Assembly: GCA_031416315.1 (NCBI GenBank)
Contig: JANOTL010000019.1
Span: 1 to 52,863 of the forward strand
DNA: 52,863 bases
Source of the DNA: Pseudomonadota bacterium
GTDB taxonomy: Bacteria; Bdellovibrionota_B; Oligoflexia; Oligoflexales; CAIYRB01
Direction: 5' to 3'
The translations under genes and the position numbers were made by a program. Every line of letters starts with the position of its first letter. Position 1 is the first letter of the stretch. Positions 1 through 52,863 of this stretch are shown here, piece by piece. A model generated the notes under the pieces. It was not told the origin of the DNA. It made no database searches and was given only the letters and a program-made list of their open reading frames with translations.

Positions 1-800
<800 letters not shown>

Positions 801-803
801 GCC

Positions 804-2201
804 ATGGCCGACTTCGACCTCATCGTCATCGGCTCCGGCCCCGGCGGCTACGTCTGCGCGATTCGCGCGGCGCAGCTCGGCCTCAACACGGCCTGCGTCG
901 AGTACGAGGAAACGCTCGGCGGCACCTGCCTGAACGTCGGCTGCATTCCGTCGAAGGCCTTGCTGCAATCGAGCGAGTACTACCACCTCGCGCAGCACGA
1001 CTTTGAGAAGCACGGCGTCGTCCTGTCGAAGATTACCCTCGACCTCGCGACCATGCTCAAGCGCAAGGACGATATCGTCAAGACCTTCACCGGCGGCGTC
1101 GCGGGCCTCTTCAAGAAGAACAAGGTCACCTGGCTGAAAGGTCGCGGCAGCTTCGTCGACGCGACCACCGTCAAGGTCACGGGCAAGGACGGCGCCGTCA
1201 GCGAGCACAAGGCCAAGAACGTCGTCATCGCCACGGGCTCGAAGCCGATCGAGATCCCGCCGGCGAAGTACGACCGCCAGATGATCGTCTCCTCCACCGG
1301 CGCGCTGAAGCTCGAGTCCGTGCCGAAGCATCTCATCGTCGTCGGCGGCGGCGTCATCGGCCTCGAGATGGGCTCGGTGTGGCTGCGCCTCGGCGCCGAG
1401 GTCACCGTCATCGAGGCGACCGACAAGATCCTCGGCGGCATGGACTCTGAGCTCGCGAAGACGATGCAGCGCTCGCTGGAAAAGCAGGGCATGAAGTTCC
1501 TGATGCAGTCGAAGCTCGTCGAGACCAAAACGGGCAAGAAAGAGGTCACCGCGATCTACGAGAAGGACGGCAAAAGGGAGGAGCTGAAGGGCGACAAGAT
1601 GCTCGTCGCCGTCGGCCGCCGCGCCAACACCGAGGGCCTGAACCTCGAGGCGATCGGCGTCCAGACCGGCCCCGGAAACCGCATCCCGATCGACGACCAC
1701 TTCCGGACCCCAGTCGCTAGTGTCTACGCCATCGGCGACGCCGTCCGGGGGCACATGCTCGCGCACAAGGCGGAAGACGAGGGCATCGCCGCGGCCGAGA
1801 TCATCGCCGGCAAACCAGGTCACGTGAATTACGAGACGATTCCAGGGGTTGTCTACACCTGGCCGGAAGTCGCCTCGGTCGGCGCCACCGAGGACGAGCT
1901 CAAGGCCAAGGGCATCGCGTTCAACGTCGGCAAGTTTCCCTTCTCCGCCAACGGCCGCGCCAAAGCCCTTGGCAGCTTCGAGGGCTTCGTTAAAATCGTC
2001 GCGGACGCGAAGACCGACCGTGTGCTCGGCGTGCACATGATCGGCCCCAACGTCTCCGAGCTGATCGCCGAGACCGTCCTGGCGATGGAGTTCGGCGCCA
2101 GCTCCGAAGACATCGCGCGCACCTGCCACGCCCACCCGACCCTGTCCGAAGTCGTGAAAGAAGCCGCGCTCGGCGTCGAAAAGCGAATGATCCACCTTTA
2201 A
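804..2201 (+). CDS. lpdA: dihydrolipoyl dehydrogenase (E3)
   Basis: GSGPGG FAD motif, GGTCLNVGCIPSK redox disulfide, GGGVIG NAD motif, C-terminal HAHPTLSE. Confidence 0.97.
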   Translation: MADFDLIVIGSGPGGYVCAIRAAQLGLNTACVEYEETLGGTCLNVGCIPSKALLQSSEYYHLAQHDFEKHGVVLSKITLDLATMLKRKDDIVKTFTGGVAGLFKKNKVTWLKGRGSFVDATTVKVTGKDGAVSEHKAKNVVIATGSKPIEIPPAKYDRQMIVSSTGALKLESVPKHLIVVGGGVIGLEMGSVWLRLGAEVTVIEATDKILGGMDSELAKTMQRSLEKQGMKFLMQSKLVETKTGKKEVTAIYEKDGKREELKGDKMLVAVGRRANTEGLNLEAIGVQTGPGNRIPIDDHFRTPVASVYAIGDAVRGHMLAHKAEDEGIAAAEIIAGKPGHVNYETIPGVVYTWPEVASVGATEDELKAKGIAFNVGKFPFSANGRAKALGSFEGFVKIVADAKTDRVLGVHMIGPNVSELIAETVLAMEFGASSEDIARTCHAHPTLSEVVKEAALGVEKRMIHL

Positions 2202-2215
2202 TCGGGTACCGCACC

Positions 2216-5062
2216 ATGTCTCAAGAAGCTTCCGGCTCTCCCCGCTTCAGCTACGCGACCGCCGAGAACGTCCAGTTCATCGAGGGCCTTTACGCGCAGT
2301 ACAAGAAGGATCCGGCGAGCGTCGACGCGAGCTGGCAGCGGTTCTTCGAGGGCTACGAGCTCGCGGCCAAGGGCGACCAGCTCGCCGGGGGCGCCTCGAC
2401 CCCTGCCGCCGCCGGCACCACCGGCGACCACGAATCGTCGAAGGTCGAGGCCTACATCAACGCCTACCGCCGCCTGGGTCACCTGATGGCGGAGATCTCG
2501 CCGCTTCCGCCTTTCGGCGCGCCGGAGGCGCAGAAACCGGACCTTTCGCCCGAAGGCCACGGCCTGAAGAGCGTGCAGCCCGCGCGCAAGTTCCGCCCGG
2601 CGAACCTTCCGGAAAAGGAGTACTCGTTCGCGGAGATCGACGCGCTGCTCAAAGCCACTTACTGCGGCAAGATCGGCGCCGACTTCCGCGAGGTGAACGA
2701 CATCGGCATCACCACGTGGCTCCAAGGCCAGATGGAGACCTGCCGCAACAAGCCGACCTTCTCGCCCGCGATGAAGCGCCGCATCCTGAAGAAGCTGACG
2801 CACGCCGAAGGCTTCGAGCAGTTCCTCGGCCGCCGCTACATCGGCGCCAAGCGCTTTTCGGTCGAAGGCTCCGACACGCTCATCCCGATGCTCGACGTCC
2901 TCGCCACCGACGCCGCCAACTTGGGCGTCGAGGAGATCGCGCTCGGCATGGCTCACCGTGGCCGCTTGAACGTCCTCGCGAACTTCATGGGCAAGGCCTA
3001 CGAGGCGATCCTGAACGAGTTCGAAGGCACCGAGTTCAACCCGTACGACATCGACGGCGACGTGAAGTACCACAAGGGCTTCGCGAGTGAGGTCGCCACC
3101 GCCGACGACAAGAGGATCCGCCTCTACCTCAACCCGAACCCGAGCCACCTCGAGTGCGTGAACCCCGTGGTCGAGGGTTTCGTCCGCGCCCGCCAGCGCC
3201 TGCTCGGCGACGACGCCGGCGCGCGCGTCATGCCCGTCCTTCTGCACGGCGACGCCGCGATGATGGGCCAGGGCATCGTCGCCGAGACGCTCAACATGTC
3301 GCAGCTCGCGGGCTACCGCACCGGCGGCACGATCCACGTCATCGTCAACAACCAGATCGGCTTCACCACGGACTGGTGGGAAAGCCGCTCGACCGAGTAC
3401 TCCTCCGACATCGCGAAGATGGTGCGCGCCCCGGTCCTCCACGTGAACGGCGACGACCCCGAGGCGGTCGTCTGGTGCGCCAAGCTCGCGGTGGCCTTCC
3501 GCCAGAAATTCGGCAGAGACATCGTCATCGACCTGGTCGGCTACCGCCGCCACGGCCATAACGAGGGCGACGAGCCGAACTTCACCCAGCCCGCGATGTA
3601 CAAGAAGATCGCCGCGCATCCGACCGTGCTGAAACAGTACGTCGCCCAGCTCGCCGCGGAGAAATCCATCCCGGCCGAGGAGTCGCAGAAGGAGGCGGAC
3701 CAGTTCAGGGACCAGTTGCAGGCCGCGTACGACGCCGTTCACGGCAAGAAGCAGGTGAATATCCCCGCCCCCGTGATCCCCGCCGCCCTGGCGAAGAGCA
3801 TGACCTACAAGAAGGCCACGCGCGAGGACGCCGCCGCTCCCGTCGAGACCGGCCTTCCCGCGAAAAAGCTCGCCGAGATCGCCAAGCGCCTGACGACGCC
3901 GCCGGCCGGCTTCACCTTGAATCCGAAGCTCGTGCGGCTCCTCGAGCAGCGCCAGAAGATGACCGAGGGCAAGGGCGCCGTCGACTGGGGCTTCGGCGAG
4001 CTCCTGGGCTTCGCCTCGGTCGCCGCCGAAGGGCACCACGTCCGGCTCACCGGTCAGGACACGCGCCGCGGCACCTTCACCAGCCGCCACGCCGTCTGGA
4101 CCGACTTCGAGACCAACGCCCGCTTCGAGGTGATGAACACCGTCGCCAAAGACCAAGGCAAAGTCGACGTCATCAACAGCCCGCTGTCGGAGGCCGGCTG
4201 CCTGGGCTTCGAGTTCGGCTACTCGGTCGCCGACCCCGACGCCCTCGTCGCCTGGGAAGCGCAGTTCGGCGACTTCTGCAACGGCGCGCAGATCATCATC
4301 GACCAGTTCCTCTCCGCCTCGGAGGCGAAGTGGAAGCAGACGAGCTCCCTCGTCATGCTCCTGCCGCACGGCCACGAAGGCCAGGGACCCGAGCACTCCA
4401 GCGCCCGCCCCGAGCGCTTCCTGCAGCTCTGCGGCAACCTGAACATGCAGGTCGTGATCCCGACGACGCCGGCCCAGCATTTCCATGCGCTCCGCCGTCA
4501 AAGCCACCGCGAGTTCAGGAAGCCGCTCGTCGTCATGACGCCGAAGTCCCTCTTGCGCGATCCGCTCTGCGTCTCGCCGATGGAGGATTTCGAGAAGGGC
4601 CGCTTCCACGAGGTCCTCGACGACGCGACGATCAAGAAGAAAGCCGCGGTCGAGCGCGTGATCGCCTGTAGCGGCAAGATCTATTACGACCTCGTCAAGG
4701 CGCGCACGGAGAACCCGCAGCTCGCCGACGTCCCGCTCATCCGCCTGGAGCAGCTCTATCCCTTCCCTTACGAAACGGTGAAAGCCCTGCTCGAAAGCTA
4801 TCCGAAGCTGAGCGAGATCGTGTGGGCCCAGGAAGAGCCGCAGAACATGGGCGGCTGGAACTTCGTGCGCGGCCGCATGCTGGAGGTCGTGAAGCCCACG
4901 CAGCGCCTCTCCTACGTCGGCCGCAAAAACTCCGGCACGCCCGCGGAGGGCACGCCGAAGGCGCACGAGGTCGAGCAGAAGCGCATCGTGCAGGAGTCCT
5001 TGGCGCGCGCCAGCGGCTGGTCGGAGAAAGCGGCCTCGGCGACGGGTAAAGGTGGCGACTGA
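2216..5062 (+). CDS. sucA: 2-oxoglutarate dehydrogenase E1 component
   Basis: KRFSVEG, GMAHRGRLN, GDVKYH, NPSHLE, HGDAA TPP motif, YRRHGHNE, WEAQFGDF, GPEHSSAR. Confidence 0.97.
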   Translation: MSQEASGSPRFSYATAENVQFIEGLYAQYKKDPASVDASWQRFFEGYELAAKGDQLAGGASTPAAAGTTGDHESSKVEAYINAYRRLGHLMAEISPLPPFGAPEAQKPDLSPEGHGLKSVQPARKFRPANLPEKEYSFAEIDALLKATYCGKIGADFREVNDIGITTWLQGQMETCRNKPTFSPAMKRRILKKLTHAEGFEQFLGRRYIGAKRFSVEGSDTLIPMLDVLATDAANLGVEEIALGMAHRGRLNVLANFMGKAYEAILNEFEGTEFNPYDIDGDVKYHKGFASEVATADDKRIRLYLNPNPSHLECVNPVVEGFVRARQRLLGDDAGARVMPVLLHGDAAMMGQGIVAETLNMSQLAGYRTGGTIHVIVNNQIGFTTDWWESRSTEYSSDIAKMVRAPVLHVNGDDPEAVVWCAKLAVAFRQKFGRDIVIDLVGYRRHGHNEGDEPNFTQPAMYKKIAAHPTVLKQYVAQLAAEKSIPAEESQKEADQFRDQLQAAYDAVHGKKQVNIPAPVIPAALAKSMTYKKATREDAAAPVETGLPAKKLAEIAKRLTTPPAGFTLNPKLVRLLEQRQKMTEGKGAVDWGFGELLGFASVAAEGHHVRLTGQDTRRGTFTSRHAVWTDFETNARFEVMNTVAKDQGKVDVINSPLSEAGCLGFEFGYSVADPDALVAWEAQFGDFCNGAQIIIDQFLSASEAKWKQTSSLVMLLPHGHEGQGPEHSSARPERFLQLCGNLNMQVVIPTTPAQHFHALRRQSHREFRKPLVVMTPKSLLRDPLCVSPMEDFEKGRFHEVLDDATIKKKAAVERVIACSGKIYYDLVKARTENPQLADVPLIRLEQLYPFPYETVKALLESYPKLSEIVWAQEEPQNMGGWNFVRGRMLEVVKPTQRLSYVGRKNSGTPAEGTPKAHEVEQKRIVQESLARASGWSEKAASATGKGGD

Positions 5063-6881
5063 TCCGTTCAATCCCTGCATCCGGCTCAGCTTTCAGGGGC
5101 CTAGCGGGAAGACCGTCCAAGGCTCGGGTAGCGCTTACGTTTGGACTCGCCGTCGCGCCCTGCGGATCGGCGTCGCGGCGCTGACGGCGCTTTATTCCCT
5201 GGGGCTTGCGGCGACCTTCAATCCGTTGATGCACATGATCGTGCTTGTTCCCATCTGGCTCGTCTCCGGGCCCATGTTGGCGAGCGCCCTTTACAAGATT
5301 TTCGTCGGCGTCGTCGACCTCAGGAGCGTGGACGGGCGCTGCCCGGATTGCGATCATGCGCTGGCCGTGCGCCGCGCTCGCCTCGCGCTGCCGATGCGCC
5401 TTGCCTGCGCGTCGTGCGGCGCTAAGATCACGGCGACCGCGACGGAGGAGATCGACTTGACCGCCATCATCGCCCAAGACAAGCCGCTGCGCCTGCACGC
5501 CCCGATGCACGTTCTTCTCCTGGGGATCGGCGTCGCGATGTTCTACGGCATCACGCAGATCGGGCCGATCTCGAGCTCTCTCGCGCTCCCCGCCACGCTC
5601 CCGAAAGTCCCGGGCCCCGGCGGCGTCGCGGTGATGAGCTCCTTGGCGCAGTTTCTCACCGCCCTCCTCGTCGTCACCGGGGCGGCGGGCCTCCTCGGCC
5701 GGCTCGCGCCGCGTTTCGGCCAGGTCCCCGTCATGGGCGAGGTCCTCGCCGGCATTCTCCTGGGCCCCTCCTTCTTCGGCTGGCTCGCGCCCGACGCGAT
5801 GCAGCTCGTCTTCCCGAAGGAAACGATGCCGGCGTTCGGCATCCTCGCGCAACTCGGCGTCATCCTCTACATGTTCGCGGTCGGTCTCGAGCTGGACGTC
5901 GACCTTCTCAAGAAGAAGGGCCGCTCGAGCCCGATGATCTCCCATGTGAGCATCATCGTGCCGCTCCTCCTCGGCGCTTCGCTCGCGATCCCACTTTACG
6001 CGGCCTATGCGCCGGTCGGCGTCGAGTTCCACGTCTTCGCGCTCTTCCTCGGGGTCTCGCTCGCCATCACGGCCTTCCCCGTGCTCGCACGCATCCTCAC
6101 CGACTCGAAGCTGGAAAAAACCTCGCTCGGCGTGCTCGCCATTGCCTGCGCCGCCGTCGACGACGTGACCGCCTGGTGCCTCCTCGCCCTCGTCGTCTGC
6201 CTCGCGACCTTCCAAGGGTTTGTGCCGGCCGCCATCACGGTGGGCCTCACGGTCTTGTTCTTCGCTTTGATCTGGCTCGTCGTAAGGCCGCTCGCCGCCC
6301 GCTACCTGCCGCGCGACGTTGAGCTGAATCGCGGGCACCTGATGCTGGCGGCGGCCTTCGTCCTCGGCTCGGCCTTGGCGACGGAGCTCATCGGCATCCA
6401 CGCGATCTTCGGCGCGTTCCTGCTCGGAGCCGCGATGCCGCGCGGAGCGCGCGTGACGCACGAGTTGAAGACGCGGTTCGCGGACGCCGTCGCGGCGCTG
6501 CTCATGCCGGCGTTTTTTGCGTACACCGGCTTGCGCACCGAGATCGGCCTCCTCTCGACGCCCGGCGACTGGCTTGCCACCTTCGCGATCATCGGCGCGG
6601 CCGTCACCGGCAAATTCGGCGGGACCTTCGTCGCGGCGCGCTTGACCGGTCACGGTGGCAGGGAGGCGGCAGCGCTCGGCATCCTTCTGAATACGCGCGG
6701 GCTGGTCGAGCTCGTTGTCTTAAACGTCGGGCTCGACCTCGGCGTCATCAGTCCCAAGCTCTTCACCATGCTGGTCCTGATGGCTTTGGTGACGACGTTC
6801 GCGACGACGCCGCTGTTGCGGTTGATGAAGGTTGCGCCGCGGAAAGCCCGCGAGCACTCCGCGCATGTCATTACAACCTGA
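5052..6881 (+). CDS. CPA2-type cation:proton antiporter with an extra N-terminal 2-TM and CxxC...CxxC domain
   Basis: GQVPVMGEVLAGILLGPS, FAVGLELD, ITAFPVLARIL, AVDDVTAW, FFAYTGLRT, LNTRGLVELVVLNVG; GTG start overlaps sucA end. Confidence 0.85.
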   Translation: MATDPFNPCIRLSFQGPSGKTVQGSGSAYVWTRRRALRIGVAALTALYSLGLAATFNPLMHMIVLVPIWLVSGPMLASALYKIFVGVVDLRSVDGRCPDCDHALAVRRARLALPMRLACASCGAKITATATEEIDLTAIIAQDKPLRLHAPMHVLLLGIGVAMFYGITQIGPISSSLALPATLPKVPGPGGVAVMSSLAQFLTALLVVTGAAGLLGRLAPRFGQVPVMGEVLAGILLGPSFFGWLAPDAMQLVFPKETMPAFGILAQLGVILYMFAVGLELDVDLLKKKGRSSPMISHVSIIVPLLLGASLAIPLYAAYAPVGVEFHVFALFLGVSLAITAFPVLARILTDSKLEKTSLGVLAIACAAVDDVTAWCLLALVVCLATFQGFVPAAITVGLTVLFFALIWLVVRPLAARYLPRDVELNRGHLMLAAAFVLGSALATELIGIHAIFGAFLLGAAMPRGARVTHELKTRFADAVAALLMPAFFAYTGLRTEIGLLSTPGDWLATFAIIGAAVTGKFGGTFVAARLTGHGGREAAALGILLNTRGLVELVVLNVGLDLGVISPKLFTMLVLMALVTTFATTPLLRLMKVAPRKAREHSAHVITT

Positions 6882-6999
6882 TAATATTTGTATGAAATCT
6901 ATATCGATTCAGTGATTGCAATTGACCTGGTTAAATATAGCGTGTAAATGGGCGCCATCGAACTTATCTGATGATTTTCATCAATTTTCGGAGGCGACC

Positions 7000-7539
7000 A
7001 TGATCAAGTCGATTATTGGTATGTGTTTGGTCATGCTGACCACAGGCTGCGGTACCGGACAGAAGGGCAAAGCGGACCAAGAGGACAAAGCGCCGAAGTC
7101 GAACCCGGTCGCGGCTTCGACCACGGAAATGGCCATCCTGCGCGCGCCGATCGGCAGCGACGGGGAGCCGATCCTCGAGAACGCAGAGCTCCGCACGCAG
7201 ATTACGGCCAAGGACCTGAGCGCCACCGATCTCGCCGACGCCTTCGCGTCGGCCGGAGTCGCAACCGATGCCAAGGCCGTCGAAAGCGTCGACGAGCTCG
7301 ACCGGGATACCTCGACGCAGTCCTGGTACGTCCTGCCCTGGCGCGCGCGAGTCGCGAACGGCTACCCTGTCCGTCGCGGCCCCTACCTGCTTCCATGGCG
7401 TCGCGCTGTGGCCAATGGCTACGCGCCCTCCGGCGGCTACCTGTCGCCCTATCGCCAGCATGTCTCCAACTCCTACGGCTACTACACCTACACCTACACC
7501 TACTCAGCACCGCACAGCACTTACTCCTCGTATAACTAG
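7000..7539 (+). CDS. lipoprotein of unknown function with Tyr-rich repeated C-terminus
   Basis: GGAGG upstream of ATG 7000; MIKSIIGMCLVMLTTGC lipobox-like signal; three YxxP[WY]RxxV[AS]N[GS]Y repeats. Confidence 0.75.
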   Translation: MIKSIIGMCLVMLTTGCGTGQKGKADQEDKAPKSNPVAASTTEMAILRAPIGSDGEPILENAELRTQITAKDLSATDLADAFASAGVATDAKAVESVDELDRDTSTQSWYVLPWRARVANGYPVRRGPYLLPWRRAVANGYAPSGGYLSPYRQHVSNSYGYYTYTYTYSAPHSTYSSYN

Positions 7540-7892
7540 ACCCTGGCGCTTTCGCGCCAGGGTCTATCCCGAGCGGAGCGAGGGATCTCGCGGCGCTACC
7601 CATAGCGTCCGTCACGCGACCCTCGCTCTCGACGGATTCCCCGGCAATTTCCCGATCGCTTGATCATGCAGACTTTGCCTTCCCTGCTCGCTGGGCCCTG
7701 GTCAGTTGCCGCAGATTGAAGCCGAGGACAGAGGCGTACCCGGCGGCCAGTGTTGCCGCGTCGCTCTGCATGCGACTTCTTCCGAGCTGCCCCCCATGAT
7801 GGTGCCGGGAAGCGGCGGCGCAGGTGTAATCGCCGAGATCCCTCGCTCCGCTCGGGATAGACCCTGGCGCTTTCGCGCCAGGGTCTAGTTAT
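7532..7892. repeat. REP/MITE-like element with 59-bp terminal inverted repeats, each containing an identical 30-bp hairpin
   Basis: 7532-7590 is the reverse complement of 7834-7892 except the 4-nt loop; TAGACCCTGGCGC-TTTC-GCGCCAGGGTCTA occurs at 7537-7566 and 7858-7887. Confidence 0.9.
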
Positions 7893-8533
7893 TGGCAGCT
7901 GCTGCTTTGCGGATAAACCCGGCAGTAAGCCGGCGTCCCTTCACACGTCGACCACGACGGATTTGCCTCGCACTGCGCGCGCGTGCCGTTGCACGTCGAC
8001 CAGCTCGGGTTCGCCTCGCACTGCCCCTGGGTGCCGTTGCAAGTCGACCAGCTCGGGTTGGATTCGCACTGGGCGCGCGTGCCGTTGCACGTCGACCAGC
8101 TCGGGTTCGACTCGCACTGAGCTTCCGTGCCGTTGCAGGTCGACCAGCTCGGATAGGCTTCGCACTGCGGACGCGTGCCGTTGCACGTCGACCAGCTCGG
8201 ATTCTGATCGCAGCTGCCGCTGGAGCAGGCGCTGGCGTTCGGATCGTAGTCGCAATGCGCCGGCGTCCCGCGACAGGACGAGTCCCACGGCTGCTCTTCG
8301 CAGAAGGCACGCGTTCCGGCGCACTCCGGGGCGCGCGGAAAGCGCTCGCAGCGGTCGCGCTGCGCGTCGTCGTCGTAGCTGCGGTAGTCTGCGGTCGGCC
8401 GGCCGCCGCCCGGCTCCGAGACGTAGCCGGTGTAGCCGGAGTACGAGTCGTAAGGCGTGTAGCCACGAGTCGCGAATGCGGACGTGCTGAGGACGGCGAG
8501 CGCGAAAGTGAGGGCGAGGACGTGACGGATCAT
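7889..8533 (-). CDS. secreted cysteine-rich tandem-repeat protein (ten CX8C units)
   Basis: Signal peptide MIRHVLALTFALAVLSTSAFA; 20 Cys arranged as ten CX8C pairs; GGAG upstream of ATG. Confidence 0.85.
   Translation of the reverse strand: MIRHVLALTFALAVLSTSAFATRGYTPYDSYSGYTGYVSEPGGGRPTADYRSYDDDAQRDRCERFPRAPECAGTRAFCEEQPWDSSCRGTPAHCDYDPNASACSSGSCDQNPSWSTCNGTRPQCEAYPSWSTCNGTEAQCESNPSWSTCNGTRAQCESNPSWSTCNGTQGQCEANPSWSTCNGTRAQCEANPSWSTCEGTPAYCRVYPQSSSCQ
7925..8212 (-). repeat. 6 x 48-bp intragenic tandem repeat encoding CxxxPSWSTC[NE]GTxxx
   Basis: Recurring gtgccgttgca.gtcgaccagctcgg at 48-bp period, in frame within the 7889-8533 CDS. Confidence 0.92.
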
Positions 8534-8658
8534 GGCGAAGCTCCAAGCGCGGGGGCGAGAGGGGGTTCGTGTGTTCCGTCAGCGAGTAGCACGGTGGGGG
8601 TTTAGGGAACAATCCGCCAGAAGAGCGGGGCTCGGCCCGACCACAAACGGCCCGGCGC

Positions 8659-9039
8659 CTAGTGAAACGTATCCGGATGCCGCAGAAAAAAGAGCGGGAT
8701 CCGCGCACTGAACCGCCGCTCCCCGATCACCATCAGATAGCTGCCGCGCATGTTCCCCGTCGGCGTCCGCAAAGGGCACGCGCTCGTATACTCGAAGGTC
8801 TCGCCCGGCTCGAGCACCGGCTGCTTGCCGACGACGCCGTCGCCGCGCACTTCCTCGACCTTCGCGCTGCCGTCGGTGATGATCCAATGGCGCGTGAGGA
8901 GCTGCACCTTCGACACGCCGCGGTTGGCGATGGTCACGGTGTAGCCGAAGAGGAAGAACGGCTCCTTCGGGTCGGATTGCTCCGGCACGTAGAAGGGTTT
9001 GACCGTGACCTCGATGTCTTCCGTAGTTTCGACGTACAT
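8659..9039 (-). CDS. apaG: ApaG protein
   Basis: QLLTRHWIITD, VRGDGVVGKQPVL, FEYTSACPL, TPTGNMRGSY. Confidence 0.93.
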   Translation of the reverse strand: MYVETTEDIEVTVKPFYVPEQSDPKEPFFLFGYTVTIANRGVSKVQLLTRHWIITDGSAKVEEVRGDGVVGKQPVLEPGETFEYTSACPLRTPTGNMRGSYLMVIGERRFSARIPLFFLRHPDTFH

Positions 9040-9067
9040 GCGCGGCGCTCTCCCCGCGGATTCGCCG

Positions 9068-9497
9068 TCAGTATGTCATGGCCCAATCGGGAATCAAAGG
9101 GTCTTTGCCGAGCCGGCGGGCGCGCACGTCGAGGTAGGCGCGAAAGGCCGCGTGCTTCACGGCGTCGACCTTCGGGTTTTGCCCGACCGGGCGCAGTTTC
9201 AGGCCCATTTTGCGCAGCTTGTGGTTGCCGCGATGGATCGTCTCGGTCCGCCGCGTCTCTTCGGTGCAAGACGTCATGGAGATCGTGATCGACACGTTGT
9301 CCAAGTTATTCACCAGGTGCGGCGCCGTGAACGGCACCGCGTTCGGCGACTGGATGAAGATCCAGAAGGAGCGGGAGCTCGGCCAGATTGTGCCGCACCG
9401 CCTGGATGACTTTGCGGTCGAAGGCGGCGCGGTCGAAATCGATCGCGGGTTTTGGCGCCGGAAATTGGGAAGACGCGGTGACCGTGACGACGGACAT
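9068..9497 (-). pseudogene. internally deleted, frameshifted cupin/JmjC-like oxygenase remnant
   Basis: Frame A (ATG 9497): FDRAAFDRKVIQAVRHNLAELPL. Frame B: WIFIQSPNAV|PFTAPHLVNNLDNVSITISMT...IHRGNHKLRKMGL. These resemble N-, mid- and C-terminal blocks of cupin-like proteins, but the HxD/E segment is missing and the total is only 430 bp. Confidence 0.6.
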
Positions 9498-9561
9498 CGG
9501 GGGCGTATCCCCACGGAGGGATGGGAAGAAGCGGGGCGAAGGACGCACATTCTAACGCACG

Positions 9562-9650
9562 TTCTATTAAATTTCAATAGAAACCGATTGTAATTGCATG
9601 TCGAGTCGGCACGCACCATCACAAGTCATTGAAATTCTTATAAATTCCAA
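9562..9650. promoter_or_regulatory. AT-rich divergent control region with two imperfect palindromes
   Basis: TTCTATT-N7-AATAGAA at 9562-9582; TTGAAATT-N6-AATTCCAA at 9629-9650. Confidence 0.4.
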
Positions 9651-9732
9651 GGCGTTCTCCACGTGTTACGATGAATCCAAGATATCCTCCCTGTGCTCCG
9701 GCCTTTCCCCGACCCATGCTCTGAGGTCTGCT

Positions 9733-12700
9733 GTGTCGAGCGCACGCCTGCCGGTCGCCTACGATCCGTTTTCTGGAACCGGACCCTTGGCCCTCGTCCA
9801 TCCGACGACCGAGGCGCAGAAAGAAGTCTTCACCTCCGCGCACTGGGGCCGCGACGCCTCCTGCGCTTACAACGAATCCTTTTCGCTGCGGTTCCGGGGC
9901 GCCCTCGACGTCGAGCGCCTACGCTCGGCGCTCGCGACCGTCACGTCCCGGCATGAGGCCCTGCGGGCCGCCGTGACACCTGACGGCATGAGCGCCTGCG
10001 TCGCTGAAACCCTGATCCAGTCGCTGGCGTCCGATGACCTCTCGGCGCAGTCTTCGGCCGATCGTGGCGCGGCCGTCGCACGCGCTCAGGACGAGGAGGC
10101 CGAGCGCGAATTCGATCTCGTGTGCGGGCCTCTTTTCCGCGTGCGCCTCCTCCGCCTCGCTGCCGACGAGCATCACTTTATATTCTGCGCGCATCACCTG
10201 GTGTGCGACGGCTGGTCGATCGCCGTCGTCGTGAAGGAACTGGCGGCCATCTACGGCGGCCGCGGGGACGAGCTGGAACCCGCGATCCCATATAGCGACT
10301 ACGCCCGTCGCGAGCGCGAGCGCCTGGCATCCGGCGGCGGCGCCGAAGACGAAGCCTTTTGGCTTTCCGTGTTCCGCGGCGGCGCCCCGGCCTTGGACCT
10401 GCCGCTCGATCAAGCGCGCCCGCCGGTGCGGCCCTACCACTCGCGGCGCGTCGACCTGGATCTTCCCCCGGAGCTGATCAAACGCCTGAAGGCTTTCGGC
10501 GCGAAAAACGGCTCGAGCTTCTTCACCGTGCTGATCGCCGGCTACTACGCGCTGCTCAACCGCTGGTCGGGCGCGGAGGAGATCGTCGTCGGCGTGCCCG
10601 CGGCCGGACAATCGATCGAAGGCGAAGCGACGCTCGTCGGCCACTGCGTCAACCTCTTGCCGATCCTGGCGCAGCCGACGGCGGGGAAATCGTTCGCCGC
10701 CTTCCTGAAAGAGGTGCGGGCGGTGGTTCTCGACGCCTTCGACCACCAGCAATTCACTTACGGCAGCCTCCTGACGAAGCTTTCGGTCGAGCGCGATCCG
10801 AGCCGCCTGCCGCTCGTCAGCGTCATCTTCAACCTAGACCAGGGCCTTTTCGAATCCGCTTATGCGTTCGAAGGCCTAGAGACCGCGTTCACCACGACGC
10901 CACGGCGCTTCGAGAACTTCGAGCTCTTCTTCAACGTCATCGAGATCGGCGGCAAGACGACGATCGAGTGCCAGTATCTGGAGGGGCTTTTCGACGAAAA
11001 GACGATCACCTCGCGCCTCGAGAGCTACGTGCGTCTGCTCGAATCCGCCGTGGCCGCGCCGGAGACTCTGCTCGGGAAGTTGCCGATGGCGCCCGTGCGC
11101 GAGGAGGCTCTCTTCGCCCAGTGGAACCGCGCCGCGATGGCGCCGGCCCCGAAAGCCCAGACGATCCACGGGCTGATCGGCGCGCAGGCGCGCGCGACCC
11201 CGGATCGGATCGCCGTCCGCTGCGGCGAGCGTCAGCTCACGTATCGCGAGCTGTGGGACGACGCTGGCCGCGTCGCGCAGCGACTGCGCGCGATGGGCGT
11301 GAAGCCCGGCGTGATGGTCGGGATCTCAGTCGAGCGCTCGCTGGCGATGCTCTCCGCCTTGATCGGCATCATGCGCGCCGGCGGCGCCTACGTGCCGCTC
11401 GACCCGACCTTACCGAAAGACCGCCTCAAGTTCATGCTCGAGGACACCGAGGCCTCCGTCCTGATCCTGACCGACGAGACCATGGACGTGGTGCCAGAGG
11501 CCTTCGCGGCAAAAATGATTCACCTGGACCGCGAGCGCGAGACGCTTAAAATGCTCTCGCCCTTGGCCGAGGAGCCTGAGGCGCAGGGCGCCGCCGCCGG
11601 ACCCGAAGACATCGCCTACGTCATCTTCACCTCCGGCTCCACCGGGCGTCCGAAAGGCGTGCTCTGCCCGCATCGCGGCGTCGCGAGCCTTCTCGACTCG
11701 ATGACGCGCTGGCCGGGGCTCGGCCTTCACGACAAGCAGCTCGGCGTGACCACGATCTCCTTCGACGTGCACGTTCCCGACCTCTATCTGCCGCTCGTCG
11801 TCGGCGCCGAGCTCGTGATCGCGACGAAGGATGACACGCTCGAAGGCGAGCGGTTGAAGGATCTCCTGGACCGGCGCAAGATCACCTTCATGCAAGCGAC
11901 GCCGGCGACCTGGCGCATGCTCCTCGCCGTCGGTTGGCGCGGCGGCCAGCACCTGAAGATCGTCTCCACCGGCGAGCCTCTGCCGCGCGAGCTCGCAGCG
12001 GAGCTTCTGCCGCTCGTCGGCGAGCTCTGGAACATGTACGGCCCGACGGAGACGACGATCTATTCTACAGGCTGTCGCATCGAAGACGCCGGCAAGCCGA
12101 TCCTGATCGGCAAGCCGGTCGCGAACACGACGCTCTTCGTCGTCAACGATGTGGGCGAGGCCTGTCCCATCGGCGTTCCCGGCGAGCTCCTGATCGGCGG
12201 CGTCGGCGTCACCCGCGGCTACTTGAAGCGCGAAGACCTCACGGCGGAGAAGTTCGTCTCAGGCCCCGGCGGCGCGCGCGTCTACAAGACCGGCGATTTG
12301 GCGCGCTTTTTGCCGTCGGGAGACGTCGAGTGCCTGGGCCGCAACGACCATCAGGTGAAAGTGCGCGGCTTCCGCATCGAGCTCGGAGAGATCGAGGCCG
12401 AGCTGGCGAAGGTCCCGAGCGTGCGCGCCGCCGTCGTCGGCGTCCGTGACCGCGTTGCGGGCGACCGGCGCCTCGTCGCCTGGATCGTCTCCGCGGGGAA
12501 CGCGGCGCCCGAGGCCATGGCGTTGAAGGAAGCCCTGCGCGCCTTCCTGCCGGAATACATGGTGCCGCAGCATTTCCTGAGCATCGACCTTCTACCTTTG
12601 ACGCCGACCGGCAAGGTCGACCGCAAGAAGCTGCCCTCGCCCTTCGGCGCCGGCGGGCGCGAGACGGTCCCGGTCCCGGGCACCGGCGCGAAGCTCGCGC

Positions 12701-14763
12701 GCCGCGCGCCGCAGACGCCGATGGAGCTCTCCGTCACGCAGCGAAGGGTCTTGGACCTCGAGCAGTCGATGCCGGGCCTCGCGCTCTACAACCTCCCGAC
12801 CGGCTTTAGGATCTTCGGGCCGTTCCAGATCGAGGCCGCCTCGCGCGCGCTCGACCAGTTCGTCAACCGTCACGAGGCCCTGCGCACGGCGTTCCGCCGC
12901 ACGGCCGACGCCGCGGAGCCGGTCGTCTCGCCCTCGGTGAGCTTCCGTCCCGAGATGGTCGACCTCACGAGCTCCGCGCGCGAGGCGCAAGAGGCGCGGA
13001 TGAGCCGCGATTTCCACGACACCGCGCACCGGCCCTTCGATCTGACGCGGGCGCCCCTCTTCCGCGCGACGATCTACAAGATCGCCGAGCAAGAGCACGT
13101 CCTCTTCATCATGGCGCATCAGGCGACCTGGGACGGCTGGTCCTTCGACATCTTCGTCCGCGAGATGTCGTCCCTCTACGAGGCCGCAGCGAACGGCGGC
13201 GTCGCGACGCTTCTGCCGCTGGAGCTCGGCTTCGGCGACTACGCGCTTTGGCACAATCGCGCCTTGCGGGGCTCCGTGATGAAGGAGCAGCTCGCATATT
13301 GGCGCGCGAAGCTAGAGAATCCGCCGTCGCCGCTCGCCATGCCCACGACCCGGGCGCGGCCTGCGCGCTTCACCTTCAAAGGCCACTCGGTCTCGTTCTT
13401 CATGGCGCGCGATCTCGCCAACGCGCTGACGACCGTGGGGCGCGAGGTGGGCGCGACCTTCTTCCATGTGCTCCTCTCTGCCTACAAGATCCTGCTGTCG
13501 CGGCGGACGGGCGCCTCGGAGCTCGTCGTCGGGACGCCGGTGCGGGGACGCGAGGGGCGCGAGGTCGAAAGCATCGTCGGCCCCTTCTTGAACTACATCG
13601 CCGTCCGCAGCAAGGTCGAGGCGAGCGAGCCGTTCACGGATTTCCTGCGCAAGGTGCGGCTCGCGGCGCTCGAAGGCATGGGTCACGACGCCCTTCCCTT
13701 CGACCACCTGGTCCAGGAGCTCGGCTTGGACCGGGATCTGGCGCGCACGCCGCTCTTTCAGGCGATCTTCTCGTTCCAGGACGCGCGAGCGCGCAACACC
13801 ACCTTCGGCAAGCTGCCGTTCAAGCAGGTCAACATCGAGCCGCTCACCGTGCCCGCCGAGCTCAATTTCTGGGTGAAGGAGTCGAACGAGAACTTGATGG
13901 GCAGCATGAACTACGCGTCGGATCTGTTCGACGAGGAGTCGATGCGGGACTTTCTGGAGTGCTACGACGCGCTCCTTAGAGCCATCGTCGCCGAGCCGCG
14001 GCTCGCGACCGGGAAGCTCGCGGTCACGCCGGCCGAAGCCGAGGCGAGCGAAGGCTGCCGGCAGGTCGGCGCCTGGCTGACGGGGATTCCGGAGATCGAG
14101 TCGACGCTCGGCGGCCTCGAGGCGATCAAGGAGGCGGCCGTGGCGCTGCAATACGACGAGACCGGCACGCCACGCCTGGCGGCGTATTTCTCGCTCGCCG
14201 CCGGCGAGTTCGTGACGGCCTCCGATCTGCGGCGGCATGTGCGGCTGAAGCACGGCGAGGCGCTGGTGCCGCACGCGTTCATCGAGGTGGAGACCATGCC
14301 GCGGCTGACGATCGAGGGCGCTAGCGGCAAGATTGACAAGAGCAAGCTGCCGCCGGCGTACAGGCGCCTCGACGTCGCCGGAGGCGGCGAGCTTGGCGGT
14401 CAGGTCGACGGTGGCCGGCCGAGAACGAAGGCCGAGCTGGCGCTCGCTTTGATCTGGAAAGAGATGCTCGGGGTCGACGAAGTGTCGACGCGCGGGAACT
14501 TCTTCGAGCTCGGCGGGCACTCGCTCCTCGCGATCCAGATGATCGGCAGGGTCGAGCGCGAGCTGGGCGTGAAGTTGCCGCGGATGGCGGTGACCCTGAA
14601 TACCTTGGGACAGATCGCGAAGACCCTGGGCATGGATGAGGCGACGGCCGTGGCGCCGCCAGCGGCCGCCGTCGTGGCGACGCCAGCAAAGGCGGCCCCG
14701 GCCACCTCGGCGCCGCCCGCGAAGGGCATCGGCAAACTCTGGTCGAAGCTGCGCGGGGGCTGA
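9733..14763 (+). CDS. non-ribosomal peptide synthetase, C-A-C*-Asub-T, no thioesterase
   Basis: C1 HHLVCDGWS (10192); A motifs YVIFTSGSTGRPKG, NMYGPTE, YKTGD, QVKVRGFRIELGEIE, TGKVDR; C2 HQATWDGWS (13117); isolated A C-terminal subdomain (GKIDKSKL); T FFELGGHSL (Ser 14521). GTG 9733 with GAGG preferred over ATG 9598. Confidence 0.92.
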   Translation: MSSARLPVAYDPFSGTGPLALVHPTTEAQKEVFTSAHWGRDASCAYNESFSLRFRGALDVERLRSALATVTSRHEALRAAVTPDGMSACVAETLIQSLASDDLSAQSSADRGAAVARAQDEEAEREFDLVCGPLFRVRLLRLAADEHHFIFCAHHLVCDGWSIAVVVKELAAIYGGRGDELEPAIPYSDYARRERERLASGGGAEDEAFWLSVFRGGAPALDLPLDQARPPVRPYHSRRVDLDLPPELIKRLKAFGAKNGSSFFTVLIAGYYALLNRWSGAEEIVVGVPAAGQSIEGEATLVGHCVNLLPILAQPTAGKSFAAFLKEVRAVVLDAFDHQQFTYGSLLTKLSVERDPSRLPLVSVIFNLDQGLFESAYAFEGLETAFTTTPRRFENFELFFNVIEIGGKTTIECQYLEGLFDEKTITSRLESYVRLLESAVAAPETLLGKLPMAPVREEALFAQWNRAAMAPAPKAQTIHGLIGAQARATPDRIAVRCGERQLTYRELWDDAGRVAQRLRAMGVKPGVMVGISVERSLAMLSALIGIMRAGGAYVPLDPTLPKDRLKFMLEDTEASVLILTDETMDVVPEAFAAKMIHLDRERETLKMLSPLAEEPEAQGAAAGPEDIAYVIFTSGSTGRPKGVLCPHRGVASLLDSMTRWPGLGLHDKQLGVTTISFDVHVPDLYLPLVVGAELVIATKDDTLEGERLKDLLDRRKITFMQATPATWRMLLAVGWRGGQHLKIVSTGEPLPRELAAELLPLVGELWNMYGPTETTIYSTGCRIEDAGKPILIGKPVANTTLFVVNDVGEACPIGVPGELLIGGVGVTRGYLKREDLTAEKFVSGPGGARVYKTGDLARFLPSGDVECLGRNDHQVKVRGFRIELGEIEAELAKVPSVRAAVVGVRDRVAGDRRLVAWIVSAGNAAPEAMALKEALRAFLPEYMVPQHFLSIDLLPLTPTGKVDRKKLPSPFGAGGRETVPVPGTGAKLARRAPQTPMELSVTQRRVLDLEQSMPGLALYNLPTGFRIFGPFQIEAASRALDQFVNRHEALRTAFRRTADAAEPVVSPSVSFRPEMVDLTSSAREAQEARMSRDFHDTAHRPFDLTRAPLFRATIYKIAEQEHVLFIMAHQATWDGWSFDIFVREMSSLYEAAANGGVATLLPLELGFGDYALWHNRALRGSVMKEQLAYWRAKLENPPSPLAMPTTRARPARFTFKGHSVSFFMARDLANALTTVGREVGATFFHVLLSAYKILLSRRTGASELVVGTPVRGREGREVESIVGPFLNYIAVRSKVEASEPFTDFLRKVRLAALEGMGHDALPFDHLVQELGLDRDLARTPLFQAIFSFQDARARNTTFGKLPFKQVNIEPLTVPAELNFWVKESNENLMGSMNYASDLFDEESMRDFLECYDALLRAIVAEPRLATGKLAVTPAEAEASEGCRQVGAWLTGIPEIESTLGGLEAIKEAAVALQYDETGTPRLAAYFSLAAGEFVTASDLRRHVRLKHGEALVPHAFIEVETMPRLTIEGASGKIDKSKLPPAYRRLDVAGGGELGGQVDGGRPRTKAELALALIWKEMLGVDEVSTRGNFFELGGHSLLAIQMIGRVERELGVKLPRMAVTLNTLGQIAKTLGMDEATAVAPPAAAVVATPAKAAPATSAPPAKGIGKLWSKLRGG

Positions 14764-14765
14764 CG

Positions 14766-15584
14766 TTGCAGGCGAGCTACTTTGGCAAATCCGAGGCGCC
14801 GCTTTTCGGCGTGCACTATCCGCCGGCAAAGGGGCAGAAGCGCGTCGGCGTCCTCCTGTGCTACCCGGGTCCCGAGGAATACATGCGGGTGCACTGGGCC
14901 TACCGGAATCTCGTGCAGCAGCTCGGGCGGCACGGCTTCCACGTGTTCAAGTTCGACTATTACGGCACCGGCGACTCGGCCGGCGCGATGGGCGCGGGCG
15001 ACCTGGCGCGCTGGCGGCGAGACGCCGTCACGGCGCTCGAGGAGCTCCGCGATTTGAGTGGCGTCTCGCGCCTTGCCTTGGTCGGCACGCGCCTCGGCGG
15101 CGCCATCGCCGCGACGCTCGGCGAAGAGCTTTTGCGGGCGGAGCGGCCGCTGACGATCGACGCGATGGTGCTTTGGGACCCGGTCGTCTCCGGCGTCGCC
15201 TATCTGGGCGAGCTATCCGCGCTGCAAGACCGGCGCATTCTGAACAGCCGCAATCCGCTCGAGCAGCACGTGAACGAGAATTGTCCGGAGCTCCTCGGCT
15301 ACCCGCTATCGAGGCAAATGGAGCAAAGCCTGCGCGCGCTCGACTTGCGCGGTCAGGGCAAGAGCGCCGCAATGACGCCGGCGCGGCGGACGATCGTCGT
15401 CGGCTCGGAGGAGCTCACGCAGTACTCGGATCTGGCGAAGCGCTTCGGCGAGGGCGTCGAGACCGGCTTCGTCCACGTCGGCGAGGCCTGCTTCTGGCGG
15501 GTCCAAGAGCTTTTGGAGCAAGCCATCCTGCCCAGCCGCATCGTGCAGGCGGTCGCCGACCAGCTGGCGAGGACGTGCCCATGA
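14766..15584 (+). CDS. alpha/beta-hydrolase-fold protein lacking the Ser nucleophile (resembles exosortase-system hydrolase 2)
   Basis: LFGVHYPP, EEYMRVH, FDYYGTGDS, GTRLG at the nucleophile elbow, LWDPVVSG; TTG start 2 nt after NRPS stop. Confidence 0.75.
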   Translation: MQASYFGKSEAPLFGVHYPPAKGQKRVGVLLCYPGPEEYMRVHWAYRNLVQQLGRHGFHVFKFDYYGTGDSAGAMGAGDLARWRRDAVTALEELRDLSGVSRLALVGTRLGGAIAATLGEELLRAERPLTIDAMVLWDPVVSGVAYLGELSALQDRRILNSRNPLEQHVNENCPELLGYPLSRQMEQSLRALDLRGQGKSAAMTPARRTIVVGSEELTQYSDLAKRFGEGVETGFVHVGEACFWRVQELLEQAILPSRIVQAVADQLARTCP

Positions 15585-16408
15585 GGGAGAAGGTCTTCGG
15601 CTTCGGCCCTGACGCGCGTCTCGTCGGGATCGCTTCCGAGCCCGTCGACCGCGACGCCGCGAAGGGGCGGCCGGCGATGCTCTTCGCCAACACCGGCATC
15701 TCCCACCGCGTCGGCCCTTTCCGCCTGAACGTCGAGCTGGCGCGTCGCGTCGCGGCCATGGGCTTTTACGGCTTCCGCTTCGACTTCTCGGGGCTAGGCG
15801 ACAGCCGTCCGGCGGAAGACGACCGCGACGACTATACGCGCGCCATCGACGAGGCGCGCCTCGCGATGGACCTGATGACCAAAAGGACCGGCGTCGAGCG
15901 CTTCGTGTGGTTCGGCCTCTGCTCCAGCGCCGACAAAGGCCACCACATCGCCCTGAGCGACCCACGCATCGTCGGCGCCGTCTTCATCGACGGCTACGCG
16001 AATCCGACGGCGGGGTTCAAGATGAGACACTGGCTGCGCTATTTCCAATGGAAAAGGATCAAGGTCTTCATCCGCACCAAGCTTTCAACGCTTCGGGCAA
16101 AGCTGACGGCTGCGAAGCCACAGACGCCTCCGCCTTACAAAGCGATCATCGCCAGCCCCGCGCCGGAGAAGATCGGCGCCGAGCTCAAGACCCTTGCCGA
16201 TCGCGGCGTCGAGCAGCTCCACCTGTTCACGATCTCAACCGACTACGTTTACAACTACGAGGGTCAGTTCTGGGATCTGTACCCGATGCTGCGCGGTCAC
16301 GAGCGTGTGCAAACGGAGCGGTATCCGGAGGCGGATCACACGTTGTCGTTCCGGTCGCTGCAGCTCCTCTTCATCGACAGGGTTTGTCGGTGGATGGAGC
16401 GGTTCTAG
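15581..16408 (+). CDS. alpha/beta-hydrolase with Cys at the nucleophile elbow (resembles exosortase-system hydrolase 1)
   Basis: HRVGPFRLNVELAR, RFDFSGLGDS, GLCSS, ADHTLS; ATGA overlap with previous gene. Confidence 0.78.
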   Translation: MREKVFGFGPDARLVGIASEPVDRDAAKGRPAMLFANTGISHRVGPFRLNVELARRVAAMGFYGFRFDFSGLGDSRPAEDDRDDYTRAIDEARLAMDLMTKRTGVERFVWFGLCSSADKGHHIALSDPRIVGAVFIDGYANPTAGFKMRHWLRYFQWKRIKVFIRTKLSTLRAKLTAAKPQTPPPYKAIIASPAPEKIGAELKTLADRGVEQLHLFTISTDYVYNYEGQFWDLYPMLRGHERVQTERYPEADHTLSFRSLQLLFIDRVCRWMERF

Positions 16409-16430
16409 GAAGGGTCGCGCCCGGCTGGGC

Positions 16431-16973
16431 TCAAGGCTTCACTTTGTAGGAAACGACGCAGGTGCCGGCGATGTAGTCGTGCATGGCCCGTTTTCGTACG
16501 TCGAAAAGCACCAGCAAGAACCCGAGGCCGAGCGTCAGCACGGAGAGCGCCCGGCCGACGGTCTCGCGCAGGAGCACCGGGCCGAAGCCGAGCGCCGCGC
16601 CGAGGTCCTCGCGCACGACGCGGATGCCGACGATGCGCTTTCCTAGCGTCTGGCCCCAGATTAAGGTCGGCGCCAGGAGGTAGAGCATAATCGGGATCGC
16701 CGTCAGCGCCGCGGTCAGGATCCAGTACTCGGTGGTGTGCCCGTAAGCGTGCAGCTTCTCGAGATAGCGCTGAAACGGCAGATGGCAGAGCACGTCGAGC
16801 GGCCCGGCGAAGGTGACGTCGAGCGTCAACGCGTACCAGCGCAGGACGAAGCCGGCCGGCTGATAGACGGAGAAATCCTCGGCCGATCCGTGCTGGAGCA
16901 CCGCCTGCGGCGTCGCGCGCGGCAGCGCATCCTGCGTCGCGCGCGGCAGCGCGTCCTGGGCCTGCGGGTTCAT
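16431..16973 (-). CDS. RDD family membrane protein
   Basis: AGFVLRWYALTLD, GQTLGKRIVGIRVV, RAMHDYIAGTCVV. Confidence 0.88.
   Translation of the reverse strand: MNPQAQDALPRATQDALPRATPQAVLQHGSAEDFSVYQPAGFVLRWYALTLDVTFAGPLDVLCHLPFQRYLEKLHAYGHTTEYWILTAALTAIPIMLYLLAPTLIWGQTLGKRIVGIRVVREDLGAALGFGPVLLRETVGRALSVLTLGLGFLLVLFDVRKRAMHDYIAGTCVVSYKVKP
16911..16958. repeat. 2 x 24-bp tandem duplication in RDD N-terminus (QDALPRAT x2)
   Basis: cgtcgcgcgcggcagcgcatcctg / cgtcgcgcgcggcagcgcgtcctg, 23 of 24 identical. Confidence 0.85.
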
Positions 16974-18616
16974 GCTGCCTCTCTTTCACGGTTCCAGAGC
17001 TCGATCATCGGGACGAGCCGCGAGCCCTGATGGTGCCGGGCGAAACTCGCCAACGCGCTCGACGCGGAGGCGTCGTAGCGCAGGCATGCCAGGACCTGCA
17101 GCGCCGTCGCCTCGACTCCCGCGCGCCGCGTCGAGGACGGAAACCGCACGATGAAGAGATCGTAGAGGCGGAGCGCCAAGATGGGTGCGCCCTGCGTGGC
17201 GCAGAAGTCCGCGAGCGCCAGCATATGCAGCTGCCCGAGCCGCGCCAAGCAAGTGCGATACGGCAAGCTCATCGGGATCTGCGCGAGCAAGCGCCCCGCA
17301 AAGAGGAGCTGCCCGTTGCGCACGCTGATCGCGCAGATCGAGGACAGATGCTCGTTGATGAACGCCCGCCCTTTTTCGACGAGATCGCCGTCCTCGTTCG
17401 GCTGCGCCTTTTGCGCCCAGCGGAGGAACGTGCCGCAGCCAATTTCGAGCGCATGCACGTTGTCCGGGTTGACGCGGATCATCTCGCCGGCGTCCTCGAG
17501 CACCTTCCGCACGTCGCGACCCTGTCCGAGCTTTTGCAAGTCCTGAATCTCGCCCGAGTAGACGAAGGGCAGCGGCAGCGGGAAGATCTGCGCCGTCACC
17601 CAGGCGACCAGGGCGCCGATCACGAACCCGCCGAGATGGGCAACGTGCGCGACCCCCGCCTCCTGCAACTCGCCGAAGCCGTTGTCGAGCCCGCCGATCA
17701 CGTCGCTCAGGATGAATATCAGCGGGAAGACGTACATGACCGGCGCGCGGTAAGCCGTGCCGGCGTATAGCTTCCGCGGCAGCCACACCAGGAGCCGCAT
17801 GTTCTGCTTGAAGAAAAAGACGAAGAAGAGCCCCATCGCCGCGCTGACGTTCGCCGAGCCGCCGAGCGCGATCGTGTCGCCCGACGAGAAGAACGCGGCA
17901 TGCAGCGCCATGCCGGCGGTCCCGCCCACCAAAAGCGTGGCGAGGTAGGCCCACCGGCTCGTCCTTTGCTCGGCGTAGATGCCGAAGACGACGAGCATGA
18001 AGATGTTGCTGGCCAGGTGAAAGAAGCCGCCGTGCCGCACTTGCGCCGCGACCAGCGACGCCGGGGTGATGTAGGACCGCACCAGGCATTGGTTTTCCTT
18101 GCAGATGTCGCGCAGCCCGCGGCGGTAGCTGGCGATCGCGGAGGCATAGGTCTTGTAGCTCTTGAGCCCCGAGAACGGCTTCTGCTTCTGCCGCGACCCG
18201 TCGAGGAACTTCCACAGGATGTCTTTATAAACGAAGCACCGTTTGGAATCGCTGCAGTCGACGAGCTCCTCGCGCACCGCGTCCGCGGCCTCGTGCTCGG
18301 CGTCGAGCTTCGCCGCCAGCGCGTCCTCGAGCTCCGGCGCCGGCGCTTCGCCCTTCCCCGGAAAACCCGTCCACACGAGGACTGAGTACCGCTTGCACGC
18401 CTCGAGCTCGCCCTTCCGGCTCGTGCAATAGTCGACGAAGAGGTCGCGGGCGCTGTCGCGCACGCCGGTCTCGGCGACGACGTTGAAAATGCCGCCGAAA
18501 ATGCGGTCGTCTGAGCCGTCGAGGATGGCGACCAGGGCCCAAACGAGGACGAAGGCCAAAGTGACCCAAGGGGGTCTCTTCAACTTCGTTCCCAATCCGA
18601 GCGGCAGCACGATCAC
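16970..18616 (-). CDS. rhomboid intramembrane serine protease with large Cys-containing insert and helical C-terminal domain
   Basis: MIVLPLG...PWVT start, HGGFFHLASN, GGSANVSA (catalytic Ser), AHVAHLGG (catalytic His); ATGA overlap with RDD gene. Confidence 0.82.
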   Translation of the reverse strand: MIVLPLGLGTKLKRPPWVTLAFVLVWALVAILDGSDDRIFGGIFNVVAETGVRDSARDLFVDYCTSRKGELEACKRYSVLVWTGFPGKGEAPAPELEDALAAKLDAEHEAADAVREELVDCSDSKRCFVYKDILWKFLDGSRQKQKPFSGLKSYKTYASAIASYRRGLRDICKENQCLVRSYITPASLVAAQVRHGGFFHLASNIFMLVVFGIYAEQRTSRWAYLATLLVGGTAGMALHAAFFSSGDTIALGGSANVSAAMGLFFVFFFKQNMRLLVWLPRKLYAGTAYRAPVMYVFPLIFILSDVIGGLDNGFGELQEAGVAHVAHLGGFVIGALVAWVTAQIFPLPLPFVYSGEIQDLQKLGQGRDVRKVLEDAGEMIRVNPDNVHALEIGCGTFLRWAQKAQPNEDGDLVEKGRAFINEHLSSICAISVRNGQLLFAGRLLAQIPMSLPYRTCLARLGQLHMLALADFCATQGAPILALRLYDLFIVRFPSSTRRAGVEATALQVLACLRYDASASSALASFARHHQGSRLVPMIELWNREREAA

Positions 18617-18782
18617 TTGGAAGCTCCCCTTCGACTTGGAAGACTTCGGAGCCTTCGTCGAAATCCTGAGCCGCCTTTGGCGAAGTCCTTGATTTCATAG
18701 GAATCTCTTGCAATTTCGAAGACTTGTCGCGCCCGCCCCGTCTGCGTCATACTGAGCCCAACTTTCACCCGGGGGAAAATCC

Positions 18783-20438
18783 ATGACGCTTCGTGCACGG
18801 CTCTTCACGTCGCTCGCCTTTTTGGCGGCTCTGACGGCCGCCTGCGGTCCGACGTCCTCGTCCTCTTCCACGGCGAGCGCGCCGGCCGTGCCGGCCGTGA
18901 CGGAAGCGGTCCAAGGCGGCATCCGCCTGGTCCGCGCCGAGAGCGAGCGCCTGCTGATCGAGATCACGGTGCCGCATCCAGAGCTGAAGGAGACGACGCT
19001 CGCCGGCGAAAAGCACTGGCAGCTGGCCGTCGGCGGCTTCGCCAACGGCGGCGCGCCCGGAGCTCCCTCGCTGCCGGTCGAGCGCGCGTTGATCGCCGTG
19101 CCGGAAGGAAAAGTCGCCACCCTCGAGCTCGTCGACCAGACGGTGCTGCAGGAGACGAAGCTGGACGCGCCCGTCGCCTTCGTGGAGGCCCACGCCGCCT
19201 TGCCCGCCTCCACCGTCATGAGCCTCGAGGCCTACGCCGCGGCCAGCAATCAGCCGCGCGTGACCCTCGAGACGACGAGCCACATGGGCGCGGCGCGCGT
19301 CTCGCGCCTCGTCGTGCGCCCCGTGAGCTACGACGTCGCCAATAAGCGACTCAGCTGGGCCTCGGTCGTCACCGCGATCGTGCGCTTCACGCCGGCGCCC
19401 GCGAGCGCCGCCACTCCCGCGCCGCACGCGAGCTTGGCGATCGCCCGGTCGCTCGTCTTGAATCCGGAGGCCCTGCGCCAAACCCCGCCGGCCGCGGGCA
19501 ACGTCGACCTGATCCTCGCGCACGAGTCCTACCGCGCGACGCTTGCGCCCCTGATCCGATTCAAAGAAGGGCGTGGCCGCGAGGTCCGCACGCGCTACTT
19601 CACCAATGCGACGGCCGCCTCGGTCACCGAAGCGATCGGCGCCGAGTACCGCGCGACGCGCGCGCCGACGCACGTCATCCTCGTCGGCAGCATCGACCAG
19701 ATCCCCTCGCACCGGGTCGACGGCATTTGGTCGGACTACGCCTACACGCAGCTCGACGGCGGCGGCGTTCCCGACGTCTCCCTCGGCCGCATCCCGGCGC
19801 AGACGCCGGCGGAGCTCGCGGTCTACGTGCGCAAGGTGATGTCGCGCACCACCGCGACCCGCGACTCCAACCGCTTCCTCCTCACGGCCGGCAACGACAC
19901 CGGTTTCGGCTGCCCGCAAAACGTGGCCCGCGTCGGCGAGCTCGTGAGCCAGTATCGATCGAGTGTCCAGAGCACGCAGCTCTACATGGCCGACGGCGCC
20001 ACCCGGGACGAGGTCTTCGAGGCCTACAACGCCAACCCGAACGTCGTCATCTACGACGGCCACGGCGACCGCCTCGGCATGTCGGAGATCCCGCTCGAGA
20101 TCGACGACCTCCCGAGCTTCACCAACACGGTCTACCCGATCATCCTCGACATCGCTTGCGAGAACGCCCGCTGGCCGTCGACCGGCGCCACCGTGCGCAA
20201 CTTCGCCGAGTCGACGCTCCTCATCGACGGGCGCGGCGCGGCCGGCATCGTCGCCGCGGGCGGCTTCTCCGGCGGCCACGAGTTCTTCCAGCGCATGGGC
20301 ACGAGCATGGGCCGCGACGCGCAGGACCCGGTCCTAGGCGAGATCGGCTCCGTCGTGCACGCGGCCAAGTCGATCGCCGGCGACGAAGACAATTATATGT
20401 TCGGCTACTACGGGGACCCGTCGCTCACGACTTTCTGA
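18783..20438 (+). CDS. peptidase C25 (gingipain-like) lipoprotein
   Basis: LTAAC lipobox; propeptide-like GAPGAPSLP; VILVGS, SDYAY, PDVSLGRIP, YDGHG (His), IACEN (Cys), YYGDPSL end. Confidence 0.82.
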   Translation: MTLRARLFTSLAFLAALTAACGPTSSSSSTASAPAVPAVTEAVQGGIRLVRAESERLLIEITVPHPELKETTLAGEKHWQLAVGGFANGGAPGAPSLPVERALIAVPEGKVATLELVDQTVLQETKLDAPVAFVEAHAALPASTVMSLEAYAAASNQPRVTLETTSHMGAARVSRLVVRPVSYDVANKRLSWASVVTAIVRFTPAPASAATPAPHASLAIARSLVLNPEALRQTPPAAGNVDLILAHESYRATLAPLIRFKEGRGREVRTRYFTNATAASVTEAIGAEYRATRAPTHVILVGSIDQIPSHRVDGIWSDYAYTQLDGGGVPDVSLGRIPAQTPAELAVYVRKVMSRTTATRDSNRFLLTAGNDTGFGCPQNVARVGELVSQYRSSVQSTQLYMADGATRDEVFEAYNANPNVVIYDGHGDRLGMSEIPLEIDDLPSFTNTVYPIILDIACENARWPSTGATVRNFAESTLLIDGRGAAGIVAAGGFSGGHEFFQRMGTSMGRDAQDPVLGEIGSVVHAAKSIAGDEDNYMFGYYGDPSLTTF

Positions 20439-20471
20439 GGCCGGGGCCGAGCCTCTGGCGCGGCGCGCGGG

Positions 20472-20510
20472 GAAAGGGGATAATCTCTCGGAGATCATCC
20501 CTTTCTCTTT
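20472..20510 (+). terminator. probable intrinsic terminator after C25 peptidase
   Basis: gaaaggg(g)at-a-atctc/tcg/gagat-c-atccctttc stem followed by tcttt. Confidence 0.45.
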
Positions 20511-20732
20511 AGATTGTGCCGTTGCGCCAAGACTCCCGTCCGAAGCGCTCGCCGCGGGAGATTCTCCTTGCGGGCATAAGGCGGTAAACCATTTGATTCG
20601 ACAGCCAAAAATTCCGATTTTACCCGGCTTTGCCCAGGTTTTTTTGGCGTGTTCGGGTCAGTTCGCGGCAGGTTCTGCCGATAGTCCTCGTAAGATCGAC
20701 GAATCTTGCGGGGTTATTGCGAACTCGTGGCG

Positions 20733-21479
20733 ATGGACGCCAAAATACTCAACGACGACGGCGCGCCGGTTCTCCGCAGCGCCGAGGTCTACGTTGCCAC
20801 CGAAGAGCTGGCGCTCGCGAACGCCGAGAAGGTCGAGCTCGACCTCGTGATCACCGCGCTTTCGGCCGTCAGTCAGCATCCGTGGGCCTTCTTCGCGGCG
20901 AAGCGCTTGTTCGACATCGTCCTCGCGTCCGTGCTCCTGATCCTCGGGCTCCCGTTCCTGCTCGTCGTCGTCGTCCTCATCCGCATCGACTCGCCCGGCC
21001 CGATCTTCTTCCGCCAGGAGCGCGTGCGGCAGGGCCTCCGACGCTTCTGGATCTTGAAGTTCCGCACTATGTTCCACGACACCCGCCCGTTCCCCGTCGC
21101 GATCTTCGACGCCCAGAGCGGCACCTATCGTCGGCCGCGCGTGAGCGAGGACCCGCGCTTGACGCGCGCCGGCCGCATCTTGCGACGCTACAGCGTCGAC
21201 GAGCTGCCGCAGATCCTGAACATCCTCCGCGGCGAGATGAGCTTCATCGGCCCGCGCCCGCTCTCGGTGCCCGAGTCCCTCCTGGTCCCGCGCGCGGCTT
21301 TGATGCGCTATGCCGTTCCCTCGGGCATCACTGGGATCGCGCAGCTGCGCTCGCGGGCGGCGATCGTCTCCAACGACCGGTTCGACGGCGACATCGAGTA
21401 TGTCGAGAATTTGTCGGTGCGCCAGGAAGTGAAGGTGTTCTTCGGGACTTTCAGCCGGCTTTACGATCGGACGATCTGA
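20733..21479 (+). CDS. polyprenyl-phosphate phosphoglycosyltransferase (bacterial sugar transferase family)
   Basis: KRLFDI, SPGPIFFRQERV, KFRTM, DPRLTRAGRILRRYSVDELPQILNILRGEMSFIGPRP, GITGIAQ. Confidence 0.92.
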   Translation: MDAKILNDDGAPVLRSAEVYVATEELALANAEKVELDLVITALSAVSQHPWAFFAAKRLFDIVLASVLLILGLPFLLVVVVLIRIDSPGPIFFRQERVRQGLRRFWILKFRTMFHDTRPFPVAIFDAQSGTYRRPRVSEDPRLTRAGRILRRYSVDELPQILNILRGEMSFIGPRPLSVPESLLVPRAALMRYAVPSGITGIAQLRSRAAIVSNDRFDGDIEYVENLSVRQEVKVFFGTFSRLYDRTI

Positions 21480-21531
21480 GGGTCGGGATCCGAAGCTGCT
21501 GGCGCCGCACCTATTGAGGACGTTCCCGGCC

Positions 21532-22785
21532 TCAGGTGATCTGCCCCCGAAACGCCTTCACCGGCTCCACCAAGGCCGCCTTCCGCGCCGGCGCCAACGC
21601 GGACAGCCAGCAGATCACGACCGCTCCCGCGAAGACCAAGGCCGTGATCCCGAGGCTCGCCTTCGGGTGAACGATGAGCAAGCCCGCGCCGAAAGGGCTC
21701 TTGAACGGCACGCCCACCAGATCCATCGCGATCACCACGGCGTTGCCGACGATCGCGCCGCCGGCGCCGCCGAAGAGGCCGATCAAGGCCGCTTCCAGCG
21801 TGAACAAGAGCTTCACGTCGAAGGGTCGGGCGCCGATCGCCATGAGCGTGCCGATCTCGATCGTCCGCTCCGCCACCATCATGAAGATGATGTTCAAGAC
21901 GGAGATCGCGGTCGAGAGAAAGAGCAAGGACGAGATCACCAGCACCACCGAGTCCCAGATCTTCCCGACGTTCTTGATCATCGGCTCGATCCGCCACCAG
22001 CCGCGCAGCTCCGCCTTCGCGCCGCGCGCCTGCGCCTCGTACCTCTCGACCCAGCGCTCCGCCACCACGTCCTTCTTCAGCCGCACCGCCAAGGTCGTGT
22101 AGCGATCCGGCAAACGAATCAGCTTCTGCAAGAGCTCGATGTGCGCGTAAACCACCCGCTTCGAGAAGCTCGGGAGCGCCGCGTCGACGATGCCGGTGAC
22201 GATCGCGTCGACGCCGTTCGCGGAGCCCGACACGGTCTGCGTGATCAAGGTCACCTCGTCGCCGATCTTGAGCTTCATCGACGCCGCGAGCCCCTTGCCG
22301 ATGGCGATGCCGTTTTTCTGCGCGTCGCTCGGGAAGCTGCCCTCGTCGTTCTTGGTGAAGAGGCGCGGCGACACCAGGAGCTCGTTCGCCGGCTCGACGC
22401 CCTTACCGATGAAGTAGAGGCTTTCTTCCCCGGTCGAAAGAATACCCTCTAGGTCCAGCCGCCTGACCGTGGCTTCGACGTCGGAGTCGGCGCGCACCGC
22501 CTTCTCGATCGCGTTGCCGTTCTCCAGCGTGAGATCGGCCTGCACGCCTTCCTGCTTCTGCAGATAGCCCTCGGAATGCAGCTGAGCGTGCGCGGAGCCC
22601 GTATCCGAAGCGCCGTCCTGCCAAAGCTTCATGATCGCCGTCGAATACCGGTTGGCGATGATCGCCACGGATACTGAAAACAGCACGGTGAAGATCGTCA
22701 ACGTCGTCCGGCGGCTGTTGCGCCAAAGGTTGCGGAACGCGTAGCGCAGCGCGAAGCGATAGTAAGACTGGCCACCCGTGTTCAT
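21532..22785 (-). CDS. ABC transporter permease, FtsX/LolE/MacB type
   Basis: AFRNLWRNSRRTTLT, large periplasmic loop, ERTIEIGTLMAIGA, PARKAALVEPVKAFR; ATG 22785 overlaps GH3 stop. Confidence 0.88.
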   Translation of the reverse strand: MNTGGQSYYRFALRYAFRNLWRNSRRTTLTIFTVLFSVSVAIIANRYSTAIMKLWQDGASDTGSAHAQLHSEGYLQKQEGVQADLTLENGNAIEKAVRADSDVEATVRRLDLEGILSTGEESLYFIGKGVEPANELLVSPRLFTKNDEGSFPSDAQKNGIAIGKGLAASMKLKIGDEVTLITQTVSGSANGVDAIVTGIVDAALPSFSKRVVYAHIELLQKLIRLPDRYTTLAVRLKKDVVAERWVERYEAQARGAKAELRGWWRIEPMIKNVGKIWDSVVLVISSLLFLSTAISVLNIIFMMVAERTIEIGTLMAIGARPFDVKLLFTLEAALIGLFGGAGGAIVGNAVVIAMDLVGVPFKSPFGAGLLIVHPKASLGITALVFAGAVVICWLSALAPARKAALVEPVKAFRGQIT

Positions 22786-24455
22786 AGGAGGCGCTCCTCG
22801 CGCAGTGCGGCCGCCTCGGCCGGGTCGGGAATCAGGAAGGGATGCTTGTATTGTTCCAAATTTTCCGCGCATTTGTCCATGCGACGCGCTCTTAGGCGAG
22901 CGAAAGCGCCGCCCGGCACAGCGAGCACGGCGAGTGGCAGGATCCGCCCGGAGGCGCGCTTCTCGTCGTACTCGACGTTCGCCTCCCGCAGCAGGGCGTC
23001 GAGCCGCGCCGCGAGCCGCTCCGCGTCGCGCGGCAGATCCTGAGCCTCGACGTGCAGAAGGTAGCGCGCCTCGGTGCCCTCGAGCCGCGGCGCGACCACG
23101 TACTCGGCGATGCGCACGCCCAGCTCCGCCAATGCGCGGCCCGCCGCCTCCACCACCTGGAACGCGCTCAGCTTCTCTCCCGTCAAGCTCGCGACGTGCG
23201 CGCCCTTGCTCAGGAACGAAAGCAAGGGCGCTTCGCCGCGAAATCCGGCGCAGAGGACGAGATCGCCGAGGTCATAGCGCACGAGCCCGCCCGAGGTCGT
23301 CACCACGAGAAAGTAGCGTTCCCCGACCGTCAACTCGTGCGCGAGCAAGGTCCGCGGATCGGCGCTTCTGCCGTGGTCAGCCTCGCGAATGAACTCGTAG
23401 AACGCGGCGTCGACGTTCAGGACGCCGTGCTCCACCTCGTCCTCGAGCGGCAAGGTCATGCGCCCTTCGCTGGCCGAAAGCCCGTGGTCCCGCCTCGGCA
23501 CCGCGCCGTAAGCCTCGTCGAGATGACCAAGATAAGACTTCAAGGTGCCGCCGGTCCAAACGCCCAGAAGCTCCAGCTCCGGCCACGCCGCCTTCGGCAA
23601 AAGCCGCGGGAGCCGCGCGAGCGCCGCCGCGCGCCGCGGGTCCGGCTTGAGATAAGCCGCCGCCGCGCGCCGCACCGACGGCTCGAAGCGCTCGGCGCCG
23701 GCGAGCGAGCCGTCATGCAGGTCGCGCAGCAAGCGCTCGCCGTCTTTCTCCAGCTTTTTCGCCAAGGACAAGAGCGTGCTCGGATTCGCCGTGGTGATCA
23801 TGCGCAGATCGTCGCGCCGGAGCGCCAAGCGCAGGGCAAGATACCAGCGCGCCTCCGCGTCGGCGACGGTCGCCGCTTCCGGCGGGATGACGTTGGTGAA
23901 CCGCATCGTATGGTGCATCGCGTGGAAGAGGAGGCCACTGATGCTTCCCATCGGAATTCCGGCGGCGGAGCGCGCGGTTCGCCAGCCGCTCGCGAGATTG
24001 AGGACGCCCCCGCGCGGAATCCGCGGATGCGCCTCCGAGACGCCGCAACCCCACACGGTCCAGCTCCGCCGATATTCGCGGAACGACTCGCGCGTCACCG
24101 GGATCGCCTTCGCCGCCGCGGTCGTCCCGCTCGTCATCGCGAACATCAGAAGCTCGGTCTCGGGCGCGAACAAGGCCGTCTTCTCGCCGGCCTTGAGCCG
24201 CTCGACGTAAGGCGCCACGCGCTCCGGCCCAGAGACCGGCAGGGCGCTCCGGAGGTCCTCGAGGCGTCGCACGCCTTCGAGGCCGAAATCGCGGGCGAAC
24301 GCGCTCCCGCGCAAAGCCTCGAGGTGCCGCTCCAAGCGTTCTGCCTGCACGGCCTGGGCGCGCGGCAGGAGCCCGAGGAAGCGCACGAGCTGGCGCCGCC
24401 GCCACGCCAGGACGAGGCGCGAGACGGGCTCGAAGATGAGCCGCGGCGGCCTCAA
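22782..24455 (-). CDS. GH3-family acyl acid-amido synthetase
   Basis: MTSGTTAAAKAIPVT, LSASEG, FYEFI, GGLVRYDLGD, GEKLS, NVEYDEKR; TTG 24455 with GAGG preferred over 24611. Confidence 0.85.
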   Translation of the reverse strand: MRPPRLIFEPVSRLVLAWRRRQLVRFLGLLPRAQAVQAERLERHLEALRGSAFARDFGLEGVRRLEDLRSALPVSGPERVAPYVERLKAGEKTALFAPETELLMFAMTSGTTAAAKAIPVTRESFREYRRSWTVWGCGVSEAHPRIPRGGVLNLASGWRTARSAAGIPMGSISGLLFHAMHHTMRFTNVIPPEAATVADAEARWYLALRLALRRDDLRMITTANPSTLLSLAKKLEKDGERLLRDLHDGSLAGAERFEPSVRRAAAAYLKPDPRRAAALARLPRLLPKAAWPELELLGVWTGGTLKSYLGHLDEAYGAVPRRDHGLSASEGRMTLPLEDEVEHGVLNVDAAFYEFIREADHGRSADPRTLLAHELTVGERYFLVVTTSGGLVRYDLGDLVLCAGFRGEAPLLSFLSKGAHVASLTGEKLSAFQVVEAAGRALAELGVRIAEYVVAPRLEGTEARYLLHVEAQDLPRDAERLAARLDALLREANVEYDEKRASGRILPLAVLAVPGGAFARLRARRMDKCAENLEQYKHPFLIPDPAEAAALREERLL

Positions 24456-24648
24456 TCGGACCTCTGCCGCAGGCGCTGTTCGGCGCGCACGAGCGCGCGC
24501 GCCTGCGCGCCCGCGGCGCGCGCACGCTCGACCGAAGCGCTCCCGATCTGGCCGGTAGCGCCCGTTACGAAGAGCACGGCGGGCAAAGAGCTCATCTCGA
24601 AAGTTTAACACATTGGCATTACTAAAGAAAAACAGGTATTGCTAAGGG

Positions 24649-25485
24649 GTGAGCTCCACTCGACTACCGACCCTGCCGCAGCCCTCGCCGGAGCGCCTCG
24701 CCTTGGCCGACGGCACGGCCCGCGCCGTGCGCCGTTGGGGACCGCGCGAGCACCCGACGTTTCTCTTCCTCCACGGTATGGAGAGCCACGCCGGCTGGTT
24801 CGACGCTGTAGGCCGCGCCCTCGCGGCGCGCGGCCTAGGCGCCGTCGCGTATGACCGCTGCGGCTGGGGCGCCAGCGACGGCGAGCGCGGCCGCCTGGAC
24901 GCGCCGCAGCAGGCCTTGGCGGAGCTCGCCCTCGTGCGCGCCGCGGTCTTCGGCGACCGAGGCCCGCACCTCGTCGGCCTTTCGTGGGGCGGCCTCCTGG
25001 CCTTGGCGGCGCGCCTCGCGAGCCCTGGCGCCTTTGCTTCGCTGACGCTGCTGGTGCCCGCGATCTTCCCGCGACGGCGCGTCGCCGCCAGCGCCAAGGT
25101 CAAGGCCGCGCTCGCCGGCATTCCGGCCCTTCGCACCCTTCTGCCGCTGAAGGTGAAGCTTCCCATCGAGGACCGTGATTTCTCGCAGGGGTCCGAAGCG
25201 CTCGCCTTCGTCGGCCAGGACCCGCTGCGCGTGCGCGAGGTGCACGCCGGATTTCTTCTGACGACCTACAGAATGCAGCTCGAGGTCCGCGGCGCCGCGC
25301 AGGTCGAAAAGCCCGCGACCCTTCTTCTCGCCGCCGAGGACGCGCTGATCGACGGCCCGAAGACGGAGCGCTTCGCGCGCGCCTTGGGCCTTTCCTGCGC
25401 GACTTTGCCGCACACCCGGCATTCCCTCGTCTTCGACGCACCCGACGGCGTCGCCGACCGTCTCGCGGCCCAGGTGAGCCTATGA
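24649..25485 (+). CDS. alpha/beta hydrolase, lysophospholipase/monoacylglycerol lipase-like
   Basis: LHGMESHAGWF, DRCGWGASDGERG, GLSWGG, EDALID, RHSLVFD. Confidence 0.85.
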   Translation: MSSTRLPTLPQPSPERLALADGTARAVRRWGPREHPTFLFLHGMESHAGWFDAVGRALAARGLGAVAYDRCGWGASDGERGRLDAPQQALAELALVRAAVFGDRGPHLVGLSWGGLLALAARLASPGAFASLTLLVPAIFPRRRVAASAKVKAALAGIPALRTLLPLKVKLPIEDRDFSQGSEALAFVGQDPLRVREVHAGFLLTTYRMQLEVRGAAQVEKPATLLLAAEDALIDGPKTERFARALGLSCATLPHTRHSLVFDAPDGVADRLAAQVSL

Positions 25486-26564
25486 GCCGCATCGTCGGAG
25501 TCGAGGTCCACGAGCTCCTGATCCCCTTCCGCCTCCGCTTTCGCCACGCCGCGCACGCGCGCGACAAAGCCGAGCATCTCGTCGTCGAAGTTACGCTGGA
25601 AGGCGGCGCCAAGGGCTATGGCGAGATCCTGCCGCGCGCTTACGTGACCGGTGAGACCGTGGCCACCGCGCTCGCCGACGCCCGCGAGCTTTGGGCCCCC
25701 GCGCTGAAGACGCTGCAGCTGGACACCTCCGGGCCGAACCCGCCGTTCGCAGCATTGGCGCCACTTTACGAAGAGGCCGACGCTCAACGCAAGCTCGCGA
25801 GCTACTCCGGCTTCGACGTCGCCGTATTCAACGCCTGGGCCGCCGCCGCGGGGATCACACTTGCGACGGCGCTCGGCACCGCGGCGACGCCGCCCCCGCT
25901 CCGCGTAGCACCCATCGGCATCGGCTTTCCGCCGCGCCTGGCCGCGCATATCGCGCGCCTCTTCCGCCTGCGCGCCTTCAAGATCAAGGTCGGCGACGCC
26001 AAAGGCTTGGAGCGCGTCCTCGCCGTCTACGCCCACGCTCCGAAGGACGCGAGCTTCGTTCTCGACGCGAACCGCGCGCTGCACGAGCTGTCCGCGACCG
26101 CCCTCCTCGCCGCGCTGCGGCTGGCCGACGTGCGCCTCGACGCGTTCGAAGAGCCGCTCGCCTCCGGCGACCCGCTCGCGCTCGCGCGCCTAGAAGAGAC
26201 GACCGGCGTCCCGGTCATGGCCGACGAGTCGCTCGTCACCCGCGCTGACGCCGCGCTCCTCCTGCGGCACCGCGCGGCGAGCTGGTGGAACCTCCGCCTG
26301 GCGAAAAACGGCGGCTTTTCGGGCCTCCGCGCCCTCGCGGCCCTGGCGCGCCCGGCCGGCCTCACGCTCCAGCTCGGCGCCCTCGTCGGCGAGACGGGGA
26401 TCACCGAGGCCGCCTCCGACGCGGCGCTCGCCCTCCTAGGCCCGGTTCGGCGGCGCGAATCGAGCTACCCGCGATGGCTCTTGAAAGAGGATCCGGCGCC
26501 GGGCGGCAAGGTGTCTCGGGCCAAGCTCGCGCGGTGGACCCGAGCGACGCACCGGCTTTTCTGA
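25482..26564 (+). CDS. enolase-superfamily enzyme, muconate-lactonizing/dipeptide-epimerase subgroup
   Basis: GYGEILPRAYVTGET, FKIKVG, LDAN, FEEP, MADES, NLRLAKNGG; ATGA overlap with hydrolase. Confidence 0.82.
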   Translation: MSRIVGVEVHELLIPFRLRFRHAAHARDKAEHLVVEVTLEGGAKGYGEILPRAYVTGETVATALADARELWAPALKTLQLDTSGPNPPFAALAPLYEEADAQRKLASYSGFDVAVFNAWAAAAGITLATALGTAATPPPLRVAPIGIGFPPRLAAHIARLFRLRAFKIKVGDAKGLERVLAVYAHAPKDASFVLDANRALHELSATALLAALRLADVRLDAFEEPLASGDPLALARLEETTGVPVMADESLVTRADAALLLRHRAASWWNLRLAKNGGFSGLRALAALARPAGLTLQLGALVGETGITEAASDAALALLGPVRRRESSYPRWLLKEDPAPGGKVSRAKLARWTRATHRLF

Positions 26565-26574
26565 GCGCCGTGGC

Positions 26575-28041
26575 CTAGCCCCTCTCGTTCTTGCCAACCT
26601 TGAGCACTTGGCCAACGTAAACACGATCTCGTTTGATCTTGTTCACCTTCTTCAGCTCGTCCAGCGACATGCCGAAGCGGCGCGCGATGGTCTGCAGGTT
26701 GTCGCCGTTTTTCACCCGGTACTTACGGACGAGGTTCGCCACGGCGGCCGAGACCTGGCCCGGATCGACGATCAGCTTTTGGCCGACCGCCAATCGGTTC
26801 GAGCGCAGGGAGTTCATGCTCTTCAACTTGGCCACCGTCAGCCGATGATCCGCGGCGACCTTGGCGATCGTGTCGCCGCGCCGCACCTTGTAGTAGCGGC
26901 TCTCGGCCGAAGCGGCGGGCGCGGGGCCAGCGGCCTCGGCGATCTTCTTCGTCCCGCGCAGGCGCAAAGACGCGAGGCTCTCGAGCTTGTTCTCGACGAG
27001 GGCGAGCTGATCGCGCGGCACCCAGATCCTGTAGGTCGCCACGTCGGGCGGCGTCACGCCGCGGAGCACGTGCGGGTTGAACTCCTTGATCGTCTCCACC
27101 GGGATCCCCGTCGCCGCGGCGACGTCGACGAGGCGGACGGGCGAGGGAATCGCCACCGAGGCCAAGGTCGGCGACATCTCGACCTTCAGATCGTCCAGGC
27201 CGTAGCGCTTCGGATTGTGGCCGATGATCGTCGCCGCCAGGAACTTCGGGATGTATTGCATGGTCTCGGCGGGCAAGGCGCGCAGGCGCACCATCTCCCA
27301 GAAATCCCGCGTCTTCGCGCGCATGATCGCGCCCAGGATCCGGCCCTCGCCGGCGTTGTACGCCGCCATCGCCAGATACCAGTTCTGGAAAACGTTGTGG
27401 AGATCCTTCAAATAAAGGGAAGCGGCGACGGTCGCGCGCATCGGGTCTCTCCGCTCGTCGACGTACGCGTCGACGCGCAGGCCGTAGCGACGGCCGGTCT
27501 GCCGGATGAATTGCCAGATGCCGACCGCCTGCGCCGAGGAGGTCGCGTGCGTGGCGAAGCCGCTTTCAATCAGCGCCTGATAGTAGATCTCCGTGGGGAT
27601 CCCTTGGTCCTTCAGGACCGCGGTGACGATCGACTTGTATTTCTCGCCGCGCTCGAGATAGCGCCGAAACCGGTCGGCGTCCTTCACGGTGAAGTACTCG
27701 ATCCAGCGCTCGACGTCGGCGTTGAGCTCGAGCGGGATCTTCGCGTGCGAGATCTCCGCCCCGACCTTCGCCGCCTCGGCGGCGCCGGCGGCGGCCGGAC
27801 CTTCGGGGTCCGCCGCGACCGCCTTGTTCGTGAAGCTCTCGAGCGCTTTCTCGACGATGGGCGCGGTCTCGGCGGCGCCAGCCTGGGCGGCCTCCTCGCT
27901 CAGCGCTCCTTCGGGAGGCGGTGGCGCAACCCTGGAGTCGATCGGGCTCTCGCCGGTCGTGGCGCAGGCTGAAAGGACGAAAGCCAAGCCCAGAGCGGCG
28001 CGGCCGGCCCAGACTTTGAAGGAACGCAGTGCTGATTGCAT
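26575..28041 (-). CDS. mltD: MltD-like lytic transglycosylase lipoprotein with two LysM domains
   Basis: LSAC lipobox, ALIESGF, AVGIWQF, AAYNAGEG, ETMQYIPK, YKVRRGDT and YRVKNGDNL LysM repeats. Confidence 0.88.
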   Translation of the reverse strand: MQSALRSFKVWAGRAALGLAFVLSACATTGESPIDSRVAPPPPEGALSEEAAQAGAAETAPIVEKALESFTNKAVAADPEGPAAAGAAEAAKVGAEISHAKIPLELNADVERWIEYFTVKDADRFRRYLERGEKYKSIVTAVLKDQGIPTEIYYQALIESGFATHATSSAQAVGIWQFIRQTGRRYGLRVDAYVDERRDPMRATVAASLYLKDLHNVFQNWYLAMAAYNAGEGRILGAIMRAKTRDFWEMVRLRALPAETMQYIPKFLAATIIGHNPKRYGLDDLKVEMSPTLASVAIPSPVRLVDVAAATGIPVETIKEFNPHVLRGVTPPDVATYRIWVPRDQLALVENKLESLASLRLRGTKKIAEAAGPAPAASAESRYYKVRRGDTIAKVAADHRLTVAKLKSMNSLRSNRLAVGQKLIVDPGQVSAAVANLVRKYRVKNGDNLQTIARRFGMSLDELKKVNKIKRDRVYVGQVLKVGKNERG

Positions 28042-28145
28042 GGGAGCTCCTGGCGCAGAGCGGCCTTATCGCGCGGAGAAGGAAGCGCGCGGACCGGTGC
28101 TGAAACGGGAAGGCTGACGTGGATCGAATTTGCCGTGTAAAGGCG

Positions 28146-28154
28146 ATTGTACCA
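28146..28154 (-). promoter_or_regulatory. possible extended -10 promoter for the mltD-like gene
   Basis: TGGTACAAT (TGn-TACAAT) on minus strand about 105 bp upstream of ATG. Confidence 0.35.
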
Positions 28155-28274
28155 CGTGGACCGCGAGGCCTTGCCTACCGCGCTACGCCAGAAACGCTTT
28201 GACACGTACGGCACGAGCGCAAAAAATAGAAAGAAGGCCAAGGGCACTGCTAGCTTCCCGGAGTGTGTTGAGTG

Positions 28275-29096
28275 ATGAAAAAGTCTCTGGGCACACTGTA
28301 CACGATGGCCCTTCTGCTTGCGACCGCCGGCTGCACGGCGATCGGCCCGCATCCGTCGATGCTCGTGCTTTCGTCGGAGATCAAGGCCCAACCCCGCATC
28401 ACGCACCTGGTCGTCGTGCCGACCCTGGGCACCGGCTCCAACGACCCCGAAGAGCCTTTGAACCGTATCGTTCCCGCAGGTGCCTTCCAGCGCTATGGCG
28501 AGATCATCATCCTATCGCCAGCTTTGGGGGCCACGGTCGGCACGCTGGGCATGCCGGAGAACTCAGGCCCGCCGCTCGCTGCGAACTGGCAGCTCCGCTT
28601 TTACAAGCTGGTCAAGGCCGGCGCGGTAGCGAAAAAAGACGCCAAGATCGAAGTCCCCGAGGCGACGATGCGCGTCGCGCAGTCCGATATCCAAATAGGC
28701 AAGCTCGCCCGACTCCTCCGCCGCCGCGAGAAAGACCTCGACGCCCTCGGGGCCGCACTGAAGCGCTCGGACCCTGAAGAGCTGGTCAAGGCGGAGGAGC
28801 CGCATGCAAAAGGCCTCGCCGCGGTCGAGCAGCTCTTCCGCCACCTGACGCGCCGCCTCAAAGTCTCGCACGTCCTGACGAGCTGGGTCGACGGTGACGC
28901 CGAGGCTTTCCAGAAGAATCGCCCCGTCACGCTGCACGTCGCCTTGATCAACGTGCGAACCGGAATCTTCCGTTGGTACGCCAAGAGCTCGGGGCGCAAG
29001 GGCGACATCCCGGCGAACTACCGCGGCTTCCTCGGCATCATGACGAAGAACCTCTTCGAGGACATCGAACGGGTCGACGAGTTCGAGCCCGAATGA
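28275..29096 (+). CDS. hypothetical lipoprotein
   Basis: MKKSLGTLYTMALLLATAGC signal and lipobox; coding-like codon usage. Confidence 0.72.
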   Translation: MKKSLGTLYTMALLLATAGCTAIGPHPSMLVLSSEIKAQPRITHLVVVPTLGTGSNDPEEPLNRIVPAGAFQRYGEIIILSPALGATVGTLGMPENSGPPLAANWQLRFYKLVKAGAVAKKDAKIEVPEATMRVAQSDIQIGKLARLLRRREKDLDALGAALKRSDPEELVKAEEPHAKGLAAVEQLFRHLTRRLKVSHVLTSWVDGDAEAFQKNRPVTLHVALINVRTGIFRWYAKSSGRKGDIPANYRGFLGIMTKNLFEDIERVDEFEPE

Positions 29097-29130
29097 GGGC
29101 CCTTCCCGAGCACAGCCGAGTCGAGCGGCT

Positions 29131-30726
29131 CTACGGCTGCCGGATCTTCGCTTTTTTCTCGACGGCCTCGAGCCAGCCTTTCCACAGCTTCCGCTCGGGA
29201 TCCGCCTTTTTCGTGCCCTTGATCGCCTTCGCCAGCATCTTCTTCGCGCCTTCGGCGTCGCCCGTCTCGGCCATCGCCGCTGCTAAGGCCGCGAGCTGCG
29301 CCTTGCCTCTGCCCTGGCTCGCCTGGATTCCGAGCTTCGCGTAGCCCAAGGCGAGCTTGCCGTCGCGAAGCTTGTCCTCTTTCGTCGTCGCGAGGAATAC
29401 CGCCGCATCCGAGTACACGTCCTCCAGCGGCGGCGCCGAGCGCAGGTCGAGGTGAACGGTCGGATCCAGGTCCGCATCGCTCCCGAGGTCGAAGACGCGC
29501 TTCCAGGCGGCCGAAAGCTCAACGGCCCTCTTGAAGCCCGCCGCCGCCTCGTCAAACTTCCTAAGCTTGGCCGCCGTGCGCGCCATCCAGTAGACCGTCG
29601 GGGCGTGATTGCCGTCGAGCTGGGCTGCGCGCTCGAAGTCGACGTGCGCCGCGGGCGTCTTGCCGTCGTCGAAGGCCGCCTGGCCGCGCAAAAGCAGGAC
29701 CGGGATGCGCGCGTCCTTGCTCCGTCCGAAGGGCGCCTCGCCGATCGTCCGATAGGCCTCGGCGAAATCCTTGTCAGCCTGCGGCGCCTGCCGCAACGCG
29801 AGGCGCGCCACCGCCAGCCCTAGGACCGCCTTGGCGCGCCACGCGCTCATTGCGGGAATCTGCTTCAGCTGCTCGACCGCCTCGGCCGCGTCGCCCTCCA
29901 TCAGCTTCCGCATCGCGTCGGAGAAGCGCTCGCGCTTGGCGTCGATTACGTCGGCCTTAGACGACGCCTCGAACACGAGCGTTTCGCAGCCCTCCGTCTT
30001 GAAAAAGCCCGAGGTCCAGAGCTCGCCCTTCGCATACGGCGAGTTGTCCTCGGTGAGCTCGGCGCAGTCGCCCTTGGCGCCCCGCTCGTCGACGCTCACG
30101 CCCTTCAAATTGCCGTCGTGCTCGAAGACGAATGCTCCGTCGCAGCCGTCACCCGCGATGCCCATCCGTTTTTTGCCGTCGGGCTTCAGCGTCACCTCGC
30201 GCTGCATCGTCCAAGCCACAAAACAAGATTTTTTGAGCAGCTCGCCCGCCCCCTTGGCGAAGGCCGCGGCCGAGGCCGCGGTAAGGGCGGCGCAATGCTC
30301 TTCGACGAGCGCAATCAAGGCCGGAAAAGGCGCCTCGCCCGGGTCGACCACGGCGCGGTCCTTGTAGCCGTCGCAATAAGCCTCAAAATCCGGCTCGGCG
30401 GGCGCGGCCCGCAAGAGCCTACGCGTCGCGCCGAGGAAGCTCGGCACCAGGACGTCGACCGCCGGATCCTTCGGGCCGGAGAGCCGGATCAAGACACCGC
30501 GCGAGAAGTGGCAGTCGAGCCGCCCTTTCCCCGCCTTCGCCGTCACGCAGGCCTGGCCTAGGGCCTGGGCCTTGTCGGCGGTGACGTAGGTTTCGACGAT
30601 CCGGAGCTCGGCTCCGCCCGCGTCCTTCTGCATCGGCTCCGCCTGGCGCGAGAGCTCCTTGACGAACCCCGCCCTGGCGTCGACCAGTGCTCCGGCGGCC
30701 GTGACGAGGATCGTGAAGAGGGACAT
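29131..30726 (-). CDS. tetratricopeptide-repeat protein, probably exported
   Basis: Hydrophobic N-terminus; C-terminal TPR-like helices (LLRGQAAF, DFERAAQLD, FKRAVEL, LAAAMAETGD). Confidence 0.7.
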   Translation of the reverse strand: MSLFTILVTAAGALVDARAGFVKELSRQAEPMQKDAGGAELRIVETYVTADKAQALGQACVTAKAGKGRLDCHFSRGVLIRLSGPKDPAVDVLVPSFLGATRRLLRAAPAEPDFEAYCDGYKDRAVVDPGEAPFPALIALVEEHCAALTAASAAAFAKGAGELLKKSCFVAWTMQREVTLKPDGKKRMGIAGDGCDGAFVFEHDGNLKGVSVDERGAKGDCAELTEDNSPYAKGELWTSGFFKTEGCETLVFEASSKADVIDAKRERFSDAMRKLMEGDAAEAVEQLKQIPAMSAWRAKAVLGLAVARLALRQAPQADKDFAEAYRTIGEAPFGRSKDARIPVLLLRGQAAFDDGKTPAAHVDFERAAQLDGNHAPTVYWMARTAAKLRKFDEAAAGFKRAVELSAAWKRVFDLGSDADLDPTVHLDLRSAPPLEDVYSDAAVFLATTKEDKLRDGKLALGYAKLGIQASQGRGKAQLAALAAAMAETGDAEGAKKMLAKAIKGTKKADPERKLWKGWLEAVEKKAKIRQP

Positions 30727-30729
30727 CCG

Positions 30730-31645
30730 TCAGCTCCCAGCAGCAGGCTTTCTACGCAACAGGGATGCTATCACGGCCGCGACGAGGAGCCCGCCGATGA
30801 CGCAGAGCGTGACGGTCACGGGCACGTGATAATGGTGCTGCGCCGCGATTTTCACGCCGACGAAGATCAAAATCGCGGCCAGCGCGTACTTTAGATAGTG
30901 GAAATACTGCATCATGTGCGCCAGCGCGAAGAAGATGGACCTGAGGCCCAGAATGGCGAAGACGTTCGACGTGTAAACGATGAAGGGGTCGGTGGTGATC
31001 GCCAAGACGGCCGGGATCGAGTCGACGGCGAAGACCAGGTCCGACGCTTCGACCACGAGAAGCGTCAGGAAGAGCGGCGTGCCGTAGAGCTTGCCGTTCT
31101 CCCGCGTGAAGAAGCGGTCGCCGTCGTATCGCGGCGTGATCGGGAAGAGCTTCCGCGCGAACCGCACCATGCGCGATTCCATCAGGTCCTCGTCCGCATC
31201 GTCCCTTTTCAGGCCGGTCTTGATGCCACCCCAAATCAGGATCGCGCCGAAAACGTAGGAGAGCCAGCCGAAGCGCTGCAAGGCGACGACGCCGACGCCG
31301 ATGCACACGGCGCGCAGCGCCAAAGCGCCGATGATCCCCCAGAAGAGGACGCGGTGCTGCAAATGGCTCGGCGTCTTGAACGACGCGAAAATCAAGAGGA
31401 ATACGAAAAGGTTGTCGATCGAAAGCGACTGCTCGACGACCCAGGCGGTGAGGAAGGTGACCGCGGACTCTTGGCCCATGCGCCACCAGATGCCGCCGCA
31501 GAACGCCAGGGCCAAGCCGGCCCAGAAGCCGGTCCATGCCAAGGCCGACCGGAAGCTCGGAGTCTTGCCCTTCTTGTTCAGGATGCCGAGGTCGACGAAA
31601 AGACAGCCGGCGATCGTCACCACGAAGATGACGATCAGAGTAGTA

Positions 31646-31653
<8 letters not shown>
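30730..31653 (-). CDS. TerC/Alx family membrane protein
   Basis: [60 protein letters not shown] overlaps metH stop. Confidence 0.92.
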
Positions 31654-35442
<3,789 letters not shown>

Positions 35443-35446
<4 letters not shown>

Positions 35447-36066
35447 GATTGCCAGAGATCGTAGCCGAAGGTTCGTTCCAGGGCCATGGTGACGTCGGCG
35501 ATCGGCAGGCCGACCACGTTCGCATGCGAGCCCTTGATTTCCTGCACCATGTAGCTGCCGATGCCTTGAGCCGCGTAGCCGCCGGCTTTGTCGAGCGGCT
35601 CGCCCGTGGCGACATAGGCTTTCACCTCGCGCGCGGTGAGCGGCTTGATGCGCACCTCGGTCGCGGCGGTAAACTCGGTCTTCTGCGTCTTGGCGCCGCC
35701 GACGGCCTGCATCGTGACGCCCGTGATGACCGTGTGCGTCTTCCCGCCCAAACTGGCGACCATGCGCTCGGCGTGGGCGGCGTCGAGCGGCTTTTCCAGG
35801 ATCTCGCCCGCGAGGACGACGATCGTGTCGGCGCTGATGACGATCCAGCCGGCGGCCGGGGCGGGCCTTCGCGCGATCAGACGGTCTACGACCCACTGGG
35901 CTTTTTCCCGCGCGTTGCGAGCGGCGTAAGCGACGGGAGCCTCGCCCGGGCGCGGCTTCTCGAAGACGTCCGGCTTGATCACCTCGTACTTCAAGCGCAC
36001 GGTGTCGAGGAGGTCCTTGCGCCGCGGCGACGCGCTGCCGAGGACTAAAATCGGGCGTTCGCTCAC
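35443..36066 (-). CDS. maf: Maf/YhdE nucleoside-triphosphate pyrophosphatase
   Basis: [39 protein letters not shown]. Confidence 0.92.
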
Positions 36067-36746
36067 GCGAGCTCCTTCGGCGAAAGCAGCGCCGCGGCGA
36101 TCGCCGCACGCGGCAAGGCGCCTTCGCGAAGCACCTCGAACTCGCCCGACTCGAGGATGCGGACGACGGTCGAGGGCGCGACGGCGACGGTGCTACGCTC
36201 GCGGCCGGCCGGACGCCAGCTCGGCACGAAAGTGGACGTGCTTGCGCCGTTGGCCGCGACGAAGCTCACGGCTTCCTCCCAGCTCGCGCGCGGCGCTTCG
36301 CCAGCGGCGTTGACGCTCGTCGTCGGCAAAGGCGCGTCGAGCTCGCGCAGCGCCGCGAGGAGCCACTGCGCATGCCGCGGCAAAGCCGGCACGCGCAGGC
36401 CGATCGTGCCGTCTTCGGCGACGAGCGTCGCGGGCGCCGACGCGGAGGCGTACCAGACGATGCTGAGCGGCCCGGGCCAAAGCCGCTGCAGCGCGCGGAG
36501 CCAAACGGTCGGCAAGGGGGCGAAGAAGTGCTGTGCCTCGGCGATGCCGGCGACGAGCGCGAGGCAGGTCTTCTCCGGAGCGCGCCCTTTGAGGCCGAAG
36601 ACGGCGTGAAGGCCCGCCGGGAGACGCGGGTCGAAGGCGAGCCCGGGGAGCGTGTCGGTCGGGTGCAAGCAGGCGGCGCCGGAGCGCAAGGCGGAGACGA
36701 AGGCCCGCGCGAGCTCGAGGTCTTCGGCCATGGGAGACGGGCTCAT
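36063..36746 (-). CDS. tsaC: L-threonylcarbamoyladenylate synthase (TsaC/YrdC family)
   Basis: [39 protein letters not shown]. Confidence 0.8.
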
Positions 36747-38170
36747 GCGAGGAAGCTCCCCTCTTCTTTCGCGGCGCGCAGCGCGATGTCCCTGCGGTAA
36801 TGCGCGCGCGGCCAATCGACGGCGATCTTCTCGACGAGGGCATAAGCCCGCTCACGCGCGAGGGCGAAGCTACGAGCCCGCACCGCGACGGTGAGGACGC
36901 GACCAGAAGCCGCGACGAGGCCGGATTTGGTGGGCAAGACAGAAGCCGCGAAAGCAACGGGTCGCCCAGCCCCGCCCCCATCCGCGCTCGCGCTCGCTCC
37001 CGCGCTCGTCGTCGTGTTCGTAGTCGTAGTCGTAGACGCCGTCAACGCACTCACCGCCCCCGTATACCCCGCAAAAATCTCCGCCGCGAAAACCTTCTCC
37101 CCCGGCGCATCCGTCCCAAACGGATACCCCGGCGAAGCCATCACCACGGCCACCGCTTTCTCGCCGTGCGCCACCGGACGCGTGGCCGCGGCGAGCGTCG
37201 CGGCGGGAATGGCGAGCCCCGCTTTCTGCGCCATCAGCGCGAGCCAATCGCGATCGTCGAAAACGGCCAGCACCTGCGCCTCCGGATCGCCGAGACGGAC
37301 GTTGAACTCGACCACCTTCGGCCCCTTCTCGCCCCACATCAAGCCGACGTAGAGGCATCCGACATAGTCGATGTTCGCAGCCGCGAGCGCCTGAAGCAAG
37401 GGCGCGACCACGGCTTTCTCCACCGTCTCGGCCGCGCCTTTCGGCAACCACTCGACCGGCGCGTAGCAGCCCATGCCGCCGGTGTTCGGACCGACGTCGC
37501 CGTCGCCGAGACGCTTGAAATCCACGGCGAAGCCCAAGGTCGTCGGCCCGCCGGCGCCCAAAAACGTGAAGAAGGAGCACTCCCGCCCGAGGAGCATCTC
37601 CTCGACGACGACGATCGCGGCCGCCCGGCTCATGTCGGAATGGTAGAGGTGGCGCAAGCCTTCCTCGACCTCGGCCGCCGTCTTGCAGACGAAGACGCCT
37701 TTGCCTGCGGCGAGCCCTGAGGCCTTCAGAACGGCGCCGCCGTCCTTATTCAACAGCGCGAGCGCCGCCTCGCGGCAGGAGGCCTCGCTCTCGGCCAGCG
37801 TGAACGCCGCGGTCGGTACGCCCGCCTTCCGCATCATCTCTTTCGCGAACGCCTTCGACGACTCGAGCGCCGCGCCGGCGCGCACCGGCCCGAAGACCGG
37901 GATGCGCTTTTTCCGCAGGGCGTCCGCGAGCCCTTGCTCGAGCGGTCCCTCTGGTCCACACACGACGAGATCGATGGTGAGCGCCGCCGCCGCTGTCGCG
38001 ACGTCGTCCACGGACGCATCGGCAGGCAAGTCGAGCGCGAGGCCCAAGCCGCACGCGAGCGCCGCGGGATTCGCGGGCCAAAGCCAGAGCTGCTCGGTGA
38101 GCGGTGACGCCGCCAATTTGACGGCCAGCGCGTGCTCGCGTGCGCCTTTTCCGACCAGCAGTACGTTCAT
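36743..38170 (-). CDS. purD: phosphoribosylamine-glycine ligase
   Basis: GKGAREHALA, GPEGPL, LESSKAFAK, KASGLAAGKGV, GPNTGGMG, EFNVRLGDPE, GRVL, YRRDIA. Confidence 0.94.
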   Translation of the reverse strand: MNVLLVGKGAREHALAVKLAASPLTEQLWLWPANPAALACGLGLALDLPADASVDDVATAAAALTIDLVVCGPEGPLEQGLADALRKKRIPVFGPVRAGAALESSKAFAKEMMRKAGVPTAAFTLAESEASCREAALALLNKDGGAVLKASGLAAGKGVFVCKTAAEVEEGLRHLYHSDMSRAAAIVVVEEMLLGRECSFFTFLGAGGPTTLGFAVDFKRLGDGDVGPNTGGMGCYAPVEWLPKGAAETVEKAVVAPLLQALAAANIDYVGCLYVGLMWGEKGPKVVEFNVRLGDPEAQVLAVFDDRDWLALMAQKAGLAIPAATLAAATRPVAHGEKAVAVVMASPGYPFGTDAPGEKVFAAEIFAGYTGAVSALTASTTTTTNTTTSAGASASADGGGAGRPVAFAASVLPTKSGLVAASGRVLTVAVRARSFALARERAYALVEKIAVDWPRAHYRRDIALRAAKEEGSFLA

Positions 38171-38319
38171 TGTAGATAGCCTCCGCAGAGGCTCACGCTT
38201 TTAGACGAAACGCCTTGAAATCGCCAACTAATTCGACCGCACGGCCTTTCCCCTTTAAGTCCGATGTCCGCGATACCGAAAGGAAATTCGTGCCTTTCCG
38301 CGACTTTGGAGGGTGTCCG

Positions 38320-39636
38320 ATGTCGAAGCTCAGCCTGGCGTTCGCTCTCACCGCGGGTCTCGCCCTCGCGGTCTCCGCCTGCAAAAATGAGCCGGATGGC
38401 GCCGCGGCCGGGCATGCCAAAGCGGTGAAACCCGCGGGTCCTTCTGGCGAAACGCCGATCGACCCGGCGACGACCGCCACTCCGGCCGTGCCCGCGGCCC
38501 CGGTCGCCCCCGGAACCTCACCGGCCCCTGCCGCCGGGACGACGCCTTCGCCTGGAACCTCCCCAACGGGCGCGGCTCCCAGCCCCGCCACCGGCGCCCT
38601 GAGCGCGCTCGAGCTCGAGGCATTCGCGCAGAGCGTCGACGACGCCGAAGCCAACCTCGGCGACGTCGAGTCGGAAGACGCGCCGCCAGCCGTCGCCGGC
38701 AACCTGCAAGTCGAAGGCGCCGGTCTCGTCGACAGCGGCCTCTTGCCGCTGCTCGGGAACGTGCATGGCCGGCTCGTGAGCTACACCGAGTTCAACAAGT
38801 CGATGCTCGCTTTCGTCGTCCGCGCCATCAAAGGCGCGAAGCCGCTGCTGAAGATCGCCGCCGCGGCCGGCGCCTCTTCCGGCTCCGTCGACCTCGGCGC
38901 CGCGCCGCTCTCCATCCTTTCGCGCCTCGATTACGAGATCGTCTCCGCCAAGGCCTTCAAGATCGTCGGCCATCGCGAAGGCGCGCCGATGTTCGCGCTC
39001 GAGGTCACCGACAAGACTTACGCCATCGTCATGAACGCCGCGAACCTGCCCTTGCGTTCCGAGGCCGAGGGCGTCAGCTACGCGATGACCCTCACGTTCG
39101 CCTCGAAGTCAGCGTGGACCTTAGACAGCCGTCGCACAGTCGTGAGCTGCGAAGCGGCGACGCCGGGCCTTCCCGACGCCAGCATCGGCCGGATCGTCCG
39201 CGACGGCGGCGTGTGGCGCGGCCGTTTCTCCAGCATCTACAAGCGGAAGCTCGAGAGCCTCGCCGGCACCGGCTGCAGCGAGGCCGCCGCCGATCGCGTC
39301 GCCTATTACACCGACTTCGTCGGTGACGCCTCGGGCACGACCATCGCGCTCTACATCGTGCCGGGCAACGCCGTCGTCGGGCACGATTTGTCGGCGTACA
39401 CCCTGTCGAAGGTGTGCACGAACTTCCCGGGTGCCTGCTCCGCCCTCTCGTTCGCCGACAAGGCCGTGATGACCGCTTTGGTCAAAAATCCAATTTGCCT
39501 GAAAAAGCAGGCTCTGCCCATGCTCGGCGCCGCCTGCGCCGGCGGCGACGCGGCGGTCACCAACGGCGACTTCGGCGCCGCCGCCGCGGCAAAGACGCCC
39601 TCAGAGCTCGAAGCGCTGGAGTCCCCGAGCCTCTGA
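38320..39636 (+). CDS. hypothetical lipoprotein with Pro/Ala/Thr-rich linker and Cys-containing domain
   Basis: GGAGGG RBS before ATG 38320; AVSAC lipobox; PAT-rich spacer. Confidence 0.75.
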   Translation: MSKLSLAFALTAGLALAVSACKNEPDGAAAGHAKAVKPAGPSGETPIDPATTATPAVPAAPVAPGTSPAPAAGTTPSPGTSPTGAAPSPATGALSALELEAFAQSVDDAEANLGDVESEDAPPAVAGNLQVEGAGLVDSGLLPLLGNVHGRLVSYTEFNKSMLAFVVRAIKGAKPLLKIAAAAGASSGSVDLGAAPLSILSRLDYEIVSAKAFKIVGHREGAPMFALEVTDKTYAIVMNAANLPLRSEAEGVSYAMTLTFASKSAWTLDSRRTVVSCEAATPGLPDASIGRIVRDGGVWRGRFSSIYKRKLESLAGTGCSEAAADRVAYYTDFVGDASGTTIALYIVPGNAVVGHDLSAYTLSKVCTNFPGACSALSFADKAVMTALVKNPICLKKQALPMLGAACAGGDAAVTNGDFGAAAAAKTPSELEALESPSL

Positions 39637-39639
39637 AGC

Positions 39640-40665
39640 GTGATATCATCGAAGGGACCCACCCTCCGCAGAGTCCCCTCCTTGAATTTCCCGGCGCAGA
39701 AAAAGAGCTCGTGGCCACGCCAAACGGCGATCGTCGTCAGCGACTCGCCGAACGTGCACATGCTTTTGCGCGAGCTTCTGCGGAGCTACAACTGGACGGT
39801 CATTGACGCGACCGCGTCGATCGACCGCGCCGTCTCTGCCCTGCGCGGCGGCCAGGCGTTCCTCGTCATCACCGACGACACGATCGCTTTGCCGGTCGTC
39901 CGCCACGTGCGCCATCTGCTCTCCGATCCGATCGCCATCTGCACGCCGGTGCTCTCCTTCCTCCTCGAGACGCACAAATCGGAGACGGCCGCGCTGTCGC
40001 GCCTCGGCCGCCCGCAGATCGTCGACAAGCCGCTGACGCCCTCGAAATTCGTCCCGGGCTTCGTCCAACTCGTGCGCAACTGGGAGCGTGAGCCGCTCGC
40101 GGCCCTCCGCCGCGCCAACTACCAGTTCCTGAACGGCAACGACGCCGTCGGCCTGCGGGCGCTCTTCAAGCTCCTCGAGGAGGAGGCGACGCAGCCCTTC
40201 GCCGCACAAGCGCTGGCGGTGCATCTGCGCCGCTTGGGCAAAGTGAAGGAAGCGGAAGCGATTCTCCTCGCCACGTTGAAGAAAGCGCCGCGGGACCTCG
40301 GCACGATGACGGCCCTTGCCGACCTCTACATGCACGCCGCCATGCCGAAACTCTCGCACCGGCTCCTCGCCGGCGCGCGCCAGGCGTACAACCAGTCGCA
40401 CGTGATGATGCCGGATCTTGTGCAGTCGGCCCTCCTCATGGGCGACGTCGACGACGCGATCGGCAATCTCTACATCATGCTGCGCGGGGGCTACATGGAG
40501 GAGGAGGTGGCCGGCTTCCTGGCGCGGCTCCTCTTCGCCGAGGGGCGGGAGGCCGAGGCCGAGCGCGTCCTCAACACCAACCGCGGCCTCTTGAAGAAGA
40601 TCCAGTCGGCCTGGGCCTCCGCCGACGCCTCGTCGCAAAATGCGGCGCCGGCCGCGGCCTCGTGA
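39640..40665 (+). CDS. atypical receiver-like domain plus TPR-like helices
   Basis: IVVSDS, LVITDD, IVDKPLTP receiver-like pattern; C-terminal GKVKEAEAIL...LADLY helices. Confidence 0.6.
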   Translation: MISSKGPTLRRVPSLNFPAQKKSSWPRQTAIVVSDSPNVHMLLRELLRSYNWTVIDATASIDRAVSALRGGQAFLVITDDTIALPVVRHVRHLLSDPIAICTPVLSFLLETHKSETAALSRLGRPQIVDKPLTPSKFVPGFVQLVRNWEREPLAALRRANYQFLNGNDAVGLRALFKLLEEEATQPFAAQALAVHLRRLGKVKEAEAILLATLKKAPRDLGTMTALADLYMHAAMPKLSHRLLAGARQAYNQSHVMMPDLVQSALLMGDVDDAIGNLYIMLRGGYMEEEVAGFLARLLFAEGREAEAERVLNTNRGLLKKIQSAWASADASSQNAAPAAAS

Positions 40666-40673
40666 GGCCCTAA

Positions 40674-41729
40674 ATGCGAGACTACCTGAGCTATTGGGGC
40701 GTGAGCGAGCCGGTGTTCGCGCGCCGCGTGCCGGTCGAATCTCTCTACCTGCCGCACCACCTCACGCGGAAGCTCGAGCGCCTCAAGCTCGCCGTCGAGC
40801 AACGCCAGCCGCTCGTGGCCCTTGTCGGCGACGCCGGGACGGGCAAGAGCACGGCCTTGCGTTGGCTCTACCAGGCGCTCGACACCGCGACGCACGACGT
40901 GCTGCTGACCAGCCTCGTACGCCGCGAGACGGGCGCCGGCTGGCTCGCGCCGCGCCTCGCCGAATTTCTCGGCGTGAGCGCCGCGGGGCGAGCCGAGAGC
41001 GATTTGATCCGCGCCACCGCCGCGCGCCTCGACGAGCTGATCGCGGAAAAACGCTCGCTCGTCGTCGCCGTCGATGCGGCGCACTTCGCCTCGGTGCCTT
41101 CGGCGCTCGAGGAGATCGCGGCCTTCCTTAACCTCACCGGGCTCGCCGGGCGCTGCCTCTCTTTCGTCCTCGCCGGCTTGGACCCGCTGCTCGACACGCT
41201 GGCCGCGACGCCCGAGCTGGAGAGCAAGCTCGCGCTTCACACCGCGCTCTCCCCTTTGACGCGCGATGAGACGAAGTCCTATCTTGAGCACCGGCTCACC
41301 CTCGCCGGCGTCAAGGCCGCGTTCGACGACGCCGCCGTCGACTTCCTGCACCTCCGCACGCGGGGCGTCATGGCGACGGTCGACGTCGTCGCCGAGAACG
41401 CGCTCGTCGAAGCCTTTCAAAAGAACGTGCGCCGCATCAGCCCGGAGCTGGCGAAAGCCGCGTTGCCGCACGGCGCCGCGCACGCGCCCGAGCCTTCGGC
41501 CGGGCTGCGTCCCTTCGCCCGTACCGCCGTACTCGCCGAAGATGAAGGCGAGCGTCCCGCAAGCATGACGCGCCTCGCATCCGGCGCACCGCCCCCCACT
41601 CCCGATCGCGCCGCATCCCTCGCGGCACCCGAGTCCGAAGACCGGACGGAGGGCAAAGCCGCGAAGGAATCTTCTTCCATCAAGCTGGCCTCCTTGTTCA
41701 AGTCGGACACGGCGAAAACCAAACCCTGA
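40674..41729 (+). CDS. ExeA/GspA-like AAA ATPase with degenerate Walker B
   Basis: YLSYWG...PVF start, GDAGTGKS, VVAVDAAH, LSPLTRDETKSYLEHRL, TRGV. Confidence 0.82.
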   Translation: MRDYLSYWGVSEPVFARRVPVESLYLPHHLTRKLERLKLAVEQRQPLVALVGDAGTGKSTALRWLYQALDTATHDVLLTSLVRRETGAGWLAPRLAEFLGVSAAGRAESDLIRATAARLDELIAEKRSLVVAVDAAHFASVPSALEEIAAFLNLTGLAGRCLSFVLAGLDPLLDTLAATPELESKLALHTALSPLTRDETKSYLEHRLTLAGVKAAFDDAAVDFLHLRTRGVMATVDVVAENALVEAFQKNVRRISPELAKAALPHGAAHAPEPSAGLRPFARTAVLAEDEGERPASMTRLASGAPPPTPDRAASLAAPESEDRTEGKAAKESSSIKLASLFKSDTAKTKP

Positions 41730-41863
41730 GCGAACTGCCGGCGCGCACACGAGCCATTGACGGACGGCTAAGCAAGGACAACAGCCGTCCACCCTACGCC
41801 CCGCGTCGGATGCGGCGCCCCGGGTAGCCGCCTACTGACCTTACTTAGCACACGAGCAATGAC

Positions 41864-44800
41864 GTGCAAGAGGCGCTCAAAAAAGTCGTACTCGTCCTCG
41901 CCGTTCTCGGCTTACTCGGCTTCGTCATAAATCTCGTGGTCGACAACCCCTACACGCACCGGCTCGTCAGGGCGGCGATCAACGAGAAGGTGAAGCAGAA
42001 CACCAATCTCACGCTAGACTTCAAGGCGATGAAGGTGAGCGTCGTTCCGCCCGGGGTCGACCTCTACGGCTTTTTCCTGGCCACCGACGTCAAGCCCCAC
42101 GACCCGCTCGTCACCGCTTCGCACGTGCGGGCGCGCCTCAGCCTGTGGTCGCTCATCCTCGGCGACCCACGGCTTTCGCTCGCCGAGACCGACGACCTGA
42201 CCTTTATCTGGCCGCCGCCCTACGGTTTCAAGGGCTTCCTCAAGGACCAGACGATCGGGCCGCCCGAGCCGGAACCGCAAGAGACGTTGACGTGGCCGCC
42301 GCCCTTCGAGCTGCCGGTCGATCGCATCATCTTGAAGAACACGAAGGTCTATGCCGAGATCCCCCTCGAGCATGAGCTGCCGAAAGCGCCCTCGAACTTC
42401 GTCGCCGCGCTCGTCGGCGTCGACTTAGACCTCGACTACGGCGGCTGGACCGACCTGCGCGCCAAGCTCGGGATCCGCTCGGTGAACGCGGCCATCGGCG
42501 CCTCGTCGATGTTCGAGGAGACGAGCCTCGATACGGTCATCGTCTTTGCGAAGGACCAGCTCGCGCTGCCGACCCTCAGGATCCGCGGCGAGCGCCTGAA
42601 CTTCGATGGCGCCCTCACCGGCGAGCTGAAGACCACGGGAATGAAGCTCTTGGACCAGGTCATCTTGAACGCCAGCGGCACGCTCGACGGCGACCTGTCG
42701 CTCTTGGGCTCCTTCCTCGACCTGCCTTCGACGCGCGGCCCGGTGGAAGGTACGGTCCAGATCGACGCGAAGATCCCCGTCCTCGCGACCTTCCCCGCCG
42801 AGCTCGTCATCTCGGGCAACGGCAAGGTGAAGGACGCCTATCTCAACGGCTTTCGCCTGCACAACAGCGCCGCCAAGTTCCGGATCACGCCGGAGCTCGT
42901 CGAGTTCCCCGAGCTCGACATCATCTTCGGCGAGGAGTCGGTCGGCAAGGCGAGCGGAGCGATCAAGGTCGGCGACGCCATCGACTTCGACTTCCGCGCC
43001 GTGCCCGACGGGCTCCGCCTCCTAGACCTCCTCGACTCGCTCTCCGTCTCGTTCGAGCTCGTCGACGCGACGATCCAGGCTCCGGATCTGCGCATCTGGG
43101 GACTGAGCGAGCCGTTCGCGGTGAACGTCAGCGCCACCGGCCAGTTCACCGGCTTCGACTTGCCGACCATTCCGATGGACCGCACGCGCTTTCCCGAGCC
43201 GCCCGCCTGCCGTCTTGATTTTCACCTGCTCGTCAACGATTTGGGGGTCGATTTCGGCGGCACCCACGGCAACTGCTTCCAGCCTCCGAAGGGGACTTTG
43301 CCGCCGATGCCGGCGCCGGGGCAAACCTCCGCGCCAGGCAATGCGACCGCGACGGCGAAGATCGCGGCGCGCGGCGGCGTCTCCTTCGACGAGGAGAAAG
43401 GCCTGGACCTCGACGTCCGCGGCGAGGACTTTGAGCTCGGCGTCGCCGAGTTCTTCGCGCAAGTGCCGCTTGCCGGCGTCGCGACCACGCAGACTCGGAT
43501 CCACGGCAAGACGACGCCCGGGTCCACCGTCTTGATCGAAAGCGAGGCCCGCGTCGAGGACCTGGTCGCGAACGGCGTCCCGCTCGGCGAGGGCCACGGC
43601 TTCGCTACGGTGGACGGCCTCGAGCTGCGCTGGCACGACGCGGAATTCGACCTGGACGGCGAGGGCAAGCTCTCTTCGAAGAAAGGCAAGCTCGGCATCG
43701 CCGACGACTATCCGATCGTGATGCAGGTCTCGGCGCGGCAGGTGAAGCCCGCCGCGATGCAGCGGATCATGCGCGGCGCCCTGGGCCCCCAGACGCCACA
43801 TCCCTTCTTTTTCGGGATCGACAAAGCCGACGCCGAGCTCGCGGGGCCGCTCTTCTTCCCAGGCGCCTGGCGCGGCCGGCTCGACTTCGGCGTCTACGAG
43901 GCGCAGTGGGAGGGCGCGCGCATGTTCGATGCGGCGCGCGGCCTCGTCAAAGCGGACGCGCGCGGGATTTCGACCGAGGGCGTGACGGTGAGCCTCGGCC
44001 CCCTGACCGCCGGCGTGAAGCTCGGCCATCGCCACGCCTTCCCGTTCGCCTTCGAGGAGGCGCGCTCTTCCACGAACGCCTGGGCGAAAGCGGGCCTCCA
44101 TCCCGACGACGACTTCGATCTGGAGGTGACGACCATCGTCCCCGCCGGCTCGAAGGGCGCCGGCGCCAGCGGCAAGGATCAGCTCGCGAGCCTGCCTTTC
44201 GTCGGCGCGAAGCTGAAGACCGCGGCCATCGAGGGCGCGATCCAGCTCGACGCGCGGCTCAAGGGCTCGCCGTCGGAGCTTGAGGGCACGGTGAGCGGCG
44301 CGCTCCTCAGGCCCCAGGTTTTGGGGAGCCCGATGACGCCCCTGGAGTTCAAGGGCTTCGTCAAGAACGGCGCCGTCGACCTCGTCTTCAACCACTCCGG
44401 CGGCGCCTTCGAAGGGCGGATGTCGCTCGACGTCATGAAGCCCAACATCCCCTACGAGTGGTACTTCAACTTCAACCGCATGGACCTACGGGCTTTCGGC
44501 ACCGAGGTCTTCCACAAGGATCCGCGCAACTTCCTCTACCTCACCGCCGGCTGGCACATGAAGGGCGCGCTCCTCGACTGGTGGCGCTCGGTCGGTGAGT
44601 TGGAGATCAAGGACATCCGCGCCAAGTACGTCTCCGACATCGCGGCGCAGACGAAGGTCCTGCAGGTGCGCCAGGAGCAACCCGTGACCTTGCGCTTCAC
44701 CGGCCGAGAGTGGCGCTTCGACGAAGACAAGGACCTCTACCTCGCGGGCCGGCATACGCAGTTGCGCGTCTCGATGCCCGACAACCGCCCGCCGGAGAAG

Positions 44801-46201
44801 CTCGGGATCCGCATTGAGAGCATCATGGACATCGGCCTGGTGAAGGAGTTCTCGCAGGAGATCGACACCGCCAGCGGCAAGGTCAGGATCCTGGGCGACA
44901 TCCATGGCCCGGTCTCCGACCCGAAGCTCCGGATCGAGCTGTCGGATCTGAAGCAGAACCCCTTCATCGCCGCGACCTGGACCCCGGTCACCTTCGGCTT
45001 GGCCGACCTGCGCCCCGCCTTCCGCAACGTGCGCTTCAAGATCGTCTACGAGGACCAGCGGCTCACCATCGAGTCCCTGGAGGCGGAGAAGGGCACGGGC
45101 ACGCTCGCGGCGAGCGGCGAGCTCGACTTCCGCAAAGACGCCGCGCCCGAGGACTCGCGCCTCGACGTCGAGCTGAACGACGCCAACGTGATCTTTCCCG
45201 TCGCCTTCCTGAAGAGCTTCGAGGCGCAGCTCTCGGGGAACCTGGCGCTCAGCGGCTCGGCGCCGCCCTTCAAGCTCGCCGGCGACGTGCGCATCAACCG
45301 CGCGCGCTCCATGAAAGAGGTCGACATCCGCAACGAGATCATCAACGCCTTGCGCAGCCAGTCCTTCAAGACCGTGCTGAAAAGCGAGAAGCCGACGATC
45401 CAGTTCGACATGACCGTGCGGGCCGACCAGACGATCAACATCCACAACCGCAACCTCCAGCTCCTGCTCTCTTCCGACCTCGCGATCAAAGGCACCGACA
45501 ACGCGCCCTCGGTCACCGGCCAGGTCGAGGTGGCGAAGGGGAAGTTCATCTACAAGCGCGACTTCGTCGTGCAGCGCGGCTTCATCACTTTCGACGACCC
45601 GGTGAAGCCCGACCCCTCGATCGACCTCTTGGCCGTCAGCGAGGTCGACAACTACCGCGTCTACATCGTCGCGACCGGCCGGGCCTCGAACCCGACGATC
45701 GAGTTCTCCGTCGACCCGCCGACGCGCGCCGACGGCGGGCCGATCAGCAAGGTGGAGATCTTGGTCCTGCTTTCCCGCGGGAAACTGCCGGAGGAGGAGC
45801 GCTCCGTTGGCCAGGCGACGCAGAGCGCCGCGACCTCCGAGGCCTTGAACCTCATCATGGGCCAGTTCGAGGAGCCGGTCGAAAAGCTCTTCGACCTCTC
45901 CGGTCAGAACGTGGTGCGCAACGTCTACATCGACACGCATCCTTCGACCAACGACGGCAGCCCCGTGCCGCGCCTCAACCTGCCGCTCGATCTCGGCGAG
46001 GACTTCGACGTCGTCGTGCGCTCCGATCAGTCGACCGACGAGGTCTCCACCGAATACAACGTGCACGAGAACATCCGTTTCTCCGGCACGTACGAGCGCA
46101 CGCGCGTCGGTGATGAGAAAACGCAAACCGCGGACAAAACGCCTGCAGGTCCGGTCGGTGACGCGAAACTGAATTTGAAGTTTCGCTTCTCTTTCGACTG
46201 A
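41864..46201 (+). CDS. TamB/AsmA-like envelope protein
   Basis: 1445 aa, N-terminal anchor, beta-rich body, TamB-like C-terminus (GFITFDDPVKPDPSIDL, GRASNPTIEFS, LKFRFSF). Confidence 0.78.
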   Translation: MQEALKKVVLVLAVLGLLGFVINLVVDNPYTHRLVRAAINEKVKQNTNLTLDFKAMKVSVVPPGVDLYGFFLATDVKPHDPLVTASHVRARLSLWSLILGDPRLSLAETDDLTFIWPPPYGFKGFLKDQTIGPPEPEPQETLTWPPPFELPVDRIILKNTKVYAEIPLEHELPKAPSNFVAALVGVDLDLDYGGWTDLRAKLGIRSVNAAIGASSMFEETSLDTVIVFAKDQLALPTLRIRGERLNFDGALTGELKTTGMKLLDQVILNASGTLDGDLSLLGSFLDLPSTRGPVEGTVQIDAKIPVLATFPAELVISGNGKVKDAYLNGFRLHNSAAKFRITPELVEFPELDIIFGEESVGKASGAIKVGDAIDFDFRAVPDGLRLLDLLDSLSVSFELVDATIQAPDLRIWGLSEPFAVNVSATGQFTGFDLPTIPMDRTRFPEPPACRLDFHLLVNDLGVDFGGTHGNCFQPPKGTLPPMPAPGQTSAPGNATATAKIAARGGVSFDEEKGLDLDVRGEDFELGVAEFFAQVPLAGVATTQTRIHGKTTPGSTVLIESEARVEDLVANGVPLGEGHGFATVDGLELRWHDAEFDLDGEGKLSSKKGKLGIADDYPIVMQVSARQVKPAAMQRIMRGALGPQTPHPFFFGIDKADAELAGPLFFPGAWRGRLDFGVYEAQWEGARMFDAARGLVKADARGISTEGVTVSLGPLTAGVKLGHRHAFPFAFEEARSSTNAWAKAGLHPDDDFDLEVTTIVPAGSKGAGASGKDQLASLPFVGAKLKTAAIEGAIQLDARLKGSPSELEGTVSGALLRPQVLGSPMTPLEFKGFVKNGAVDLVFNHSGGAFEGRMSLDVMKPNIPYEWYFNFNRMDLRAFGTEVFHKDPRNFLYLTAGWHMKGALLDWWRSVGELEIKDIRAKYVSDIAAQTKVLQVRQEQPVTLRFTGREWRFDEDKDLYLAGRHTQLRVSMPDNRPPEKLGIRIESIMDIGLVKEFSQEIDTASGKVRILGDIHGPVSDPKLRIELSDLKQNPFIAATWTPVTFGLADLRPAFRNVRFKIVYEDQRLTIESLEAEKGTGTLAASGELDFRKDAAPEDSRLDVELNDANVIFPVAFLKSFEAQLSGNLALSGSAPPFKLAGDVRINRARSMKEVDIRNEIINALRSQSFKTVLKSEKPTIQFDMTVRADQTINIHNRNLQLLLSSDLAIKGTDNAPSVTGQVEVAKGKFIYKRDFVVQRGFITFDDPVKPDPSIDLLAVSEVDNYRVYIVATGRASNPTIEFSVDPPTRADGGPISKVEILVLLSRGKLPEEERSVGQATQSAATSEALNLIMGQFEEPVEKLFDLSGQNVVRNVYIDTHPSTNDGSPVPRLNLPLDLGEDFDVVVRSDQSTDEVSTEYNVHENIRFSGTYERTRVGDEKTQTADKTPAGPVGDAKLNLKFRFSFD

Positions 46202-46219
46202 TGCCTAAACCCCGACAGG

Positions 46220-46281
46220 TTGACGCACTGGCCTGTAGTTGCTACGGTCACTTTTCGACCACCGAAAAGATTGCGTAGTAA
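46220..46281 (+). promoter_or_regulatory. sigma70-like promoter overlapped by an inverted repeat
   Basis: TTGACG (46220-46225)-N17-TACGGT (46243-46248) with TG extension; CTTTTCG-N5-CGAAAAG inside a longer hairpin 46239-46281. Confidence 0.4.
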
Positions 46282-46295
46282 ACAAGGGGGAAACG

Positions 46296-46814
46296 ATGCG
46301 TTTTTTCATGGCGGTAGCCGTGGCTTGGATGACGTTCACGACGTCACTGACGAGCGCGCTCGCGCAAGCGGACGAATGCTACGAAGGCGACGCCTTCACG
46401 TGCGAGGTAGAGCGCCTCGTCGCGGAATATACGAACGACTACCGCGTGCGTTCCGGGCGCGCGCCGCTCGCGATCCACGGGCATCTGGCCTTCGTGTCGC
46501 GAACCTGGTCCGAGGCGCAAGCGCGCCGCGGCTCGATCGGCCACGACGGCTTTCCGTATCAGCGCGAAGAAGCCTACCGCCGTGAGTTCGGAAGCATGGA
46601 AGGCATCGGCATCATGGGCGAGAACGTCGCCATGTTCTCCTGGGGCGAAGGTCAGACCGCCGCCGAGGTGGCGCGCCAGCTGACTGATCAGTGGTGGAAC
46701 AGCTCGGGCCACCGCGCGAACATGCTCGGCGGCTTCGACGGCATCGGCGCCGGCGTCGTGCGCGACGGCAGCGGCTACGTGTACGGCACGCAGATCTTCT
46801 ACGCCGACGACTGA
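46296..46814 (+). CDS. secreted CAP/SCP-domain protein
   Basis: Signal peptide, TNDYR, IGHDGF, GENVA, WWNSSGHRANML, IGAGV, GTQIF. Confidence 0.88.
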   Translation: MRFFMAVAVAWMTFTTSLTSALAQADECYEGDAFTCEVERLVAEYTNDYRVRSGRAPLAIHGHLAFVSRTWSEAQARRGSIGHDGFPYQREEAYRREFGSMEGIGIMGENVAMFSWGEGQTAAEVARQLTDQWWNSSGHRANMLGGFDGIGAGVVRDGSGYVYGTQIFYADD

Positions 46815-47737
46815 GGCCCGCGCCGACCGCTCCGAATCACGGCCCACGCGCAGACGACACGATAGACCGCACGCGCAAGCGCGGCGATCGCTCGGATCAC
46901 GGCGGAGCGGGCGCGGCGCGAGATCGTCCGCGGCCGGCGCGCATTCGTCGCAAACACGCGTTTCAGCGACAACTGCAGTCTTAGAACGCCCCGGTAGCTC
47001 GGGGCGAGCTTCGTCGTCGTCGCCTCGATCCCCTCGCTAATGCGCTGGAGCTGCGAGACGCTCGTGCCAGCGCCATGCCGGCGGTAATCGGCGACCAGGC
47101 TCGCAAGGTACCCGATGCGGTTGGTCGCCCCCAGACGCAGGTAAAAGTCTGCATCTTCGAAGTAGAGGCTCGTGTCGTAAGTACCGAGCGTCTCGTAAGC
47201 CTCGCGCCGACAAAGGAAGCCTGGCCCCGGGAACCACATCTGAAAAACCAGAGCCCAAGGGACGAGACCGAGCGGTTCCAGCTGCGCTAACGGAGCCTTG
47301 ACCAGGTCCGGATAGAAGCCGGCATGCGTCACGCGCCCTTCGACATCGATGACGCGACAGTTGCCGAAGACCGCAAGCTTCTTCGGATGCGCCGCCAGAT
47401 ACGCGACTCGCGCCGTAAGCCCCCCGGGAAGCAAGCGGTCGTCCGCCGCGACGATGGCGAAGTAGCGCCCGCTGCCCGCCGCGATCGCGTCGTTCAAGCT
47501 GGCGCAGATCCCCAGGTTCACCGGGTGGCGCAGAAACGTGACGCGGGACCGCGTTCCACGGCGCTCGATCCACGCTTCCACGGCGGCCACTGAGGCGTCG
47601 CGGGAGGCGTCGTCGACGATGACGAGCTCAATGTCGGAGTAATCAGAAGCGACCACGCTGTCTAAGCACTCGTCGACGAACTGCATCTGATTGTAGACGA
47701 GCACTATGACCGTGATCGTCGCGCCCTCAGCCGGCAT
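46799..47737 (-). CDS. glycosyltransferase family 2
   Basis: ITVIVLVYN, IVDDASRD, NLGICASLN, VAADD, YFEDADFYLR. Confidence 0.88.
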   Translation of the reverse strand: MPAEGATITVIVLVYNQMQFVDECLDSVVASDYSDIELVIVDDASRDASVAAVEAWIERRGTRSRVTFLRHPVNLGICASLNDAIAAGSGRYFAIVAADDRLLPGGLTARVAYLAAHPKKLAVFGNCRVIDVEGRVTHAGFYPDLVKAPLAQLEPLGLVPWALVFQMWFPGPGFLCRREAYETLGTYDTSLYFEDADFYLRLGATNRIGYLASLVADYRRHGAGTSVSQLQRISEGIEATTTKLAPSYRGVLRLQLSLKRVFATNARRPRTISRRARSAVIRAIAALARAVYRVVCAWAVIRSGRRGPQSSA

Positions 47738-48479
47738 TCTTCAAGGTCCTGCGCCACTGAGCCACGAGCTCTTCGGGGTAGCCGCGCGCGAAGTGGGACG
47801 TCCAAGGATATGCGGGGCCGGAGCCGTCCCGGAGCATGATCATGCTCGTCGGACCGATGAGGCGCGCGGGCGACCCGACGTAAAGGCTGTCTGGCGCGGC
47901 GTCCTTGGTCAACACGACGCCGGCTGCGATCACCGCGCCGCGGCCGATGCGCACGCCGGGAAGGATGCTGCAGTTGATCGAGACGACGGCGAAATCCTCG
48001 ATCGTCACCGGCAAGAGCCCTTCGCTCGGCGGCGACGGATCGTTGGCGATGATGGTCCCGGCAAAGACCCAGACGCAATCGCCGATCATCGACCCGCTCG
48101 CCACCATCACCCGCGACTGGAAGCGCGTATGATCGCCGATTTTGATCTTGCCCTGCAGCTCCGTGTAGCTGCCGAGCTGAGTGCCGGCGCCACATTCGGC
48201 GCCGGGAAGGACGGAGACGAACTGCCCCGTGCGCAGGCCCGGCCCGAAGCTACTGCCTTCGTAAAAGACGCAGTGAGAGCGGATGATGGCGCCCGCGCCG
48301 ATCTCGAGCGCCGGCGAGCCCGGGCGCGCGCCGCGCACGCCGAGGACGCAGTGCGCGCCGACCGCGGAGCCGTCGCCCAGGACGACGTCGTCGTGAATGA
48401 CCGCGAAGTCGCCGATCTCGACGTCCTTGCCGATCTTGGCCTTCCCCGAAATGACCGCAGTTTTCGCCCACCGCTGCAT
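47727..48479 (-). CDS. hexapeptide-repeat (left-handed beta-helix) acyltransferase, probably nucleotide-sugar N-acyltransferase
   Basis: Repeated [IV]GxxxxI hexapeptides, IANDP, GVRIGRGAVIAAG, VGSPARLI. Confidence 0.82.
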   Translation of the reverse strand: MQRWAKTAVISGKAKIGKDVEIGDFAVIHDDVVLGDGSAVGAHCVLGVRGARPGSPALEIGAGAIIRSHCVFYEGSSFGPGLRTGQFVSVLPGAECGAGTQLGSYTELQGKIKIGDHTRFQSRVMVASGSMIGDCVWVFAGTIIANDPSPPSEGLLPVTIEDFAVVSINCSILPGVRIGRGAVIAAGVVLTKDAAPDSLYVGSPARLIGPTSMIMLRDGSGPAYPWTSHFARGYPEELVAQWRRTLKNAG

Positions 48480-48553
48480 GACTAGCCCTCCGTCCTCGAC
48501 TTCGACCTGAAGGGCTTCGGTGCGATCCGGGGCTGACTCAAGCCAATTTTGAC

Positions 48554-50110
48554 TTATGGGCGTAACTTCAGACGTTTCATCTTACTTTGGAGGGTTGATG
48601 GCTTTAAGCCCAAGACCTTGGCGGCCCCGTCCGTGCCGTAGATCTTACCGCCGGTCGCGGCCAAGGCCCGTTCGATGTGCGTCCGCATGGCCTGGTCGAG
48701 GGTCGAGACCCCGCCTGCCTCCGTTGCCGACCTCGCCCCCCCTAAGGGCGCGGGCGCGACGGACGCCGCGAGCCCGGCGAAATCGAGCTCGACGGCGCCC
48801 TGCTGCAGGATGAGGGCGCGCTCGATCACGTTCGCCAGCTCGCGCACGTTCCCAGGCCAGGCGTAAGCGCCGAGCTGCGCCAGCGCCGTTCGCCCCAGCG
48901 CGGGGACGGCCTGCCCGCGCGAAAGCTTCGCCGCAAAGCGGCGCAGGAGTTGCTCCGCGAGCAGCGGCAAGTCTTCCGGCCGATCGCGGAGCGCCGGCAG
49001 ACTCACGGGAAAGACGTTGATGCGGTAAAAGAGATCCTCGCGAAAGCGCTTTTCCGCGATCGCCGCCTCGAGATCGACGTGCGTCGCGGTGATGATTCGG
49101 ACGTCCACTTTGATCGTCCGGTCGCTGCCGACCGGCTCGAACGTGCCCTCCTGGAGGACGCGTAAGAGCTTCGCTTGGAGCCCGAGCGGCATGTCGCCGA
49201 TCTCGTCGAGGAAGAGCGTGCCGCCGCTCGCCGCACGGAAGCGGCCGGCGCGGTCCTGCGTCGCGCCGGTGTAGGCGCCTTTCACGTGACCGAAGAGCTC
49301 GGACTCCAGCATCGGCTCGGGAATGCTCGCGCAGTTGATCTTCAGGAAGGGCGCGGCGGCGCGCGAGCTCCAGCGATGGATTGCTTGCGCCAGCACCTCT
49401 TTGCCGCTGCCCGTCTCGCCGCGGATCATCACGGCCGCATCGCTCGCGGCCGCCACGCGCGTCTGGCTCACGAGCACGCGCATGCGCGGCGAGCGCGAGC
49501 GCTCCAGGCTTTCGACCGGGTCGAGAGAGCGCGCGTTGAGATCCTCGGCCATGATCTCGAACGTCGCACGCTCCTCGCCGTACAACCGCCGGATGCGCGC
49601 GGCTTGCGTCGTCACCTGCATGCCGAACGCGAGGATCCGTCCGTAGAGGTCGACGAGTCGCATCGCGTCGTCGCTGTAAGTCTGGCACACGTTGCGATCC
49701 AGCGACAGGAGCCCCAAGGTCTCGGTCCCGGCGTGGAGCGGCACGACCATGCAGCTGTGCCCGGGCTCGAGGTCGATGACGCCGTCGAAGAGGTCGCCGT
49801 CGCCGTCGCGGTGGTCGTGCTCGGTGTTGACGCGGGGGAGGCGCTCCATCAGCACGCGGCGCAGGTCCTGGTGCTCGCGCAGGCTGACGACGTGGCTCAA
49901 GACCTTCGGCGACTTCAGTCGCCCGCGCGCCGTCTTCACGACGAGTTGATCGCCCTCGACGACCCAGATCGTCGCGAGGTCGTAGGGCGCGATCCCTTCC
50001 AGCCAGGCGAGCCCCGCTTCGACGAAGTCTTCGAGCTCTGGAAGGGCCGCCAGCGCCCGCCGCAGCTCGGCGAGCTCGGCCGGGAGATTTTGTACGGGCT
50101 TCATATTCAC
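48554..50110 (-). CDS. sigma54-dependent enhancer-binding protein, GAF-AAA-HTH, NorR-like GAF
   Basis: [59 protein letters not shown] has DLFDG...HSC...LSLD; start GTG 50110 or ATG 50104. Confidence 0.93.
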
Positions 50111-50163
50111 CGCTCCATCGGTGTGGAATTCACCGATATTTAGGTATCACCGAAATATAGGTG
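50107..50163. promoter_or_regulatory. three tandem dyad sites TCACCG-N6-(C/A)GGT(G/A), probable activator binding sites
   Basis: CACCGCTCCATCGGTG 50108-50123, CACCGATATTTAGGTA 50131-50146, CACCGAAATATAGGTG 50148-50163, each preceded by T. Confidence 0.75.
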
Positions 50164-50206
50164 ACGCAATAAAGTTTAACTGTCTGAAATCATTAATAAA
50201 ACGACA

Positions 50207-50222
50207 TGGCACGTCACGTGCT
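50207..50222 (+). promoter_or_regulatory. sigma54 -24/-12 promoter of ahpCD
   Basis: TGGCACGTCACGTGCT versus consensus TGGCACG-N4-TTGCW, one mismatch; 35 bp before ahpC ATG. Confidence 0.85.
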
Positions 50223-50257
50223 TTACGACAGTCAGATCGTACTCAAGGAGGTTCCTC

Positions 50258-50800
50258 ATGTCCCGCATCCTCGGCATCGGCGAAAAGTTCCCAAATTTCT
50301 CCGGCCAAGCCGTCGTCTCCCTCGAGCAAGGCAAGGAGTTCACGACCCTCACGCAGGACGCCATCAAAGGGAAATGGGCCGTCGTCTTCTTTTGGCCGCT
50401 CGACTTCACCTTCGTCTGCCCCACGGAGATCGCCGAGTTCAACAAAGCGAGCGGCGAGTTCACTGACCGTGACGCGACCCTAATCGGCGCCAGCGCCGAC
50501 AGCCACTTTGTCCATCTAGCTTGGCGCAAGGACAACGTCGACCTGCGCGAGCTGCGCTTCCCGATGCTGGCCGACTACAAAAAGGAGCTGACGCGCGCTC
50601 TGGGCATTCTGCACGCCACCGACGACGTGCCGCTGCGCGCTACCTTCATCGTCGACCCCGACGGCATCGTGCGTCACGTCAGCGTCAACGACCTCAACGT
50701 CGGCCGCAACGTGAAAGAGATCCTCCGCGTCCTCGACGCGCTGCAGACCGACGAGCTGTGCCCGTGCAACTGGCAAAAAGGCGAAAAAACCCTCGGCTGA
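50258..50800 (+). CDS. ahpC: 2-Cys peroxiredoxin AhpC
   Basis: WPLDFTFVCPTEI, DSHFVHLAW, LRATFIVDP, VGRNVKE, ELCPCNW; AAGGAGG RBS. Confidence 0.95.
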   Translation: MSRILGIGEKFPNFSGQAVVSLEQGKEFTTLTQDAIKGKWAVVFFWPLDFTFVCPTEIAEFNKASGEFTDRDATLIGASADSHFVHLAWRKDNVDLRELRFPMLADYKKELTRALGILHATDDVPLRATFIVDPDGIVRHVSVNDLNVGRNVKEILRVLDALQTDELCPCNWQKGEKTLG

Positions 50801-50811
50801 GGCGCATCCCC

Positions 50812-51372
50812 ATGGACACCGCGATTCTCGATTCCCTCTTCACGGGCCGCGACTCAGCGATCGCGCGTGACCTTAAGCTCAACTTGAAGAAGCTGGCGGG
50901 CGAAAGCGCACTGTCAGCGGACGAGGCGGCGCTCACGCTCGCCGCCGTAGCGCAGAGCCTCGGCTCAGCGCCTCTAGCCGAGCTCGCGGCCCTCGCCGCG
51001 CGCGCGGCCGGCGTCACCGAGCCGGAGCTCGGAGAAGCGCGCGAGGCCGCCGCCATCATGGGCATGCTGAACCGCTACTATCGCTTTCGCCATTACCTCG
51101 AGGCGGCGCAAGGCAAGGACTATCTCATCGAGCACTACCGCGCCGCGGGCCTGCGCATGAACGGCCTCGCCAAGCCCGTGCTCGGCAAGGCGCGCTTCGA
51201 GCTTCTCGCTCTCGCCGTGTCGATCGTCAACGGCTGCGAGGTTTGCGTCACCTCGCACGAGCGGGAATTGCGCAATCACGGCGTAGAAGCAGAGAAGATC
51301 CATGACCTGGCGCGGCTCGCTGCGGTGGCCGCGGGTACGGCGAGCCTGTTTTTGAGTCATCCGCCGAGCTAA
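50812..51372 (+). CDS. ahpD: alkyl hydroperoxide reductase AhpD (CMD family)
   Basis: ARDLKLNL, AAAIMGMLNRYYRFRH, GLRMN, FELLALAVSIVNGCEVCVTSHE. Confidence 0.9.
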   Translation: MDTAILDSLFTGRDSAIARDLKLNLKKLAGESALSADEAALTLAAVAQSLGSAPLAELAALAARAAGVTEPELGEAREAAAIMGMLNRYYRFRHYLEAAQGKDYLIEHYRAAGLRMNGLAKPVLGKARFELLALAVSIVNGCEVCVTSHERELRNHGVEAEKIHDLARLAAVAAGTASLFLSHPPS

Positions 51373-51382
51373 TGTGTGCCGA

Positions 51383-51432
51383 AGGAAGGGGCCGGAGAGA
51401 GTTCTTGGCAAGACTTTCCCCGGCCGCTTCCT
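51383..51432. terminator. long hairpin between convergent ahpD and kinase genes
   Basis: aggaag-g-ggccgg pairs with ccggcc-g-cttcct; inner gagagt/actttc extends the stem. Confidence 0.5.
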
Positions 51433-51445
51433 CCCCGATTCCCCG

Positions 51446-52863
51446 CTACTTCGCCGCCGCGAGCCGCCCCACGCGGTCCACGAGCTCGGCCGGCGGCACG
51501 GGCTTCGCCCAATGCTCGGAGAAACCGAAGCTCAGCATGTGCCGTGCGTCGTCTTCGCTGGCGTACGCCGTGAGCGCCGCGACCGGCAATTCCGCCCCGC
51601 GCGTGCCGAGCGCCCTGACCTGGCGAAGGAGAGCGTAGCCGTCTTCCTCCGGCATGCCGATGTCGCACACGCATAGGTCGGGCCAGGCGTCGGCGTCTTC
51701 CCCGGCCCCGCGCAGATGCGTCACCGCCGCGCGGACCGAGGCAAAATCGACGACCTCGGCACCGGCGCGCCGCAGGATCTTGACGATCAGGCCGCGGGTG
51801 TCGGGCGAGTCGTCGACGACCATGATCCGCCGCCCGCCGAGCGCGTTCGGCGTCGCCGAAGGCGCCGGAATGCGCGCTTTCGCCGGCGCCTCGACTTTCG
51901 CCGGCGCCAAAGGGAGGACGACCGCGAAACGCGAGCCCTTGCCGCGACCGGAGCTCTCCGCGCGGAGCTCGCCGCCGTGCAGCTCGACCACGTGGCGGCA
52001 GATCGCGAGGCCCAAGCCGAGGCCGCCGTAGCTCCGCGTCGTCGAGGCGTTCTCCTGGCGAAAGCGCTCGAAGACGTGCGGAAGAAACTCGGGATCGATG
52101 CCGACGCCGTCGTCTTCCACGCTGATCTCGACGGCCGCGCCGCGCGTCGCGACGGCGACGTGGATGCGGCCTTCCGCCGGCGTGAATTTCAGGGCGTTGG
52201 AGAGGAGGTTCCAGAAGAGCTGCTGCAGCCTGGAGGCATCGCCGCGCACGACGGCGCGCTCGCCCAGGCTCGAAGTGACGGTCACCTTCTTGGTGCCCGC
52301 GCCCAGCTTGATCGTCGAGAGCGCCGCGACGACCACCGCGCCGACGTCCACGTCCTCGGCCTCAAGGGTGAGCTTGCCGGAGATGATGCGCGACACGTCG
52401 AGAAGGTCCTCGATCAGCTCGAGCTGCGCCTTCGCGTTGCGATGGACGACGTGCAGGGACTCGAGGCCGTCCTCCGAGACGACGGCGTCTTGAAGGAGGA
52501 TCTCCGTATGCCCGATGATCGCGCTCAACGGCGTCCGCAACTCGTGCGAGAGCGTCGCGAGGAACTCGTCCTTGAGCTTATTGACGCGGCTCGCCTCTTG
52601 ATAGAGGCGCTCGGCCTCCTCGCGCGCGGCCTGCGCCAGCTGTACGCTCGCTTCGAGCGCGATCTCGGCTTTGCGGGCGCGCAGGAGGGAACGGATCGTG
52701 GCGACGAGCTCGATCGGCTCGGCCGGGCTCACGAGGTACGCGTCGGCGCCTTCGTCCAGACCGAAGGCTCGACTCTCCGCCGACTTGTAAAAGGCGGACA
52801 AATGCAGCACGGGAATCTTCGCGGTCGCGGGATCGCTCTTCAAGCGCTGGCAGACCTCGAAGC
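51446..52863 (-). CDS. hybrid sensor histidine kinase/response regulator (REC-HisKA-HATPase-REC; 5' end outside window)
   Basis: LSHELRTPL, NLLSNALKFT, DDGVG, GGLGLGL, VVDDS, CDIGMP, KPV. Confidence 0.92.
   Translation of the reverse strand, partial: FEVCQRLKSDPATAKIPVLHLSAFYKSAESRAFGLDEGADAYLVSPAEPIELVATIRSLLRARKAEIALEASVQLAQAAREEAERLYQEASRVNKLKDEFLATLSHELRTPLSAIIGHTEILLQDAVVSEDGLESLHVVHRNAKAQLELIEDLLDVSRIISGKLTLEAEDVDVGAVVVAALSTIKLGAGTKKVTVTSSLGERAVVRGDASRLQQLFWNLLSNALKFTPAEGRIHVAVATRGAAVEISVEDDGVGIDPEFLPHVFERFRQENASTTRSYGGLGLGLAICRHVVELHGGELRAESSGRGKGSRFAVVLPLAPAKVEAPAKARIPAPSATPNALGGRRIMVVDDSPDTRGLIVKILRRAGAEVVDFASVRAAVTHLRGAGEDADAWPDLCVCDIGMPEEDGYALLRQVRALGTRGAELPVAALTAYASEDDARHMLSFGFSEHWAKPVPPAELVDRVGRLAAAK

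Follow-up and report, generated by a model that had tools for sequence, protein, structure and literature searches.

Domain organization of the synthetase

The locus considered here raises the question of whether a gene for a nonribosomal peptide synthetase (NRPS) that has one complete adenylation domain, one carrier at its far end and an entire condensation domain between the two is a working enzyme, a decaying remnant or an error of assembly and, if it works, how its carrier comes to be loaded. NRPS modules normally follow the order condensation-adenylation-carrier (C-A-T). In the window (the whole stretch of DNA analysed, 52,863 nucleotides from a Pseudomonadota bacterium), the gene reads by Pfam as C1-A1-C2-(A C-terminal subdomain only)-T, with HQATWDG in C2 and a carrier-less linker of 34 aa joining A1 to C2, as listed in Table 1. 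The original prediction had described this same odd order, C-A-(no T)-C*-(A subdomain)-T, and both the Pfam calls and the positions of the motifs bear it out. The 5-kb frame, described there as intact, is indeed open from 9598 to 14763 on the forward strand. An in-frame ATG at 9598 offers an alternative start that adds 45 aa and gives a reading of 1721 aa, to which the Pfam residue numbers refer; the homologues start just ahead of a DPF motif, matching the GTG start.

Table 1. Coordinates of the NRPS gene, its domains and the two genes that follow it
Feature	Position	Strand	Description
NRPS gene	9733..14763	+	1676 aa from GTG 9733; database protein P0002 begins there
C1	9802..11106	+	PF00668, 277.6 bits; canonical HHLVCDG 10192-10212
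A1 core (AMP-binding)	11182..12225	+	PF00501, residues 529-876, E 5.7e-86; A3, A5, A7 intact
A1 C-terminal subdomain	12388..12630	+	PF13193, residues 931-1006; A10 lysine in GKVDRKK 12610-12630
A1-C2 linker, presumed former T1 site	12631..12717	+	LPSPF, then variable stretch
C2	12718..14037	+	PF00668, 297.8 bits; complete condensation fold; HQATWDG 13117-13137
Asub', presumed relic of A2	14092..14367	+	C-terminal subdomain only, A8 helix to A10 (GKIDKSK 14326-14346)
T, only carrier domain	14446..14625	+	PF00550, residues 1617-1676, E 1.1e-12; GGHS 14512-14523
hydr2-like alpha/beta-fold gene, TE position	14766..15584	+	PF12146; TIGR03101 71.7 bits, cut-off 202.75; GTRLG
hydr1-like alpha/beta-fold gene	15581..16408	+	TIGR03100 62.8 bits, cut-off 168.45; start overlaps hydr2 stop (ATGA)

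The general features of an NRPS are present: a condensation domain with HHxxxDG (C1), an adenylation domain with motifs A3 to A10, and a carrier with GGxS. What is not found is the C-A-T order with a carrier right after each A domain, as no carrier lies behind A1 and no A core lies before T. The condensation profile matches two stretches, those of C1 and C2 (E 2.3e-170), AMP-binding_C likewise matches two, and AMP-binding and PP-binding match one each; Pfam calls on the 1721-aa reading show neither a T domain after A1 nor a full second A domain. The 34 residues between the end of A1 (KVDRKKLP) and C2 (12616-12717), noted before as only about 30 aa without a carrier, have no GGxS and no PP-binding match. 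Scanned alone, the piece after C2 gives a sole match, AMP-binding_C (E 3.6e-7, profile positions 1-71 of 76, nucleotides 14092-14304), with no AMP-binding core ahead of it by Pfam, and PF00550 matches only once, in keeping with the description of a small A subdomain followed by one T. Pfam likewise finds no TE or reductase domain within the NRPS gene, also as predicted, with the qualification that the very next gene encodes an alpha/beta-hydrolase fold in the TE position.

C1 retains both histidines of its motif in all seven family members that cover it. Its best PDB sequence matches are LCL/DCL-type C domains, e.g. TycC6 and Txo1/2, and by these matches it is LCL-like rather than starter-like. 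A1 matches TIGR01733 at 408.6 bits, with the motifs TSGSTGRPKG, NMYGPTETT, YKTGD, GRNDHQVKVRG and GKVDRK, and the GK(V/I)DR of its C-terminal subdomain is invariant across the family. The 10-residue code of the window's A1, derived by hand from motif anchors, is DVPQVTMIYK; a glycine-type code, DILQLGMVWK, was read by hand in six of eight family members, close to the published glycine signature DILQLGMIWK (PMC12283262), and the window's code agrees with the glycine code at only 5 of 10 positions. A 584-bit match of A1 to LgrA, considered as a clue to glycine, was dropped, being the sum of two ordinary 290-bit matches.

The single carrier is the best conserved domain of the protein (62-75% identity), and its GGHS (serine Ser1597 in the 1676-aa form) is present in 9/9 sequences; AlphaFold models it poorly (pLDDT 30-50). 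The A subdomain relic in front of it, here called Asub', is modelled with pLDDT 85-95 and shares 34-39% identity with ordinary A subdomains. In deep comparisons no folded part is less well conserved (34-55%), and the A10 lysine of the relic is variable: of the nine sequences compared, three have K, two R and two S, and in two the residue is absent.

Relatives and descent from a two-module enzyme

The same domain order was found in independent assemblies: in P0015 (1663 aa, 57% identity to the window), P0053 (1870 aa and fused to a hydrolase), P0058 (= G011) and P0158, and in the fragments P0122 and G009. In all six, which come from differing sources and species, both junctions (A1/C2 and C2/Asub') lie at alignment columns identical to those of the window. 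A HMMER search of 1.84 billion representatives, whose best 150 matches are dominated by giant NRPSs, found the junction between the end of C2 and Asub' matched in one piece by only 3 of those best 150, with three family members among the matches listed; a word search with the junction region returned P0015 only. A profile search of genome contigs with the C2-Asub'-T alignment, keyed on the generic patterns HHxxWDGW and NFFExGGH, brought up no member of the family, its 78 loci being those of ordinary NRPSs with 27-39% identity.

The recurrence of the junctions bears directly on the suspicion that repeated NRPS sequence was mis-assembled, merging two modules in a metagenome bin. The genome is a 226-contig assembly, which would leave room for such an accident, but the same two junctions recur in all six relatives, and neither C1 and C2 nor the two A subdomains are similar enough to one another for a collapse. 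We find an artefact scarcely credible.

Several relatives retain more of what the window's gene seems to have lost. A sister type, represented by G007, G008 and L095, has a relic of a first carrier between A1 and a C2 remnant of which half is kept; in G007 and G008 the order is C1-A1-T1*(GGDED)-C2 C-lobe-Asub'-T, the serine of T1 having been lost. A metagenome orthologue, L110, has the full-length order C-A-T-C(HHAIWDG)-A*-T, followed by hydr2 and hydr1 genes, with an A* that is of full length but dead, having no A3, A5, A7, A8 or A10. There are also plain C-A-T versions followed by hydr2 and hydr1 (L148 and L134). In a quick-search tree of C domains, with SH-aLRT support only, the window's C2 falls in a nine-row clade (support 99) whose every member precedes a dead or deleted A domain; the window's C1 groups with that of L110 (support 90), and its C2 groups with the C2 of L110. 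P0189 (C-A-T-C(HN)-A*-..., with a tail that seems frameshifted) was considered as a possible ancestor and rejected, its C2 being only 35% identical; it is a further member of the clade of C domains that stand before a dead A.

Comparison of the sequences thus supports a collapsed two-module NRPS, without its first carrier and most of its second loading domain. The original prediction had proposed just such a two-module enzyme cut down by in-frame losses, and the T1 relic in the sister type together with the full-length L110 speaks for the dimodular descent. The part of that account that does not stand is the picture of a second module that was autonomous until recently: judged by its missing core motifs, A2 is already dead in full-length relatives and was so before its core was deleted.

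Maintenance by selection

The second possibility raised at the outset was a decaying gene, that is, a dimodular NRPS on its way to being lost and without any remaining function. The absence of T1 and the A2 core, the missing catalytic histidine of C2, the want of a TE in cis and the variable lysine of the relic A10 could all be read in this way. Against this, the 5-kb frame is intact in the window and in five full-length relatives (P0015, P0053, P0058, P0158 and G007), and open frames reach, or may reach, the contig end in three more (G008, G009 and L095), with P0122 also limited by its contig; the relatives are 39-57% identical to the window, the junctions are identical and the operon of three genes is conserved. 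The ratio dN/dS was calculated for one close pair, G007 and G008 of the sister type, which lies outside the window's clade; it is 0.18 overall, with 0.14 for C1, 0.14 for A1, 0.08 for Asub' and 0.10 for T, as against 0.38 in what remains of C2 and 0.24 in T1*. The least conserved segment of all is the linker between A1 and C2 (17-40% identity). Decay is therefore not supported, and we regard it as very improbable; the odd layout is maintained by selection and is the product neither of decay nor of an assembly error.

The second condensation domain

The second histidine of HHxxxDG is the usual catalytic residue of condensation domains. In C2 it is replaced by glutamine (Gln1130, 1676-aa form), as the original prediction had read it, and the remaining C motifs are all present. 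The AlphaFold model of C2 has pLDDT values mostly of 70-95, and its Foldseek neighbours are TycC6, Txo2 and HtmB2-CT at E 1e-37. Both histidines are present in four of seven family members, and among the 11 members of the C2 clade the second is Q, G or N in five, HH being retained by P0053, G009, P0058, P0158, L110 and L101. In G007, G008 and L095 the N-lobe, which bears the motif, is deleted altogether. The full C2 is almost as well conserved as C1 (39-56% vs. 53-60% identity), and even in the HQ pair, the window and P0015, the ratio of C2 to C1 conservation is about 0.96; the remnant in G007, at 24-29%, is drifting.

These observations pull in two directions. It is possible, though rather unlikely in our view, that C2 still works, carrying out a second condensation or, after a single one, catalysing release to an amine in solution; T, the only carrier, would then be the acceptor at C1 and either donor or acceptor at C2, with glutamine taking the place of histidine in positioning the nucleophile. 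The complete and confidently modelled fold, the other motifs, the conservation close to that of C1 even in the HQ clade, and the six members with HH would all fit such a role. They have to be set against the loss of the N-lobe in the three members of the sister type, where C1, A1, T and the hydrolase pair remain under purifying selection, and against three different replacements (Q, G and N) of the second histidine within one clade of C domains; moreover, with T1 gone there is no donor carrier in cis, and plain C-A-T versions serve the same pair of hydrolases. From the lost lobe and the replaced histidines, the catalysis of C2 appears to be dispensable, and C2 has probably ceased to catalyse condensation in the window's clade. 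The inactive C spacer of the original prediction accordingly keeps one half of its meaning: the window's clade has lost the second histidine, and the sister clade the N-lobe, but the near-C1 conservation of the full domain does not suit a mere spacer.

The downstream alpha/beta-fold pair

The two genes that follow the NRPS encode adjacent, mutually unlike alpha/beta-fold proteins. In the hydr2-like protein the nucleophile site, which aligns with the Ser of 9w30, is occupied by Arg, as it is in 5/5 orthologues and 53/62 metagenome relatives; in P0053, G009 and L142 the protein is fused to T. The hydr1-like protein combines a Cys, which occupies the nucleophile site in GLCSS, with the His of DHTLS; the two align respectively with the Ser and the His of 9pjb, and these hallmarks recur in its metagenome relatives (Cys in 79/80, His in 54/54). 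The pair is syntenic with the NRPS in all four family loci, and of 44 informative metagenome loci, 30 have the carrier domain of an NRPS at most 1 kb upstream of hydr2. Among the family loci the operon shows no conserved gene for a free-standing carrier. We infer that this conserved pair makes up for the absent TE. In another genome of the same genus, G001, hydr2 and hydr1 stand at a contig end and the NRPS is absent from the assembly.

The best NCBIfam matches of the two genes are exosortase A system-associated hydrolases 2 and 1 (TIGR03101 and TIGR03100, both of the type 'hypoth_equivalog'), which are likewise an adjacent and mutually unlike pair of alpha/beta-fold proteins and are found beside an AMP-forming ligase and a carrier. 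The likeness has its limits: the scores are far under the membership cut-offs (Table 1), the partner here is an NRPS rather than a ligase with an ACP, and no exosortase gene occurs at the locus. The window's own genome has an exosortase match (PF09721) on another contig, and PF09721 was matched in four of the five family genomes with an assembled operon vs. none of the seven other family genomes. A link to exosortases looks good within the window's family but does not extend to the hydr1-like genes of family f15, which are present in 19 of 22 genomes with an exosortase match in 0/22, and the link was kept as a lead only; G001, whose genome is 82% complete, has the hydrolase pair and no exosortase match. 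A literature search on the function of the hydrolase pair, on TIGR03100/TIGR03101 and on this exact NRPS architecture found nothing relevant.

A proposed mode of action

With moderate confidence, we favour the reading that this intact and conserved C1-A1-C2-(A C-terminal subdomain)-T protein, derived from a C-A-T-C-A*-T ancestor, works as a single module. A1, the sole adenylation domain and complete in its core motifs, would activate a small alpha-amino acid and load it onto the distal T, about 600 residues downstream, a step suggested by A1 being the sole A domain and T the sole live carrier. C1 would couple the T-bound residue to a donor delivered in trans; C1 and C2 are the only condensation domains in the genome, and an acyl-CoA, an acyl-ACP or another carrier are the candidates for that donor. 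The genome has two PPTase matches. The hydr1-like Cys-His enzyme would then remove the product from T, with the hydr2-like protein, which has Arg in the nucleophile position and is fused to T in some relatives, acting as an adaptor for hydr1. C2 and Asub' together would form a folded scaffold that keeps T in the native C-A-T geometry. The plain C-A-T genes that are followed by the same two hydrolase genes are in line with the logic of a single module. Against the scaffold stands the conservation of the full C2 near the level of C1, for a mere spacer would be expected to drift in the manner of the G007 remnant; the LCL-like rather than starter-like matches of C1 also weigh against the proposed scheme.

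Quite unlikely, to our minds, is the alternative that A1 does not load this T at all, the carrier being charged in trans or only receiving a chain, and A1 serving another carrier or releasing free aminoacyl-AMP. The gap of about 600 residues and the tethering of T to a foreign A subdomain give it some appeal, as does the presence on contig C218 of another, hybrid gene containing A and T. Yet A1 and T are jointly and strongly conserved in every family member, the dead T1 of G007 and G008 leaves T2 as the sole carrier in those proteins, and the operon offers no conserved carrier gene of its own. Loading of other carriers in cis by a single A domain has, moreover, been proposed for Sib1 (PMC2644324).

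Comparison with known systems

We class the collapsed C-A-C-Asub'-T enzyme as a variant on known NRPS oddities. In interrupted adenylation domains, an M, KR or Ox domain is inserted between A8 and A9, and the window's protein resembles them in that a large foreign domain separates an A core from an A C-terminal subdomain with T behind it. Unlike them, it has two A subdomains (931-1006 and about 1500-1570) rather than a single one after the insert. Because A1 has its own complete subdomain (A8-A10) before C2, and a T1 relic survives in G007 and G008, we read the gene as a collapse of two modules and not as an insertion into one A domain. The X domain of glycopeptide synthetases is C-like, has no condensation activity and recruits P450s. 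X-domain structures (4tx2, 4tx3 and 6m7l) are among the matches of C2, which would share with the X domain a complete condensation fold, an altered HHxxxDG and retention in an NRPS for a non-catalytic role; its sequence, unlike theirs, is nearer to ordinary LCL/DCL domains (TycC6, Txo1/2), and it has no known partner enzyme.

In yersiniabactin HMWP2, modules without an A domain are served by another A domain. Trans-acting A domains similarly serve the A-less modules of the WS9326A synthetase (PMC7539972). As in these two systems, the carrier here would be loaded by an A domain not placed immediately before it. In the A-less modules, however, the A domain is wholly absent, and the one that serves them is free-standing or comes with a T of its own; here a relic subdomain is kept, and in the one pair measured (G007/G008) it is under purifying selection.

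A further related system is the ferrichrome synthetase Sib1 of S. pombe (Bushley et al. 2008, PMC2644324), in which an A domain is described as degenerate and T-C units as present in excess. Like the C2-Asub'-T portion of the window's protein, or the A* module of L110, it contains a module that keeps C and T but has an A domain without core motifs, and its orphan carriers are proposed to be charged in cis by another A domain of that protein, the amino acid being glycine. By that account the loading module of Sib1 retains its own T and the dead A domain is of full length, whereas here the first module has no T and only a subdomain of about 90 aa is left of A2. Sib1 is also fungal and, as described there, releases its product by a terminal C domain, while the window's system is bacterial and small, with a separate pair of hydrolases that would effect release.

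Implications

Engineering of NRPSs has generally worked on the assumption that the substrate of an A domain goes to the carrier joined directly to that domain's own C-terminal subdomain. Here we have a natural enzyme, under selection, whose only live carrier lies some 600 residues from its only A domain, beyond a whole C domain and a foreign A subdomain. Its relatives display the stages of the collapse, from a dimodule with a dead A2, through a form with a dead T1 and half of C2, to one with neither T1 nor the A2 core, with plain C-A-T enzymes alongside. The series is a test bed for how far an A domain can reach to its carrier, for the use of a retained A subdomain by a carrier and for a C domain serving as scaffold only. 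The locus also points to a widespread, uncharacterised pair of alpha/beta-fold proteins, of which one uses Cys as nucleophile while Arg fills that position in the other, as a device for off-loading NRPS products; the exosortase-associated hydrolases 1 and 2, themselves unexplained, are relatives of the pair.

A bolder and decidedly tentative proposal is that a C domain whose catalytic His is optional, a dead or truncated A domain and a T, together with the Arg/Cys pair, constitute an undescribed hand-off device for small NRPS products that mostly end in glycine. The window would represent its extreme form, with a live A domain charging across a complete but non-catalytic C domain and Asub' acting as a docking handle for the carrier, and its family may feed a cell-surface pathway of the exosortase type.

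The NRPS gene and its domain layout

The NRPS frame is open on the forward strand from 9598 to 14763; the recorded protein, P0002 (1676 aa), starts at the GTG at 9733, and the starts of its homologues sit just ahead of the same DPF motif. A Pfam domain scan recovered every element of the layout in the original prediction, C-A-(no T)-C*-(A subdomain only)-T, nearly where it had been placed, including the HQATWDG of the second condensation domain (C2), which contrasts with the motif of the first (C1), and the layout is a real feature. Pfam finds no carrier in the 34 residues separating the A10 motif of A1, the sole live adenylation domain, from C2, and the stretch after C2, scanned separately, matches only AMP-binding_C; we call this remainder of a second A domain (A2) Asub'. 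The NRPS gene has no TE or reductase, again as predicted.

Domains of the NRPS gene (residue numbers refer to the 1721-aa reading)
Domain	Position	Strand	Evidence
C1	9802-11106	+	Pfam Condensation; motif HHLVCDG
A1 AMP-binding core	residues 529-876	+	Pfam
A1 AMP-binding_C	residues 931-1006	+	Pfam; second AMP-binding_C stretch in the protein is weaker
C2	12718-14037	+	Pfam Condensation; motif HQATWDG
Asub'	14092-14304	+	AMP-binding_C, E 3.6e-7, post-C2 piece scanned alone
T (single PP-binding)	residues 1617-1676	+	Pfam; motif GGHS

A1 is complete. Its ten-residue code, read by hand, is DVPQVTMIYK in the window, DVPQLTMVYK in the related protein P0015 and DILQLGMVWK in the remaining six of the eight members, the last a single conservative change from DILQLGMIWK, which an excerpt of PMC12283262 gives as a glycine signature. 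The C2 fold is also complete (model pLDDT mostly 70-95; Foldseek E about 1e-37 against TycC6, Txo2, HtmB2-CT and DhbF), and among 11 members of the C2 clade the second-His position holds H in six, Q in three, G in one and N in one, while the HH of C1 is kept in 7/7. From the A1 codes and C2 motifs together, it follows that the window's clade altered both its A pocket and its C2 motif. The model of Asub' has pLDDT 85-95, and Asub' shares 34-39% identity with ordinary A subdomains; its A10 lysine varies across members (K, R, K, absent, absent, K, R, S, S), and it cannot serve as an adenylation part.

A conserved family

The same architecture recurs elsewhere. A search with residues 1010-1721 returned P0015, P0053 and P0058, similar in length and covering the whole region (54, 44 and 44% identity, respectively, with P0015 at 57% overall); by Pfam all three have the window's domain set with one carrier apiece, and P0053 also has an alpha/beta-hydrolase domain at its C-terminus. 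P0158 (1686 aa) and P0122, a contig-limited fragment, came from an exhaustive search of representatives, in which only 3 of the best 150 matched the junction of C2 end and Asub' in one piece. That junction is present in 5/131 phylum genomes, all within the window's family: the window's own genome and four of the eight genomes of one other genus. The original prediction had allowed for a collapsed assembly, but this would seem to be excluded, because both junctions fall at identical alignment columns across all these independent assemblies. Decay, the other alternative then raised, is ruled out in favor of a conserved family, with a whole-gene dN/dS of 0.18 between the sister-genus genomes G007 and G008.

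Conservation by region: identity between family members (for the C2 remnant, G007 against full C2) and dN/dS between G007 and G008, the single close pair with DNA (sister type, outside the window's clade; dS about 0.32)
Region	Identity (%)	dN/dS
Whole gene		0.18
C1	53-60	0.14
A1 core	50-65	0.14
A1 subdomain	52-59	
Dead T1		0.24
C2	39-56	
C2 remnant	24-29	0.38
Asub'	34-55	0.08
T	62-75	0.10
Linkers	17-44	

These dN/dS values show that purifying selection acts on the NRPS gene in the G007/G008 pair; there Asub' is constrained as strongly as the catalytic domains and the truncated C2 is relaxed.

Origin by module collapse

A reduced form of a different kind occurs in G007, G008 and the metagenome contigs L095 and L096: A1 is followed by a Pfam-recognizable carrier (T1) that has lost its serine (GGDED), by a C2 reduced to its C-terminal lobe with the HHxxxDG part deleted, and then by the same Asub' and T. 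The metagenome locus L110 is C-A-T-C-A*-T, with a glycine-type A1 code, HHAIWDG in C2 and none of the A3, A5, A7, A8 and A10 motifs in its second, dead A region (A*). In a quick maximum-likelihood tree with SH-aLRT support only, the family's C2 belongs to a clade of 9 rows (support 99) that also includes the C domains of L110, L101, L103 and P0189, each standing ahead of a dead A, and its C1 joins those of L110 and G007/L095 (support 90). P0189 is a 1642-aa metagenome protein ordered C-A-T-C-A*, with the C motif HNIIWDG and a second A without core motifs; its last 100 residues resemble an out-of-frame T domain, which probably reflects a frameshift or an error in sequencing.

The L110 layout, the T1 relic and the tree groupings support the predicted descent from a two-module NRPS. 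These sequences point to a C-A-T-C-A*-T ancestor, with A2 dead before its core was lost at a junction common to the window's family and the G007/G008 type. T1 disappeared later, in two separate events: the window's lineage deleted it, and G007/G008 lost its serine. An interrupted A domain is rejected, because there are two A subdomains here and the T1 relic separates A1 from C2 in relatives.

The downstream gene pair and its surroundings

Two alpha/beta-fold genes with a 4-nt overlap, 14766-15584 (hydr2-like) and 15581-16408 (hydr1-like), follow the NRPS gene, and this synteny holds in each of the four family loci retrieved. Their best NCBIfam matches, 'hydrolase 2' and 'hydrolase 1, exosortase A system-associated', respectively, are far under the cut-offs. 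The hydr2-like protein has Arg in the nucleophile place (aligned to Ser of 9w30) in 5/5 orthologues and 53/62 metagenome relatives; the hydr1-like protein combines Cys at that position with a C-terminal His (aligned to Ser and His of 9pjb), kept in 79/80 and 54/54 relatives. T and hydr2 are fused in P0053, G009 and L142. Among 80 metagenome loci (L094-L173) found with a hydr1 alignment, hydr2 lies just upstream of hydr1 in 61, the other 19 having too little upstream sequence. An NRPS T stands within 1 kb upstream of hydr2 in 30 of those 61, another 14 have ample flank but lack a T, and in 17 the sequence is too short to judge, giving 30/44 informative loci; in 13 loci that T comes directly after an A domain, whose code is glycine-type in eight. 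The T neighbors and these codes mark the pair as a partner that recurs at NRPS termini, most of them ending in glycine. Literature searches found no published function for it.

Genes of hydr1-like type occur in 31/131 phylum genomes, including 19/22 of family f15. One family has the match embedded in open frames of about 1500-2650 aa; in G046 (contig C84, L181) an NRPS T on the same strand precedes the match by about 850 nt. In the same-genus genome G001 the pair sits at a contig end (hydr1 73%, hydr2 64% identity), the NRPS being missing from the assembly.

Upstream of the NRPS gene, the ORFs at 6900-9600 (about 2.7 kb; G+C slightly lower, 0.64) all lack Pfam matches, and this region shows no conservation across four family loci. 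Beyond the operon lie a 548-aa rhomboid-domain protein (16970-18616, -) and a peptidase C25-like protein (18783-20438, +); the rhomboid gene has a syntenic counterpart in G009 (L088, about 6160-7700) but none in G011 or G007. Farther on, a 609-aa bacterial GH3-family protein of the acyl-acid amido synthetase type (22782-24611, -) adjoins an alpha/beta hydrolase (24649-25485) and an enolase-superfamily gene (25482-26564).

The genome's single exosortase-family (PF09721) gene, G000:C135:14677-15474, is on a contig other than that of the NRPS. PF09721 is found in 7/131 phylum genomes, and in four of the five family genomes with an assembled operon versus none of the seven others, these genomes being related and not independent samples; against a link, no exosortase match occurs in the 22 genomes of f15, 19 of which have hydr1-like genes, or in G001, which has the hydr pair. 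The link to the operon is a lead, short of a finding. An excerpt of PMC4897644, citing Craig et al. 2011, describes some N-acyl amino acid synthases as genetically linked to PEP-CTERM/exosortase systems, and one may speculate that an acyl-glycine product would fit such a link.

Elsewhere the genome has no condensation domain at E 1e-10 or better, two PPTase hits (one at C218:14486-14686) and one unrelated hybrid gene, A-T-KS-AT-T-aminotransferase. The latter, its second large biosynthetic gene (C218, 2115-10277, L093; 2720 aa), reads as a weak C-like region, A, T, KS, AT, T and a class-III aminotransferase.

Proposed mechanism and comparison with known systems

We propose that A1 would charge the distal T and C1 would add a donor supplied in trans, with the Cys-His (hydr1-like) protein releasing the product and the Arg (hydr2-like) protein acting as adaptor; C2 and Asub' would form a scaffold that preserves a C-A-T geometry for T. 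With its dead T1 and half C2, the G007-type enzyme can work only in this single-module way. Plain C-A-T versions (L148, L134) serve the same downstream pair, which is also preceded by a C-T gene (L105) and by longer NRPSs. The weak point of the scaffold reading is C2 itself, which may retain a catalytic or binding role, since its conservation in the window's clade comes close to that of C1.

Among described systems, the nearest are bacterial A-less modules and those fungal ferrichrome synthetases in which an A domain is degenerate; for the latter, an excerpt of PMC2644324 proposes that another A charges the carriers in cis. What is new here is a first module devoid of a carrier, an A subdomain kept and constrained without its core, and the preservation of the stages of collapse as a series.
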